This document shows positions 1-64,000 of a stretch of 64,000 bases of DNA, one piece after another. Within the stretch, counting starts at the first letter, position 1; every line of letters starts with the position of its first letter. Made by a program: the position numbers and the translations under genes. The notes below the pieces were generated by a model. The model saw only the letters and a list, made by a program, of their open reading frames with translations, made no database searches and was not told where the DNA came from. The DNA lies in NCBI GenBank assembly GCA_946616835.1, contig CAMOJK010000001.1, positions 8,894 through 72,893 of the forward strand. The letters run 5' to 3'. This stretch comes from an uncultured Lachnospiraceae bacterium. Its GTDB lineage: Bacteria > Bacillota > Clostridia > Lachnospirales > Lachnospiraceae.

Positions 1-1098
1 TACATAGAGAAGTATCTTACAGAGCATGAGGAACGGAAGCTGAATCTTTCGGCAACGCTTGATGCTTCGTCTGCCTATGCTGATGCCGATTATGTAGTCA
101 TTGCGGCACCGACTAATTACGATCCAAGGAAGAATTTCTTTGATACCTCGGCCGTGGAAAATGTCATCTCGGCGGTTTTGGCAGCTAATAATTCGGCGCT
201 AATGGTTATTAAATCCACTGTTCCTGTGGGATACACCGAATCGGTCCGGGAGAAGTTTCATACTAAGAATATCATATTCAGCCCGGAATTTCTCCGTGAA
301 TCGAAGGCGCTCTACGACAATCTGTATCCAAGCAGGATAATTGTGGGAACCACCGACAGCACAAGGGCTAAGGCGGAGATATTTGCAGGGCTACTTAAGG
401 ATGCGGCAGAAAAGCCTGATGTTGATGTTCTTTTAATGGGGCTTACAGAAGCTGAAGCGGTGAAGCTCTTTGCCAACACTTACCTTGCACTCAGGGTATC
501 ATATTTTAACGAGTTGGATACTTATGCGGAGATGAAGGGGCTTAATACAAGTGATATTATCAAAGGCATAAGCCTTGATCCCAGGATAGGCGACTACTAC
601 AATAACCCTAGTTTCGGTTATGGCGGATACTGTCTTCCCAAGGATACAAAACAGCTGCTGGCTAATTACCACAATGTTCCGCAGAACATGATATCTGCCA
701 TTGTAGAGAGTAACAGGACCAGAAAGGATTTCATAGCAGACAGGGTGCTTGATATTGCAGGACTTTACGGAAATTCAGAGGAGTACACCCACAGAAGGGA
801 AGAACAGACTGGAAATATAGTGGTGGGTGTCTATAGACTGACTATGAAGTCCAATTCCGACAACTTTAGGCAGAGCAGCATACAGGGCGTCATGAAGAGA
901 ATCAAGGCAAAGGGAGCTACCGTGATTGTATATGAACCGACATTGGAAGATGGAAGTACCTTTTTTGGGTCCGTGGTCGTAAATGATTTGGAAAAGTTCA
1001 AAAATAAGAGCAATGCCATAATTGCTAACCGTTACGAATCGGTATTAGATGATGTTAAGGAAAAGGTGTATACGAGGGATCTGTTTAGGCGGGATTGA
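1..1098 (+). CDS. ugd: UDP-glucose 6-dehydrogenase (5' partial; frame open from base 1)
   Basis: [44 protein letters not shown] (catalytic Cys), KSNSDNFR and C-terminal [11 protein letters not shown] motifs. Confidence 0.96.
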
Positions 1099-1162
1099 GC
1101 CATTAAATGACGAAGCGCTAGCAGAAACATTGTACAAATGATACTGTGGAATGATGACTATA

Positions 1163-1363
1163 GCGGAGCTGGAAATACTAACATCTGTTAATTTAGTCAG
1201 AAAAGGTGTACAATGCTCTGTTGTATTAAATATTACATGTGATTTTGTATACAGGAACCCGATAATCCCATAGGATGAGCAACTCTCCCATGGGTGAGCC
1301 TCGAAGGATATAGCGGCAGCCAGTGGGCAGTGCCTTGCGGTGTTGTATGGAGTGGCTATGGGC
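1163..1363 (+). repeat. ~200-bp non-coding element, copy 1 (-10-like TACAAT at 1209-1214, then structured leader)
   Basis: Aligns with 3989-4188 (core GATTTTGTATAC-R-GAACCCGATAATCCCATAGGATGAGCAACTCTCCC); hairpins at 1267-1294 and 1327-1346. Confidence 0.9.
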
Positions 1364-1525
1364 CTGAGGGACTTTGGTCGCTTCAGAGAATGTATACAGA
1401 CTGACAGATAAAAAAAGCGAAATGCATTGATGATTATTAGGAGATGGCGGTACCCTCGGAAAAAAGATGGTACTTCCATCATATGTATGAGCTGAAATTA
1501 TTCTTACAAAAAAGGAGAAACAGAA

Positions 1526-2197
1526 TTGACTAGATTTTTTGACATATTATTTTCATTATTGGCAGTAATAGTGTTAACCCCTTTCATGATTCCTATCATG
1601 ATAGGCCTGAAGCTAACCGGTGAGCATGACATATTCTACAGGCAGGAAAGGATCGGGAAGGGCGGCAAGCCATTCAATCTTCTTAAGTTTGCCACGATGT
1701 TACGGAACAGTCCGAATATGGCGGGCGGGTTCTACACGGCAGAAAATGATCCCAGAATACTTCCCATGGGAAAATTCCTCCGCAAGACCAAAATCAACGA
1801 GCTTCCTCAGCTGCTTAACATACTTAAGGGCGACATGAGTGTGATAGGCTACAGGCCCCAGGTGAAGAAGCAGTATGATTCATACAGCGAGGATGTCAGG
1901 GCTGCGCTGGCAAAGAGCCGTCCGGGCTTGTCCGGAATCGGTCCGATAGTATTCAGGTCGGAGGAAGAAATCCTGCAGCAGTTCAAGACTCATGAAGAGC
2001 GGGATGAATTTTATAAAAATGTGATTACCCCATACAAGGGCCAGCTGGAAGTCTGGTACAGTGAGAACCGAAGTGTGGGCATGTACTTCAGGCTGATATT
2101 TATGACGGTCGAAGTGGTGCTGGATCCTAAGAGCAAGGGGTGGAAGAAGCTTAAAGGGATTCCTAAGGCTCCGGCAGAACTGGAGAAGTATCTGTAA
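1526..2197 (+). CDS. Priming sugar transferase (short polyprenyl glycosylphosphotransferase, Bac_transf family)
   Basis: RFFDI N-terminus with one TM; FYRQERIG, KFATM, DPRI, LRKTKINELPQL, GDMSVIGYRP, RPGLSG; GGAG RBS before TTG start. Confidence 0.92.
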   Translation: MTRFFDILFSLLAVIVLTPFMIPIMIGLKLTGEHDIFYRQERIGKGGKPFNLLKFATMLRNSPNMAGGFYTAENDPRILPMGKFLRKTKINELPQLLNILKGDMSVIGYRPQVKKQYDSYSEDVRAALAKSRPGLSGIGPIVFRSEEEILQQFKTHEERDEFYKNVITPYKGQLEVWYSENRSVGMYFRLIFMTVEVVLDPKSKGWKKLKGIPKAPAELEKYL

Positions 2198-2260
2198 GGA
2201 AGCCTGGAAAATTCGCTAAATGTAAGGTGAATTCATTACATAAGAAGGCAGATGGAAACT

Positions 2261-2338
2261 ATGATTACAGGCATTTATTATGTAGCGATTTTAATTTCTT
2301 CTGAAGAATGTCTGGATTTCCATAAGAGGTTAATTTAA
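2261..2338 (+). pseudogene. 5' remnant of VOC/glyoxalase gene (25 codons)
   Basis: MITGIYYVAILISSEECLDFHKRLI* versus MITGIHHIALLVSSEECLDFYKKLG of the intact gene at 4335; upstream GGCAGATGGAA also shared. Confidence 0.88.
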
Positions 2339-2366
2339 ATAATAATTACATGGGGACAAATGTGAA

Positions 2367-2774
2367 TTGGAACAGAAATATCCGGATTATTTCCCGCAGG
2401 GCTGCCCGCCGGCAGATGCCGAAAAGGGAGATAAAGAGTTATATAGATTTTGTAAAGGAATAACAACTGAGAAAAGCGATTTTGTATCTTACTACATAAA
2501 CAACCCTGAAAAGTATAAGAATAAAGTGAATAGTTATGGCTTGTCGGTTTTTGGAAGTATCGATGATTGTTTGTCAGCATATAGAAAATCGCCGTATATA
2601 TTTGGAAAGTATCGGTCCATTTCTAAGGGTACTACAAATATAGAAAGAGGCTCGTATAAGAACACACCATCTAAAACAAATCCGGCACATATAACATGGT
2701 GGGTGTGTGATGGAGTAAAGCCAGAGACATTTTTTGTAACAGTTCATGTGATGGGGAATGAAAGCAATGGATGA
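2367..2774 (+). CDS. Hypothetical protein, possible ADP-ribosyltransferase-like toxin (CPPxDA family)
   Basis: 135 aa; FPxxCPPxDA, LYR, DFxS, GLSV and HxTWW motifs in ART-like order; overlaps the next gene. Confidence 0.55.
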   Translation: MEQKYPDYFPQGCPPADAEKGDKELYRFCKGITTEKSDFVSYYINNPEKYKNKVNSYGLSVFGSIDDCLSAYRKSPYIFGKYRSISKGTTNIERGSYKNTPSKTNPAHITWWVCDGVKPETFFVTVHVMGNESNG

Positions 2775-3390
2775 CCGTGAATTGAAAGTTAAAGGAATAG
2801 GAATTCTGACTTCGGAGAAAATCTATTTGTACTATGAGGAACCGCTGATTTTTTTGAGCAGAGATAAGTTAGAAAACAGATATCTTATGATCAGACAGGC
2901 GGATGAAAATCCGGTTTGGCTTGGGGTTGCTGTTTCATCCAAAAGACTCGGAGAGTTAGAGAGTAACCGGATAGAAATCAGAAGTGCCTTTCTTGATCCG
3001 GAGAATGGTTATGTGTTGAAGGTGTCAGAGACAAGTGATTTGTGTGATGTGGAGTATCTGACTGCTGATGAATTGAAGGCGGATATGCTTCCTTTTCCGG
3101 GAGAGTATTTGGATTATGATGTATCGGAAAAAGATGCACCTTTAGATACTTTGCTGGCGGTGTACAAAAATGCCACTTCGAAATTAGGGGTTTCTGTAGA
3201 AGATATCAAATCTTTTAGCCCCCAGTGTATGAGAAAGCATATTGAACAAAAAAGCGGTGAAAAGATTCGCTTTATTTCAGAGTTTCCGACTATTGGGCGA
3301 GGGAATGTGCTGAGAGACAACATCATTACAAGAGAAGTGCTTGACAGAGAAATCGATGGATTATTAGGAATAGGTAGCAATAATGACTGA
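2767..3390 (+). CDS. DUF6575-like protein with extra ~85-aa C-terminal domain
   Basis: YLYYEEPLIF...RYL...WL...VSxxRL...IEIRSAFLDPE pattern; tail FISEFPTIGRGNVLRD; ATG 2767 has better RBS spacing than 2758. Confidence 0.55.
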   Translation: MDDRELKVKGIGILTSEKIYLYYEEPLIFLSRDKLENRYLMIRQADENPVWLGVAVSSKRLGELESNRIEIRSAFLDPENGYVLKVSETSDLCDVEYLTADELKADMLPFPGEYLDYDVSEKDAPLDTLLAVYKNATSKLGVSVEDIKSFSPQCMRKHIEQKSGEKIRFISEFPTIGRGNVLRDNIITREVLDREIDGLLGIGSNND

Positions 3391-3835
3391 AAAGGATGTA
3401 TATATTTTTTATAATGAAAGGGTTAAGGTCGCGTATAGCGAGATTGAAGCAAGAGGAAACGCGCTTCCAATAGAACTGTTATTTGAAATTAATTCTGCGT
3501 TTGATCATCTGAAGCGGTATCATGTGGACGGACAAAGCGAAGAAGAAGCTGCACAGAAGGCATATGCACATTTAAAAAGAGGTGTTTTGGATGCGTATAA
3601 AATAAAGCTGAAGTACTTTAATGAGGAGTATCAGAAACTATTTTCAGACAGTGAGAACAAATGCAAGAACAATGATACTGAATGTATACACAATGCTATA
3701 AGGGATCGAAAAAAGATATCTGAATTAGCCACAAAAGCAAGATTATCAGAAGGTAGTGATGATGTATCGGATGCGTTTGACGGATGGTATGCAGTTTCGA
3801 TTCAAATAGATGAATTTGAAAAGAAGTATTTCTAG
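3383..3835 (+). CDS. Hypothetical alpha-helical protein (HEPN-like or His-rich bundle), related to 10109-10672
   Basis: LPIELLFEINSAFDH...HLKRGVLD motif; overlaps upstream gene by 8 bp. Confidence 0.6.
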   Translation: MTEKDVYIFYNERVKVAYSEIEARGNALPIELLFEINSAFDHLKRYHVDGQSEEEAAQKAYAHLKRGVLDAYKIKLKYFNEEYQKLFSDSENKCKNNDTECIHNAIRDRKKISELATKARLSEGSDDVSDAFDGWYAVSIQIDEFEKKYF

Positions 3836-3891
3836 CTGATAGCGTAATTGGTTGTGATTAGCTACAAAATGGTTGAGAGTTAAGGTTTAAT

Positions 3892-3940
3892 AAGGCAGGC
3901 TTATCCATTATAATCGTATGTGGTGAAGCTTGCCTTTTTT
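3892..3940 (+). terminator. Rho-independent terminator after the 3-gene cargo
   Basis: AAGGCAGGCTT...AAGCTTGCCTT stem ending in a T6 run. Confidence 0.75.
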
Positions 3941-3988
3941 GGTGGCAAGGCCTAACGCAGTGAGCCTTAAATATTCTTAAATACTCCT

Positions 3989-4188
3989 GCGGAGTAGGAA
4001 TCATTAATATCTGTTAATTTATTCAGAAAAGGTGTATAATTATCCGTTGTACCAAATAATGAGAGCGATTTTGTATACAAGAACCCGATAATCCCATAGG
4101 ATGAGCAACTCTCCCTGGGTGAGTCTCGGAGGACATAGCGGCAGCGGTTAGGCAGTACCTTTTGGTATTGCATGGCGGGGCTATGGGC
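3989..4188 (+). repeat. ~200-bp non-coding element, copy 2 (TATAAT at 4035-4040, then structured leader)
   Basis: Direct repeat of 1163-1363; hairpin GCAGTACC-TTTT-GGTATTGC at 4152-4171. Confidence 0.9.
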
Positions 4189-4192
4189 TTGG

Positions 4193-4275
4193 CGTATTCC
4201 ATAGGTAGGGACGGATTGTGAATGGCGGCATGCCATTTAATCTACTTAAAATGTCGCTATGCTGGCGAACATGGC
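4193..4275 (+). pseudogene. Decayed internal remnant of the priming sugar transferase
   Basis: TATTCCATAGGTAGGGACGGATTGTGAATGGCGGCATGCCATTTAATCTACTTAAA aligns to TATTCTACAGGCAGGAAAGGATCGGGAAGGGCGGCAAGCCATTCAATCTTCTTAAG (~1632-1690). Confidence 0.75.
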
Positions 4276-4334
4276 AAGCCTGCCAAATGTAAATGGAGGT
4301 TCATTGTATACGAGAGAGGGCAGATGGAAGGACT

Positions 4335-4691
4335 ATGATTACAGGCATTCATCATATAGCACTTCTTGTTTCTTCCGAGGAATGCCTGGACTTCTATAAG
4401 AAGCTAGGTTTTACGGAGACATTCCGTAAGGAGCGTGCAAAGGATAAAATCATCCTATTAGATGGCTATGGAATGCAGCTGGAAGTATTTATCGATAATA
4501 GTCATCCAGTAAAACTGACGGGTACAGACGAGCCTCTAGGCTGTAGGCATTTTGCATTGCGTGTGGATAATCTGGAAAGCACATTAGCTGAGTTGAAACT
4601 GAATCACACAGACATAAGAACCGATTGGCAGGGAATTAGATACTGCTATATCACTGATCCTGATGGAAATCAGGTGGAGTTGCATGAGTAG
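4335..4691 (+). CDS. VOC (glyoxalase/bleomycin-resistance) family protein
   Basis: IHHIAL, FYKKLGF, LEVF, RHFALRVD, YITDPDGNQVEL. Confidence 0.92.
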   Translation: MITGIHHIALLVSSEECLDFYKKLGFTETFRKERAKDKIILLDGYGMQLEVFIDNSHPVKLTGTDEPLGCRHFALRVDNLESTLAELKLNHTDIRTDWQGIRYCYITDPDGNQVELHE

Positions 4692-4713
4692 TTATATCGA
4701 GGAAGATTATATC

Positions 4714-5439
4714 ATGGAGATTTTCAAAGATAATGAAATAATTACTTCTCCGAGTTGGGCTAATAAAGTCGAAGCTGCAAATAAAATAGATTTTTCTTTA
4801 GCGGAAATCAATAAGATGCTCGATGCTTGGCAGAAAGAAGAAAAATTATTTTTGTCAGAGAATGCCATTAAAAGTCTTTTTGATGACGAAACAAATGGCA
4901 TTTCACACAAGGAAGAAAAGGAACTTTGTAAGATTTGTTTGGTTAATCAGGTTTATGGGACCAACCTATATTTGGATGATATTGTACAGCTTGCTAAGTA
5001 TCTGTCTGAAAATGCTGGTGTGCTTAATGAAAAGCTTCATGCTGGAAATATAGAGATAATAAATGACATTACATGCTCAATCAAAGATACAAGAGGAAAG
5101 TATTGTTATTCTTTTGCAACGAAATATTGTGGTTTTGCAGCGCCTGAAAAAAAGACAGACAGTTTCCCAATTTATGATAGTTATATGTCAGCTTTGTACA
5201 AAACGAGAGCCGACTTTTGGAATCCAAACAAAGTGAAGGGATTTTACAAGTACGATTTTGATTCGTGGGAAGGGAATCCTGAACATGATAATAGACGATA
5301 TGGGAAGTATAGAGAAGCTGTATATATGATGAGAGATGAAATTGCAAATGTTAAGAATCTAACGATTAAGCAATTAGATCAGTATCTTTGGAAAGCTATG
5401 AAAGATTATTCTACTGCTTTGGCAAATAATCCATGCTAA
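4714..5439 (+). CDS. Hypothetical protein, HhH-GPD DNA glycosylase-like (alternative start 4684)
   Basis: NQVYGTN, YSFATKYC...FPIYDS, LDQYLW; Lys-to-Asp spacing of 18 as in endonuclease III-type enzymes. Confidence 0.55.
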   Translation: MEIFKDNEIITSPSWANKVEAANKIDFSLAEINKMLDAWQKEEKLFLSENAIKSLFDDETNGISHKEEKELCKICLVNQVYGTNLYLDDIVQLAKYLSENAGVLNEKLHAGNIEIINDITCSIKDTRGKYCYSFATKYCGFAAPEKKTDSFPIYDSYMSALYKTRADFWNPNKVKGFYKYDFDSWEGNPEHDNRRYGKYREAVYMMRDEIANVKNLTIKQLDQYLWKAMKDYSTALANNPC

Positions 5440-5814
5440 ATGCATGTGACATGAGAGATATGGCGATAAGACCAGAAGCAACTAAACTAATGATATGCTG
5501 TTGAGATTTACAAATAGGGATTAGCAGTAGTACTAACAGAGTATATACTTTTATACAAGTGATTTTTACATACAAGAATTGTGATATTAAAAGTGTAAGC
5601 TGCTAAATGTGATAGAAATATAGGTAAGGTTTTGCGGGCATATGGGTATTTGTTTAAAAGAATAAGCAATTAAATTTCGGCAGAAGAATCTTGTCAAAGT
5701 ACAGGAACTGTGATGCGCTAGAAAAGCGGTTTCTTACTGAAAAACTTTTTCGTTGGAAACACATGGAGAGTATGTTCGAAAGAATCTCTATAAAATAAAA
5801 AAGGAGCGATTGAA

Positions 5815-6546
5815 ATGGCACAGTGTACAGCACCAATAAGAGGACATAGATCCGAGGCAGCAGCGGAGGCTTGTCCAGTTTGTGGAGGGCGTGGACGATA
5901 TTATTCGTCATTCATGTCATATCAGTCCTATGGCTATAATCCTTATTCAAAGAGTAGTTCAAGTATATCAAACGCACATAGCTCTTCAAGTTCATCTACA
6001 TCATCTACTTCTTTGAAGAAAAGAGCCAGATGGTCACCATCGGGGTCAACAGTTCTTTATACGCCAGCGCAGTTACGGACACTTGAACCTGTGCGAAATA
6101 ATATTCTAAAGCAACCGAAGACCCCGGAAAAATATGATATGTTTTTATGCCATGCTTGGGACGACAGAAAGGAAGCGGCGAAGGATTTGTACGATAAGCT
6201 GACGGCAAGGGGAATTAATGTCTGGTTCAGCGAAAAAGACCTGCAGTTAGGAACTAATATGTTACGTGAAATCGATAAAGGATTGTCTAAATCTCGTGTT
6301 GGGCTTGTTCTTGTAACACCGGCTCTTTTGACGAAAATTGAAGAGGAGGGAGTTGCCGAGAAAGAGTTATCAGCACTGTTGGCAAAAGACAGGCTTATTC
6401 CTATTGTGCACAATACGACATATGATGCACTCCGAGATATTAGTCCGCTTTTGGGTTCAAGAAGCGGACTTGACACGAGTGAGGATTCGATGGATGAAAT
6501 AGCGGCAAAACTTGCCGAATTGTTTACTGAAGAGGCTGAAGAATGA
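5815..6546 (+). CDS. TIR-domain protein with N-terminal C-x6-H-x8-C-x2-C motif and Ser-rich linker
   Basis: YDMFLCHAWDD, VWFSE, IDKGLSKSRVGLVLVT, EKEL (putative catalytic Glu), LIPIVH; AAGGAG RBS. Confidence 0.88.
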   Translation: MAQCTAPIRGHRSEAAAEACPVCGGRGRYYSSFMSYQSYGYNPYSKSSSSISNAHSSSSSSTSSTSLKKRARWSPSGSTVLYTPAQLRTLEPVRNNILKQPKTPEKYDMFLCHAWDDRKEAAKDLYDKLTARGINVWFSEKDLQLGTNMLREIDKGLSKSRVGLVLVTPALLTKIEEEGVAEKELSALLAKDRLIPIVHNTTYDALRDISPLLGSRSGLDTSEDSMDEIAAKLAELFTEEAEE

Positions 6547-7433
6547 AAAGAATCCTGATAACCGGAGCAAATTCATATATAGGCGCAAGCTTTGAGGTAT
6601 ATGTTAAAGCGCATTATTCACAAGAGTTTAAGGTCGATACCATTGACATGATCGATGGTACCTGGCGTGAGGCAGACTTCTCATCCTATGATGTAATCTT
6701 CCATGTGGCAGGTCTCGCTCATGCTGATGTAGGAAAAGTGGATGAAGCCATAAAGCAGAAGTACTACGCCATAAATACGGACCTTGCAATAGAGACCGCT
6801 AAGAAAGCAAAGGCAGATGGCGTAAAACAGTTTGTCTTTATGAGTTCAGCCATAATATATGGTGATTCTGCACCTTATGGCAAGAAAAAGTGTATAACAA
6901 AAGATACAAAGCCGCATCCTTCAAATTTCTATGGTGATAGTAAGTGGCAGGCTGATAAGGGGATAAGAAAACTGGCGGATGAAAATTTTGTTACGACAGT
7001 TTTGCGTCCGCCTATGATATATGGTAAAGGGAGTAAGGGAAACTATCCTACATTGGCAAAGATGGCTAAGAAGTTGCCAGTTTTTCCTGATGTACAAAAC
7101 GAAAGATCTATGCTATATATAGAAAATCTCTGTGAATTTCTCTGTCAGGTAATGCTTCGTGGCAAGGGTGGGGTATTCTGGCCTCAAAATAGTGAGTACA
7201 GTAGGACAAGTCAGCTTGTAAAAATAATCGCGAAGACAAACAAACATGGAATCATAGTCAGTAAGGTATTCAACCCGTTTGTTTTTATAGCGGCAAGATT
7301 TCCTGGAAAAATTGGAGGACTGGCAAATAAAGCATTTGGAAATCTATCCTATGAAAAAAAAATGTCGAGTTATGATTTCGATTATCAGACTGTAGATTTG
7401 GAAGAAAGTATAAAGCGGACGGAGACTAATTAA
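6543..7433 (+). CDS. NAD-dependent epimerase/dehydratase (UDP-sugar 4-epimerase/reductase)
   Basis: ILITGANSYIG, FHVAGLAH, YGDSK (YxxxK), RPPMIYG. Confidence 0.92.
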   Translation: MKRILITGANSYIGASFEVYVKAHYSQEFKVDTIDMIDGTWREADFSSYDVIFHVAGLAHADVGKVDEAIKQKYYAINTDLAIETAKKAKADGVKQFVFMSSAIIYGDSAPYGKKKCITKDTKPHPSNFYGDSKWQADKGIRKLADENFVTTVLRPPMIYGKGSKGNYPTLAKMAKKLPVFPDVQNERSMLYIENLCEFLCQVMLRGKGGVFWPQNSEYSRTSQLVKIIAKTNKHGIIVSKVFNPFVFIAARFPGKIGGLANKAFGNLSYEKKMSSYDFDYQTVDLEESIKRTETN

Positions 7434-7435
7434 TT

Positions 7436-8266
7436 ATGCATAAAAAGCTATTATCACGTTTTCCAACTGAAAAATTGATATTTCATAAGCCTTCTGGACA
7501 AACATATGTTGTTGAAGGGCTGGTGGGGACAAATAGCGCTATTATGAGTGAAGATGTTACGATTCCTATTGAGCCAGATGATTATTTTGAACGATTCATA
7601 CCTAATGGCATTAAAGAGTATTTTAAGGTTACTGATACAGGATATATTAAGGGCACATCGGGGATTCCAGATCATTATCAGACAAAGGTTGTAAAGATGA
7701 AAGCTGATCAATTGATGTTTGAGAGTCAAAGCGAAGACAGAATAGGGTATAAAGAGCATAATGCAAAAAGAAATCAGATTTTTATCTCACATAGGACAAC
7801 GGATGTCCCAGTTGCAGAAATGATAAAAGATTTCCTTGTAAATACGGGTATTCAAAATGAGAAAGTGTTTTGTTCGTTCCTTCCAGGCAATGATGTGAAT
7901 GTGAAAATATCAAGTGGGTTAAAAGAAAGATTTAATAATTGTGCTGTAATTATTCTGATACTTTCTAAAGACTACTATAACAGTCCTTATTGTTTGAATG
8001 AAGCGGGTATAGCGTGGTATCTTGATGCTGAAGTTGTGTCCATTCCCATAGGTTTGCCAGAAATTGACCACAGTAAGAAGGTAGGACTTTTTAATAACGA
8101 ATACAAGCTGAGAAGACTTGATAGCGAAGGTGATGTTTCGTACATGTATGATGTAGTCCATGAAAGATTGAAATCGAAAAATATGAAACATAGCATAATT
8201 ACACAGGAAATAAAAAAACTTGCAGATAGGTATGCTATGTATATAGCCGAGAAAAAAATTGTGTAA
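7436..8266 (+). CDS. TIR-domain protein with N-terminal beta-rich domain of unknown function
   Basis: QIFISH, VFCS, ILILSKDYYNSPYCLNEAG TIR_2 motifs; N-terminal ~90 aa IEPDDYFER.PNG..EYFKV...HYQ. Confidence 0.85.
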   Translation: MHKKLLSRFPTEKLIFHKPSGQTYVVEGLVGTNSAIMSEDVTIPIEPDDYFERFIPNGIKEYFKVTDTGYIKGTSGIPDHYQTKVVKMKADQLMFESQSEDRIGYKEHNAKRNQIFISHRTTDVPVAEMIKDFLVNTGIQNEKVFCSFLPGNDVNVKISSGLKERFNNCAVIILILSKDYYNSPYCLNEAGIAWYLDAEVVSIPIGLPEIDHSKKVGLFNNEYKLRRLDSEGDVSYMYDVVHERLKSKNMKHSIITQEIKKLADRYAMYIAEKKIV

Positions 8267-8400
8267 TTGTATTTAAAAAGTATATTTGTTGCATAATAGC
8301 AGAATTGAGATAAAGTGCTTTATACGAAGCATGTTGCGTGGAAGAGAGGGAAAGTGGCAAAATATATGGAAAGAAAAATGAAAATAAGGAAGACTTGTAG

Positions 8401-9516
8401 ATGAACGATATTGGTCAAAAAGGATATCTAGATATTATTCCACCATTTCTGTCAAAAGAAACGCAAATACACTATTACCAAGATCTTGAAAGGAATATTA
8501 AGTTTAAGCGAAATATAGAGAATCAATTCATATGCATGAAAGGATTTTCTTCATCGACACCATTGTTCCACTCAGTTGCGTTTGATGAATTTAGCTTCGG
8601 CGGGGGATTGTACTTTCGGTGGAATGGAAAGGGAGTGGTGGTTGATCCTGGCATAGGTTTCTTGAGTCTTATGCACAAACATAATATTTTTTTAGCGGAT
8701 GTCGATATAGTAATTGTTACGCATTCTCATTTGGATCATAATCAGGATGTTCGTAGTATTGCTTCATTGCAGTATGACTTAGTCAATCAAAGAAAACGAA
8801 CAAATAAGTTTTTCTCTAGTTTTTTTACGGTTGAAAGTCGGGATTCGGCTTATCATATTGAATGGTATTTGGATGAGACTACCGCTGAAATGATGAAGGG
8901 GCAGATAGAAAATGTTCATCCTTTAGGAGATATGTGTGATGGGAAAACGCATGATATATCATCTGCACTTGATATTGGAATGCGGGTCTTTACTACTAAG
9001 CATTGTGATTTTTCTTATGGGATAAAGCTTTTTTTCAAGCAGAAAAATAGAGAATTCGTGTGGGGATATACATCGGACACAGGTTACTTTGATGGCTTAT
9101 CAGATAATTTGGAAGGATGTGATGCTCTCGTCCTTAATATCTCAGAAGTAGATTCGGCCGAATATAATAGAGAGCAGTTTAAGGAGAATCATTTAGGTTT
9201 TAATGGATGTGTAAGTCTTCTTGAAAAAAATCACCCAAAGCTTACTGTTATTTCCGAATTTGCTTGCATGAGAGGGGATAATCGTCATCTAATTGTAAAG
9301 AATATTGTACGATATTCAGACGAACAGATGAAATTAAGAATTCTACCGGCAGAAATAGGCTTGACTATTGATATATCCGGTGAGATGATGAAATGTTCAA
9401 TATGTGGGGAAGTGGTGTCAATTAAAGAGATATATTCGATACGATCAGAGAAAGATTATTGGAAAATCAGATATGTCTGCAAGGATTGTATTATACAAGC
9501 GGGGAATTTTCGGTGA
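8401..9516 (+). CDS. MBL-fold metallo-hydrolase (nuclease-like) with C-terminal CxxC...CxxC zinc ribbon
   Basis: GFSSSTP, GGGLYFRWNGKGVVVDPG, THSHLDH (HxHxDH), KH, YTSDT, NHLG, KCSICG...VCKDC. Confidence 0.88.
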   Translation: MNDIGQKGYLDIIPPFLSKETQIHYYQDLERNIKFKRNIENQFICMKGFSSSTPLFHSVAFDEFSFGGGLYFRWNGKGVVVDPGIGFLSLMHKHNIFLADVDIVIVTHSHLDHNQDVRSIASLQYDLVNQRKRTNKFFSSFFTVESRDSAYHIEWYLDETTAEMMKGQIENVHPLGDMCDGKTHDISSALDIGMRVFTTKHCDFSYGIKLFFKQKNREFVWGYTSDTGYFDGLSDNLEGCDALVLNISEVDSAEYNREQFKENHLGFNGCVSLLEKNHPKLTVISEFACMRGDNRHLIVKNIVRYSDEQMKLRILPAEIGLTIDISGEMMKCSICGEVVSIKEIYSIRSEKDYWKIRYVCKDCIIQAGNFR

Positions 9517-9932
9517 AGGAATATGAATTTATAATAAAAGCAATAGAAGGTTATTGGAGTGATCAGATAGCGGCTACCATTTGTAGGGAAAGCTATGAGC
9601 AAAAAACAAAAATTGGTGGTTTTCAGGAAATGTTTAGAGAGTACGGCAAACTTCATGAGTTATTTAGTTCTGGACAAGAAAGCGACTGGCAATTGTATAT
9701 TGATTCTATGAAGGGAAAAAGGGAGGAACGTTTAAACGCTTTTATTGCAGATTTAGAAATAGAAGAAGTAGGAGTTGATATAGGAAAGATAAAAAGTCGG
9801 TATTTGGAAGAACTGGAAAAAGAAGAAGATCAGACTGTTGAGAAAAGGGTTTATATTTATCCATATCTTGTTGAACATATGCGAGAATTGAATTCAAAAC
9901 AAAGGGGTGAACAAAATGGCACGAAAATTTGA
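9513..9932 (+). CDS. Hypothetical helical, acidic protein
   Basis: GTGA overlap with MBL stop codon, GGGGA RBS; 139 aa. Confidence 0.65.
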   Translation: MKEYEFIIKAIEGYWSDQIAATICRESYEQKTKIGGFQEMFREYGKLHELFSSGQESDWQLYIDSMKGKREERLNAFIADLEIEEVGVDIGKIKSRYLEELEKEEDQTVEKRVYIYPYLVEHMRELNSKQRGEQNGTKI

Positions 9933-10101
9933 AGAAAAGTATTCGGCACTCGTTTGTGTAGATTTACCTAAGAAAAGGTTAAAATCTGTGGAAAATAGGG
10001 GTGGGTATTTATTTATGGATGAAAAAAAGTCTGATCCTTGGGTGGGTAAAAAACCGCATGCCCCAAACGGATTTGTAGAAAAATATTGCAAGGAGCATTA
10101 G
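9916..10101 (+). CDS. Small hypothetical protein (61 aa)
   Basis: AAGGGGTG RBS; fills the gap between neighbouring genes. Confidence 0.55.
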   Translation: MARKFEEKYSALVCVDLPKKRLKSVENRGGYLFMDEKKSDPWVGKKPHAPNGFVEKYCKEH

Positions 10102-10108
10102 GGATAAG

Positions 10109-10672
10109 ATGGGCAGATTACGACTAGTTTCAGAATATGAGAAAGATGTTATTTGTGAAAATGTATATCATGATGGAATTGTGCAGACATATGATTTTTT
10201 GATTTCATGTGAATCGTTTGCCAATATCATCGGTGAAATGCTTCCAGAGACCTGCTACACTAATTTTAGAGATTGTATATTTCATTATTGGAAATTGTAT
10301 CGGACTTTTGAGAATACGGAGATAGATAAGCAGTTATTTGCAGTTATTGAGCACTCAAAAAGGGCCAAAACTGATGCAAGTGTGGCTTTAATGAAGGAAT
10401 GTGAAATTATTTTGGGGGAACTTCTTGTTGAAAAATCATTTTCGGAAGAATTAGAACGACGATTAATAAAAATGCATGACAAAATAGCCAATGTAGAGAT
10501 GCACTTAAGAATGTCAGGAATGATGATAGGGGAGAGTTCTTTTTTCTGTTTAGATGATGAGCAGATTTTGGATTTATTTGATGAAATGTTGAGGATTTTT
10601 AATGAAGATGCAATAGATATATTTAAAGAGCATGTAAGAAAAAGGAAAATGAATAGTTACAATAATAATTAA
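10109..10672 (+). CDS. Hypothetical alpha-helical protein with RxxxxH (HEPN-like) motif
   Basis: LPETCYTNFRDCIFH...HSKRAKTD; same motif spacing as 3383-3835. Confidence 0.6.
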   Translation: MGRLRLVSEYEKDVICENVYHDGIVQTYDFLISCESFANIIGEMLPETCYTNFRDCIFHYWKLYRTFENTEIDKQLFAVIEHSKRAKTDASVALMKECEIILGELLVEKSFSEELERRLIKMHDKIANVEMHLRMSGMMIGESSFFCLDDEQILDLFDEMLRIFNEDAIDIFKEHVRKRKMNSYNNN

Positions 10673-10674
10673 AG

Positions 10675-11901
10675 ATGAGTAAGAAAAAAAAACATATCCT
10701 CCTGATTTCCCAATATTTCTACCCAGAAACCTTCCGCGTCAACGATATGGCCCAGGAGTGGGTAAAACGTGGATATAAAGTGACTGTACTCACAGGCATT
10801 CCGAATTATCCAATGGGAAAGTTTTTTGAAGGATATGATTATTGGCATAAGAGAAAAGAAAAATGGAATGGTGTACGGATTATCCGTATCCCATTAATTC
10901 CCAGAGGAAACAGTTCCAATAAACTGCTGAATGCTATGGGAATGACGGCGAACTACCTTTCCTTTGTTGCATCTGGCTGGATATGGGTAAAAAGGCATAA
11001 TATCCACGCAGATCTGGTATTTACTGTAGAAGTGAGTCCCATGACGCAAGCACTGATCGGTGTATGGTATGGAAAGAAATATCATGTACCGTCTTTTCTT
11101 TATGTACAGGATCTCTGGCCTGAAAATGTGGAAACCGTAACCGGAATTCATAACAGGGTTATAATTGGCCCGATAGACCGAATGGTAGATAAGATTTATC
11201 GGGAGACAGATATGATATTTACTATCAGCCCGAGCTTTTTAAAGGCGATAGCTAATCGAAAGACCCCTGTTGACCGAAAGAAGGTACATTACTGGCCGCA
11301 GTACGCAGAGGATTTCTACCGGCCTATGAAGCCACAAGCGATAAAGGGGATCGATAATAATGATGGCTGTTATAAAATAGCTTTTACCGGAAATATCGGT
11401 ACGGCTCAGGGGCTGGATGTACTTCCAAAGACAGCAGAATTATTAAAAGACGAAAATGTGAAGTTCATAATTGTAGGTGATGGTAGATATCAGCCTGAAT
11501 TTGAGGAACAAATTAAGAAAAGAAATGTAGAGGCTAAGTTTGTTATGATACCGCGCGTTCCGTCAGAAGAGATTCCTAGAATCCTTAGTGTATGTGACGC
11601 CGGATTTATCAGCTTTAACAAAACCTCACTTTGGGGAAATACCATACCCGCAAAGCTCCAGTCATATATGGCATGCGGTAAAGCAGTTATTGCATCAGCC
11701 TCCGGAGAGACAAAAAGAATTATTGAAGAAGCTGGATGCGGAATCTGCTGTGAGATTGGAAATGCCAAGAAGCTGTCAGAAGGCATAAAGGTCATCATGC
11801 ATCAGGATAATAAAAAAATGGGGAAGAATGCCGTAGAGTATTTTAGAAAACATTTTGATAAGAATATGCTGATGGATGAGATGGATGAGTATATTAACTA
11901 A
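10675..11901 (+). CDS. GT4 glycosyltransferase, WbuB/Cap5L-like
   Basis: SQYFYPE, VLTGIPNYP, QDLWPE, FTGNIGTAQGL, PAKLQSYMACGK. Confidence 0.92.
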   Translation: MSKKKKHILLISQYFYPETFRVNDMAQEWVKRGYKVTVLTGIPNYPMGKFFEGYDYWHKRKEKWNGVRIIRIPLIPRGNSSNKLLNAMGMTANYLSFVASGWIWVKRHNIHADLVFTVEVSPMTQALIGVWYGKKYHVPSFLYVQDLWPENVETVTGIHNRVIIGPIDRMVDKIYRETDMIFTISPSFLKAIANRKTPVDRKKVHYWPQYAEDFYRPMKPQAIKGIDNNDGCYKIAFTGNIGTAQGLDVLPKTAELLKDENVKFIIVGDGRYQPEFEEQIKKRNVEAKFVMIPRVPSEEIPRILSVCDAGFISFNKTSLWGNTIPAKLQSYMACGKAVIASASGETKRIIEEAGCGICCEIGNAKKLSEGIKVIMHQDNKKMGKNAVEYFRKHFDKNMLMDEMDEYIN

Positions 11902-11912
11902 GAGGCACTTAC

Positions 11913-13061
11913 TTGAAGAAGATACAGAAACGAGCCTATCAGCGCTGTTCCCGTTGTGTAATGGACACTACGGACTCGAAGATTATATTCGATGAAAATG
12001 GTGTCTGTGACCACTGCAGGAATTTCGATAAAAATATAAAACCATACTGGAAGCCGCAGGAAAACCGTTTTGATGAACTGGAAGAAATATCGAAGAAAAT
12101 CAGGGAAGCTGGTAAGGGACATGATTATGACTGTATCCTGGGGCTTTCTGGCGGAGCGGACAGCTCTTATCTGGCATACATCGCAGTAGAGATAATGCAT
12201 CTTCGGCCGCTTGTTTTCGTGGTGGATACCGGATGGAATCTTAATGTAGCGGTTGAGAATATAGAGAAGATTGTCAAGGGACTAAATCTTGATATGTATA
12301 CTGAGGTGGTCAATTGGAAGGAGATGGCTGATCTGCAACTGTCTTTTTTCAAGGCATCGATCTCCTCTTGTGACCAGCCGCAGGATCATGCTATATTTGC
12401 GGCATTATATAATTATGCCGTAAAACATAAGATTAAATATGTCCTCACAGGATCCAATAGTGCAACGGAGTTTATCCGACCACCGGTGGAATGGCTATAT
12501 ATGAACGATACTGTGATGCTAAAGGATATCCACAAAAGATTCGGGAAAGTTCCGCTGAAAACATATCCGCTCTGCGGCATGCTGAAATACCGTATCCTGT
12601 ATCGCTATTTCTATGGTATGAAGAGAGTGTTCCCATTGGATTATGTTGTATATGATAAGGAAAAAGCGATGGAACTGCTCCATGAGAAGTACGGCTGGAC
12701 AAAATATGAGAACAAACATTATGAAAATGTGTTCACCCGTTTCTTTGAAGGTTATTATCTGCCGCATAAATTTGGATTTGATACTAGAAAGAATGTATGT
12801 TCCACGCAGATACTTACAGGGACTATGACCCGAGAGGAAGCATTGGAGATACTGGATAAGCCGCCGTATGATCCGGAACAGATGGAACTGGATAAGGAGT
12901 ATGTGGCTAAGAAGCTGGGAATTACAGCTGAGAAGTTTGATGAGATTATAGCGCTTCCAAACAAGACTCCGTCAGATTACCGGAATCAGATGTGGGTGAT
13001 TCGATTTGGAGTTTTTATTTCTAGATTGATCGGGGCAGAGAATAGGAATCTGAGGGTATAA
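11913..13061 (+). CDS. N-acetyl sugar amidotransferase (WbpG/WbuX family)
   Basis: CSRCVMDT, CDHC, LGLSGGADSS PP-loop, DTGWN, PQDHA, KHYEN. Confidence 0.92.
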   Translation: MKKIQKRAYQRCSRCVMDTTDSKIIFDENGVCDHCRNFDKNIKPYWKPQENRFDELEEISKKIREAGKGHDYDCILGLSGGADSSYLAYIAVEIMHLRPLVFVVDTGWNLNVAVENIEKIVKGLNLDMYTEVVNWKEMADLQLSFFKASISSCDQPQDHAIFAALYNYAVKHKIKYVLTGSNSATEFIRPPVEWLYMNDTVMLKDIHKRFGKVPLKTYPLCGMLKYRILYRYFYGMKRVFPLDYVVYDKEKAMELLHEKYGWTKYENKHYENVFTRFFEGYYLPHKFGFDTRKNVCSTQILTGTMTREEALEILDKPPYDPEQMELDKEYVAKKLGITAEKFDEIIALPNKTPSDYRNQMWVIRFGVFISRLIGAENRNLRV

Positions 13062-13700
13062 ATGATAGCGATACTTGATTATGGTCTAGGCAATCTGGGC
13101 TCTATCTCAAATATGCTCAAGGTCATAGGTGAGAAATCTAAGATTACAAGTGATAAAAACATAATAAAAACGGCAGATGGTATCATACTTCCTGGGGTAG
13201 GCGCTTTTGATGCAGGAATGAGTAGACTGGATGAGACAGGGCTGACTGAAATAATAAAGGCAGAGGCGCAGGATGGAGTGCCTATACTTGGGATATGTCT
13301 CGGTATGCAGTTGCTTGGAAGGTGTAGTGAAGAGGGAAGTTTGTCAGGACTGTCCTTAATACCGTTTGAGTGTAAGAGGTTTCGGTTTAATGATAATGCA
13401 TTGAAGATTCCTCATATGGGATGGGATACTGTGGATTTTAAAAAGCAGCATCCGATTCTTCAGGGGCTTGCTGGACAGCAAAGATACTATTTTGTTCATT
13501 CCTATCATGCGGTATGTGATGAATCGGCTGATGTGCTAATGACTTGTGATTACGGATATGAGTTCGCTGCGGCTGTAGTGAAGGATAATGTGATAGGGAT
13601 GCAGTTCCATCCTGAAAAAAGCCATGATTTTGGATTGGCGATATTCAGCAATTTTGTAAAAATCTGCAGAGAATATGGTAATCGAGGCGGAGGAATGTAA
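13062..13700 (+). CDS. hisH: HisH-like glutamine amidotransferase (polysaccharide-associated, WbuY-like)
   Basis: DYGLGN, LPGVGAF, GICLGMQ, PHMGW, YFVHSY, QFHPEKS. Confidence 0.92.
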   Translation: MIAILDYGLGNLGSISNMLKVIGEKSKITSDKNIIKTADGIILPGVGAFDAGMSRLDETGLTEIIKAEAQDGVPILGICLGMQLLGRCSEEGSLSGLSLIPFECKRFRFNDNALKIPHMGWDTVDFKKQHPILQGLAGQQRYYFVHSYHAVCDESADVLMTCDYGYEFAAAVVKDNVIGMQFHPEKSHDFGLAIFSNFVKICREYGNRGGGM

Positions 13701-14470
13701 TGTTTACGAGACCTAGGATTATTCCTACGCTGCTAATCGATGACAGGGATCTGATCAAGACAGTACAGTTTGGGAAGCGTACCTATCTTGGGGATCCGGT
13801 TAATGCAGTCAAGATATTTAACAGAAAAGGTATTGATGAGTTATCTGTTTTGGATATCGGTGCAACAAAGAATGACAGGGAGCCGGATTACGAACTTTTA
13901 AAAGATATTGCCAGCGAGGCGTTTATGCCTCTAAGCTGCGGCGGCGGAATTCGGACATTGGATCAGATTCATGAACTGCTTGCCATAGGTTATGAAAAGG
14001 TGGTTATAAATACTGCGCTAGTGAAAAATCCTGGGTTGATTACTAAGGCTGCTGAACGGTATGGTTCACAATCAGTTGTAGCTTCTATCGATGCAAAAAA
14101 GTGTATGGGGGATTACAAGTGTTTTGTGACTGATGGAACGGAAGAGTCAAAATGGAGCCCGACAGAACTTGCTAAAGAGGCAGAGAGGCTGGGCGTAGGT
14201 GAAATCATCATTAACTTTATTGATAATGATGGTATGATGAAAGGGTATGATATTGCATTAGTGAAACAGGTAGCCGATGTCGTAAGCGTTCCTGTGGTAG
14301 CCATAGGCGGAGCTGGAGGCATCAAAGATCTGAAGAAGGTATTGCAGGAAGGGCATGCACATGCTGCATCCGGCGGAAGTATGTTTGTATACTATGGCAG
14401 ATTAAAGGCTGTCCTGATTACAGCACCCAGTGAGAAAGAATTAAAAGAAGCGGGAATATACAAAAGCTGA
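13700..14470 (+). CDS. hisF: HisF-like cyclase paralog (AglZ/HisF2, WbuZ-like)
   Basis: PRIIPTLL, GDPVNAVKIFN, EAFMPL.CGGGI, DGMMKGYD, GGAG. Confidence 0.92.
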   Translation: MFTRPRIIPTLLIDDRDLIKTVQFGKRTYLGDPVNAVKIFNRKGIDELSVLDIGATKNDREPDYELLKDIASEAFMPLSCGGGIRTLDQIHELLAIGYEKVVINTALVKNPGLITKAAERYGSQSVVASIDAKKCMGDYKCFVTDGTEESKWSPTELAKEAERLGVGEIIINFIDNDGMMKGYDIALVKQVADVVSVPVVAIGGAGGIKDLKKVLQEGHAHAASGGSMFVYYGRLKAVLITAPSEKELKEAGIYKS

Positions 14471-14494
14471 TTGATACATAAGGAGTGTATAAGA

Positions 14495-15664
14495 ATGACT
14501 TATCCGGTAATCAAGCCGAAAAATAACAGAAAATACCAGATTTGCACTTGCTGTGTTATGGATACTTCGGACGAAGATATTACATTCGATGCAAATGGCG
14601 TGTGTATGCGCTGTAATGAATACAAGGAGCGGATTGAACCTGAGTGGAATCATGGAAAAGGTCATGAAAAAGAACTGCATGAGCTTATAAAAGCAATAAA
14701 GAAATCGGGTGAAGGAAAGAAGTACGATTGCATCCTAGGGCTGTCCGGCGGGCTGGATTCTTCCTATATGCTTCATTTGGCAGTAAAGGAATGGGGGCTT
14801 AGACCTTTTGTTTTCCATATTGATGCCGGCTGGAATCTTCCAGTTGCGGAGGAGAATATAAAGAGGATGACGAAGAAACTGGGTGTAAAGCTTCACATCA
14901 AACATATGGACAGAAAAGAAATGATGGAGATGCAGCTGGCATGGTTCCGTACCGGCTTAGAAATGCTTGATGCACCGCAGGATCATGCTTTCATTGCCTT
15001 GATTGACAAGTATTCTGTAAAACTAGGTGTGAAGTACATACTGAACGGATATAATATCTGCACGGAGATTATTGCAGATCCTGCATCATGGGAAAGATGT
15101 TCAGGTCCTACCGGAGATGGTACCTATATTAGGGATGTGGTAAAGAAGCATTGCAATGTACCAATCAAGGAATATATATATACAAGCGGATTGAAGCATA
15201 AGTTTATAAATCCTTATATAAAAGGAATTAAAACTGTGAAGCCTCTAAATTATGTGGAATTCACAAGGAAATCCATGATGAAAACGCTGTCAGAGGAGTA
15301 CGGCTATGTCCCATATGGTCAGAAACATTTCGAAGATCTGATTACGAAATTTTTGGAAGGTTGGTGGCAGCCGACTAGATTTGGGCATGATATCAGAAGG
15401 GCACAGCTGAGTAGTCTGGTGGTTACTGGACAGCTGAGCAGGGATGAAGCACTGGAAATTCTGGAAAAGCCGCCGTTGACGGAAGAGGAGAGCAAGAAGC
15501 TATTCAGAGAAGTAGCAAAAAGATTGCAGATATCAGAAGATGAACTGATGAAATATCACAATATGCCGGAATGTACGGAGAAATTCAGAAGCCAGGAGAA
15601 GTTTTACAATCTGGGGATTAAGGTATATGAAACTCTTGGGCTGGAGAAGAGGATAAGGAAATAG
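14495..15664 (+). CDS. Second N-acetyl sugar amidotransferase (WbpG/WbuX family)
   Basis: CTCCVMDT, LGLSGGLDSS, DAGWN, PQDHA, KHFED; AGGAG RBS. Confidence 0.92.
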   Translation: MTYPVIKPKNNRKYQICTCCVMDTSDEDITFDANGVCMRCNEYKERIEPEWNHGKGHEKELHELIKAIKKSGEGKKYDCILGLSGGLDSSYMLHLAVKEWGLRPFVFHIDAGWNLPVAEENIKRMTKKLGVKLHIKHMDRKEMMEMQLAWFRTGLEMLDAPQDHAFIALIDKYSVKLGVKYILNGYNICTEIIADPASWERCSGPTGDGTYIRDVVKKHCNVPIKEYIYTSGLKHKFINPYIKGIKTVKPLNYVEFTRKSMMKTLSEEYGYVPYGQKHFEDLITKFLEGWWQPTRFGHDIRRAQLSSLVVTGQLSRDEALEILEKPPLTEEESKKLFREVAKRLQISEDELMKYHNMPECTEKFRSQEKFYNLGIKVYETLGLEKRIRK

Positions 15665-15673
15665 GGGTGTAGT

Positions 15674-16846
15674 TTGAAAGTATTGGTTGTTGATAACACA
15701 CATTTAATCAGGGATAAGGAAGGAAGGTATTATTCGGAGTCCGTATACAGTTATGAATTTTTGGAGAGATATCTGGCTGTTTTTGATGCAGTTAGATTCA
15801 TCGGTAAAACAAAATTTGTCGATACGGCAGGAGCAAATTGCAAAAGAGTTGACGGACCGGGGGTAGAAATCGTACCGCTGCCTTGGTATCAGGGTATGGG
15901 GCAGATGCTAAAGGTTTTTCCAAGATTAATAGGAATATACAGACATCTGTTGGATGATTGTGACTGCTGTATCCTAAGAATCGCACAAATAGAAAGTTTT
16001 TTGACATATATTTTTGCAAAGCGGAGGGGAAAACCATTTGCAGTAGAAGTTGTGAATGATCCGGCTACTTTTACTGATATGCCGAATTTATATAGACTTT
16101 TAAGTATTTACATGGTCAAAAAGATGTGTAAGAAAGCAACGGCGGCATCTTATGTGACAAAAGATTTTCTGCAGAAAAAGTATCCAACCGGTGCAAAGTA
16201 TACAACAAATTATTCTTCAATAGAACTGCATAAAGAAAATATAAAATGTTTGGTAGAGCCGTACTCGGGAAATGGGCCGCTAAGAATAGTTCATGTGGCA
16301 AATTCTATAAATACAGACATAAAGGGACATTACTGCTTGATAAATGCAGCCAAAAGAGTCAGGGATGCGGGATATGATGTTAAGGTTGATTTTATAGGTG
16401 ACGGAAATAAAGTTCTTGAATATAAAGAATATATAGAACACAATATGCTGCAAAACGATATTCGTTTTATAGGACGCATAAACGGAAGAACAGAATTATT
16501 ACAGGTATTAAAAGAATATCATTTAATGGTGCTTCCAACTAAAATGGAGGGACTTCCAAGGACGATAATTGAAGCTATGGCAGTGGGAATGCCGTGTATT
16601 TCAACACCAATAGCAGGTGTGCCGGAACTGTTGCCGGGGGAATGTCTGATAACGCCTGATGATGATAAGGCTTTCGCTGAAAAGATAATAGACTGCATTA
16701 ATAATCCAGAGACGATGAAAAAGATGGGGGAAGAGAATATAGAAAAAGCCAAAGAGTATACAAATGATATTCTGTCGGCGAGAAGAAGCGAGATGTATAG
16801 GTTTTTAAAAAGTGAAATAATCAAGAGGAAGAGTGACAGTAATTGA
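15674..16846 (+). CDS. GT4 glycosyltransferase
   Basis: KGH, FIGDG, EGLPRTIIEAMA.G.P (EX7E). Confidence 0.9.
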   Translation: MKVLVVDNTHLIRDKEGRYYSESVYSYEFLERYLAVFDAVRFIGKTKFVDTAGANCKRVDGPGVEIVPLPWYQGMGQMLKVFPRLIGIYRHLLDDCDCCILRIAQIESFLTYIFAKRRGKPFAVEVVNDPATFTDMPNLYRLLSIYMVKKMCKKATAASYVTKDFLQKKYPTGAKYTTNYSSIELHKENIKCLVEPYSGNGPLRIVHVANSINTDIKGHYCLINAAKRVRDAGYDVKVDFIGDGNKVLEYKEYIEHNMLQNDIRFIGRINGRTELLQVLKEYHLMVLPTKMEGLPRTIIEAMAVGMPCISTPIAGVPELLPGECLITPDDDKAFAEKIIDCINNPETMKKMGEENIEKAKEYTNDILSARRSEMYRFLKSEIIKRKSDSN

Positions 16847-17928
16847 CATATATATTGTTAGGTATATTAATTGTTATTAATCTGAGGTTTATTGCCAGTA
16901 AGCGAAATAATCCGGTTATAATAGCTGTTTCAATGGTTATTCTATACTTTATTATGGCTTTTAATACTTATACATCGGATTTTCCAGCGTATGAGATATA
17001 TTATAATACTCAAGATTTTCCGCCCAGTTTTGAGATTGGATATGTAGTATTCTCCCGAATTGTTTACTTCATCGGTTTGAATTATCAGGGATTTCTGATG
17101 ATATTTTTTTTCACCGGATTGTTGTTGACATTATTGGCAGTAAAAGGCTTGGATGCGAATCTTCATTGTGCTGTGCTGTTATATTCCTTGACAAATATGT
17201 TCATGGATGTGAATGAAATCAGGCAGTTTATCGCATATTGTTTTTTTGCTGTAGCGTTGGCAGATTATTCGAAATATAAAAGCAAAACACGCTATGCGCT
17301 GTGGGTGATTGCTTCAGTTCTTTTTCATAGGTCTGCATTATTGCTATTGCTGTTTCCGTATCTTGTTAAAAATATTATTAATCGAGAAAAACTGTTGCGA
17401 GTATATTTTGCAGGTATTATGATTTTTTGTATCATTGTATTTGCTAATGGAAACAGGATACCGGGACTAAATCAGATACTTATTGTAATGGGCTTGCCGG
17501 ATAAGGCTGTTTATTTTGAGACGAGCACTAATATGGGTTTTTTGTTGTTCTGGCTAGCATATTTTACGAATATTGTTGTTGTATATTATGCAAAAATTGA
17601 GGTCTATAAGGACGAGGACAACTATTCGCTGGTTCAAAGAAATTATGTGGATAATTTGTGGGAGTTTTTGCTATATACTGCGTTTGCTATGCCTTTATGT
17701 ATGTTGAACAGCGAATTTCTGAGATATTACAGATTCAGCGTTTTTCCTGTTATCGTAGTTATTTCAGTGGTAATCAATAAAAAAGTGTTTATCAGGGAAA
17801 AAAGCAGCTATCTGCGTGTTATCGGGTTTGATGCATGCATTGTCTTTTACTTAATTGCATATTCTTTAACCTTTCAGCATTGGCGTGTTGTAGGTGAAGT
17901 ACTTGATAATAATCTTTTGAACTGGTGA
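16843..17928 (+). CDS. wzy: EpsG-family polysaccharide polymerase (Wzy)
   Basis: Multi-TM; D..AY..YY, FEIGY, IRQFIA, LFHRSA motifs. Confidence 0.8.
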   Translation: MTYILLGILIVINLRFIASKRNNPVIIAVSMVILYFIMAFNTYTSDFPAYEIYYNTQDFPPSFEIGYVVFSRIVYFIGLNYQGFLMIFFFTGLLLTLLAVKGLDANLHCAVLLYSLTNMFMDVNEIRQFIAYCFFAVALADYSKYKSKTRYALWVIASVLFHRSALLLLLFPYLVKNIINREKLLRVYFAGIMIFCIIVFANGNRIPGLNQILIVMGLPDKAVYFETSTNMGFLLFWLAYFTNIVVVYYAKIEVYKDEDNYSLVQRNYVDNLWEFLLYTAFAMPLCMLNSEFLRYYRFSVFPVIVVISVVINKKVFIREKSSYLRVIGFDACIVFYLIAYSLTFQHWRVVGEVLDNNLLNW

Positions 17929-17931
17929 TAC

Positions 17932-19353
17932 ATGGTTATTAAATCCATAAAAATAGGTATTCAGGAGAAGGCATCGTTAGCGTATATTATAGCTAATATT
18001 CTGTCTAAAGGATTGAATTTCATCACTATCCCGGTATTCACAAGATTGTTGTCGACGAGTGAGATGGGAGTTACATCGACTTTTTCGTCATGGCAGACAA
18101 TTCTGTATGCGGTAGTCTCATTGGGACTGGTGTCAGGCTCGTTTAATATTGCAATGGTGACCTATGAAAAGCTGCGTGACCGGTATATGGCCGTATGTTT
18201 GGCTGTTTCTTCTGTTTCAGCAGGTTTGTTTTTGCTTTTTTGCGTGTTAATAAGTCCTATATGGGAAGAACTGACTGATTTGCCTTATGTTACGATCTGG
18301 GTAATGGCGGCATATATGTTTTTGCAGCCGGCAATGGATTATTGGTACGCAAAGGAAAGGTATGAGAATAAGTATAAGGCGGTCTTCTGGGTGTCCACGA
18401 CATCCGCATTGCTGTCGGTATTGATTTCTGTTTTTGGGGTTTGGGCGGCTGCAAGGGGGAATGTTACTTATAATTTAGGGGCTGTTAAGATCGTAACCCA
18501 GTTTGCTGTTTTATTTATATATTCTTTTATTATATACATCATCATATTTGCGAAAGGTAAATGTGTTTATGATAAAGAAATGATAATATTTGCACTGAAA
18601 TTGAGCTTGCCATTGGTGATACACTCATTAGCAAAAAATGTTCTGGATATTTCTGACCGAATAATGATATCTCGTATATGCGGGCAATCGGATGCAGGGA
18701 TATATGGTACTATTTTTACTATAAGTCTGATGGCACTGGTTATATGGGGGGCTATAAACAGTGCATTAGTTCCCGAAATGTTTGAAAGTTTAAAGATATC
18801 TGATTTTGCAAGGGTTGAAAAAAAAATTTATGGGCTTATTACTGTTTTTGGGGAAATTTCAATAATTGCGGTATTATTCAGTCCGGAAATTATACATATA
18901 CTTACTACGAGAAGTTATTACGATGCTGTATATCTGATGCCACCGCTTTTTGCAAGTGTATTTTTGTCCTCGATATATAATATTTATGGTAATTTTTTGT
19001 TATACAAGAAACATACCGTTTTGATAATGGTAGCGACTTTGCTGGCAGCAGGTTTTAATGTCATAACCAATTATTTTTTTATAAAAAAGTATGGCTATAC
19101 GGCAGCCTCGTATACGACATTAGCTTCGACACTGTTTTTGGCTATAGGTCAGGGAATCATGCAGGCAAAAATTTATAAAGAGAAAGTCATTAGTCATGCG
19201 AGGATAGCGTTAATTGGAATGATAGGGGCTGTCGGATGTTTGCTATCAGCATTATTATTCGAGAATCGATTGCTAAGGTATTTGACAGTCGTATTGATTA
19301 CTACAAAATTGTTGTTTGATGCGAAAAAGGTTCTCAAGACAGGGAACAAATAA
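17932..19353 (+). CDS. wzx: Oligosaccharide flippase (Wzx)
   Basis: ~12 TM; IPVFTRLLST.EMG, LSLPLVIH, SDRIMI, AGIY. Confidence 0.88.
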   Translation: MVIKSIKIGIQEKASLAYIIANILSKGLNFITIPVFTRLLSTSEMGVTSTFSSWQTILYAVVSLGLVSGSFNIAMVTYEKLRDRYMAVCLAVSSVSAGLFLLFCVLISPIWEELTDLPYVTIWVMAAYMFLQPAMDYWYAKERYENKYKAVFWVSTTSALLSVLISVFGVWAAARGNVTYNLGAVKIVTQFAVLFIYSFIIYIIIFAKGKCVYDKEMIIFALKLSLPLVIHSLAKNVLDISDRIMISRICGQSDAGIYGTIFTISLMALVIWGAINSALVPEMFESLKISDFARVEKKIYGLITVFGEISIIAVLFSPEIIHILTTRSYYDAVYLMPPLFASVFLSSIYNIYGNFLLYKKHTVLIMVATLLAAGFNVITNYFFIKKYGYTAASYTTLASTLFLAIGQGIMQAKIYKEKVISHARIALIGMIGAVGCLLSALLFENRLLRYLTVVLITTKLLFDAKKVLKTGNK

Positions 19354-19378
19354 GGCTTACAAGGAGATATATTTATTT

Positions 19379-20821
19379 ATGGAAGGTTTTTATGAAATTA
19401 ATCTACTGGCGGGAATAAAAAGGATTCTTACTAAGTGGTATTTAGTGTTATTGGTGTGTGTACTGTGCGGTACGATGGCAGTTGGTATAGGATGGTTTTC
19501 ACGACATAAGGTCTCTCAGGAAGATGTGTTTAATCCGGAGATGCTGACTGAAATAACAAGTGAAGTGGAAGCCGAACAGCTGCGAGGGATGCTTAGTGAT
19601 GACGCTATGCAGGAGATTGACATATGTATGGATCGTGTGGCAAGAACGCAGGAGCAAAAAGTGTATATGAATGAAGCTGTACTTATGCAGCTAGATCCAT
19701 ATAATTGTAAAAAATTGACAGTTAGTTATGAGGTGTCTTCAGCTAGTATGGCAGCTGCAAATTACATAAGATCTCAGTACACAGATTTTATATCTTTGAG
19801 TGATAATTTTCGCAAGATTGTGTCCGAAGCTATCGGTGATAATGAGGGAAAGTGTCATGTTTCAGATGTCATTACCGTAGAAAAAAAAGATATTGTATCT
19901 AGCGGGGCAGTGGCAATAATCAGATTTGATATTAATATCATGTTAGCAGAAGAGTGGGATGAGTCAGCGGTGTTGCAAGCGGTAAGAAACGGTGTGGAAT
20001 CGTATAATGTCGATCAATATGTAGATGATGCGGAAGTGGATTGTGTATTTTACGACGCTTACTCTACAACAAATTATATACCTACTTTAAAATCACAGCA
20101 GGATTCGGTTATAGCACAGTACAATAATAATACTACATACTATAAAACGGCAACACAGGGATTGGACCATAACTCTGCGCTTTTGTTTAATTATATGCTG
20201 CGCCAGCAGGGGATAGAAAACGATTATAAGGTGTTGGTTGATGATTCTTTGGCGGATGATTTAACGGCGAATAATCCTAAAGGTTTTTTGGATCGATTTG
20301 CAAAAATGTCATATGTTGTGCTGGCGTTGGGGGGAGCGTGTGTTGGGTTATTATTTGTATTAGGCTTTGCTTTTGTATACTGGATCGTCAGAGGTCGAGC
20401 GGGCCGTATCCTAGGTTTATCCGTAATGTCTAATCGTCCGGTGTTTGGGGTACTGGCAAAAAAAGAAAAAGATAAAAATAAAAAAAAGAAATTTGAACTA
20501 ACAGTAGCGAGTATTTCGCTTTTTTCTAAACATATGGGCGAGGGGAACGTGGATATTGTTTGTATAGGAAAAGCCGGAAAAAAGAATGTAGATATTCTGA
20601 AGTCGTTATGTAAGCGATTAAAGAGAGATAATATTATGGAATCCAAAATATGTTGTATCGATATGGAAGAGACTGATGGTTACGAGGCTATAGCTGAACT
20701 GAATAAAACTGTAATACTGTGTGTTGTGTATGAAGAAAATAAAGTCAGGGATATAATTGCAGTAGATAAACAATTGTCTGCGCTGAATGTTAAAATATTG
20801 GGAACAATTGGAATAGAGTAA
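19379..20821 (+). CDS. Wzz/YveK-like polysaccharide co-polymerase
   Basis: EINL...W N-terminal TM, large external domain, second TM, ILGTI C-terminal tail; paralog of 49153-50673. Confidence 0.7.
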   Translation: MEGFYEINLLAGIKRILTKWYLVLLVCVLCGTMAVGIGWFSRHKVSQEDVFNPEMLTEITSEVEAEQLRGMLSDDAMQEIDICMDRVARTQEQKVYMNEAVLMQLDPYNCKKLTVSYEVSSASMAAANYIRSQYTDFISLSDNFRKIVSEAIGDNEGKCHVSDVITVEKKDIVSSGAVAIIRFDINIMLAEEWDESAVLQAVRNGVESYNVDQYVDDAEVDCVFYDAYSTTNYIPTLKSQQDSVIAQYNNNTTYYKTATQGLDHNSALLFNYMLRQQGIENDYKVLVDDSLADDLTANNPKGFLDRFAKMSYVVLALGGACVGLLFVLGFAFVYWIVRGRAGRILGLSVMSNRPVFGVLAKKEKDKNKKKKFELTVASISLFSKHMGEGNVDIVCIGKAGKKNVDILKSLCKRLKRDNIMESKICCIDMEETDGYEAIAELNKTVILCVVYEENKVRDIIAVDKQLSALNVKILGTIGIE

Positions 20822-20951
20822 CTTGAAATTCATAGTGAGAAAATAATTGAGAGAGATATATATGATGGTATGAAATATAGTCTTAATCATAGGCAAAAAC
20901 AGTTGTATTGGTGAGCCCTTTGGATGATAAGGACGGATATAGATTTTATTG

Positions 20952-22214
20952 ATGAGCAAAAGGCGTGGGGAAAAAAGGCATATATTAGTTGTATCACAGT
21001 ATTTTTATCCGGAATCATTCCGTATCAATGATATGGCAAGTGAGTGGGTAAGACGCGGGTATAAGGTTACGGTATTGACAGGTATTCCAAACTACCCTAT
21101 GGGCAAATACTATGATGGATATGATTGTAAACATCGTATTCGGGAGAAGTGGAATGGTGTAAATATAATAAGGATTCCATTGATTGCAAGAGGTAACAGT
21201 TCTAACAGACTGATTAATGCCGTAGGTATGACGGCAAACTATTTCTCATTTGTTCTTTCCGGAAGAAAATGGGTGAGCAGTAAAGAAGCACAAAATCTTA
21301 AGGCGGATTTGGTTTTTACTTTTGAAGTGTCACCAATGACGCAGGCTCTTGTTGGAGTTTGGTACAGAAAGAGGTATCATGTACCACATTATTTATATGT
21401 TACAGATTTATGGCCTGAAAATGTTGAGTCGGTTACGGGTATTCATAGTAAGTTAATTATCAATCCTATTCAATGGATGGTAGATTACATATATAGAAAT
21501 ACAGATTGGATTTTTACGTGTTCAAAAAGTTTTATACCTAGAATAATAGGTAGAGGCATAAGTGGGAAGGTAGTTGAATACTGGCCACAGTATGCAGAAG
21601 AGTTTTACAAACCTATGAAGCCAATAGGGAATTTACTTCCACAGGATGGAATTTTTAACTTGGTTTTTGCTGGAAGCGTTGGATATGCACAAGGCTTAGA
21701 GATTCTTGTAAGAGGGGCAGAGATGCTTAAGACTGATGGTATACGAGTTCGGTTTAATATCATTGGTGATGGTCGTTACTTGGCAAAGTTACAGGAATCC
21801 ATAAAAGTGGGTAAGGTTGAGAATTATTTTAATTTTATATCGCGTAAACCAGCCGAGGAAATATCCCGGTATCTAGCATTTGCAGATGTTCTACTGATTA
21901 CGTTATCAAAAAATGATGTTTTTGCTATAACTCTTCCTGCTAAGGTACAGAGTTGTTTTGCATGTGGGAAACCGATAATCGTATCAGCAGATGGTGAAGT
22001 TCAGAATGTTGTAAAAGAGGCAAAGGCGGGACTGTGTTCTGATGCGGAAGATCTGGTTGGTTTTGTAAAAAATATAAAGGCTATGATAGGTTTATCACAG
22101 GAACAGAGAGAGGAGATGGGAAACAACGCATTGAATCATGCCATAACTTATTTTAATAAGAAAAAACAAATGGATAGATTGGACGAAGTGTTTAAAAAAG
22201 TGGGTACATTTTAA
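20952..22214 (+). CDS. GT4 glycosyltransferase, WbuB-like (paralog of 10675-11901)
   Basis: SQYFYPESFRINDMA, VLTGIPNYPMGK, DLWPENVE, YWPQYAE. Confidence 0.92.
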   Translation: MSKRRGEKRHILVVSQYFYPESFRINDMASEWVRRGYKVTVLTGIPNYPMGKYYDGYDCKHRIREKWNGVNIIRIPLIARGNSSNRLINAVGMTANYFSFVLSGRKWVSSKEAQNLKADLVFTFEVSPMTQALVGVWYRKRYHVPHYLYVTDLWPENVESVTGIHSKLIINPIQWMVDYIYRNTDWIFTCSKSFIPRIIGRGISGKVVEYWPQYAEEFYKPMKPIGNLLPQDGIFNLVFAGSVGYAQGLEILVRGAEMLKTDGIRVRFNIIGDGRYLAKLQESIKVGKVENYFNFISRKPAEEISRYLAFADVLLITLSKNDVFAITLPAKVQSCFACGKPIIVSADGEVQNVVKEAKAGLCSDAEDLVGFVKNIKAMIGLSQEQREEMGNNALNHAITYFNKKKQMDRLDEVFKKVGTF

Positions 22215-22285
22215 TGATTTTTAGTTTTATGTCTTAAACACTACTTATGAAATTACAAAAGACAGGTAAGATAAGGAGTATTAAT

Positions 22286-23143
22286 ATGAGATTCTTAATT
22301 CTTGGCTGTAATGGTATGGCAGGCCATATGATTAGCCTATATCTTAATGAGCAAGGGTACGAAGTTGATGGATTTGCACGAAAAGAATCTGAGATGGTTC
22401 GTACGATTGTTGGGGATGCTAGGGATACAGATTTATTGAAGCAAATTATAAAAGATGGTAATTATAGAGCTGTTATAAATTGTATTGGTGTCCTTAATAA
22501 ATTTGCAGAAAATGACCATGAGGCGGCTGTTTATTTGAACTCTTATCTGCCACAGTTTTTGGCAAAAATTACGGAAGGTACAGGGACACAAATCATACAT
22601 ATTAGCACAGACTGTGTGTTTAGCGGAAGCAGAGGTGACTACATTGAATCAGATTTTCCTGATGGTGAGTTGTTCTACGACCGATCTAAGGCACTTGGTG
22701 AGTTAAGTAACAAGAAGGATGTTACATTTAGAATGTCTATTGTCGGACCGGATACTAATAAAGACGGTATAGGTCTTATTAATTGGTTCATGCAACAGAA
22801 GGGACGAGTTAAAGGCTACAAGAACGCAATGTGGACAGGGCAAACTACTCTGCAGTTGGCTAAGACTATCGAGAATGCAGCTATCCAACGTGTTCATGGT
22901 CTCTATAATATGGTTCCGGAGGATAAAATCAGCAAGTATGATATGTTGATGTTGTTTAATAAGTATCTTAGAACTGAACAGATAGAGATTGTTCCGGAAG
23001 AAAATTTTAGGATTGATAAGAGCCTGAAAAGGACTAATTATGAACTCTTTAGCTATAAGATACCTGGCTATGAACAACAGATAAAGGAATTAGGTGAGTG
23101 GATGCGTGAACATAAGGAATTGTATCCACATTATGAGTTGTGA
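22286..23143 (+). CDS. RmlD-like SDR reductase (QnlA/WbvR-like)
   Basis: ILGCNGMAG, INCIG, HISTDCVFSG, YDRSK; adjacent to a 2-epimerase. Confidence 0.8.
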   Translation: MRFLILGCNGMAGHMISLYLNEQGYEVDGFARKESEMVRTIVGDARDTDLLKQIIKDGNYRAVINCIGVLNKFAENDHEAAVYLNSYLPQFLAKITEGTGTQIIHISTDCVFSGSRGDYIESDFPDGELFYDRSKALGELSNKKDVTFRMSIVGPDTNKDGIGLINWFMQQKGRVKGYKNAMWTGQTTLQLAKTIENAAIQRVHGLYNMVPEDKISKYDMLMLFNKYLRTEQIEIVPEENFRIDKSLKRTNYELFSYKIPGYEQQIKELGEWMREHKELYPHYEL

Positions 23144-23179
23144 TTAATTATTTCAAATTATAAAAATAGAGGATAGGAT

Positions 23180-24313
23180 ATGAATGTCAAGAAACTCAGA
23201 TTAATGACAATAGTGGGTACACGTCCGGAAATCATTAAAATGTCTGAAATTATAAAAAAAGCGGATATGTATTTTGATCAGATTCTTGTTCATACAGGGC
23301 AGAATTATGATTATGAATTAAACAAAGTATTCTTTGAAAATCTTGGATTACGTGAACCTGACTATTATCTTGGGGTTGTAGGGGACAATCTTGGGCAGAC
23401 TATGGGAAATGTTATTTCAAAATCATACGAGCTGATGGTTCAGATTAAACCGGATGCACTCATAGTTCTTGGAGATACAAATTCATGTTTATGTGTTATA
23501 AGTGCAAAGCGTCTTAAGATTCCGGTATTTCATATGGAGGCGGGAAATCGCTGTAAGGATGAAAATCTTCCGGAAGAGGTTATCCGCAGAGTGGTTGATG
23601 TTACAAGTGATGTGAATCTTTGTTATTCGGAACATGCGAGAAGATATATATTAGATGCCGGCGTTAAGCCGGAATATACTTATGTTGTAGGATCGCCTAT
23701 GGCAGAGGTTCTTGATAAGTATAAAGAGCAGATAGAGTGCAGTAAAGTTCTGGAAGAACTGGGGCTGGAAGCAGGAAAGTACATCCTTTTGTCTGCGCAT
23801 AGAGAAGAAAATATTGATATTGAGAAAAATTTCATTTCGCTCATGAATGCAGTGAATGCACTGGCAGAGAACTATGATATGCCGATTCTCTATTCCTGTC
23901 ATCCAAGGAGTAAGAAGTATATTGAAGATCGGGAATTTAAGTTTGATAACCGTGTGATTCAACACAAGCCGTTAGGTTTTTTTGATTACAACAAGCTTCA
24001 GAAGAATGCATTTTGTGTAGTTAGTGATAGCGGAACGGTTCCAGAAGAAGGTGCATATTTCAAGTTTCCGGCTGTATCAATTAGGACATCTACAGAACGT
24101 CCTGAGGCGATGGATAAGGGTGTGTTTACAATTGGGACTATAACTACAGAACAAGTGCTTCAGGCTGTTGACCTGGCTGTTTCCATGCATAGAAATGGTG
24201 ATGATGCGATAGATGTTCCAGCTTATGTAGATAGGAATGTAAGTGTGAAAGTGATTAAGATTATCCAGAGTTATGTAGGGATAATAAATAAGATGTTGTG
24301 GAGGAAGGTGTGA
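23180..24313 (+). CDS. Non-hydrolysing UDP-HexNAc 2-epimerase (FnlC/QnlB-like)
   Basis: VGTRPEIIK, HTGQNYD, LGDTNS, HMEAGNR, SAHREEN, SDSGT, TERPE. Confidence 0.93.
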   Translation: MNVKKLRLMTIVGTRPEIIKMSEIIKKADMYFDQILVHTGQNYDYELNKVFFENLGLREPDYYLGVVGDNLGQTMGNVISKSYELMVQIKPDALIVLGDTNSCLCVISAKRLKIPVFHMEAGNRCKDENLPEEVIRRVVDVTSDVNLCYSEHARRYILDAGVKPEYTYVVGSPMAEVLDKYKEQIECSKVLEELGLEAGKYILLSAHREENIDIEKNFISLMNAVNALAENYDMPILYSCHPRSKKYIEDREFKFDNRVIQHKPLGFFDYNKLQKNAFCVVSDSGTVPEEGAYFKFPAVSIRTSTERPEAMDKGVFTIGTITTEQVLQAVDLAVSMHRNGDDAIDVPAYVDRNVSVKVIKIIQSYVGIINKMLWRKV

Positions 24314-25524
24314 ATAAGGCTGATAAAAGAGTTGCTATAATCAATTCAGTAGCAGAAAAAAGTACTGGAAAAATCTCATATGGGTTATTGAATTATCTTC
24401 TGGGCGAAGGAATAGAAGCAGTTTTCTGTTATGGATATGGGGAGAAACTGGATGATCCACATACTTATAGGATTGATTATACTATTGAACGGTATATACA
24501 TGCATTTTTAGCACGTTTGACTGGCTATCAGGGGGCTTTTTCAACATTTGCGACAAAAAGATTAATAAAATATCTTGATAAAAAGAATGTGAATACTATA
24601 TATGGGGTTGGGTTACATGGATACTACTTGAATGAAAAAATGTTGTTTGATTATATTGCAGATAGAGGTATTTCATTCGTATATATTATGACGGAAGAAT
24701 ATGCATTTTATGGTAAATGTGGTTACGCAAATAAATGCCTAAATTATTTGAAAGGATGTGGAGATTGTCCTTATTTAAGGGAGTATCCAAGTAGCTGGCT
24801 TTTTGACCGAACGGCAGAAATGTTTCAAATGAAGAAAAATGCATATGAAAGAATAAAAGAAAAGTCGGTATTTGTAGGACCAGAATATACAATTACAGCA
24901 GGAAAGAAATCTCCTCTTCTGAGTGGTATAAAAACTGAAATAATAGATGAAGCTATCGATACAGATTTCTATGCGCCGAGGGATACGGAGCAGTTGCGAA
25001 AAGAACTCAACATTATAGAAGACAAGATTATTATCATATGTGTCGCACCATCAGATCAAGGAAAAAAAGGAACCAAGTATTATACAGAGCTTGCTAGAAG
25101 ATTGGAAAATGATGAACGATATGTTTTTGTACATGTAGGCTATGTCGATCACAATAGAGATCTGCCCAGCAATTACATACCAATTGGATATGTTAGAGAT
25201 CAGGAATTGCTGGCAAAGTATTATTCTTTAGGAGATTTATTTGTTTTTCCAAGCTTGTTAGATACCATGCCTAATGCGTGCCTAGAAGCATTGTCATGTG
25301 GTACTCCCCTGTTGTGTTTTGACACTTCTGGTATGTCTTATCTAGGTCCTAGAGAAATAGTTGAACTTGTTGAAACTAAGAATGTTGATCAAATGTATCA
25401 GTATGTTGTGAATATAGGTAAAAAAAGCAGAGAATTATCTCAAAAATGCAGGGACTATGCAATAAAGCGATATGACAGAAGGCTGTACTACAAAAGGTTG
25501 CTGGAAGCATCTAATAGTATCTAA
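24310..25524 (+). CDS. GT4 glycosyltransferase (WcaC-like, Cys-rich insert)
   Basis: STGKI, GKCGY..KC....GCGDCP, DTMPNACLEALSCGTP. Confidence 0.88.
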   Translation: MNKADKRVAIINSVAEKSTGKISYGLLNYLLGEGIEAVFCYGYGEKLDDPHTYRIDYTIERYIHAFLARLTGYQGAFSTFATKRLIKYLDKKNVNTIYGVGLHGYYLNEKMLFDYIADRGISFVYIMTEEYAFYGKCGYANKCLNYLKGCGDCPYLREYPSSWLFDRTAEMFQMKKNAYERIKEKSVFVGPEYTITAGKKSPLLSGIKTEIIDEAIDTDFYAPRDTEQLRKELNIIEDKIIIICVAPSDQGKKGTKYYTELARRLENDERYVFVHVGYVDHNRDLPSNYIPIGYVRDQELLAKYYSLGDLFVFPSLLDTMPNACLEALSCGTPLLCFDTSGMSYLGPREIVELVETKNVDQMYQYVVNIGKKSRELSQKCRDYAIKRYDRRLYYKRLLEASNSI

Positions 25525-25583
25525 AGTTAAGGATTGTAATTGTATTCGGTGTTTTTCAACCAACTTATTGAAAAGGAGAAGAA

Positions 25584-26717
25584 ATGATTAATTTTAATGT
25601 TCCTCCGTTTGTCGGAACAGAATTTAAGTATATGCAAGAGGCTGTAGAAAATCAAAAAATTTGTGGAGATGGTCCTTTTACAAGAAAATGTGATGAATGG
25701 ATAGAACACAGATTTGGAGTAAAAAAAGCAATGCTGACGACTAGTGGGTCATCGGCATTGGATATGGCGGCGTTTTTGTGCAATATTAATCCGGGAGATG
25801 AAGTAATTCTTCCTTCGTTTACATTTTCTAGTACAGCAAATGCATTTGTTTTGGCAGGAGCAAAACTTGTTTTTGTTGATATTCGTCCGGATACGATGAA
25901 CATTGATGAGAATAGAATTGAAGATGCTATTACAGATAGAACAAAGGTTATATGTCCTGTTCACTATGCTGGTGTAGCATGCGAGATGGATACGATTATG
26001 GATATTGCAAGTAGATATGATTTAAGAATAGTTGAGGATGCTGCACAAGGTATAATGAGCACTTATAAGGGTAAAGCACTGGGCACAATTGGAGATTTGG
26101 GGTGTTTCTCTTTTCATGAAACAAAGAATTATTCTATGGGTGAGGGCGGTGCAATATTAATTAATGATGTGGAGCGTATTGAAAAAGCTGAAATATTACG
26201 TGAGAAAGGGACAAATCGTTCCCAGTTTTTTAGGGGGCAGGTTGCAAAGTATAATTGGGTTGACTTTGGAGATAGCTATCTTCAATCGGATTTAAATGCG
26301 GCATATTTATGGGCACAATTAGAAGTGGCTGATATGATTAATGAAAACAGATTAGCTACATGGAATACATATTGGGGTGCATTAAAACCTTTGGCAGATA
26401 AAGGGGTTATTGAGCTTCCAACAATTCCTGAAGGGTGTATTCATAATGCTCATATGTTCTATATCAAGTGTAAAGACTTAGAGACGAGGCAAGCATATAT
26501 TGAGTATATGCGTAAAAATGATATTCTTTGTGTTTTTCATTATGTTCCACTCCATAGTGCCCCAGCAGGGGCGAAATTTGGAAGGTTTCATGGTGAGGAT
26601 AAGTTTACAACAGTTGAGAGTGACAGACTTGTTCGATTACCTTTGTATTATGGCATTGCTGCTAGCGACTTAAACAAGATAATTGAAAAGACATTGGCTT
26701 TTTTTGATTCTTTATAA
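25584..26717 (+). CDS. wecE: dTDP-4-amino-4,6-dideoxygalactose transaminase
   Basis: MINFNVPP, CGDGPFT, PVHYAGVACEMD, EDAAQG, FSFHETKN (PLP Lys), EKGTNRSQFFRGQV. Confidence 0.93.
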   Translation: MINFNVPPFVGTEFKYMQEAVENQKICGDGPFTRKCDEWIEHRFGVKKAMLTTSGSSALDMAAFLCNINPGDEVILPSFTFSSTANAFVLAGAKLVFVDIRPDTMNIDENRIEDAITDRTKVICPVHYAGVACEMDTIMDIASRYDLRIVEDAAQGIMSTYKGKALGTIGDLGCFSFHETKNYSMGEGGAILINDVERIEKAEILREKGTNRSQFFRGQVAKYNWVDFGDSYLQSDLNAAYLWAQLEVADMINENRLATWNTYWGALKPLADKGVIELPTIPEGCIHNAHMFYIKCKDLETRQAYIEYMRKNDILCVFHYVPLHSAPAGAKFGRFHGEDKFTTVESDRLVRLPLYYGIAASDLNKIIEKTLAFFDSL

Positions 26718-26763
26718 TAAATTTTGAAAAAAGAATCGTTAAGTCTTTAGGGAGGAGGGAGTA

Positions 26764-27515
26764 ATGGCAGATAATTGGTTTTATGAAGAAAATCATGCAT
26801 ATGAGAATGGATTTGAATCAGGCGACAGGGGTGAATATTTGTATCATGCATTAAATGAATACTATGGTCATATCAGTGAATTTAAAGGGAAAAATGTTGA
26901 TATTCTAGGGTATGGTGCTGCTGAAGGTGCTGAGTTAGATAGTGTGTTATCGACTGCTAATAGCGTATGCATCGTTGATCCTACAACAAAAATGAGAAAT
27001 TATGAGCGAAAGGGAAAACAAATTTGTTATTATATTCCCAGAGAAGATGGAAGTTTAGAGTTCGCTGATAATAGTTTTGACTTAATTACGTGCTTCGGTG
27101 TTTTAATGTATGTAATGAATGCTGATATTGTATTAAGAGAACTAATAAGAGTATTAAAGCCGGGGGGAGTATTATTAATATGTGAACCAAGTACTGATAT
27201 GCATGTTGGTGATAAGCGTGTAAAAAGATGGGGAATGGGCAAAAATACAAGGGGCCTTCCTATAAGTTTCTATAATGAGAATTTAGATAAAGTAGAGGGG
27301 GCATATACTCTCATTGCATGTTTAGTCCTTGGATAGAATTTGGAAAGAGAATAATGAAGACCCCTATGAATATAAGATGGTTTATTGTAGTTGATAAATA
27401 TTTATGTTGTATCTTTAAAAGTAATTGGAAATATCAAAGAAAGACTTTTTTTGATAAGTTTGCTCCGGGCAGTATTTTTGTTAAATATACAAAGAGAGAA
27501 GGAATGCAACAATGA
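26764..27515 (+). pseudogene. Class I SAM-dependent methyltransferase split by a frameshift (26764-27336 plus 27318-27515)
   Basis: ILGYGAAEG, FADNSFDLITCFGVL, RVLKPGG; coding continues in another frame after a G5 run at 27297-27301, and that frame's stop overlaps the next start. Confidence 0.7.
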
Positions 27516-28432
27516 TTTCAGTAGCAATGGCCACATATAATGGTGAAAAGTACATTAATGATATGCTTGACTCAATAATAGGACAAGATTTAAAAGTAGA
27601 TGAAATAGTTATTTGTGATGACAATTCTACAGACGGAACAGTAAATACAATAAATGAATATATAAATGAGAAAAAGATAGAATCGATAAGACTTATTGAA
27701 AATGGTGAAAATATAGGATGGCGAAGGAATTTTCGTAAAGCTTTAAATGAATGTCGAGGAGATTACATTTTTCTATGTGATCAAGATGACATATGGATGC
27801 CCAACAAGGTAAAAACAATGATGGGGGTTATGACTGAAAGGCAGGACATAGAGCTCCTAGTTTCAAACTTTGAGATTTATGTTGAAGGCAATGCAAGAAC
27901 AAGTAAAAGAGCTCTGGGATATAATGGAAATGATGGAAGATTGCAGCATCTCAAATTTGATAAGTGGTTTTTTTATGTAATTAGACCCGGGTGTACATTT
28001 TGTATAAAAAAATGCCTGTTGGAAAAAGTAAATAAATTAGATGATGATGTTGTTGATCATGATTCAGTGCTTTGGGCGATTCCACTGATGCAAAATAGGG
28101 CATGGTTATTAAGGAAAAGGTTGATTAAGTTTCGCAGACATCCAGAAAGTGCGACTACGGATAATTCAAGTTTTACAATGGATAATCGAATAAAATATGT
28201 GGACAATACGATATTGACCACTAAATGGGCTTTAGATTACTGTAAAAAATATGTAAGTAATAGAGTGACGCAGGTAGAAGTATTTTTGGATTATCTGATA
28301 GATAGGAAAAATAATCTGGAGCAGGGCAACATTTTCAATATGATGTCATTTGTAGTGAAAAATATGAAATATTACCCATCTTTGCGAAATGCAGTTTCAG
28401 ACATTATATTGGTATATAAAAAAAATACTTGA
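27512..28432 (+). CDS. GT2 glycosyltransferase
   Basis: SVAMATYNGEKY, DDNSTDGT, LCDQDDIW, RRH. Confidence 0.92.
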   Translation: MISVAMATYNGEKYINDMLDSIIGQDLKVDEIVICDDNSTDGTVNTINEYINEKKIESIRLIENGENIGWRRNFRKALNECRGDYIFLCDQDDIWMPNKVKTMMGVMTERQDIELLVSNFEIYVEGNARTSKRALGYNGNDGRLQHLKFDKWFFYVIRPGCTFCIKKCLLEKVNKLDDDVVDHDSVLWAIPLMQNRAWLLRKRLIKFRRHPESATTDNSSFTMDNRIKYVDNTILTTKWALDYCKKYVSNRVTQVEVFLDYLIDRKNNLEQGNIFNMMSFVVKNMKYYPSLRNAVSDIILVYKKNT

Positions 28433-28626
28433 ATTATTCACGTCTTAATTGAAAACCATTTAGCTATTGCATTTAGAATGAAATTGCTTTTACCATGTGA
28501 GTGAAGTCTGGAAGATGACTGTATATGGAGTGTGATTGGGATAAAACAATAATCAACATATAGCAATACACTTTTAGATGTTGATGTTTTGTTTTGAGAT
28601 TGCTAGAAAATAGGGATTAGTTCTTA

Positions 28627-29997
28627 ATGATAATTTTGAAGAACACAGTGTTGATAGATCAAAAGCAAAATAAAGACAATAATAAGCTGATGCCCTTTAT
28701 TTGTGGGATTTTGTGTACGATGCCCATTGTAGCAATCCCTTTTCGTGGCGGGGTGGTTTCTCTTTTTTCTGTAGCATTTCTTTTGCAACTAGCGGTATTG
28801 TTTAAAGGTAATACAAGGCTTGTAGTGAAAGTGAATCGGGGAACGAGGCTACTTTTGTTTTGGTTAGGATTTGCATTGTTCTCTGTATTAGTCGGATGTG
28901 CATTGAGTATGGTATATAATGAATTAAGTGTTACATCAGCATATATATCGAAAATAATGCTGTATATTATATTCATTATATTGTGGGTGAGTTCTAAAAA
29001 TATGAAAGAGAATAATGAATCTCTCGCAAATGGTATTATTGTTGGCACAATTGTAAATTGTCTATGGGCAGCTTTGGATGCCTTCATTTGGTATTTAAAG
29101 GGGTTTTCTCTGAATAATACTTTATTTTCCTTCTATATTAAATATGGTGGTGTAAAACGAATTTCAATCCCAATGTCTACTGGACTATATAGGTCTGGGG
29201 GACTAAATCACGATCCAGCACATTTGGGTTTTATATGTCCTTTTCTTGTATATTATTCAATAAAAAAAAGGAATCTAACAGTTTTTTTAATTGCATTAGC
29301 TGGGATAGTCGGTAGTGCGTCAACAACAGGCGCGATTTGTTCATTAATTATTATTGTTGTTGAATTTTTCAAGTGGCTGAAACAAGCAAACATGAACTTT
29401 AAGATAGGATTAAGGCAAACACTTGGTTTATGTGGACTTTGTGTGTTATTAGTTATAGGAGTTGTCTATTTTCGAGATACGATTCAGAGTTCATTTGGAA
29501 AGGCAACGCAGTTGTTTTATTCAAGAGCGATGGAGACCTATTTTTCAAGTAATAGTACTGGTGGTCCTAGAATGGATTATTTGAGGTATTGCCCTAAGGC
29601 AATTATTAGACTGGGAATTTTTATTTTTTCTGGTCTCGGTTTTGGGACATCTGTTTTCGGATATATGTATAATAATGAAATTGCATCAAAAATAGGTTTT
29701 ACGCAAGCTGGATTATATGATGTTGAAAATACCTATATAGATTATTTATTGGATACAGGATTTATAGGTTTTATTTTGTTTTTTACATGTATTATTGGCG
29801 CATACAGATTCTATAGTATGCGGGATAAGAAAAAAGAAAGCAAACAAGTAGATATGATTTGTATGGCAGGAATTGTTGCAATGTTACTTTCATTTTTGTT
29901 TTATCACTACATAATTTTTGCACCACACATGTTATTGACTATTGTTGCAATTACGAATATGGATCAACAAAAGAGCGATATTAAAGGCAAAATATAG
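28627..29997 (+). CDS. O-antigen polymerase/ligase-like membrane protein (Wzy)
   Basis: Multi-TM; RSGGL..DPA, GLGFG, ENTYI..LLDTG..G. Confidence 0.75.
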   Translation: MIILKNTVLIDQKQNKDNNKLMPFICGILCTMPIVAIPFRGGVVSLFSVAFLLQLAVLFKGNTRLVVKVNRGTRLLLFWLGFALFSVLVGCALSMVYNELSVTSAYISKIMLYIIFIILWVSSKNMKENNESLANGIIVGTIVNCLWAALDAFIWYLKGFSLNNTLFSFYIKYGGVKRISIPMSTGLYRSGGLNHDPAHLGFICPFLVYYSIKKRNLTVFLIALAGIVGSASTTGAICSLIIIVVEFFKWLKQANMNFKIGLRQTLGLCGLCVLLVIGVVYFRDTIQSSFGKATQLFYSRAMETYFSSNSTGGPRMDYLRYCPKAIIRLGIFIFSGLGFGTSVFGYMYNNEIASKIGFTQAGLYDVENTYIDYLLDTGFIGFILFFTCIIGAYRFYSMRDKKKESKQVDMICMAGIVAMLLSFLFYHYIIFAPHMLLTIVAITNMDQQKSDIKGKI

Positions 29998-30041
29998 AAG
30001 TTTTGTACCGTGGCAGCAAATTAGCTGCGGGTCGAGGTTGT

Positions 30042-31499
30042 ATGTCTGACTCTTCTTTATCAAAAAGTGGTTTGTATTATCTCATATATAATGTGCTAAA
30101 TATTGCATTTCCTTTTATGACTGGTATATATGTATCTCATGTACTTTTACCAGAGAATATCGGCGAGGTGGCTGCGGCGCAAAATCTTGCTCAGTATTTC
30201 GTTATTTTGGCATATCTTGGCATTCCTACCTATGGTCTGAGAGAAATCAGCAAATTGCGGAACAATCATGTAGAAAGAAGTCGCATGTTTTCGGAATTGT
30301 ATATAATTAATCTGATATCTACCGTATCGTTTCTGTGTGTTTATTTAGTAATCATATTTTCTGTTCAATCCTATAAAAATGAGATTGCATTATACATTGT
30401 AACAGGACTCTCTATTGCTTTAAATGCTTTTAATATTAATTGGTTATTTGGCGGATTGGAGGAATTTAAGTTTATTTCCATCCGTAATCTGATTTTTAAG
30501 GGTGTAGCATTTATATTTTTGATTATATTTGTTAAGTCAGAAAATGACGTGATATTCTATGCTTTGGTAACAGTTGTTGGAACGGCAGGGAATTATATAG
30601 TTGATATGGTTTGCGCACCGAAATTTGTAACATTTACGTTAAAGGGACTTGTTTTTAAGAGACATTTAAAACCAATATTTTTTTTGGTTGTTGTGAATTT
30701 GGCTATCGAACTGTATTCACTTATAGATATCACAATGATGAACTTCATATGTAATAAAGATAGTATTGCATTTTATAAATATGGTCGTTCTATTGAAGCG
30801 ATACTTCTACAAGTTGTAAACACTTTTACTATAGTTTTAGTTCCTAGAATATCGTATTACTATAAAGAGAAGAGATTATCTGATTTTAACCTGCTTTTAT
30901 CAAAAGGACTTGAGTTAATTCTTCTTTGTGGATTACCTATGATTATTGGATTGTATTTCACAGCAGATTTTCTTCTTGTGAAATTATATGGAGAATTATA
31001 TATAGCATCTGCGGCGGTGTTAAAATTGCTTTCTTTGTTATTGCTTATATCTCCTATCGGATATTTGCTTGGGTCTCGCGTGATGCTAGTGACTGGTCTA
31101 GAGAAGCTTATGATGATACCTGTTGGAGTAGGTGCAATTGTAAATATAATAGGCAACTATTTGCTAATACCAAATTATAGCGAAATTGGGGCGGCTTTGG
31201 CCTCTGTTTTTAGTGAACTAGTGGTAATGGTAGTTTATATAATAATGAGTCGAAAGTATTTTAAATTAGTCGGAATTTTGAATGATTTATGGAAAATTTT
31301 GCTAGGTGGTACTGTAATAGGATTTTATCTTTTTGTTATTGGTAGAATGGATATCAATGAATGGATTTCTATAGGGATTAAGATAGCTGGATCAATATTG
31401 TTATATGGCTTCTTATTACTTGTAATGAAAGAAAAGGTCGTGACCGAATATTTTATAAATTTTACAGGAAGGCTAAAAAGGAATAAAGTGAATGAATAG
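30042..31499 (+). CDS. wzx: Flippase (Wzx)
   Basis: YNVLNIAFP...YVSHVL, LGIPTYGLREI, EEFKFISIR, LVPRISYY; ~12 TM. Confidence 0.9.
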   Translation: MSDSSLSKSGLYYLIYNVLNIAFPFMTGIYVSHVLLPENIGEVAAAQNLAQYFVILAYLGIPTYGLREISKLRNNHVERSRMFSELYIINLISTVSFLCVYLVIIFSVQSYKNEIALYIVTGLSIALNAFNINWLFGGLEEFKFISIRNLIFKGVAFIFLIIFVKSENDVIFYALVTVVGTAGNYIVDMVCAPKFVTFTLKGLVFKRHLKPIFFLVVVNLAIELYSLIDITMMNFICNKDSIAFYKYGRSIEAILLQVVNTFTIVLVPRISYYYKEKRLSDFNLLLSKGLELILLCGLPMIIGLYFTADFLLVKLYGELYIASAAVLKLLSLLLLISPIGYLLGSRVMLVTGLEKLMMIPVGVGAIVNIIGNYLLIPNYSEIGAALASVFSELVVMVVYIIMSRKYFKLVGILNDLWKILLGGTVIGFYLFVIGRMDINEWISIGIKIAGSILLYGFLLLVMKEKVVTEYFINFTGRLKRNKVNE

Positions 31500-32754
31500 A
31501 ATTATAGAAAAGTTAAAAGTTATTGTGTCAAATTTGGCTATGGCCATCAGATCCTTATTTTGGAAGAAAGATTCGTCTGTAGTACTTGTCGGGGCTTGGT
31601 TCGGGGATAAGTTTGCAGATAATAGCCGTTATTTGTATCAGTATCTGTCGGAAAATAAATCTGCTTTAGGTCTAACTCATGTGGTGTGGGTTACAGCAAA
31701 TGAGAAAGTATGTAATCAACTTAATGAGATGGGGTATGAGTCATATCTGTTTGGAACCAAGGAATCCATTAGATATCATAAAATAGCTAAGTATCATATG
31801 ATTTGCACTAATGAAGCTAGCATGACATTACGTTATGCGGATGGAAGTTCAAGAATACTATTAGGTGACATAGAGGGGCAGTATTCATGGCGAGCAAAGA
31901 AGATAAATGTATGGCATGGGCTTATTGGCGCAAAAGGCGCAGGAGCTAAAACTCCTGAATATAGAGAAGCAACGAGCAAACATCCTGTAATGATACGGCT
32001 GAAGGAATTGTTTCGAACCAAATCTCAATTGTATCGTAAATTTTTCAACAGACCTGGCGGTTGGGGGGACTGCTATTATTTGTCCACAACTCCTTATAGG
32101 ACAGACCTTTTGAGAGGGTTGTTTCTATTGCCAAAATCTAGGTTAATTGAAACTGGTTTTCCAAGGGTAACTGGGGTAATACGATATCTTCCTGTAGAAA
32201 AGCAAATGCTTAATATTATTAAGCAATATAAATATTCGATTATATATGTGCCAACCTTTAGGTCAATGGCGAGTAAAGATTTTGATTTCAATAAGGCTTC
32301 GACTGAGTTAAAGTCTTACTTGGAAAAAAATAATATTTTGTGGATCCAAAAAGGGCATAGCGCTAGTAATGTTAATTGCAGTGAACCTCATATAGATGGA
32401 AATATTATAAATTTACCAGCAGAGTTTGATATTAACACCATCATACCGATGATGACTCTTATGATAACAGATTACTCGTCAGTTGCAGGAGATGCTATAT
32501 ACTATTATAAACCGATTATATATTACGTGCCAGATTATGATGAATATTTAAAGAAAGATGTGGGATTTCAACGTGATCCTAATGAGATTATGTGCGGACC
32601 TAAGGTAAAATCGATTTTTGATTTAGAAAAGTGTATTGAAAGTTTGCTGTTTGACACATATCATCCGGATGAAAAATATATGTCGGTCAGAAAATTATAC
32701 TATAACGATAAAAACTCAATAGATATTATATGGCAAGATATAAAGAATGCGTAA
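31492..32754 (+). CDS. CDP-glycerol:glycerophosphate transferase family (TagB/TagF-like)
   Basis: FADNSRYLY, NVWHG, TGFPR, YVPTFR, ITDYSSV..D. Confidence 0.9.
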   Translation: MNRIIEKLKVIVSNLAMAIRSLFWKKDSSVVLVGAWFGDKFADNSRYLYQYLSENKSALGLTHVVWVTANEKVCNQLNEMGYESYLFGTKESIRYHKIAKYHMICTNEASMTLRYADGSSRILLGDIEGQYSWRAKKINVWHGLIGAKGAGAKTPEYREATSKHPVMIRLKELFRTKSQLYRKFFNRPGGWGDCYYLSTTPYRTDLLRGLFLLPKSRLIETGFPRVTGVIRYLPVEKQMLNIIKQYKYSIIYVPTFRSMASKDFDFNKASTELKSYLEKNNILWIQKGHSASNVNCSEPHIDGNIINLPAEFDINTIIPMMTLMITDYSSVAGDAIYYYKPIIYYVPDYDEYLKKDVGFQRDPNEIMCGPKVKSIFDLEKCIESLLFDTYHPDEKYMSVRKLYYNDKNSIDIIWQDIKNA

Positions 32755-32849
32755 ACTGTTTTCAGTAAAGGTTACAGTAATCATCAATATCTTTTTTATA
32801 ATTTATAAGATAACGGAACAAAGAGTACATCTCTAATGAAAGGTTGTTT

Positions 32850-34190
32850 ATGATAAAGATAATAACATATGGAACATTTGATTTGCTTCATTATGGACAT
32901 ATAAGGTTACTGGAGAGGGCGAAGTCGTTAGGTGATTATTTGATTGTTGGAGTGACATCTGATGACTATGATAAAACAAGAGGCAAATTGAATGTTCAAC
33001 AAAGCCTTAACGAGCGATTGGAGGCTGTAAAAAAACTGCGAATCGCAGATGAGGTGATTGTAGAAGAGTACGAAGGGCAAAAAATTGATGATATATTAAA
33101 GTATGAAGTTGATATATTCACAGTAGGCTCAGATTGGAGAGGCTTGTTTGATTATTTGAATGAGTATTGTAAGGTGGTTTATTTGGAGCGGACAGAAGGT
33201 GTTTCTAGTTCTGATATCAGGACACAAAACAATCATGTGAATTTTGGAATTGTCGGTGAGTCTCTCGCTCTTGATAAATTTGATAGAGAATGTGAGTTTG
33301 TAAATGGAGCTAATGTTACTGCGATATTCTCTAAATACCCATCATTTTTACCGTATTCTCTTAAATTAGATAAACATATTTTAGATTCATATGATGATCT
33401 ACTCGAAGAAGTAGATGCAGTTTATATATCATCGTGCCCATCATCACACTATGAATATGTGAAAAAAGCGCTGATGAAAGGAAAACATGTTTTGTGCGAA
33501 AGTCCTATTACAATTAACGCAGAACAAACTAAAGAACTATATCATTATGCTGGTGCTAATGATTTGATTTTGTTTGAAGGAAACAAGACAGCTTATTGTA
33601 CAGCTTATTCAAGATTGCTCTTGCTTCTAAAATCCGGAAAGATAGGTGATATATATTCTGTTGATACAACATGTACTAGCTTGAACGAGGCATATTATAA
33701 TAAGGGAATAAGCAACTTCGAACGATGGAATAGCATTGAGTCATGGGGGGCTAAATGTTTGCTTCCTATTTTTCAAATTTTAGGATGTGATTATAAGGAA
33801 AAGTTTATCTACTCTAATATTACGGATGAAGAAAGGCTATTTGATTCATTTACCAAGATAGATTTTCATTATTCTCATGCAGTTGCTTCTATGAAGGTAG
33901 GTAAAGGTGTGAAATCTGAGGGCGAAATGATTGTTTCTGGAACAAATGGATATCTGTTTGTACCTGCACCGTGGTGGAAAACGGATTATTTTGAAATTAG
34001 GTATGAAAATTCCGTTGATAATCGTAGATATTTTTATCAATTAGAGGGGGAGGGAATTAGATATGAAATAGTCAAGTTTATAAAATCTATAGAGAGTGGA
34101 AGAAAATTTGATTCTGTGAGTCAGGATATTTCGGTTGCTATTTCTAAAATAATGGAAGAGTTTTATGCTCGGAAGTATATTAGTATATAA
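32850..34190 (+). CDS. TagD-like cytidylyltransferase fused to Gfo/Idh/MocA oxidoreductase
   Basis: ITYGTFDLLHYGH, GSDW, RTEGVSSS; then VDAVYI, H...ALMKGKHVLCESP. Confidence 0.88.
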   Translation: MIKIITYGTFDLLHYGHIRLLERAKSLGDYLIVGVTSDDYDKTRGKLNVQQSLNERLEAVKKLRIADEVIVEEYEGQKIDDILKYEVDIFTVGSDWRGLFDYLNEYCKVVYLERTEGVSSSDIRTQNNHVNFGIVGESLALDKFDRECEFVNGANVTAIFSKYPSFLPYSLKLDKHILDSYDDLLEEVDAVYISSCPSSHYEYVKKALMKGKHVLCESPITINAEQTKELYHYAGANDLILFEGNKTAYCTAYSRLLLLLKSGKIGDIYSVDTTCTSLNEAYYNKGISNFERWNSIESWGAKCLLPIFQILGCDYKEKFIYSNITDEERLFDSFTKIDFHYSHAVASMKVGKGVKSEGEMIVSGTNGYLFVPAPWWKTDYFEIRYENSVDNRRYFYQLEGEGIRYEIVKFIKSIESGRKFDSVSQDISVAISKIMEEFYARKYISI

Positions 34191-34205
34191 TATGAGGATG
34201 AGGCT

Positions 34206-35954
34206 ATGAATGTATCAGAATATATAGTTAAATACTTAAAAGACTATGGAATAGAGCATTTTTTTGGGTATCAAGGTACTATGATTGCGTATTTCGTTGA
34301 TGCTATAGGTAGAGAAGAAAATGTGTTTAATCATGTCTGTTACAATGAGCAGGGTGCTTCGCTTGCGGCCTGTGGATATTCTAAATCGACCGGCCAGCCT
34401 TCAGTCGCATATTCGACAAGTGGACCTGGAGCCATTAATCTTATACAGGGAATAGCAGATGCATATTATGATTCTGTACCGATTCTATTTTTTACGGGGC
34501 AATTGAATCTATCCGAATATACATCAAATAGTAATATCCGACAGCAAGGATTTCAGGAAACAGATATAGTTGGTATAACAAAACCTATCACGAAGTGGGC
34601 TGTTCAAGTAAAAAAGGCCGAGGATATTATAGAAATTTTGCCCAAAGCGATTGACATCATAATGGAAGGTAGAAGAGGTCCGGTGTTAATTGATCTTCCG
34701 ATGGATATACAAAAAAAGAGTCTTGATATTGATATCAAGACAACGAAAATTCAGTCTTCAGTGTGTGTTACAAAACAGAGCGAGGTTGCTAAGGTTTGTG
34801 ATTTAGTTATTGATAGAATAAAACAATCTAAACATCCTGTGCTGGTACTCGGAAACGGCGTAAACATTGATGATAGAACTAGGAACAACGCCAAGATATT
34901 GGTAGAAAAGTTTAGAATTCCTACAATTACTACAATGATTTCAATGGACCTGATAGATATATCGAGTGCTTATCGATATGGCTTTTTGGGGTACGCTTAT
35001 GGTCAAAGGTATGCGAATTATATTTTGAATTTAAAGGCAGATTTGATAGTATCCATTGGCGCAAAGTTATGTGCACGACAGATAGGCTTGGACAGAAAGG
35101 GATTTGCCCCAAAAGCTCAGATAATTAGGATCGATATAGACGAAGGTGAGTTGGGCCAAAAAGTTCACAATGACGATGTAAATATATGTCTTGACGGTAA
35201 CATGGTTATTGAAGAACTTATAAATCGAAATAGTAGCTTTGATTTTACTGTATGGAATAATACATGTAAAGAAATAAAAACGCATCTCTTTAATGTGGAT
35301 GCAGGTAAGGCTTATCGGGAACCAAATGAAGCTATAGATTTGATTAGCGATCTTATTCCAGATAATTCTACCATATCATGTGATGTTGGACAGCATCAGA
35401 TTTGGGTGGCTCAGTCTTTTAATGTCAAGCAAAATCAAAGAATTCTTTTTTCGGGTGGTCATGGAGCAATGGGGTTTGCGTTGCCGGCAGCTATAGGAAC
35501 TTCATTTGATGATAGATACTATCATTATTGTTTTGTAGGTGATGGATCACTGCAAATGAATATCCAGGAATTGCAGTGGGTTGTTTGTGAAGGAATACCA
35601 CTTAAGATATTTGTATTGAATAATAGTTCGCTTGGCTTGATTAGACAGCAGCAGGAGGGATTATTTAATCATAGGTATTTTGGAGCAACAAATAAATATG
35701 GGTATAAGACACCTAATTTTGTTAAAGTGGCTAAAGCATATGGTATTAAGAGTGTAGCATTGAACATATCTGAGCGTATGAGTTGGAATATTGATTTTTT
35801 AAAATCAATAATATGTGATAATGATGCATGGCTTATTGAACTGATTATGAACGACAAAACATATGCGTATCCAAAGACGCGATTTGGTGAGACTATGCAT
35901 AATCAATATCCATATATTGAGGAAAGTGTTCTTATAAAATTGTCTGAACTGTAA
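34206..35954 (+). CDS. Thiamine-diphosphate-dependent enzyme (acetolactate synthase-like)
   Basis: NEQGA, TSGPGAIN, RQQGFQE, DVGQHQIW, GAMGFALP, GDGS...NN TPP motif. Confidence 0.9.
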   Translation: MNVSEYIVKYLKDYGIEHFFGYQGTMIAYFVDAIGREENVFNHVCYNEQGASLAACGYSKSTGQPSVAYSTSGPGAINLIQGIADAYYDSVPILFFTGQLNLSEYTSNSNIRQQGFQETDIVGITKPITKWAVQVKKAEDIIEILPKAIDIIMEGRRGPVLIDLPMDIQKKSLDIDIKTTKIQSSVCVTKQSEVAKVCDLVIDRIKQSKHPVLVLGNGVNIDDRTRNNAKILVEKFRIPTITTMISMDLIDISSAYRYGFLGYAYGQRYANYILNLKADLIVSIGAKLCARQIGLDRKGFAPKAQIIRIDIDEGELGQKVHNDDVNICLDGNMVIEELINRNSSFDFTVWNNTCKEIKTHLFNVDAGKAYREPNEAIDLISDLIPDNSTISCDVGQHQIWVAQSFNVKQNQRILFSGGHGAMGFALPAAIGTSFDDRYYHYCFVGDGSLQMNIQELQWVVCEGIPLKIFVLNNSSLGLIRQQQEGLFNHRYFGATNKYGYKTPNFVKVAKAYGIKSVALNISERMSWNIDFLKSIICDNDAWLIELIMNDKTYAYPKTRFGETMHNQYPYIEESVLIKLSEL

Positions 35955-35982
35955 GAATGGTAAAAATAGGAGAGTTGTGTTG

Positions 35983-37113
35983 ATGAACAAAGTGGGTATT
36001 GTAAGCTATAATTTACACTATAATTATTCAAATTATGGTTCTATCTTACAGACATATGCACTTCAAGAAGCAATAAAGACTAGTTTAAATCTTGAACCTG
36101 TCATTATTGATTATTGTCCAGATTTATTCAGGAATAGTGAACCTTCAAATCCATTGGCTATAATTAAAGATAAGGACTCGGATTTATATAGAGCCTGTGA
36201 ATTCTTGGCTGAGGATATAAGAGAAAATGAAAGAAAAATAAGAAAATTTATTAGAGAGTATTACCACTATACAAGTGTGACATACTATGGCGAAAACTTT
36301 AATAATACATTGAATGATGAAAATTTGAGTGGTTATGTATGTGGCAGTGATGCAATATGGAGCTATGAATATTTTAAGACTTTTGATGATGCATTTTATG
36401 GTAATCATGAATGTATGAAGCAGACATATACAGTTTCATATGCTGCAAGTTTTGGTGAAACCATTTTCACGGATGATCAAAGGATGATAATGCTTGAATT
36501 GATGAAGAACTATAAGGCGATTGGTATTAGAGAGTCTACAGAGTTATTAAATATTTCAAATCATGTTAATGTTTCTGTAAAAAGGGTGTTGGATCCTACG
36601 CTCTTATTGAGTGTTGAAGATTATAAAAGAATCATGTCGGTGAGATTGATAGGCACACCATATTTGCTGATTTACTCGAGGCGATATGATGAGAATTTAT
36701 ATAAGATGGCGGAGATTATATCAAGAGAAAGAAACTTACAGATAGTAGAAATTAGTTTAGATATTAGACATTCTATGAAACATATATTAATGTATTCTGC
36801 GGGTGTGGAGGAATTTCTATCACTTATCTATAATGCTGATTATGTGATTACGAATTCCTTACATGGAACTATCTTCTCTATTTTGATGAATAAAAATTTT
36901 TATGTTTTTTCTAGAATACATGGTGATATTAAGATTGATGAATTGCTTACCCTTCTAGGCCTTTCTGACAGAAAAATAAATGGTTGTGTTAGCGAAGATG
37001 AGATTACGGATATAGATTATGACATAGTCAATAAAGTGTTAATAAAAGAGAGAACATTATCAAGAGATTTTCTCGTTGATTCATTAATATCATTATCATA
37101 TAATTTTGAATAG
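35983..37113 (+). CDS. Polysaccharide pyruvyl transferase family protein
   Basis: NYGSILQTYAL, CGSDAIW, SYAASFG, IGIRE, VLDPTLLL, ITNSLHG. Confidence 0.9.
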   Translation: MNKVGIVSYNLHYNYSNYGSILQTYALQEAIKTSLNLEPVIIDYCPDLFRNSEPSNPLAIIKDKDSDLYRACEFLAEDIRENERKIRKFIREYYHYTSVTYYGENFNNTLNDENLSGYVCGSDAIWSYEYFKTFDDAFYGNHECMKQTYTVSYAASFGETIFTDDQRMIMLELMKNYKAIGIRESTELLNISNHVNVSVKRVLDPTLLLSVEDYKRIMSVRLIGTPYLLIYSRRYDENLYKMAEIISRERNLQIVEISLDIRHSMKHILMYSAGVEEFLSLIYNADYVITNSLHGTIFSILMNKNFYVFSRIHGDIKIDELLTLLGLSDRKINGCVSEDEITDIDYDIVNKVLIKERTLSRDFLVDSLISLSYNFE

Positions 37114-37147
37114 AAGTATCTAATTAAGAAAATGATTTATTGGAGTA

Positions 37148-38353
37148 TTGTATATGCATGGATATCTATCGAATGGCAGTAAAAGTGAATGTGTAGCTTG
37201 TGGTGGCTGTGCACAGAACTGTCCGTGTTCAGCCATTTCTATGACAATTGATGAATATGGATTTGTTTATCCTAGAGTTGATAAGGACAAATGTATTTCA
37301 TGTAATAAATGCATAAATGTATGTATGTTTGAAGGACAAATACAAAAACAGTACGAACCATTATTTTCATATGGTGGATATTGTATTGACAAAGGTATAA
37401 GAGAAAAATCAACATCTGGCGGTGCCTTTTCAGCTATTTGTAAAGCATATGCAATGAAAAGGGATTGTGTGTTTTTTGGAAGTACGTCGGATCGGTTGAA
37501 AATATATCATACATATGTTGAGAATATAAATAATATAAATATTTTTAATTCATCTAAATATGGTCAGAGTGAGATTGGCGAATCATATAAACAAGTAAAA
37601 GTTTTTTTGGATAAAAAAAAATATGTTGTTTTTTCAGGAACGCCATGTCAGATAGCTGGATTAATAAAATTCTTAGGCAAAACAGATACAAGTAGGTTAC
37701 TCACTGTAGAAGTCCTTTGTACGGGGATTCCATCAGCATTATTTATGAAAAAGTATGAAGAGTGGTGCAATATAAAATATGGATCGAGTATAAAATCTTT
37801 TAATTATAGATTTACAAATAAGAACAAATGGGATGATCAACCAACATTGGTAGAATTAGAAACTGGAAAGAGGATTATTACTGCAAGATGGTTTAGTAAC
37901 TTTTATTCTATTTTTCTTCAAAGATTGATGTCAAGGCCATCATGCAATAAATGTCAATTTGTTACCAAGAAAAGAACAGCGGATATTACACTTTCTGATT
38001 TGTGGGGGTTAGATAAGGAATACCCCGATTTATATGATGATGGATCAGGAAGCTCATGGATTATATGCAATAGCGAGAAAGGAATTGAAACTTTTGAAAA
38101 AGCAAGAAATTATATGATTGGTCATGAGGTTGAATATGATAGAATGAGGAAATATCAGAGACCAGGTCTTATAGAAAAGACGGTACATCCTTCATATGAT
38201 ATATTTATGGAGGATTTAAAAAACATGAATTACCCAGAATTATGTAAAAAGTGGGCAAAAAAACCCACTCTGAAATTATTGTTCCAGAAGTATGTTTATA
38301 ATAATAGAATGAGAGTTAGAATCTGGAAATTGAAACAATATATTAAGCATTGA
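37148..38353 (+). CDS. Coenzyme F420 hydrogenase/dehydrogenase beta-subunit (FrhB)-like protein with 2x[4Fe-4S] domain
   Basis: CVACGGCAQNCP, CISCNKCINVC, STSGG, SKYGQS, FSGTPCQ, RPSCNKC, ADITLSDLWG. Confidence 0.88.
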   Translation: MYMHGYLSNGSKSECVACGGCAQNCPCSAISMTIDEYGFVYPRVDKDKCISCNKCINVCMFEGQIQKQYEPLFSYGGYCIDKGIREKSTSGGAFSAICKAYAMKRDCVFFGSTSDRLKIYHTYVENINNINIFNSSKYGQSEIGESYKQVKVFLDKKKYVVFSGTPCQIAGLIKFLGKTDTSRLLTVEVLCTGIPSALFMKKYEEWCNIKYGSSIKSFNYRFTNKNKWDDQPTLVELETGKRIITARWFSNFYSIFLQRLMSRPSCNKCQFVTKKRTADITLSDLWGLDKEYPDLYDDGSGSSWIICNSEKGIETFEKARNYMIGHEVEYDRMRKYQRPGLIEKTVHPSYDIFMEDLKNMNYPELCKKWAKKPTLKLLFQKYVYNNRMRVRIWKLKQYIKH

Positions 38354-38372
38354 TTTGCCTGGGTAAAAGCTG

Positions 38373-39779
38373 ATGGTATTTAGTTCATTTGTTTTTTTAT
38401 GGCTGTTTTTTCCGATTGTTTTTTTGGGATACTATTTGTGCCCTAACAGTTTAAAAAATACATGGCTTCTTGTTGGTAGCCTTATTTTTTATGCGTGGGG
38501 GGAGCCTAGATATATCATTTTAATGATAATATCGATTTTTGTGAATTATATTATAGGTATATTTATAGGGACAACGGTAGGCTCAAAAAAGACGGTTCTT
38601 CTTATACTTGGACTTCTACTAAATTTGGGGTTATTGTTTTTTTTCAAGTATTTTACCTTTGTGTCAGGATTGATAATAGAGACATTTGTGGGGGAGGCTG
38701 AAAATTGGGTGCCCGATATATCTTTACCTATTGGCATTTCTTTCTATACGTTACAAGCAATTTCTTATCTGGTGGATTTGTACAAAGGGAAGTATCCTGC
38801 ACAGAAAAATATAATCTCACTTGGTTTGTATATATCTTTTTTCCCACAGTTGATTGCAGGTCCTATAGTTCGGTATGTAGATATAAATTATCAGATACAA
38901 TCAAGAAAGTACAGTAAAGACCAACTGATTGAAGGGATAAGCCGTTTTTCATATGGTCTGGGAAAAAAGGTGATACTTGCAAATAATCTTGGAGCGGTGG
39001 TTGATAGAATCGACACTATTGGTTTGGATCAGATGACAGGAGGGATGGCTTGGCTAGGATCAATTTGTTTTACACTACAATTATATTATGATTTTTCCGG
39101 TTATTCTGATATGGCAATAGGATTGGGAAAAATGTTTGGATTTGATTTCAAAGAGAATTTTTCTTTTCCACATCTATCAAAGTCAATATCGGAGTTTTGG
39201 AGAAGATGGCATATTTCTTTGGGGAGCTGGTTTAGAGAGTATGTGTATATTCCATTAGGTGGAAATAGAAAAGGACAGTTTAGAACGAGTATTAATCTTT
39301 TAGTGGTTTTTGCAATTACAGGGATATGGCATGGTGCAAATATTACTTTTTTCATATGGGGTATATTTCATGGAGTACTAATTGTTTTAGAACGCCTTTT
39401 TTATAGGGATACAGATAAGAGTAAGTGGAACAATTTGATAGGCTTTGTTTATGCCCAATTAATGGTTAATTTCGGATTAGTTATCTTTAGAAATGATTCT
39501 TTGATATATTCGTTAAAATGGCTAGAAAGGATGTTGCTTCCGTGGAAATATGCCATATCAGATTATAATATGGTAGAACTAATAAGGAATTCAGATATAT
39601 TATGTATTATTGTAGGTGTTGCATTAGCTGGGCCATTACAGTCGCTATATAGAAAAATCAATACTGCAGGTTATGTTTCGATTTTATTAACAAGGTTATG
39701 GCAATTTGTTATAGTAATATTGACGATACTCATTTTATCCGGAAATACATACAATCCATTTATATACTTTCAGTTTTAA
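38373..39779 (+). CDS. MBOAT O-acyltransferase (AlgI/DltB family)
   Basis: MVFSS, LPIGISFYTLQ, FFPQLIAGPIVRY, YDFSGYSDMA, FWRRWHISL, GIWHGA. Confidence 0.93.
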   Translation: MVFSSFVFLWLFFPIVFLGYYLCPNSLKNTWLLVGSLIFYAWGEPRYIILMIISIFVNYIIGIFIGTTVGSKKTVLLILGLLLNLGLLFFFKYFTFVSGLIIETFVGEAENWVPDISLPIGISFYTLQAISYLVDLYKGKYPAQKNIISLGLYISFFPQLIAGPIVRYVDINYQIQSRKYSKDQLIEGISRFSYGLGKKVILANNLGAVVDRIDTIGLDQMTGGMAWLGSICFTLQLYYDFSGYSDMAIGLGKMFGFDFKENFSFPHLSKSISEFWRRWHISLGSWFREYVYIPLGGNRKGQFRTSINLLVVFAITGIWHGANITFFIWGIFHGVLIVLERLFYRDTDKSKWNNLIGFVYAQLMVNFGLVIFRNDSLIYSLKWLERMLLPWKYAISDYNMVELIRNSDILCIIVGVALAGPLQSLYRKINTAGYVSILLTRLWQFVIVILTILILSGNTYNPFIYFQF

Positions 39780-39795
39780 CAGGTAATAATAAAGT

Positions 39796-40878
39796 ATGAA
39801 GAAAACAAAAATATGTGTTAGTGATATAGTGTGGATAATTTGTTTTTTTAGTTTATTCTATATACCTGCGATATTGTTTATGTGTTGCAGGGGTGAGGGG
39901 GAAAGTACGGAAAATAGAACTCTTATAGAGAAGCCTGTTTTTTCAGCGGATACAATTGATGAGTTCCCATCACAGTATTCTGCATACTATGAGGATAATA
40001 TTCCGTTTAAGCAAAACTTGGTTTTTGCTTATAATGCGATATTATTTAAGATATTTAATGATTCTGGGGTTGAGTCAGTAGTTTTAGGTAATGATGGATG
40101 GCTTTTTTATAATAGTGAAGCAAAAATGGATGGAAGCACCCTGACTGAATATAAGAGGACGAAAGTATATGATGAAGAAGAACTGCAAAATATAATAAAT
40201 AACACTGTTGCACAAAAAGAGTATATTGAATCATTAGGAATGGATTTTGTTCTGTTGATTGTTCCGAACAAGGAAGAAGTGTATTCGCAATATATGCCCA
40301 AGGAAATAAAAAGATGTGAAGGTGATGCAAGTTGTGATGTGCTAGTTGAACGTTTAAAAAATGCAGGAATTAACGTAGTGTATCCCAAGGAACTGATGGT
40401 AGAATTGGCTGAAAATGATGAATCAGTTAGACTTTATAGAAAATATGATACCCATTGGAATGCACTAGGGGCAGTGGTTGCTACACAGGAATTAGAAAGG
40501 ATAATTTGTGGTAAACCCTTGGTCGCATATACAAGCTATGGAGTGTCAGAGTATTCTAATATCGGTGATCTTTCTAAGATGCTTAATATTGCACAGTTAT
40601 TAGAACCTGAAGAACAGTATATAGTACCCGAGTACCAGCTGAATGATGGTACATTTTATGAAAAAGATAATGTTATACCCAAAAAAGTGTTTCTAGTAGG
40701 TGATTCATTTAGAAAGCAACTTGGCCCTTTCTTGGCTTCTGATTTCCAAAATGTAGAAGTGGAAGAGAGAAGCGCATTACAAATAGAGCAATTAATAAAC
40801 AGTGGTGCAGACATTGTAATTCTTGAATATGCTGAAAGACGCGCTGAAAAAATGGGTGAGTTTAGTTTTCAACGTTGA
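39796..40878 (+). CDS. AlgJ/AlgX-like (SGNH/DHHW) O-acetyltransferase
   Basis: N-terminal TM, ENR, GNDGWLFY, VPNKE, DTHWN..GA, GDSF. Confidence 0.85.
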   Translation: MKKTKICVSDIVWIICFFSLFYIPAILFMCCRGEGESTENRTLIEKPVFSADTIDEFPSQYSAYYEDNIPFKQNLVFAYNAILFKIFNDSGVESVVLGNDGWLFYNSEAKMDGSTLTEYKRTKVYDEEELQNIINNTVAQKEYIESLGMDFVLLIVPNKEEVYSQYMPKEIKRCEGDASCDVLVERLKNAGINVVYPKELMVELAENDESVRLYRKYDTHWNALGAVVATQELERIICGKPLVAYTSYGVSEYSNIGDLSKMLNIAQLLEPEEQYIVPEYQLNDGTFYEKDNVIPKKVFLVGDSFRKQLGPFLASDFQNVEVEERSALQIEQLINSGADIVILEYAERRAEKMGEFSFQR

Positions 40879-40969
40879 ATATTGGCTCTTCATGGGTAAT
40901 GGTGGGTGAAAATCACCCACATCCTCAGTATTTATGCTGATTTCACTGCTTTAGGTTTTCGATTAGGAA

Positions 40970-41599
40970 GTGGAACCCTTAAATCTGAGCATACAAGGTA
41001 TACCATATCCAACATGTTTTGTATGTTTCGAAACGATAGAAGAAAAAATACAACAACATATAGAAAACTTTATTAGGTTAAAAAGTAAGAGGTTTGGAGC
41101 GGACTACATCCCTGATTTCATAGTAATAACAGGTCAATCTGATAGTTTTGAAGTATATGTTGTTGATTTAAAGTTACCTACAGCAAGGCGGTTTAATCAA
41201 GATGATACAATAAGTGCAGAACTTAAGAATGCTATAGATCAGGTTACTTGGTATAAAGACTGGATAGAGAAACATATGGATTACTTCAAAGAATTGCTAT
41301 TAAAAGAAGTTGTAAATAAGTATCCAGATTTTGATGAAGACTTTATAGATAATCTAAGATTCAATGTTTTTACAGCAGTCATTATAGGAAGGAGAAAAGA
41401 TCTTAATGATAAGAGAAGAGCATTGACATTTAATAATACTGTGAGAATAATCTCGTATGACAGACTTATTGAGACTGAGAAACGACTTATTGAAATGCGG
41501 GGAAAAAATATAGGATTTAATCTATTTGGTTGTGACTACTTGATTGAGGAAAAGTATGAAGGATTAAAGTTAGATAATGCAATTCCGAAAGGAGATTGA
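40970..41599 (+). CDS. Shedu (SduA/DUF4263)-like PD-(D/E)xK nuclease domain protein, short
   Basis: FGADYIPDF...VVDLKLP...F...SAEL..AIDQ...Y..W...IIGRR...IISYDRLIE matches the DUF4263 pattern. Confidence 0.75.
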   Translation: MEPLNLSIQGIPYPTCFVCFETIEEKIQQHIENFIRLKSKRFGADYIPDFIVITGQSDSFEVYVVDLKLPTARRFNQDDTISAELKNAIDQVTWYKDWIEKHMDYFKELLLKEVVNKYPDFDEDFIDNLRFNVFTAVIIGRRKDLNDKRRALTFNNTVRIISYDRLIETEKRLIEMRGKNIGFNLFGCDYLIEEKYEGLKLDNAIPKGD

Positions 41600-41662
41600 T
41601 AGTTCTCCTGGAATAAAGGCACTAGTCACAAAAGATGTGTCATAGTTGATACTACCTTAAGG

Positions 41663-41719
41663 GTGCTGGATGATGTGAAGGAGAAGGTGTATACTAAGGA
41701 TTTGTTTAGGCGGGATTGA
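41663..41719 (+). pseudogene. ugd: 3' remnant of a second ugd allele ([18 protein letters not shown])
   Basis: 49/57 nt identical to 1042-1098; 7 of 8 differences are synonymous. Confidence 0.9.
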
Positions 41720-41783
41720 AATATATTAGATCCACGCATTAACGAAAGGTGGGTTCATTATAATCTGTTAGGGTGGAGAGAAG

Positions 41784-42725
41784 TTGATTTCATTTGTTAT
41801 ATATGGTCCAACATTTGAAGCTACGGATGCATTGTTTGATGAAATAAAGCATCTTCAAAATGTTAAGTATATTCAGTATCCGATAAAAAGTAGATTTTTC
41901 TATTTTTTTTCGAGAGTGCATATGAATAGACTGAAATGGCTTCCGGGGTGGAAAATATGGAGGTCTATTTACATTGGCCAGGAATATGCCGGAGATTGCT
42001 ACATCTATGGAAACCCATGGATTTATTTTATGTATAAATCTGGCTATGTTCAAAGAATAAAAGATAATAATCCTAGTTCATATCATGTTGCGTATCTGAC
42101 AGACATTAATTCTGCCCGTAAACTTCCTTTAGAAGATATGAAAAAAGTTTATGACAGAATGTTCATATTCGATAAGAATTTTGCAAAAGAGCATGGACTG
42201 GATTATTATCCCCTTGTTTACTCAAAAAAAGAGGGATTCGATACTGGTAATGATATAATAAGTGATGTTGTTTTTATTGGACAGTCGAAAGGTAGGACAC
42301 AGAAACTCATAAAAATCTATGAACGGCTTAGTTCTATTGGCATGTCGTGTGATTTTTGGATTATTGATGATGTTGGCGCAGAGAAAAGCAGGCAAGGTCT
42401 TCATTTCGTGAATAAACCTATGGATCCGCATGAATCAATAGAACATCTTATAAAATCCAAAGTTGTTCTCGAATTAAAATCTCACGGAGTCGATGCACTA
42501 TCTGATAGAGTGATAAAGGCTGTAGTATATAATAAAAATATAATTACCGATAATAAAAAGATCGTCGATTTTGATTTTTACAACACGCAGAAGATGCACA
42601 TTTTTGATGATATTGACGGTATTACGAAGAGTATTTTGGATAATTATGATGAGAAATATTGCTATAACAATGATTATTCTCCAATAAAGTTTTTAGAGAA
42701 AATTGAAGGGATGATTCCAAAGTAA
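41784..42725 (+). CDS. Hypothetical polysaccharide biosynthesis protein (GT-B-like)
   Basis: FIGQSKGR, SKVVLE, LSDRVIKA...KNIITDN pattern of glycan-locus GT-like proteins. Confidence 0.6.
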   Translation: MISFVIYGPTFEATDALFDEIKHLQNVKYIQYPIKSRFFYFFSRVHMNRLKWLPGWKIWRSIYIGQEYAGDCYIYGNPWIYFMYKSGYVQRIKDNNPSSYHVAYLTDINSARKLPLEDMKKVYDRMFIFDKNFAKEHGLDYYPLVYSKKEGFDTGNDIISDVVFIGQSKGRTQKLIKIYERLSSIGMSCDFWIIDDVGAEKSRQGLHFVNKPMDPHESIEHLIKSKVVLELKSHGVDALSDRVIKAVVYNKNIITDNKKIVDFDFYNTQKMHIFDDIDGITKSILDNYDEKYCYNNDYSPIKFLEKIEGMIPK

Positions 42726-42802
42726 CAGAGATGTTATTAAAACATAGTGATTGTCGATTTTGGACTGGACTTATTATAGATTTTGAGAATTACTTATAAA
42801 AA

Positions 42803-43912
42803 ATGGAAAAACAAAATGTGGATTTAAATAAAAAAAATATTTTGGTTACTGGATCGCCGGGGTTTATTGGGGCCAATTTGGTGCTTCGCTTACTCTCTTC
42901 GATTGATGGTGGGACGATTGTTTCTTTGGATAATATGAACAATTATTATGATATAGAGCTGAAGGAATATCGTTTGTCACAGATTAACAAAGTTGTTGCC
43001 ACCAGTCGAAATAAACACATTTTTATCAAGGGGTCTATATCTGACAAAAATCTTATTGCAAACCTGTTTGATCAGTACCACTTTGATATTGTGGTCAATC
43101 TTGCTGCACAAGCAGGGGTAAGATATAGCATTGAACACCCTGATGCGTATATCGAAAGCAATATTATCGGTTTCTACAATATTCTGGAAGCGGTCAGGCA
43201 TTCATATGATGATGGAGCAAAAGGGGTGGAACATTTAGTGTTTGCGTCGAGTTCCTCTGTTTATGGTAATAATAAAAAAGTTCCATTCAGTACAGAGGAC
43301 TGTGTGGATCATCCTGTCAGTCTCTATGCTGCAACAAAAAAGAGTGATGAGTTATTGGCATATAGTTATTCAAAGCTATATAACATTCCATCAACCGGAC
43401 TCAGATTTTTTACAGTCTATGGTCCGGCAGGACGGCCTGATATGGCCTATTTCAAGTTTGCTGAGCAGTTTAGGGCGGGAGAACAAATAGATATTTTTAA
43501 TTATGGAAATTGTAAGCGTGATTTTACCTACATAGATGATATTGTTGAAGGAATTGTTAGAGTTATGCAAGGTGCTCCTCGGAGAGAAGAAGGTGAAGAT
43601 GGTTTGCCCATACCGCCATATGCAGTTTATAATATAGGCGGCGGTAAGCCGGAGAATCTAATGGATTTTGTACATATTTTGGGCGATGAACTGATTTTAG
43701 CCGGAGTTCTTGATGGGAGATATGATATAGATTCCCACATTAATCTTGTGCCAATGCAGCCTGGAGATGTTCCTGTTACATATGCAGATTGCACTGGTTT
43801 GGAAGAGGATTATGGATTTAGGCCTGGAACTGATTTGCGAACCGGATTGAGAGAGTTTGCAAAATGGTATAGAATATACGCGGATTGCACTGTAAAAAAG
43901 AAAAATATTTAA
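42803..43912 (+). CDS. UDP-glucuronate 4-epimerase-like NAD-dependent epimerase
   Basis: LVTGSPGFIG, NLAAQAGVRYS, ASSSSVYG, SLYAATKK, RFFTVYGP.GRPDMA, MQPGDV. Confidence 0.92.
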   Translation: MEKQNVDLNKKNILVTGSPGFIGANLVLRLLSSIDGGTIVSLDNMNNYYDIELKEYRLSQINKVVATSRNKHIFIKGSISDKNLIANLFDQYHFDIVVNLAAQAGVRYSIEHPDAYIESNIIGFYNILEAVRHSYDDGAKGVEHLVFASSSSVYGNNKKVPFSTEDCVDHPVSLYAATKKSDELLAYSYSKLYNIPSTGLRFFTVYGPAGRPDMAYFKFAEQFRAGEQIDIFNYGNCKRDFTYIDDIVEGIVRVMQGAPRREEGEDGLPIPPYAVYNIGGGKPENLMDFVHILGDELILAGVLDGRYDIDSHINLVPMQPGDVPVTYADCTGLEEDYGFRPGTDLRTGLREFAKWYRIYADCTVKKKNI

Positions 43913-43943
43913 AAATGTGCATATAAAATAAGCGGAGGATAAA

Positions 43944-45011
43944 ATGTTAAGCATTACAGAATCATTTAAGGGGAAAACATTAGTAATAACAGGAGGGACA
44001 GGCTCATTCGGATCAACTGTGTTAAAGCACTTTCTGACAACTGATATCGCAGAAATCCGCATCATTTCTCGTGATGAGAAGAAGCAGGACATGATGAGGC
44101 ATATCCTTCAGGCAAAACATCCTGATTATGCGGGGAAGGTTCAGTTCTATATTGGAGATGTCCGAAATCTGGATTCTGTTCGTGATGTGATGCATGGAGC
44201 ACATTATGTTTTTCATGCTGCGGCTCTTAAGGAGGTTCCGTCTTGTGAATTTTTCCCTATGGAAGCTGTAAAGACAAATATTATGGGGACGGACAATGTG
44301 ATTACGGCTGCTGTGGAGAATGGTGTTGAGCGGGTTGTCTTTCTATCGACGGATAAGGCTGCATATCCTATAAACTCCATGGGGATGACAAAAGCTGTAG
44401 GTGAAAAGGTGGTGCAGGCACGGGCGCAAAAGGCATTTGAGCGTGGTGGCACAGTGCTTTCGTGTACTCGATATGGAAATGTGATGTGTAGCAGAGGATC
44501 CGTAATTCCTCTATTTATAGATCAGATTAAGAATAAGCGTCCTATTACTATTACGGATCCAAATATGACACGCTTCTTGATGAATCTTGACGAGGCCGTG
44601 GATTTGGTGGCATTTGCTTTCGAGCATGCTGAGCCTGGGGATTTGTTTATTCAGAAGGCTGACGCATCAACTATTGGTGATCTTGCGGATGGTGTTATGA
44701 AGGTCTTTGGTGAGACTGAAAAGAAGATTATAGGTACTCGTCATGGGGAAAAGCTTTATGAGACTCTGATGACCAGAGAGGAGAGACTGCGGTCTGTGGA
44801 CATGGGGAATTATTTTAGGATTGCCCCGGACGGACGTAGCTTGAACTATGATAAATTCTATGTAGACGGCGATGTATTGACAGAAGGGGATGAAGCCTAT
44901 ACTAGTCATAACACAAATCGGCTCGATGTTGATGGTGTGGTTAAGAAGATCATGGCAACGGATTATGTGAAGGAAGAATTGGAAGGTCGTCCCCATGCTG
45001 TGGAGGCATAG
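43944..45011 (+). CDS. fnlA: UDP-GlcNAc 4,6-dehydratase/5-epimerase (CapE/WbjB)
   Basis: ITGGTGSFG, SRDEKKQD, FHAAALKEVPSCEFFP, LSTDKA, TRYGNVM, YTSHNT. Confidence 0.92.
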   Translation: MLSITESFKGKTLVITGGTGSFGSTVLKHFLTTDIAEIRIISRDEKKQDMMRHILQAKHPDYAGKVQFYIGDVRNLDSVRDVMHGAHYVFHAAALKEVPSCEFFPMEAVKTNIMGTDNVITAAVENGVERVVFLSTDKAAYPINSMGMTKAVGEKVVQARAQKAFERGGTVLSCTRYGNVMCSRGSVIPLFIDQIKNKRPITITDPNMTRFLMNLDEAVDLVAFAFEHAEPGDLFIQKADASTIGDLADGVMKVFGETEKKIIGTRHGEKLYETLMTREERLRSVDMGNYFRIAPDGRSLNYDKFYVDGDVLTEGDEAYTSHNTNRLDVDGVVKKIMATDYVKEELEGRPHAVEA

Positions 45012-45014
45012 ATA

Positions 45015-46301
45015 ATGAGAGTATTGGTTACAGGAAGTAATGGATTTGTGGGCAGGAATCTGGTTTGGAACCTGAAGGAAATACGGGATGGGAAGAATCA
45101 TACCAGACCCAATCTGCTGATTACGGAGATATATGGTTATGATATAGGTTCTTCACAGGAATCGCTGGAGAAGGCCTGCAGCAAGGCGGATTTTGTTTTT
45201 AATCTTGCAGGTGTCAACCGCCCGAAGGATCAGAATGAGTTCATGGAAGGAAATTTCGGTTTTGCTTCGATACTGCTGGATACCCTGAGGAAGTATAATA
45301 ATACCTGCCCTGTGATGCTTTCATCATCTATACAGGCGAGTCTGACAGGACGGTATGCGGGCTCGGAGTATGGTAAAAGTAAGCTTGCGGGAGAGGAATT
45401 GTTCTTTGAATATGGCAAAGAAACCGGGGCGAAGGTACTGGTCTACCGATTCCCTAATCTTTTCGGTAAGTGGTGCAAGCCGAATTATAATTCTGCCGTG
45501 GCTACTTTCTGCAATGCAGTGGCAAATGACCTGGAGTATACAGTAAATGACCGGAGTACTGAACTGGATTTGGTATATATCGATGACCTGATTGAGGAGA
45601 TGCTGGATGCTTTAGAGGGGAAGGAGCATAGATGTGAGTACGAAAGCAGTGCTGATGGTGCAGATAGCGTGATTCCGGTGGGAAAAAATGACGGAATGTA
45701 CTGCCATGTGCCCACATCCCATCATGTTACCTTAGGGGAGATTGTGGATCAGCTGCAGTCCTTTAAGGATATGCCTGTAAGCTTGTACCTGCCGTCTATT
45801 CCGGAGGGGTCCTTTGCAAAGAAGCTGTACAGCACCTATCTGTCCTATCTGCCGGCAGAGAAGATGAGCTACCGCTTTAAGTCTAATGTGGACAACCGGG
45901 GCGTATTTACAGAACTGATACGGACGGCAGACCATGGTCAGGTATCTGTCAATGTTGCGAAGCCGGGGATCACGAGAGGTGAGCACTGGCACAATAGCAA
46001 GTGGGAACTTTTCATAGTGGTATCCGGGCATGGTCTGATACAGGAGCGGAGGATAGGAATCGATCCCGAGACAGGTAAGGGTTATCCTGTAATTGAATTT
46101 GAGGTAACCGGCGAGCAGATGAAGGCGGTGCAGTTGTTGCCGGGCTATACTCATAATATTATTAATTTAAGTCCTACACAGGATCTTGTGACAGTCATGT
46201 GGGCGAATGAGAGCTTTGATCCGGGCCATCCTGACACCTTTTACGAGCAGGTGGACCGGGACGGGGATGAGAAGATAAATCCTGAGAAGGGAAATGTTTG
46301 A
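45015..46301 (+). CDS. fnlB: Reductase/cupin bifunctional enzyme (CapF/WbjC)
   Basis: LVTGSNGFVG, LAGVNRP, YGKSK, FGKWCKPNYNS; cupin DNRG.FTE, GEHWH, HNI. Confidence 0.92.
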   Translation: MRVLVTGSNGFVGRNLVWNLKEIRDGKNHTRPNLLITEIYGYDIGSSQESLEKACSKADFVFNLAGVNRPKDQNEFMEGNFGFASILLDTLRKYNNTCPVMLSSSIQASLTGRYAGSEYGKSKLAGEELFFEYGKETGAKVLVYRFPNLFGKWCKPNYNSAVATFCNAVANDLEYTVNDRSTELDLVYIDDLIEEMLDALEGKEHRCEYESSADGADSVIPVGKNDGMYCHVPTSHHVTLGEIVDQLQSFKDMPVSLYLPSIPEGSFAKKLYSTYLSYLPAEKMSYRFKSNVDNRGVFTELIRTADHGQVSVNVAKPGITRGEHWHNSKWELFIVVSGHGLIQERRIGIDPETGKGYPVIEFEVTGEQMKAVQLLPGYTHNIINLSPTQDLVTVMWANESFDPGHPDTFYEQVDRDGDEKINPEKGNV

Positions 46302-46310
46302 AGATGTGGT

Positions 46311-46332
46311 ATCCCCCACGAAGGTGGGGGAT
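46311..46332 (+). other. Perfect 9-bp GC-rich intergenic hairpin
   Basis: ATCCCCCAC-GAAG-GTGGGGGAT between fnlB and fnlC, followed by TACTTGTTTT. Confidence 0.6.
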
Positions 46333-46369
46333 TACTTGTTTTATGTACAATGGATTGAGAGGCATAGAT

Positions 46370-47566
46370 ATGGGATATCCTGAATGGAAGAATAACGGAA
46401 AGATAAAACTGGCAATCATAGTGGGTACACGCCCTGAGATCATCCGTCTGGCAGCGGTGATTACAAAGTGCCGGAAGTACTTTGACACACAGCTCTGGCA
46501 TACAGGGCAGAATTATGATTATAATCTCAATGGTATTTTCTTTAAGGATTTGGGCCTTGCTGCTCCTGAATTGTATATGGATGCAGTGGGTGAAGACCTG
46601 GGAGCCACCATGGGGAATATAATTGACAGATCCTACAAGGCAATGGTGGCAACTAAGCCTGATGCGGTGCTGGTACTGGGTGATACCAATTCCTGCCTGT
46701 CGGTAATCGGGGCCAAGAGGCTTCATATCCCCATCTTCCATATGGAGGCTGGAAACCGCTGCAAGGATGAATGCCTGCCGGAGGAGACTAACCGCCGTAT
46801 CGTGGATATCATCTCGGATGTGAATCTGGCCTATTCTGAGCATGCAAGACGCTATCTGGCTGACTGCGGGCTGCCTAAGGAACGGACATATGTGACAGGA
46901 AGCCCCATGGCAGAGGTGTTGAGTAATAATCTGGAAGCTATACAGGCATCGGATGTGCATAAGAGGGTGTCTGACGAGACCGGAACAGCTATCGAAAAGG
47001 GAAAGTATATACTGCTTTCTGCACACCGTGAGGAAAATATTGATACGGAGAAGAATTTCCTGTCTCTGTTTAATGCAATTAATGCAATGGCAGATAAATA
47101 CGATTTGCCTATACTTTATTCTTGTCATCCCCGTTCCAGAAAACGTCTTGAACAGATGACTTCGGAAGGGAAGTTTTCATTGGATAGGCGTGTGATCGCT
47201 CATGAACCTATGGGCTTCCATGATTATAACTGTCTGCAGATGAATGCATTCTGCGTGGTTTCAGACTCAGGGACACTGCCGGAGGAATCTTCATTTTACA
47301 CATCCATTGGACATCCGATTCCGGCGGTGTGCATACGTACATCTACGGAGCGTCCGGAGGCCTTGGACAAGGGATGTTTTGTATTATCAGGTATAGATAC
47401 GGTGGGATTGCTGCAGTCTGTAGACCTGGCAGTAGAGATGGTTGGAAATGGCGACAATGGTATCCCTGTACCAGATTATGTGGATGCAAATGTGTCGGAC
47501 AAGGTGGTTCGGATCATTCAGTCTTATGTGGGTGTTGTGAATAAGATGGTGTGGAGAAAAGGCTGA
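46370..47566 (+). CDS. fnlC: UDP-2-acetamido-2,6-dideoxy-L-talose 2-epimerase (CapG/WbjD)
   Basis: VGTRPEIIRL, HTGQNYD, HMEAGNRC, SAHREEN, TSTERPE; follows fnlAB; GAGAGG RBS. Confidence 0.92.
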   Translation: MGYPEWKNNGKIKLAIIVGTRPEIIRLAAVITKCRKYFDTQLWHTGQNYDYNLNGIFFKDLGLAAPELYMDAVGEDLGATMGNIIDRSYKAMVATKPDAVLVLGDTNSCLSVIGAKRLHIPIFHMEAGNRCKDECLPEETNRRIVDIISDVNLAYSEHARRYLADCGLPKERTYVTGSPMAEVLSNNLEAIQASDVHKRVSDETGTAIEKGKYILLSAHREENIDTEKNFLSLFNAINAMADKYDLPILYSCHPRSRKRLEQMTSEGKFSLDRRVIAHEPMGFHDYNCLQMNAFCVVSDSGTLPEESSFYTSIGHPIPAVCIRTSTERPEALDKGCFVLSGIDTVGLLQSVDLAVEMVGNGDNGIPVPDYVDANVSDKVVRIIQSYVGVVNKMVWRKG

Positions 47567-47612
47567 AATTCATGGCAACCATAAGATCTTCAGGATGAAT
47601 AATTACGATGAT

Positions 47613-47641
47613 TTGCAAAATGTGTAAAAATCGGGTAGAAT
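47613..47641 (+). promoter_or_regulatory. Sigma-70/SigA-like promoter
   Basis: TTGCAA-N17-TAGAAT about 45 bp upstream of the priming transferase start. Confidence 0.6.
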
Positions 47642-47685
47642 AGTACCTCAACGATTAATGAAATGGAAGGATTTCGGGATTTTAT

Positions 47686-49107
47686 ATGAACCGGAACAAA
47701 AAACATAATAGTAACTATCTGTTGAGGCATACGGAAAGTTTGTTTGAAGTGGCAATGCTGACACTTCTCTATTATTTGATGTGGAAATTCTGCTACCGTG
47801 ATGACAGTCTGATTCCCTTTCACGGCAGGGGCAAGCTTGTTCTTATGCTGGTGTATGCCCTGCTGGTCCTTGTGGTATTTACCCTTAGCGAATGTTTTAA
47901 ATTCGGATATTTTAGGTTTTCGGATATTCTGCTGTCTACCTGGATATCCCTAGTTCTGGTTAATGTCATAAGCTACCTTCAGATATGTCTTATGGCAGCC
48001 AAAGTAGTTTCCTTTGTTCCCATACTGATACTTTGGGTGGCAGAATATCTGGTCACGGCTGCTTTATGCTATCTTTATACAGTGTTTTATTATAAGATGA
48101 ACCCGCCCCATGACATGATCCTTATATCTGGCGGCGTGAATGGTCTGACCATAAAGAAAAAGATGGAGCGCAGGGATGATAAATACCTGATCAGTGAGAG
48201 CATACAGCTGGAGGATATCTGGAATGAAGGCGGCGGTGAGCAGGTTGTCCTGGATGATGTGCTGAAGACTGTATTCGAGAGGATATCCACACATGAGTCT
48301 GTGGTCTTAAACGACATACCTGCAGATGAGAGGAATGCCATACTTAAGTACTGCTATGAGCAGGGCATCAGGACTTATGTGGTGCCTAAGATATCCGACA
48401 TAATCATGGGCGGATCCTTTGACATAAGTCTTTTTGATACCCCTATACAGCTGGTAAACGGCAATGGACTTTCCGCTTCCCAAAGGATGGTTAAAAGGGC
48501 AATGGATATTGTTTTGGGATCTGTTGCGTTTATTATAGCGTCGCCTATAATGCTGCTGGTTGCCATAGCTATCAAGATTGAGGACAGGGGACCCGTGTTC
48601 TTTATGCAGGAGCGGGTGACCAGGGACGGCCGTCTGTTTAAAATGATCAAATTCCGCAGCATGATAGAGAATGCGAATAAGATGGGTGAAGTGAAGGGAA
48701 CCACCAAGGATGATAAGAGGGTGACCAAGGTAGGCACTATCATCAGGCGCTATAGGATTGACGAGCTGCCTCAGCTCATTAATATAATAAAAGGTGATAT
48801 GTCCCTTGTGGGACCCAGACCTGAATGTAAGGAATTCCATGAAAAATACTGTAAAGACATACCTGAATTTGTATTCCGCAACAAGGTAAAGGCTGGGCTT
48901 ACCGGATATGCGCAGATTTTTGGAAGATACAATACTTCTGCTTACGATAAAGTTAGACTGGATCTGATCTATATAGAAAAGTACAGTTTCCTGTTGGATA
49001 TAAAGCTCATGCTTATGACGCTGAGGATATTGCTTAAAAAAGAGAGCACTGAGGGCTTTGATGACGACGACAAGGATTCAGAGTCGAAAAAAGACACCGT
49101 GCAATAA
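47686..49107 (+). CDS. Exopolysaccharide polyprenyl glycosylphosphotransferase (long CpsE/WcaJ type)
   Basis: N-terminal TMs, KRAMDI, KFRSM, DKRVTKVG, RIDELPQL, MSLVGPRPE, KAGLTGYAQ. Confidence 0.93.
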   Translation: MNRNKKHNSNYLLRHTESLFEVAMLTLLYYLMWKFCYRDDSLIPFHGRGKLVLMLVYALLVLVVFTLSECFKFGYFRFSDILLSTWISLVLVNVISYLQICLMAAKVVSFVPILILWVAEYLVTAALCYLYTVFYYKMNPPHDMILISGGVNGLTIKKKMERRDDKYLISESIQLEDIWNEGGGEQVVLDDVLKTVFERISTHESVVLNDIPADERNAILKYCYEQGIRTYVVPKISDIIMGGSFDISLFDTPIQLVNGNGLSASQRMVKRAMDIVLGSVAFIIASPIMLLVAIAIKIEDRGPVFFMQERVTRDGRLFKMIKFRSMIENANKMGEVKGTTKDDKRVTKVGTIIRRYRIDELPQLINIIKGDMSLVGPRPECKEFHEKYCKDIPEFVFRNKVKAGLTGYAQIFGRYNTSAYDKVRLDLIYIEKYSFLLDIKLMLMTLRILLKKESTEGFDDDDKDSESKKDTVQ

Positions 49108-49152
49108 AATGTTTATGAAAGTCATTATATTGGAGAAGAAGAAAATTTGTAA

Positions 49153-50673
49153 ATGGAAGAACGCGAGATAGACCTGATAAGTTTGTTTTTTCATATTCTG
49201 CTACATTGGCGAAGCCTGCTGGTTGCGGGGCTCATAGGTGTGGTGCTGGCCGGAGGGTACGGCTTTTTTTCTGCGCCAACAACAAACAAAGCCAATAATG
49301 AAGAAGTTGATGAAGTTATTGAGGAGAATTCTAAGACAAATAAGGCGACTGATTTAGAATTCCTAGATCTGGATGACGAAAATATGAATGTATATTTGCG
49401 TGCAGAGGATTCATATAATGCTATGCTTGCCTATCTTGATTCCTTGGAGTATATGAAGCTGGATGGGGATAATGTTGCAAAGACAGTTGTGACTATAGGA
49501 GTTAAGGGAGATAAGAAGGAAGATACTGATGCTATTGCAGCGGTATACTATAACAAGTTTTGTGGTGGATATTCAAGTTTTGTTAGTGGTAAATCAGAAC
49601 TGTCAGAAGCTGATATAGAGCTTTTTGTATCGGTATCCTACTCAAACTCAACAACTCCGAATCAGATGTATGATCCAGGTGATGAGCCATTAGGATATAA
49701 ATGGTCGATAATAATTGTTACGGCGTTGGGACGCACTGAAGAAGAATCTGAAGAATTGGCTGATATGGCTATAGATTTTATTAAAGACGAGAAAGCTTCA
49801 GTTGACAGGGATTTAGGCGAGCACGAACTGCTGCTTCTGAACAAAGATACCAAAACAGGGTATGATATTTCTGTAATGACTGCCCAGAATGATAAGCTTA
49901 AGGTTTTGTATACCCTGTATGATGAGATGACCAAAAGAAAGAAACTTCTTTCTGAAGATCAGCTTAGGTCTCTTGCGCTGGGTGAAGATTGGACATCAGT
50001 GTATGCTGATTCCGTATCAGCTGATAATACAGAACTCGTATCTGAAGAGACAGTACAGGGTGGTCCTGCACAGGAAGTCAGCATGTCAACAGTAGAAAGG
50101 CTTCGCTTTTCTGTGAAATATATTCTGCTAGGCCTCTGTGGCGGCTTATTCTGCATGGCAGGCTTATGGTCGGCTCTTTATGTCTTAAGCAACAGGATAA
50201 AGACCGAGGATCCTATAGAAAAGCTTTTCAAAGTGGCTGTCATTGGCGTAGTTCCTGCTGCTTATGAAAAGAAGCGTGCTTTCGGCTTTGTTGACCATTG
50301 GATTATATCCATACGCGACAGGAACAAGCGCATATTCAGTGTGGATGAGGCGGTCTCCCTTATTGTCTCCAGGGTGAAGGTTCAGAGCTCGAAGGCTAAG
50401 GTGTCGAAGCTCGTATTTGTTGGTTGTGACCTTGGAAAGAATGTGCCTGTTATACCGGAGTCTATGGCAGAAAAACTGAATTCAGCTGATATAAATACTT
50501 CTGTACTTGATAATGTGCTTTATGATTCAGAGAATAATGAGAAGCTTGGCGAGATGGATGGCGCTGTAATAATTGAAAAGGCTGGAAAGACTCTCTATAG
50601 TGAGCTTACGGAAGAAATAGAGCTTTTGAAGCGGCAGCAGATCAAGCTGCTTGGATGTGTGATAGTGGAGTGA
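49153..50673 (+). CDS. Wzz/YveK-like co-polymerase
   Basis: EREIDLISL..HW N-terminal TM, second TM KYILLG, LLGCVIVE tail. Confidence 0.75.
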   Translation: MEEREIDLISLFFHILLHWRSLLVAGLIGVVLAGGYGFFSAPTTNKANNEEVDEVIEENSKTNKATDLEFLDLDDENMNVYLRAEDSYNAMLAYLDSLEYMKLDGDNVAKTVVTIGVKGDKKEDTDAIAAVYYNKFCGGYSSFVSGKSELSEADIELFVSVSYSNSTTPNQMYDPGDEPLGYKWSIIIVTALGRTEEESEELADMAIDFIKDEKASVDRDLGEHELLLLNKDTKTGYDISVMTAQNDKLKVLYTLYDEMTKRKKLLSEDQLRSLALGEDWTSVYADSVSADNTELVSEETVQGGPAQEVSMSTVERLRFSVKYILLGLCGGLFCMAGLWSALYVLSNRIKTEDPIEKLFKVAVIGVVPAAYEKKRAFGFVDHWIISIRDRNKRIFSVDEAVSLIVSRVKVQSSKAKVSKLVFVGCDLGKNVPVIPESMAEKLNSADINTSVLDNVLYDSENNEKLGEMDGAVIIEKAGKTLYSELTEEIELLKRQQIKLLGCVIVE

Positions 50674-50689
50674 GCTGAGGTAAGAGAAA

Positions 50690-50948
50690 ATGTATGACAA
50701 TATCCTGCCGCTTATCGGACGCACAAAACCCTTGTTTACAGAAGACCTTAGTAAAAGTGAGGCAGAGATAAATGATATTATAAAAAAGTCGCATCCTGGT
50801 GATCGGTGGAGCCGGTACTATAGGGAGTGCCATCTGCCGTGAGTTTTTCGCACGCGACCCGCAGGTTCTTCATGTGGTGGACATCAGTGAGAACATAATA
50901 CATCTTAACCACAAAGAGACCGGAAAATTCCTGGATAGCAGGATGTAG
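50690..50948 (+). pseudogene. Internally deleted, frameshifted UDP-GlcNAc 4,6-dehydratase remnant
   Basis: MYDNILPLIGRTKPLF..., frameshift at A6 (50782-50787), then SRILVIGGAGTIG...LHVVDISEN joined to a C-terminus-like HKETGKFLDSRM*. Confidence 0.8.
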
Positions 50949-50963
50949 AGTAAAGGATCAGTT

Positions 50964-52970
50964 ATGGGAGCATTAGCTATATTTCCAATAGCAGCAGCAT
51001 TGGCTGTGCTTGGCAGAAAGAAATTTGAGGAAACGGTTTTTCCGGCCATTGGTCTTATCGTTATTACTTTGATGCTCTTCGGAATGGTGGGGATTCTTAA
51101 GCTTGGTGTATTCATTGTTCCGGTGTATGTTATTTTATCTTTTGTTGTTCTTGTAGTGGAGAGAAGCCGTTTAAGGAAGCTGGTTGTTACGCCGGGGTTA
51201 GCGGCATTTGCGTTTTTTTTTGTTTTTTTCTTTTTTTTCACATACGGAAGAAGTTTTATTCCTGATGCAGCTATGTCACAGTACGGTTCCGTTGTTCGGC
51301 ATCTGTGTAAAATAGGATGTATCCGTAATGATACGCTATATTACCGCCTTTATGATCCGTTTCCCTTTGCTTCATTGTGGGCATACTTCTGCACTATTAC
51401 GCTAGGGGGATTTTCTGAATCAGCCTGTCTTTTTGCCAATGATATTTTTATCATTTCTGCCATTATGCCGTTCTTTCGGTATATTAAATCTCTGAAAGAG
51501 GGCTCGTGGCGGTGGATAGTGTTACTTGTGTTTATTATTCTTTTGCCTGTTTTGAAGATCCCGGAGACATACAGTAGCTTTGATATGGCTGTACCGCAGG
51601 CAGCAGCTCTTGTATACACTTTTCTTATGGTTGATCCTCTCATCCAATATAGAGCTCCGGGGCGCTCTGTTCTCTGGTATGAGATATTTACAGCCTTTGG
51701 TTTTTTTGCATCATGTACTTTGACCAAGTATGGAATATTAGCGGCACTGCCACTTATACTGGGGGTATGTGTTGTTGCTTTTTCAGGTGTGAAAAAGAGG
51801 GGGAATCTCGTTATTATGGTTTTGGCCGGATGTTTCGCTACTGTGGTTTGGAGTATTTACAGCTATGCAATTTATGAGATTGATTTTGACGGTCTGCTTC
51901 TTATCCCGGAAACCTGTCTGTGTGCCGTGCTTATTTCTATTGTGATATCTTTTTTGATACATCTGTATAGAAAGGGCTATAAGTATACTGTTCTGTTAGT
52001 ATCTTTTGCTCTTTGTGCTATCATGATATCGGGGACTGTTTTTTTACTGAAATACAGTATAAATAGCGAGTATGCGACACAATTTGTAGGTGAATTCACG
52101 GATAAGCTTTTTGTAGGCCGGAGTGAAGAAGAATACTATGTTATCGGTAAAAGAGTGATGCCGATACGGGATGCTGCATTTTTGGTTATTTTGCTGATGA
52201 TTTCAGGTATGGCATGCAGCAGGATAGAAAAAAGGGAGCGCCAAAATATATCGGAGATATTTGCTTTCAATGCCTCATTCATAGTGGGAAGTGTATTGTA
52301 TCTGCTCATTATCTGTATCTTGTATGTCAATGTAATAAGGATACCTCATGCTCCTGTAAAGCCGGTTACTGTTGCGTATGTCGCACCGCTGATTATTTTA
52401 TCCTTTTCGGTGGTATTTGCTCAGGCACTTAAGGCGTGGAAGAAAGAATGGGTGCTGATAGGCGGGACTGTTATTCTGATAGCATGTACCTATTCCGATC
52501 CGGTTGGAGCATGTCTTAACAAACCGACGCGAGAGGATGAATATCCCATTATAACTGAATGCAGGGATGCGGGGAGTGTGGAATTCAAAGGAGATGACAA
52601 GGTCTTCTATATCGATAAGGATCTGATAGAGAATTTGCCGGATACTTTCAAATGGGCTGTTTTCCCTGCTGGAGCTGATTTTATAAACGGACTGTATTTT
52701 AATCCGGAGCCGAATAAATGGGACAAGGATATAAAGGAGCCACTGACGGCAGAGACTTTGGCAGAGGTCATAGAGGATGGCGATTATACCTATGTGTATT
52801 TAAAGAATGTGGATGATTCCTTTTTTTGGGAGATGTATTACCCTGATTTTGAGAAATCCGGTGCGGATATAAGGAATGATGTATTATTCAAAGTGGCCTA
52901 TGATGAGTCCGGACAAATGCAGCTTGAGTATATTTACGGTGTTGCTGAGGACAAAACGGAAGATGAGTAA
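50964..52970 (+). CDS. Polytopic membrane protein (GT-C-like), paralog of 53006-54955
   Basis: >12 hydrophobic segments, soluble C-terminal domain with YTYVYL..VDD.F...Y. Confidence 0.65.
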   Translation: MGALAIFPIAAALAVLGRKKFEETVFPAIGLIVITLMLFGMVGILKLGVFIVPVYVILSFVVLVVERSRLRKLVVTPGLAAFAFFFVFFFFFTYGRSFIPDAAMSQYGSVVRHLCKIGCIRNDTLYYRLYDPFPFASLWAYFCTITLGGFSESACLFANDIFIISAIMPFFRYIKSLKEGSWRWIVLLVFIILLPVLKIPETYSSFDMAVPQAAALVYTFLMVDPLIQYRAPGRSVLWYEIFTAFGFFASCTLTKYGILAALPLILGVCVVAFSGVKKRGNLVIMVLAGCFATVVWSIYSYAIYEIDFDGLLLIPETCLCAVLISIVISFLIHLYRKGYKYTVLLVSFALCAIMISGTVFLLKYSINSEYATQFVGEFTDKLFVGRSEEEYYVIGKRVMPIRDAAFLVILLMISGMACSRIEKRERQNISEIFAFNASFIVGSVLYLLIICILYVNVIRIPHAPVKPVTVAYVAPLIILSFSVVFAQALKAWKKEWVLIGGTVILIACTYSDPVGACLNKPTREDEYPIITECRDAGSVEFKGDDKVFYIDKDLIENLPDTFKWAVFPAGADFINGLYFNPEPNKWDKDIKEPLTAETLAEVIEDGDYTYVYLKNVDDSFFWEMYYPDFEKSGADIRNDVLFKVAYDESGQMQLEYIYGVAEDKTEDE

Positions 52971-53005
52971 TTGTGTTTACGACAGTCGATTAAGGTTGTT
53001 ATAAA

Positions 53006-54955
53006 ATGGGAATATTGGTTGCACTGCCCATAGCCGCAGCAATAGCGGTCCTGGACAGGAGAAAAATAGAAGAATTTCTTTTTTGGGCGATAGGAATGAT
53101 AATATCGCTGATTTTTCTTTTTGGATACTTTGGCAATACTCTCCCCGGTGTATATGCAGGAATTGTGCTGGCGGGTGTTTCCCTGCTCTATTGTATATTT
53201 GTTTTGATTAAGGACCGGGCAAGATTTAAGGAAAGTGTATTGACAACGGGATTTGTAGGGATCCTGGTATGTGTATTGGTGGCAGCTGTGATATGTTTCG
53301 GCATGAAGGATTTGGGGGCAGCCAGTGATCTGTACAGGGTATACGCTCCACAGTTGATCAATATGTATATGTACGATAACCTTGGGGTTGGGGAACCGGC
53401 ACATAATTATGAATTACTCTATAGCGCTCCTATATGTGGCGCCTGGTGCTATTTTTGTAATAAATTCTGGTCACACTATTCTGATTGCGTGATCATGTGG
53501 TCGAGGCACATTTTTATCATCTCGGCGTTTGCCCCATTATATTCGCATATAAGGAAGGGCGAGTGGAAGAAAACTCTGCTTATTTCTTTTATCATAATGA
53601 ATTTTCCATATATTATCCATCCAACATTATGTTATCTAAACGATGTGACTTTAGGGTGTACTGTGTCATATGGGACCTTAATGACTATGAAGCTGTTCAG
53701 AGATAGGAATCGGAGTAATGATATAGGCTACCTGGCGGCATGTTGCTGGGGAATAGTTGCGACATGCTTGATAAAGAGAATGGGAGCTGTGTTTATTTAC
53801 GGTATGGTTAGTATGGCTGCGGTATATACCGTTAAGCGTTTTATGGAAAAAAAGGATGATCAGGGGATCATAAAAAGACTTGTTCCTTTGTTTGCAATGT
53901 TCTTCTCTTTGGCAATGGTACTGGTATTTAACTGTTATCGGCAGAAATATTATGTTGATGATACGTTCTATACCATTTTTCCTGTAATAGCATTTATTGG
54001 CCTGGTCGTAATGGGAATTGCTTATTATTTTATGATTGTTTTGATAAAGAAAGGACGATATGTATTAGCTGCTGGTATGGTATCAGTAGTAATCGTATCT
54101 GCGTACTTTCTACTGTTGGGATTTGGGGCACATTATTCAGATACGGATACTTCAAGAGAAGTCATATCAGGATATATGATAGAATGGTTTAACGAACTGT
54201 CCTTTGATAATGGTATCAATATGCCGGATCCGATGTTTATGATACTGTTTATACTGATGATGTTTGTTCTAGGCTACCTGATAAATAAAGGGAAAGTAGT
54301 TTCGTTGTCCAAGGCAGATGATATAGGTATTACGTCGGGAATGCTTATTTTGGGAGCACTGTTAGCCGCTGCTACCATACTTTGTTCCTATCTACAGTAT
54401 GAACTTTTACCTAAAGTACATACATACAGGTATCTTCGTCCGGCGATACTTGTAATGGTAGTCGTGGTGATATATGAACTGTTATGCATAGAAAGCAGAC
54501 ATAGCACTTACATAGTAGTTATTTCAACAATTGTATTGATATTGCTTCTTCCGGCCAATAATATTGTAGTCAAACTTCTTCCTGAAGAAGGAGAAAAACG
54601 ATGGGATGTTTTTAAGAATATGTATTCAGATGCCGGGATACAACTGACAACGGGAACAAATATACTTTATGAGGGTAAAGATTATTATGCTATTTATGCT
54701 TCATTTCCGGCAGGCGCTGTATGGTATAAACCGGAGGAGGAAGACCCGGATGAATTAAAAAATTGGGTACTGGATAACGGATCTGAATACTTACTTTTAG
54801 ATGATTATGATGAAGATTTCCCGTATATTTATCAGGAAATGTTTGAGGGTGGAAGGAATGAAATAAGAGAAAACGCAATATATGATGTGGTTGTGGAAGA
54901 GGATGGAGTAAGATTTGTTCGCAGGAAGGGACATGCAGATGAAAAAGCAGAGTAA
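53006..54955 (+). CDS. Polytopic membrane protein (GT-C-like)
   Basis: N-terminus MGILVALPIAAAIAVLDRRKIEE resembles the upstream paralog; many TMs; RY motif late; soluble C-terminus. Confidence 0.65.
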   Translation: MGILVALPIAAAIAVLDRRKIEEFLFWAIGMIISLIFLFGYFGNTLPGVYAGIVLAGVSLLYCIFVLIKDRARFKESVLTTGFVGILVCVLVAAVICFGMKDLGAASDLYRVYAPQLINMYMYDNLGVGEPAHNYELLYSAPICGAWCYFCNKFWSHYSDCVIMWSRHIFIISAFAPLYSHIRKGEWKKTLLISFIIMNFPYIIHPTLCYLNDVTLGCTVSYGTLMTMKLFRDRNRSNDIGYLAACCWGIVATCLIKRMGAVFIYGMVSMAAVYTVKRFMEKKDDQGIIKRLVPLFAMFFSLAMVLVFNCYRQKYYVDDTFYTIFPVIAFIGLVVMGIAYYFMIVLIKKGRYVLAAGMVSVVIVSAYFLLLGFGAHYSDTDTSREVISGYMIEWFNELSFDNGINMPDPMFMILFILMMFVLGYLINKGKVVSLSKADDIGITSGMLILGALLAAATILCSYLQYELLPKVHTYRYLRPAILVMVVVVIYELLCIESRHSTYIVVISTIVLILLLPANNIVVKLLPEEGEKRWDVFKNMYSDAGIQLTTGTNILYEGKDYYAIYASFPAGAVWYKPEEEDPDELKNWVLDNGSEYLLLDDYDEDFPYIYQEMFEGGRNEIRENAIYDVVVEEDGVRFVRRKGHADEKAE

Positions 54956-56339
54956 AATTCCAAAGTATATATATATAACGGTCTTTGTTCTTTTGATCAT
55001 CACTATACCGCAAGTGTTTTATGTTGATGTCAAATCCAACACCAGACAGGGAATGCTGGTATGGGAGGCGCTTTTTTCAGGACGATTTTTTGAGTATTAT
55101 CGTGTCAGCAAAGAGGCAAAAGAAGCAGGCCTTATGATTCATTTTTCCAACTATGATATGGTCCTGAATATACTGATGGGACTTTGGCAGCTGCCGCTAT
55201 ATATTGCTGAAAAGCTTATAGGATGTGAAAATATCGTCAGTGAATATATGGCTGCCAGGATATATAGTAAGCTGTATTTGCCTATAATGGTAATTCTCTC
55301 CGGACATCGAATGGCTCAGATTGGAAAAGAAATGGGGAGAAGTGAGGAGGAACAGGAGCAGATTTTTCTTTTGTTTATAAGTTCAATATTTGTGGTGAGT
55401 TCTGCAGTAGTTACGGCACAGGTTGATGCTATAGGCTTATATTTCTTTTTGAGCGCTTTGTATTATGTTCTGAAGAAAGATAACCTGAAATTTATGCTGT
55501 TCTTTATTCTTGCAGTACAGTGCAAATACTTTGCTTTTTTCTTTATGGTTCCGGTGATTATTATTAAAGAAAAAAGAATATGGAAGATGATGCTTGAGTC
55601 TGCAACGCCTATGGTATTGAATTTTGTGATTAATCTACCGTTTAAGCTGATGACTCCAGCCGAAATAAGTGAAAAATCTGAAAGACTGGAAACAATGGTG
55701 GAGGAGATGCTTCGTACGAAAATCCGGATTATGGAATACTCGGTTCCGGTTTTATTTATAAGCTTTACAATTGTATGTATAGCTGCATATTTTATTAATC
55801 CTCCTAAAGAAGAGAATAGATGGAAAAAATATGTTGTATATTTCTCATTTTTGGGAATGCTTGCGTTGTTCCTGACAATGGACATTGCTATGCCTTACTG
55901 GCACATATACTATACTCCATTTATACTACTGCTATTTTTCTCGGAAAATGGAAAAAGGGCTGAGCGGCTGCTTCTTGAAACAGCTTGTACGATGTCACTG
56001 GCGGTGGGATATTTTATGCAAAGATGGCATTGTTTCACAGCCTTCGATATAATGATAGCAGGGAAACTGGTAAAACACACTCACTATATTTCTTTGGAGG
56101 ATATATATAACAAGTTCGGTCATGAGTCGTACTATATGGCATGGACTATAACTGTCGGTTTGTTTGTTTCGTACCTTTTATGGGGGCTTGTCTATCATGG
56201 AATCTGTTTGTACAGGAATACTTCTAATGATTCAGTGGAGATCCAGCCAACGAACATAACAAAATGGATCATCCCTAGGGCGGTGTTGACATTTATACTG
56301 TGCAATATTGCTATTATTTTTTATATTTTAGGGCGCTGA
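54939..56339 (+). CDS. Polytopic membrane protein (GT-C/GT87-like)
   Basis: ~11 TM; YVD early loop, AQVD, KYF, PYW motifs. Confidence 0.6.
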   Translation: MKKQSKIPKYIYITVFVLLIITIPQVFYVDVKSNTRQGMLVWEALFSGRFFEYYRVSKEAKEAGLMIHFSNYDMVLNILMGLWQLPLYIAEKLIGCENIVSEYMAARIYSKLYLPIMVILSGHRMAQIGKEMGRSEEEQEQIFLLFISSIFVVSSAVVTAQVDAIGLYFFLSALYYVLKKDNLKFMLFFILAVQCKYFAFFFMVPVIIIKEKRIWKMMLESATPMVLNFVINLPFKLMTPAEISEKSERLETMVEEMLRTKIRIMEYSVPVLFISFTIVCIAAYFINPPKEENRWKKYVVYFSFLGMLALFLTMDIAMPYWHIYYTPFILLLFFSENGKRAERLLLETACTMSLAVGYFMQRWHCFTAFDIMIAGKLVKHTHYISLEDIYNKFGHESYYMAWTITVGLFVSYLLWGLVYHGICLYRNTSNDSVEIQPTNITKWIIPRAVLTFILCNIAIIFYILGR

Positions 56340-56360
56340 TAATAGTTATGCTGGTATGAG

Positions 56361-57605
56361 ATGAAGGAGAATAATACGATGAAAGTGGTTCATCTCTCAA
56401 CAGATGATCAATACGGTGCAGGACGGGCGGCAGTTCGTATCAGCGAGGCAGTACGACAGCAGGGCGTGGAGGCTGACGTTTACGTATTAAGGAAGGGGCT
56501 GGGCAAGTCAAGTTTTGAAATCCGCCGCGGTGTATATGAACAGATCAAATCCGTAATTGATATTAAGTTAGATGAAATGAAAGTGTCAAAATATCAGGCA
56601 CATGCATTATTTAATCCAACCGGAAATGGAGTGGATCTTTCTAAGTTAGATTTCATTAGAGAGGCTGATATAGTAAATCTGCATTGGGTAAATTACGGTA
56701 TCTGGTCACAAAATCTTATGAAATATTTATCCGCGTTGAAAAAGCCGATAGTATGGACGATGCATGATATGTGGCCATATACCGGGGGATGTCACTACGA
56801 TGAAGGTTGTGAAAGATATTCCGATGGATGTGGTTTATGTCCTGTACTCCATAGTAATGATGAAAATGATGTATCTTCAAAGTCTATAAAGACAAAGTGT
56901 ATGTTATTTTCTAAAAATAACATTACCTTTGTGGGACCGAGCAGATGGATTACAGAGTCTGCCACTAACAGCATGGTGGTAAAGAAAAATGGCCTGTCCT
57001 GTGTAAATATTGGAAATCCCATATCGGGAGATGATTTTATTCCGCGTGACAAAGAAGAATGCTTCAGCTTGTTAAAAATTAATACGAAAAAGAAGGTGAT
57101 CCTTTTTGGGGCAGTTAATGCAACATCTGACCGAAATAAGGGATTTGAAAATCTGAAAAAGGCACTTTCGAAATTGGATAGATCGAAATATCTGTTGTTA
57201 GTTTTTGGTGGAAAGCTGGATGGTGATTTTGAAGGATTTGAAACTGTGAGTACGGGGTTTATATCTGACGACCTGCATTTATCTCTGGTATATAATGTCG
57301 CGGATGTATTTGTTGCTCCATCCTTTCAGGATAATCTACCCAATACTGTAATGGAATCACTTTGCTGTGGTATACCGGTGGTTGCGTTTGACATCGGAGG
57401 TATGCCGGATATGATATCGTCCGGGAAGAACGGTTATCTTGCTAAACCCTATGATTGTGATGATCTGGCCAAAGGAATAGACGACTGTGCTGATCGGAAA
57501 TATGACGGGCTGATGATCAGCAGTGAGATTAGGGATAAGTATTCATCAGACAAAATCGGAAAGGAATATGTAGATCTCTATTCCAGGATTTTATCGGGTA
57601 TTTAG
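56361..57605 (+). CDS. GT4 glycosyltransferase (WcaC-like)
   Basis: GAGRAA, NLHW, WTMHDMW.YTGGCHY..C...C..CP, DNLPNTVMESL. Confidence 0.9.
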   Translation: MKENNTMKVVHLSTDDQYGAGRAAVRISEAVRQQGVEADVYVLRKGLGKSSFEIRRGVYEQIKSVIDIKLDEMKVSKYQAHALFNPTGNGVDLSKLDFIREADIVNLHWVNYGIWSQNLMKYLSALKKPIVWTMHDMWPYTGGCHYDEGCERYSDGCGLCPVLHSNDENDVSSKSIKTKCMLFSKNNITFVGPSRWITESATNSMVVKKNGLSCVNIGNPISGDDFIPRDKEECFSLLKINTKKKVILFGAVNATSDRNKGFENLKKALSKLDRSKYLLLVFGGKLDGDFEGFETVSTGFISDDLHLSLVYNVADVFVAPSFQDNLPNTVMESLCCGIPVVAFDIGGMPDMISSGKNGYLAKPYDCDDLAKGIDDCADRKYDGLMISSEIRDKYSSDKIGKEYVDLYSRILSGI

Positions 57606-57633
57606 TATATGTACTGTATTCGTTGTCTACGGG

Positions 57634-57663
57634 TTGGATAATAAAAAAAATATTTGGTATAAT
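57634..57663 (+). promoter_or_regulatory. Extended -10 promoter (TGnTATAAT) with A8 tract in the spacer
   Basis: TTGGAT-N18-TATAAT with TG extension, 26 bp upstream of the ATP-grasp gene. Confidence 0.5.
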
Positions 57664-57689
57664 GTACCGCAGAAATAATCAGGTGAAAG

Positions 57690-58706
57690 ATGAGCAAAGA
57701 GATTAATATTTTATTTACTTCTGTAGGACGCAGAAGCTATTTAGTACAGTATTTTAGGGAGGCACTGGGAAACAGTGGAAAACTGTATGCAACAAATAGC
57801 ATAAAGTTTTCAACTGCTTTTAACTATGTTGACGATCACGCTGTTTCTCCGCTTATATATAGTGATGAGTACATCCCTTTTTTGCTTGATTGCTGCAGAA
57901 AATGGAAGATTTCTGCCATTATATCTTTATTTGATATCGATCTGATGATTCTTGCCAGGAATAGAGGATTATTTGAGAAAAATGGCGTAAAGCTGATTGT
58001 GTCGGATGTTGATGTTATAGGAAAATGTAATGATAAATGGCATACGGCAGAGTTCTTTAGAAATCAGGGAATAAACGCACCTAAGACTTTTTTGTCAGTA
58101 GAATCTGTTGTAGAGGAAGTAAAGAGCGGTTCTCTTTCTTATCCGCTTATTGTTAAGCCACGGTGGGGCGCCGGTTCCATTGCTGTTTCTGAGGCGGATG
58201 ATGAGCAGGAGCTGCGTTTTTATTATGAGAAGACAAAGAAAGAAATATTTGCTTCTTATCTCAGGTATGAGTCCCAAGTAGATTGCGAGCATAGTGTTTT
58301 GATTCAGGAGAAAATAGCAGGTCAGGAATATGGATTGGATATCATAAATGACCTTGATGGAAATTATATTACTACGATCGTAAAAAAGAAACTTGGTATG
58401 AGATCCGGTGAAACAGATTGTGCAATGACAGTTTCGGACGAAAGACTTATGAAACTGGGAGAAAGAATAAGTACATCCCTTAGGCATATCGCTAATCTTG
58501 ACGTGGATGTGATAGTGGATGATGATATGTATGTTATAGAGATGAATGCAAGATTCGGAGGCGGTTACCCCTTTAGTCATGTGGCAGGTGTTGATCTCCC
58601 GGCGGCGATAGTCAGGTGGCTTCGTGGTGAGAGTGCTGATAAGTCTTTATTTGATGTAAAAGCAGGGGTTCTTGCGCAGAAAGAGATAGGAATGGCCGTC
58701 CTGTAG
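57690..58706 (+). CDS. ATP-grasp domain protein (carbamoyl-phosphate synthase-like)
   Basis: ILFTSVGRR, CNDKW, VKPRWGAGS, IQEKI.GQEY, EMNARFGGG. Confidence 0.88.
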   Translation: MSKEINILFTSVGRRSYLVQYFREALGNSGKLYATNSIKFSTAFNYVDDHAVSPLIYSDEYIPFLLDCCRKWKISAIISLFDIDLMILARNRGLFEKNGVKLIVSDVDVIGKCNDKWHTAEFFRNQGINAPKTFLSVESVVEEVKSGSLSYPLIVKPRWGAGSIAVSEADDEQELRFYYEKTKKEIFASYLRYESQVDCEHSVLIQEKIAGQEYGLDIINDLDGNYITTIVKKKLGMRSGETDCAMTVSDERLMKLGERISTSLRHIANLDVDVIVDDDMYVIEMNARFGGGYPFSHVAGVDLPAAIVRWLRGESADKSLFDVKAGVLAQKEIGMAVL

Positions 58707-58727
58707 GATTGTGTCATAGGTTGGTTG

Positions 58728-59687
58728 ATGAATATAAGTCCTGTAGTGATACCTACATTGAATAGGTATGAACATTTAAAAAAATGTATAGAATCTTTGC
58801 GCAACAATAGTTTGGCTAAAGATACAGAACTTTATATTTCTGTGGATTACCCTCCGGAAGAAAAGTATCGTGTCGGATACGATGAAATCGTGCAATACTT
58901 AAGTAATCCTATAGAGGGTTTTAAGAATGTAACTGTTTTTTTTCAGGAAGAAAATCTCGGCGCGAGTGAGAATGGTCATTTTCTGTATACTAAAGCTTTC
59001 GAGGATCATGATAGTCTGATTTTTACTGAGGATGACAATATTTTTTCATCAAATTTTCTTGAATATATGAATAAGATGATGGAATTGTATAGGAATGATC
59101 GGTCCGTTTATGCGGTTACCGGTTATCGCTGGCCCTTTAAGTTAGAAAAACGTGCAGAGAGCTTTAGAAGTTCATATATAAGTGCATGGGGCTGCGGACT
59201 CTGGAAAGACAGGGTAGAAGAGTTTGAATGTTTTCGCAGGGAAGAGCTGGTGCACTATCTAAAAAAGAGTTCAAATCGGAGCAAATTCAAAAGCTGGAGT
59301 TATCATGTATACAAACAGGCCGTTTATGTGGCTTGTGAGAAGCATCATATGCAGATATACAGGAAAAATACTGCAGATAAGGTATATAGGGATGCAGACT
59401 TTATAGTTGAGATGTATATGCATATAAGGCGATTGCAGGTTATAGTGCCATATGTATCAAAAGTCAGGAATATGGGGCATGATGGAAGCGGTGAGAATTG
59501 TGATGATAGCAATTCTTTGATATTTGATGAACAGGAAATTGATAGCAGGGACCATTTTGAAATTTGTGAGGCGGTGGATCTAAATGAAGATGAACTCAGT
59601 AAATTGAGTTCTTTTCATGAAAATAATGATAAAACAGGACTTAAAGAAAGAATAAAATTAAATTTAATGCTTGCTTTAGGTTTGTAA
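58728..59687 (+). CDS. GT-A fold glycosyltransferase (GT2-like)
   Basis: PVVIPTLNR..H, NLG, IFTEDD, AWGCGLW, VRNMGHDGSG. Confidence 0.85.
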   Translation: MNISPVVIPTLNRYEHLKKCIESLRNNSLAKDTELYISVDYPPEEKYRVGYDEIVQYLSNPIEGFKNVTVFFQEENLGASENGHFLYTKAFEDHDSLIFTEDDNIFSSNFLEYMNKMMELYRNDRSVYAVTGYRWPFKLEKRAESFRSSYISAWGCGLWKDRVEEFECFRREELVHYLKKSSNRSKFKSWSYHVYKQAVYVACEKHHMQIYRKNTADKVYRDADFIVEMYMHIRRLQVIVPYVSKVRNMGHDGSGENCDDSNSLIFDEQEIDSRDHFEICEAVDLNEDELSKLSSFHENNDKTGLKERIKLNLMLALGL

Positions 59688-59694
59688 AACGGAA

Positions 59695-62409
59695 ATGTTG
59701 TACAACGTAGTCATTCGCCCTATCGAATATCTGATAGAGCTTATATATGTTATTATGGAGCGTTTCTTGGGGCATCCGGGATACGCAGTCATCGCCGTCA
59801 GTCTGACGGTGAGTTTTTTGTGTCTGCCCTTGTATTTGCGTGCAGAAGAACTTCAGAAGAACGAGGGTGAGAAACAGAAGAAATTAAAAAGATGGACGGA
59901 TCATATAAACCGCCATTTTAAGGGCGAGGAAAAGCTGTTCATCCGTACCTGCTATTACAATGAAAACGGCTACCATCCATATGATGCTATAAATGGTACT
60001 ATTCCTCTTCTTCTACAGATTCCGTTCTTTTTAGCGGCCTATCATTTTCTTTCTAATCTGGATGCATTAAAGGAATGCACTTTCTTTTTTATCTCTGACA
60101 TGGGATCAGAGGATGCACTGTTGCACATCGGCACTTTTCCTATTAACCTGCTGCCAATCGCAATGACAGCGGTAAACTGTATCTCAACATTTATCTATTC
60201 AAGGGATCTGACTCTTAAGCAGAAAATTCAACCCTATGCTCTTGCATTGGTATTTCTCGTACTTCTCTATCATAGCCCTTCTGGGTTAGTGTTATACTGG
60301 TTGTGTAACAATCTATTCTCTCTCATTAAGAATACCGTCACAGCATATGTTAAAGACCGGAAACTCTTTGTTGCGGTGGTGATATGCTTGCTGGGCAATG
60401 TTTTTATGGCTATTGCTTTTGGACGCAGCAAGATAAGCCATTTGCTTGTCTTCAGGGATTATGAGACATTGATGCTGTATGGCGTGATATACTTATGTTC
60501 ATTTATTCCATTGGCATTTTGGTTTATGACACGCAAGGGGAGTATAGACAGGATGGTTGTGCATGCTCATAAGAAAGGTGACCAGTGGATAGTGCTCGGT
60601 GGTCTTACTGTTCTTTGCGGTCTCTTGATTCCGCTTACGGTAATTGGTTCTGCACCTTTGGAATTCGTGGACCTCATTCATTACAGATCACCACTGCATT
60701 ATGTATGGACTACTTTTTCGGTGTCGGCCGGAGTTTTTCTCTTGTGGGGTGGGATTATTTACTGGTTATGTTCGGAAAAGGCAAAAAATACGTGCCTGTG
60801 TTTTTTTCTTTCACTGTTCGGTATTTCGATTCTTGATTATTTCTGCTTCAGGGCGGATGTGGGGAAACTCACCATGGAACTGATATTTGATCATTATCCT
60901 CGTTTTGATCGTCTTCCCAAGCTGATAAATCTGATATTGATAGTAGTACTGGCACTCGCGGTCATATTCCTTATGAAAAAGTACAGCAGAGTTGTGATAA
61001 TGTCTGTTTTGGTTCTGGCGGTTAGTATGCTGGCTATGTCTCTGAAAGAATTTGTTTCCATAAAAGGGGCACTTAAGGATGTGCATCCGGAGAGCTATTT
61101 TGCTGAAGAGGACAGGACTATTCCTCTTAGCAGGAATGGAAGAAATGTAATGGTCATAATGCTTGATAGAGCCGTGGGTTTATATATACCATTCATAATG
61201 GAAGAAAAACCTGAACTTGCAGAGAAGTTGGACGGTTTTACATACTACCCCAATACCGTTTCTTTTGGACCATATACGGATTATGGCTCACAGGCGATAT
61301 TTGGAGGCTATGATTATATTCCTGAAGCAATTGATGCAAGGTCTGATGTGCTAATGACGGACAAGGTGGATGAGGCGCTCAGTATGATGCCGGTACTTTT
61401 TTCAGAGGAGGGGGCCAGAGTTACCGTATGTGATCTTCCGGATTACACTGCGCTATCTGAGATGCATGCCTTTGATGAAATGGAGAGTGTTAATGCATTC
61501 CATTTGGAGAGCCTTACGAATGATGGAAATGATATAGAGGCGCTTTGGGCTAATATGGAGCGCAGCTTCTTTTTCTACAGCCTCTACAGAATGTCACCGC
61601 CAGTGATTCAGGATGACATATATGATGCCGGTGGCTACCTGTCATCTGTAAATTATAAGACTCTTGCATTGCCTAAGGATTTTTACAGGGCCTATGCTGC
61701 ACTTGGTAAACTTGAGGAGTTGACAGTCGTCAATGATAGTGACGAGGACACCTTGTTTATGTATGACAATAACATTGCCCATAGTACAGCTACTCTGCAG
61801 CTTCCTGATTACACTGTAGAGGATGTAATTGATAATAGTGCATATGACCTGACAGCAGTCAGAGAGGTTAATGGTGTTGTTTTTGAGTATGGTGATGATG
61901 GAGGAGCCGGTCCGGGACACTACTGCGTGAATATGAAGGCTATAATCATGCTTGGCGAGTATTTTGACTGGATGCGCGAACAGGGAGTATATGACAATAC
62001 ACGTATTATTATAGTGGCAGATCATGGGAGTTCAACCGGTCAGTTTACCCAGTTTAGGCTCCCATCTGGTGGAAGGGATTCGCTTCCTCTCAGGGGCTGG
62101 ATGTCAGCGTTGAATCCGCTGTTGTTGGTAAAGGATTTCGATGCTGAAGGATTTCACACAGATGATCGTTTTATGACTAATGCGGATACACCGGCAATTG
62201 CAATGGAAGGTATAATAGATAACCCTGTTAATCCTTATACAGGCAAGCCTGTAAATATGCAAGGAAAGAAAGATGGAATAAATACATTTTTAACAGAAAG
62301 CTTCGGTAGCTATTATGCTGGTCAGACACAGCATGATTATGGGGATGCGGTCTGGTATCATGTGCATGATGATATTTTTGAAATGGATAATTGGAGTGTG
62401 ATAAAATAG
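59695..62409 (+). CDS. YidC/Oxa1 insertase domain fused to TM region and alkaline-phosphatase/sulfatase (LtaS/EptA-like) domain
   Basis: N-terminal LPL...Q, YHP, PLLLQIPFF, F..I.D...D, LLPI.M, PSGLVLYW..NN; C-terminal VIMLDR, YPNTVSFG..T, NIAH, YDNTRIIIVADHG. Confidence 0.82.
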   Translation: MLYNVVIRPIEYLIELIYVIMERFLGHPGYAVIAVSLTVSFLCLPLYLRAEELQKNEGEKQKKLKRWTDHINRHFKGEEKLFIRTCYYNENGYHPYDAINGTIPLLLQIPFFLAAYHFLSNLDALKECTFFFISDMGSEDALLHIGTFPINLLPIAMTAVNCISTFIYSRDLTLKQKIQPYALALVFLVLLYHSPSGLVLYWLCNNLFSLIKNTVTAYVKDRKLFVAVVICLLGNVFMAIAFGRSKISHLLVFRDYETLMLYGVIYLCSFIPLAFWFMTRKGSIDRMVVHAHKKGDQWIVLGGLTVLCGLLIPLTVIGSAPLEFVDLIHYRSPLHYVWTTFSVSAGVFLLWGGIIYWLCSEKAKNTCLCFFLSLFGISILDYFCFRADVGKLTMELIFDHYPRFDRLPKLINLILIVVLALAVIFLMKKYSRVVIMSVLVLAVSMLAMSLKEFVSIKGALKDVHPESYFAEEDRTIPLSRNGRNVMVIMLDRAVGLYIPFIMEEKPELAEKLDGFTYYPNTVSFGPYTDYGSQAIFGGYDYIPEAIDARSDVLMTDKVDEALSMMPVLFSEEGARVTVCDLPDYTALSEMHAFDEMESVNAFHLESLTNDGNDIEALWANMERSFFFYSLYRMSPPVIQDDIYDAGGYLSSVNYKTLALPKDFYRAYAALGKLEELTVVNDSDEDTLFMYDNNIAHSTATLQLPDYTVEDVIDNSAYDLTAVREVNGVVFEYGDDGGAGPGHYCVNMKAIIMLGEYFDWMREQGVYDNTRIIIVADHGSSTGQFTQFRLPSGGRDSLPLRGWMSALNPLLLVKDFDAEGFHTDDRFMTNADTPAIAMEGIIDNPVNPYTGKPVNMQGKKDGINTFLTESFGSYYAGQTQHDYGDAVWYHVHDDIFEMDNWSVIK

Positions 62410-62426
62410 TGTCGGTTTGATGCGTT

Positions 62427-63350
62427 TTGAAAAAGGTACTACAGATGAGCGAAGAATTTAGTTTGGACCATACCAATTTGCTTTTAAAAGCAGCATACTC
62501 TGATCAGAATTATAAAGTGATGCAAGGATTATCAGATAATGGTTTGTGTGTTATCTTTTTTTCTGGTAACGGTCTGTATTACCCAAATACTGACGATTCA
62601 TTTAGGACAACAATATTTAAAAAAGACAGATATGAGTGGTCATCAGCAGCCAGTATCATGAGGGACTATGTCTCTCGTATAATTATGGTAAGAGATGTAA
62701 AGAAAAGTTGGTATGTTGATGGTATCAATGAGGAAATAAATGATATTGATAAACTTATTGATCTTTTGAGGGGACTGAGTGAGGGATATACGGTGTATAC
62801 ATATGGAAGCTCTGCGGGGGGGTATATGGCAATACTGGCGGGGGTTTTGCTGCATGCCAAAAGAGTTTTTCAATGGGGGGCGCAGACCGATTTGGAAATC
62901 CGGGATGATATAATAAATCAAACTGAATTTACTCGGACGGCTTCTGACTGTCAAAGGAAAAGAAAGTATTTCAGACTGACAGAATACTTGGATGACAGCA
63001 ACTCTGATATTTTTTGCTTTTATGCAGGGAAGAATGCAAAAGATATGCAGGATATGCGCCTGATAAGGGATTTTTCCAAAGTGCATGTTTTTTTATATGA
63101 TTCTGATCAGCATGGACAGGGGTTTGAAAGAGATGTATATGTTAATTTGCTTCATGTTAGTGATGAGGCGTTACTACGCCTTGAAAAAGAATATGAAGGA
63201 AAGAGGGTATCAGCCAATGAGCTGGGCAATAAGTTAAATGACGCTGTAGATGTCAGAATAAAGTATATAGAAGAAAAAAAGAAAGAAAGTGTTTTTCTTT
63301 TCGTCAGACACAAGCTCGGAATGATCAAAAGAAAAGTGATAAAGCCATGA
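62427..63350 (+). CDS. Hypothetical protein, alpha/beta-hydrolase-like
   Basis: IFFSG, RD..KSWY..GI, GSSAGGY nucleophile-elbow motif, late D and H. Confidence 0.6.
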   Translation: MKKVLQMSEEFSLDHTNLLLKAAYSDQNYKVMQGLSDNGLCVIFFSGNGLYYPNTDDSFRTTIFKKDRYEWSSAASIMRDYVSRIIMVRDVKKSWYVDGINEEINDIDKLIDLLRGLSEGYTVYTYGSSAGGYMAILAGVLLHAKRVFQWGAQTDLEIRDDIINQTEFTRTASDCQRKRKYFRLTEYLDDSNSDIFCFYAGKNAKDMQDMRLIRDFSKVHVFLYDSDQHGQGFERDVYVNLLHVSDEALLRLEKEYEGKRVSANELGNKLNDAVDVRIKYIEEKKKESVFLFVRHKLGMIKRKVIKP

Positions 63351-64000
63351 GAAAGGAAAGTTTTCCAATAAACGATAAAATTGCCTCGGAACTAGCAGAG
63401 GCGTGTGCGGAACAGATGACTATGCCACAAAACATAGACAACAGATGCATCTATGTGAATCTGTCTATGGTAAGGCTCCAAACAGTGCTATATTTGCCGA
63501 AGCTAATTTATGCTAAGGGTATAGCTGAAAAAACTGGATGCAGGGTGGTGGCTATCACATGGCGTCCCAACGAGTCTTTTGAACACATGTTGGAGATAAT
63601 GGGGATTGAGCATTTATGTTTGGAAAAAATGCTCAGAAAAAATGTGTTAGCCGGCGTGTCTGCTTTTTTTAAGACCATTGGCTTTATGCTCCTAGATGGC
63701 AGCGGTGAAGGATTAAAAAAATTGAAAATTTTTAAAATGCCTGTAGGTGGTCCGCTTTATGAGGATATAATCCGCACTTCTGAATTTTCAACGATAAGAT
63801 CTGCACGAAACAAGATATGTTTGCGCAAGATATTTCATATCTTATGGATGCTGTTTGCACTTGACGATCATTTAAAAAGGAATAAACCGCTGTATCTTGT
63901 GGCTGACGATCTTGGATATCATGAAGGCGCACAGATCATGATTTTTAAAAGACACGGTGCTGTGATAAGGAATTCCAGCTGGGAGGCTGAGGATAGAGTC
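63347..64000 (+). CDS. Hypothetical, probably capsule-related protein (3' partial)
   Basis: ATGA overlap with upstream stop; frame MRKESFPINDK... stays open to the window end. Confidence 0.65.
   Translation, partial: MRKESFPINDKIASELAEACAEQMTMPQNIDNRCIYVNLSMVRLQTVLYLPKLIYAKGIAEKTGCRVVAITWRPNESFEHMLEIMGIEHLCLEKMLRKNVLAGVSAFFKTIGFMLLDGSGEGLKKLKIFKMPVGGPLYEDIIRTSEFSTIRSARNKICLRKIFHILWMLFALDDHLKRNKPLYLVADDLGYHEGAQIMIFKRHGAVIRNSSWEAEDRV

What the first reader, a model, noticed from the sequence alone, without database searches (positions are those of the whole stretch)
1163..4188. Duplicated ~200-nt structured leader RNA with pairing-preserving changes and alternative folds
Seen: two copies (1163-1363, 3989-4188), each with a -10-like hexamer followed by a near-invariant core. 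Hairpin GCAGTACC/GGTATTGC in copy 2 reads GCAGTGCC/GGTGTTGT in copy 1; all three stem changes turn Watson-Crick pairs into G-U pairs on the + strand. A CCCA(T)..GGA.GAG-CAA-CTC-TCC..TGGG hairpin and a YATAGC/GCTATG outer helix are kept in both. The 5' CCCATAG can instead pair with the distal CTATGGG, giving mutually exclusive folds. Both copies precede a priming transferase or its remnant. Inference: a cis-regulatory leader, such as a processive-antitermination element or switch, analogous to Bacillus EAR or ops/JUMPstart. I do not recognise it as a named family.
Basis: partly seen in the sequence, partly recalled or inferred. Interest (0 to 1): 0.72.

Follow-up and report, generated by a model that had tools for sequence, protein, structure and literature searches.

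The report
Structured leader RNA heading glycan operons
A few closely related gut bacteria carry a roughly 110-base conserved sequence, predicted to fold into two long hairpins, at the front of their sugar-coat gene clusters; it matches no Rfam family and likely helps a dedicated elongation factor (LoaP) keep transcription going through these long clusters, which is untested.

Summary
The duplicate is real (168/204 identical), but it is a promoter plus a ~110-nt structured core (1258-1363, 4084-4188), not a 200-nt RNA. It was copied inside a larger promoter-leader-transferase-VOC unit whose two halves decayed reciprocally. I found six further full-length homologs, all on the sense strand ahead of genes in glycan clusters, in front of three different first genes. 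A two-domain fold holds in 90% of cells with four two-sided changes (six related sequences, modest evidence). There is no Rfam match. The core carries an ops-like box, GCGGCAGC, and four homologs end in U5. All four genomes with the element encode one divergent LoaP clade, but they are probably one lineage. Best reading (0.4): a LoaP-recruiting antitermination leader lacking the canonical UNCG hairpin. Against it: no excess of downstream terminators, no expression data, and a narrow range (4 of 45 genus genomes, no real hit in 150 family genomes). The scan had no look-alike, only analogous canonical LoaP leaders elsewhere.

The parts
1184..1214 (+). Copy 1 promoter region: imperfect palindrome over the -35 zone (1184-1201) and -10-like TACAAT (1209-1214); DNA-level, predicted
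   Evidence: 30/34 identical between copies; same block without the structured core in L008; not picked by the consensus scan because the -35 is weak
1258..1305 (+). Copy 1 domain 1 (P1-P2): long irregular hairpin; apex 1273-1288 with a bulged U and CAA loop
   Evidence: 32/32 identical to copy 2 over 1258-1289; pairs
1313..1320 (+). ops-like box GCGGCAGC (7/8 to E. coli ops GCGGTAGC), inside the 5' strand of domain 2
1306..1363 (+). Copy 1 domain 2 (P3-P4-P5); terminal hairpin P5 at 1327-1346; no U-tract follows
1526..2197 (+). Bacterial sugar transferase, single PF02397 domain (priming type)
   Evidence: E 5e-49
2258..2332 (+). Remnant of the VOC/glyoxalase gene start
   Evidence: 60/75 identical to 4332-4406
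2367..3835 (+). Three unrelated ORFs between the two duplicated units (one DUF6575)
3893..3940 (+). Terminator-like hairpin plus U6 just upstream of the copy 2 promoter
   Evidence: -19 kcal/mol; the only intergenic hit of that scan
4010..4040 (+). Copy 2 promoter region: palindrome 4010-4027, TATAAT 4035-4040; predicted
4084..4130 (+). Copy 2 domain 1; apex 4099-4114
4131..4188 (+). Copy 2 domain 2, with ops-like box 4138-4145 and P5 hairpin 4152-4171; its 3' end is fused to the transferase remnant
4184..4297 (+). Decayed internal fragment of the sugar transferase (right end approximate)
   Evidence: 51/66 identical to 1621-1686
4335..4691 (+). Intact VOC/glyoxalase-family gene
   Evidence: PF00903; start placed by the L066 ortholog

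Best explanation
This is a conserved ~110-nt sequence behind a predicted promoter at the head of glycan-synthesis gene runs, and it likely works as a 5' leader RNA that recruits the lineage's divergent LoaP elongation factor so that RNA polymerase reads on through the long cluster. Shown: duplication, homologs, position, strand, pairing pattern, the ops-like box, a U5 tail in four homologs, and a LoaP gene in every genome that has the element. Inferred: transcription starts near 1221 and 4047; domain 1 folds first; polymerase would pause over the GCGGCAGC box and be loaded with LoaP through the hairpin, the box or both; domain 2 plus U5 would be the weak leader terminator that loaded polymerase ignores. 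The two window copies have no U-tract, so they would give recruitment without a leader terminator. The two copies arose with a duplication or insertion-duplication of the whole operon head, not of the RNA alone. I put 'a functional structured leader' at about 0.8 and this mechanism at about 0.4.
For: All 8 distinct full-length copies lie intergenic, on the sense strand, ahead of genes in glycan clusters, before three different first genes: sugar transferase (copy 1, L004, L066, L082; remnant in copy 2), a DegT-type aminotransferase (L063), flavin reductase then PseB (L120, L156). The position moves between genomes, as expected for an element acting at a distance: G044 has it 4.8 kb ahead of the transferase and not directly before it, while G000 and G034 lack it at the flavin-reductase promoter and have it at the transferase. 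Structure: 39 pairs, 90.0% of cells paired (1/500 shuffles; slid controls 37-49%), four pairs with two-sided change; P5 paired in 77/80 cells over 10 sequences; consensus energy -30.2 on + against -16.5 on -. Constraint: 75/79 identical over 1241-1320 against 111/141 in the co-duplicated coding remnants (p=0.0015, window chosen post hoc); core 72% against 56% at fourfold sites of the transferase for L066 (p=0.03). G[CT]GGCAGC in 6 of 6 close homologs; chance within 110 nt 0.4-2.8%; an exact GCGGTAGC in the degenerate G011 copy. ops and Bacteroides opsX use GCG..AGC stems, opsX with an upstream RNA hairpin (PMC11685472, passages and sections 9-10). The LoaP target leader has a hairpin plus a weak terminator (PMC12691694, sections 6, 10, 13, 14). 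LoaP over the NF033641 cut-off in 10 of 45 genus genomes, including all 4 with the element, which form one 100/100 clade; loaP lies 5.5 kb upstream of the element in G044 and about 4 kb in G011.
Against: The LoaP co-occurrence is probably one evolutionary event: RecA residues 70-262 are identical in G000, G034 and G044 (G011 has no recA match). No UNCG loop in any copy. The two distant copies (L120, L156a) lack both the ops-like box and the U-tract. The box overlaps paired positions, so RNA pairing alone could conserve it. Domain 1 ends about 17-19 nt before the pause that the box would imply, against 9-16 in Bacteroides, and the pause-site Y/G is not conserved. No ops-like enrichment upstream of loaP genes (1 of 25 sense, 3 of 25 antisense). 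No excess of terminators downstream: 11 against 10.3 +/- 3.2 in 6001-25999, 1 intergenic hit in 64 kb. Covariation rests on six related sequences in about two groups; two-sided changes alone are not beyond shuffles (49/500; 248/500). Whole core against remnants p=0.07; L004 and L082 against fourfold sites p=0.27 and 0.25. G000's own loaP is on another contig (C65) whose cluster has no copy.
Confidence: 0.4

Rival explanations
1. An attenuator or riboswitch-like leader: a ligand (such as a nucleotide sugar) or a protein other than LoaP controls whether domain 2 plus U5 terminates.
For: P3 runs straight into UUUUU in L004, L063, L066 and L082; 16 unpaired columns are invariant over six sequences, including the UAA/GA internal loop and the bulged U; the SD is 35 nt or more downstream, so control would be transcriptional.
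Against: No conserved alternative fold; 4 of 8 full-length copies have no U-tract; riboswitch classes are usually far more widespread (general knowledge); no Rfam match.
Confidence: 0.2
2. A structural 5' leader that protects or processes the mRNA, or a binding site for a post-transcriptional regulator, with no effect on elongation.
For: Stable two-domain fold on the sense strand; the P5 hairpin is repeated within one degenerate leader in G011, as modular binding sites can be; no terminator excess downstream.
Against: Does not explain the ops-like box or the U5 tail; the repeated G011 form folds no better than shuffles (z -0.87).
Confidence: 0.17
3. No RNA function: a promoter-proximal region carried along by duplication and gene shuffling, conserved by recent ancestry or DNA-level protein sites.
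For: The duplication covers the whole operon head; single copies fold no better than shuffles; L008 keeps the promoter and has lost the core; very narrow range.
Against: Core more conserved than flanks and remnants; spacers to the start codon are unalignable (163 against 49-52 nt); in domain 2, seven pairs alternate Watson-Crick and G-U and none Watson-Crick and A-C (lists; 11 against 5 over the whole element, p=0.21).
Confidence: 0.15
4. A small mobile or recombination element (IS end, MITE, attC- or REP-like single-stranded DNA hairpin), or decayed coding sequence.
For: Found at several positions in a locus full of inserted genes; G-T pairs also suit single-stranded DNA.
Against: Only two copies in G000, always in glycan clusters and sense-oriented; none in 50,697 phage or 72,556 plasmid records; no inverted repeat bounds either copy; homolog lengths of 111-115 nt break any shared frame, and all three + frames hold stops.
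Confidence: 0.06

Closest known systems
LoaP and the dfn/mln leader hairpin of Bacillus velezensis (PMC12691694; outline, passages, sections 6, 10, 13, 14 and supplement read)
   Same: Long leader before a biosynthetic cluster, a bulged hairpin followed by a weak terminator (in 4 homologs), a LoaP gene in the same genomes. Both hairpins have a 5'-side pyrimidine bulge three pairs below the loop (my comparison with the supplement's oligo).
   Different: No UNCG loop, no sequence likeness to the dfn hairpin, ~110 nt in two domains rather than ~26 nt; the LoaP here is divergent (39% to the next clade of homologs).
Bacteroides UpxY-opsX and E. coli RfaH-ops/JUMPstart (PMC11685472; passages and sections 9-10 read)
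   Same: Leader of polysaccharide genes; GCG..AGC box at 7/8 to ops; RNA hairpin just upstream of the box.
   Different: Firmicute host with a LoaP-type, not UpxY/RfaH, paralog; hairpin-to-box spacing longer; pause-site bases not conserved; the box sits inside a second RNA domain; no JUMPstart Rfam match.
EAR / epsC motif RNA of Bacillales, RF01735 (PMC2864571 and PMC7858274; passages read)
   Same: Structured RNA tied to exopolysaccharide genes, proposed or shown to promote read-through at a distance.
   Different: No match to the model even at E 10; EAR lies between the second and third eps genes and has a pseudoknot, while this sits directly behind a promoter and I saw none.

Membership tests
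LoaP dfn-type leader hairpin | UNCG tetraloop hairpin | tested here: not met
   Loops are YAA (domain 1) and UUGC, UUUU, AUAU, AUGC, AUGU (P5)
LoaP dfn-type leader hairpin | loaP gene in or near the regulated cluster | tested here: met
   NF033641 130.7 and 131.4 bits, cut-off 125; same contig and strand upstream of the element in G044 and G011; separate contigs in G000 and G034
LoaP dfn-type leader hairpin | Intrinsic terminator in the leader downstream of the hairpin | tested here: inconclusive
   Stem plus U5 in 4 of 8 full-length copies, not in the window copies
LoaP dfn-type leader hairpin | LoaP binds the RNA and antagonises NusA-dependent termination | not testable with these tools
   Needs binding and transcription assays
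ops/opsX (RfaH, UpxY) | Non-template GCG..AGC box in the leader | tested here: met
   GCGGCAGC in 4 and GTGGCAGC in 2 of 6 close homologs; absent from the 2 distant ones
ops/opsX (RfaH, UpxY) | Pause hairpin ending at -9 to -16 and consensus pause bases | tested here: not met
   Domain 1 ends at about -17 to -19; the bases after the box vary
ops/opsX (RfaH, UpxY) | Cognate RfaH or UpxY protein | tested here: not met
   The paralog scores 40 bits to UpxY (cut-off 100) and 33 to RfaH (144.5)
EAR/epsC (RF01735) and JUMPstart (RF01707) | Match to the Rfam covariance model | tested here: not met
   No hit at gathering, at E<=10 over 1000-4400, or at E<=1 in 4 homolog loci
Riboswitch / attenuator | Conserved mutually exclusive fold | tested here: not met
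Riboswitch / attenuator | Ligand-dependent structural change | not testable with these tools
   Needs probing

The most novel reading that the evidence does not exclude
A Firmicute LoaP lineage has swapped the UNCG hairpin for a new composite signal: a bulged RNA hairpin, an RfaH-type ops box on the non-template strand and a built-in terminator, all in 110 nt. That would join the RNA-based (LoaP) and DNA-based (RfaH/UpxY) ways of recruiting NusG paralogs in one element and give an orthogonal antitermination pair.
Probability: 0.2. Interest if true: 0.75.

Novelty: new variant of a known kind. Interest (0 to 1): 0.45.

Why it matters
How LoaP-type factors find their polysaccharide operons outside Bacillus is largely untested; in the papers read here only the dfn UNCG hairpin is defined. 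A compact, synthesizable leader with a candidate partner protein makes the question testable in a B. subtilis reporter. The narrow range (about four species found) limits its general weight.

Tried and rejected
Rfam: nothing relevant. Phage and plasmid records: no match. Viral contigs: 30 and 24 pattern hits, none the element (all 30 scored by nhmmer, 19 of the 30 by the covariance model; the 24); the best-looking, L038, is inside an ORF. LoaP relatives in viral contigs: none. Family BLAST: 7 of 400 short weak hits, none the element. Family covariance searches: 0 of 150 with R2 and 1 of 150 with R3, which lies in a coding region; only 25-36 candidates per genome were scored. G409, G027 and G008, with the nearest other LoaPs, have no R2 match; G011 was also missed by R2 there, so the search loses distant copies. 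Genome-collection pattern: 9 hits, 2 real, both duplicating stretches already counted. One search used a mis-numbered structure and is discarded; one search replaces it. A dfn-hairpin descriptor found 15 hits in G000, none in the window or C65, but only 1 in 29 other loci, so the control did not ring and the test is uninformative. The LoaP clade has RR where PDB chain 8f5g_A has ER, but the other LoaP clades of the genus lack the E as well, so this is not distinctive. TTGTATACAA as a repressor palindrome (family label recalled) is not kept in L004, L063 or L066. Expression: no RNA holder listed. The LoaP-RNA structure paper was not held; its content was not seen. Literature searches gave no description of this motif; most were judged from listings only, and motif catalogues in supplements of the large screens were not examined.
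Full report
1. Observation. The two copies are real: 1163-1366 against 3989-4191, 168/204 identical, one gap, and there are only two in the 3.05-Mb, 86% complete assembly. Identity is uneven: 14/19 at the 5' edge, 30/34 over the promoter block, 15/25 in the spacer, 16/17 in the linker, 32/32 and 13/15 in domain 1, 46/58 in domain 2. So the feature is a predicted promoter (-10 at 1209-1214 and 4035-4040, weak -35, an imperfect palindrome over the -35 zone) followed by a ~110-nt core. The three P5 changes are Watson-Crick to G-U as stated. The alternative helix exists on paper but is negligible in the ensemble and is lost in the other homologs.

2. Origin of the duplicate. The repeat extends to a transferase fragment (4184-4249, 51/66) and the VOC gene start (2258-2332, 60/75). 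L066 shows the single-copy state: element, transferase, VOC. In the window, unit 1 kept the transferase and unit 2 kept the VOC gene, with three unrelated ORFs and a terminator-like hairpin (3893-3940) between. A tandem duplication and an insertion-duplication fit equally; I cannot tell them apart. Copy 2's 3' end is fused to the transferase fragment, so whatever followed its stem was deleted.

3. Context. The window is a glycan cluster with 90% of its length in + strand ORFs. Record titles and a protein name from close relatives read Lachnospiraceae. One laid run labelled gut metagenome holds near-identical pieces (X2).

4. Homologs. Close: L004 (G034), L063, L066, L082 (metagenome scan, 4 real of 25 hits, one of them repeating L004's element). 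Distant: L051/L120 (G044; 30-32 bits) and L156:9150-9295 (G011; motif scan). Partial: a degenerate form in G011 with the P3 arms enclosing repeated P5-like hairpins and no domain 1, and L008, which keeps the promoter and has no core. In the genus, 4 of 45 genomes match R3 (R3 was built from these sequences). In the family, 0 of 150 match R2 and 1 of 150 matches R3 by chance inside a gene. An exact pattern over the 185,579-genome collection gave 2 real hits of 9, both already counted. The element was therefore found only in one narrow lineage; these searches lose distant copies. Every copy is intergenic, sense-oriented and ahead of a gene in a glycan cluster: sugar transferase, an aminotransferase (identified by eye against the L120 protein), flavin reductase followed by PseB, or an FnlA-like dehydratase. 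Nested deletions from one operon head could explain part of this variety, but the promoters differ and G011 has two sites.

5. Structure. On six close sequences, 39 pairs in five helices are formed in 90.0% of cells (shuffles 87.6 +/- 0.7, 1/500; slid controls 37-49%), with four two-sided changes (49/500) and covariation score 0.169 (7/500). The structure was derived from these sequences and they form about two groups, so this is modest evidence. P5 holds in 77/80 cells over ten sequences with A-U, G-U and G-C at one pair (31/500). Consensus folding favours the + strand (-30.2 against -16.5; crude column-shuffle z -5.8). Single copies are not unusually stable (L004 z -2.0). Sixteen unpaired columns are invariant. 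Constraint tests are mixed: p=0.0015 for the best window, 0.07 for the whole core; p=0.03, 0.25 and 0.27 against fourfold sites. In strain contigs laid on copy 2, listed differences fall at 17 positions in 4037-4068 and 4 in 4069-4178 (16 rows not shown, and some contigs are copy-1 types). It is not coding: lengths 111-115 nt and stops in all + frames.

6. Mechanism. The SD lies at least 35 nt beyond the core, so translational occlusion is unlikely. Three features point to elongation control. (a) P3 runs into UUUUU in L004, L063, L066 and L082, not in the window copies or the distant pair. (b) G[CT]GGCAGC follows domain 1 by 7-8 nt in 6 of 6 close homologs; E. coli ops is GCGGTAGC and Bacteroides opsX pairs a GCG..AGC box with an upstream RNA hairpin (PMC11685472). 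Chance is 0.4-2.8% per 110 nt (post hoc). (c) G000 encodes a LoaP; the four element-bearing genomes hold one divergent clade, upstream of the element on the same contig in G044 and G011. In B. velezensis LoaP needs a leader hairpin and overrides a NusA-dependent leader terminator (PMC12691694). Against: shared ancestry explains the co-occurrence (31 of 45 genomes compared); there is no UNCG loop; pause geometry and bases do not fit opsX; the distant copies lack the box; ops-like boxes are not enriched before loaP genes (1 of 25 against 3 of 25); terminators are not in excess downstream (only 6001-25999 was scanned against shuffles). I commit to LoaP recruitment at 0.4, within about 0.8 for a functional leader of some kind.

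7. Comparison and novelty. It works, if the reading holds, like the LoaP dfn leader and like opsX, but fails defining tests for both and for EAR and JUMPstart. No Rfam family matches, eight literature searches showed no description, and the scan's index had no look-alike sequence. Unseen supplements of large motif screens and the LoaP-RNA structure paper could bear on this.

Noticed in passing
window 5815-6546: TIR-domain gene matching Thoeris ThsB (PADLOC E 6e-103) inside the glycan cluster; no ThsA partner was looked for.
   Followed up: partly
window 7436-8266 and 8401-9516: Second TIR gene (SpbK-like, E 6e-26) and a metallo-beta-lactamase-fold gene inserted among glycan genes.
   Followed up: partly
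window 2356-2675: Contigs of three runs (two studies) skip these 320 bases, removing most of ORF 2367-2774: a variable insertion or deletion between strains.
   Followed up: no
window 1443-1480: Hairpin in copy 1's long spacer with GGCGGTAC (1446-1453, one mismatch to the ops core); its reverse strand scores as a terminator.
   Followed up: partly
G000:C65:3155-3658 (L010): Divergent LoaP with FKNY in place of the FPGY motif kept by other LoaPs; it heads a second glycan cluster whose genes lie on one contig with the transferase in G044, so C65 and C1 may be neighbours.
   Followed up: partly
L156:12290-12520 (G011): Degenerate, expanded form of domain 2 with several P5-like hairpins and an exact GCGGTAGC, ahead of an FnlA-like dehydratase.
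   Followed up: partly
L066:341-955: The transferase behind the element is split by a premature stop in this contig.
   Followed up: no
window 47686-49107: A second, full-length PF02397 priming transferase near the far end of the cluster, without the element.
   Followed up: no
L159, L124, L126 (G012, G031, G017): Orthologs of the small transferase sit directly upstream of a different loaP clade, behind a DnaB-like gene end in two of them.
   Followed up: no
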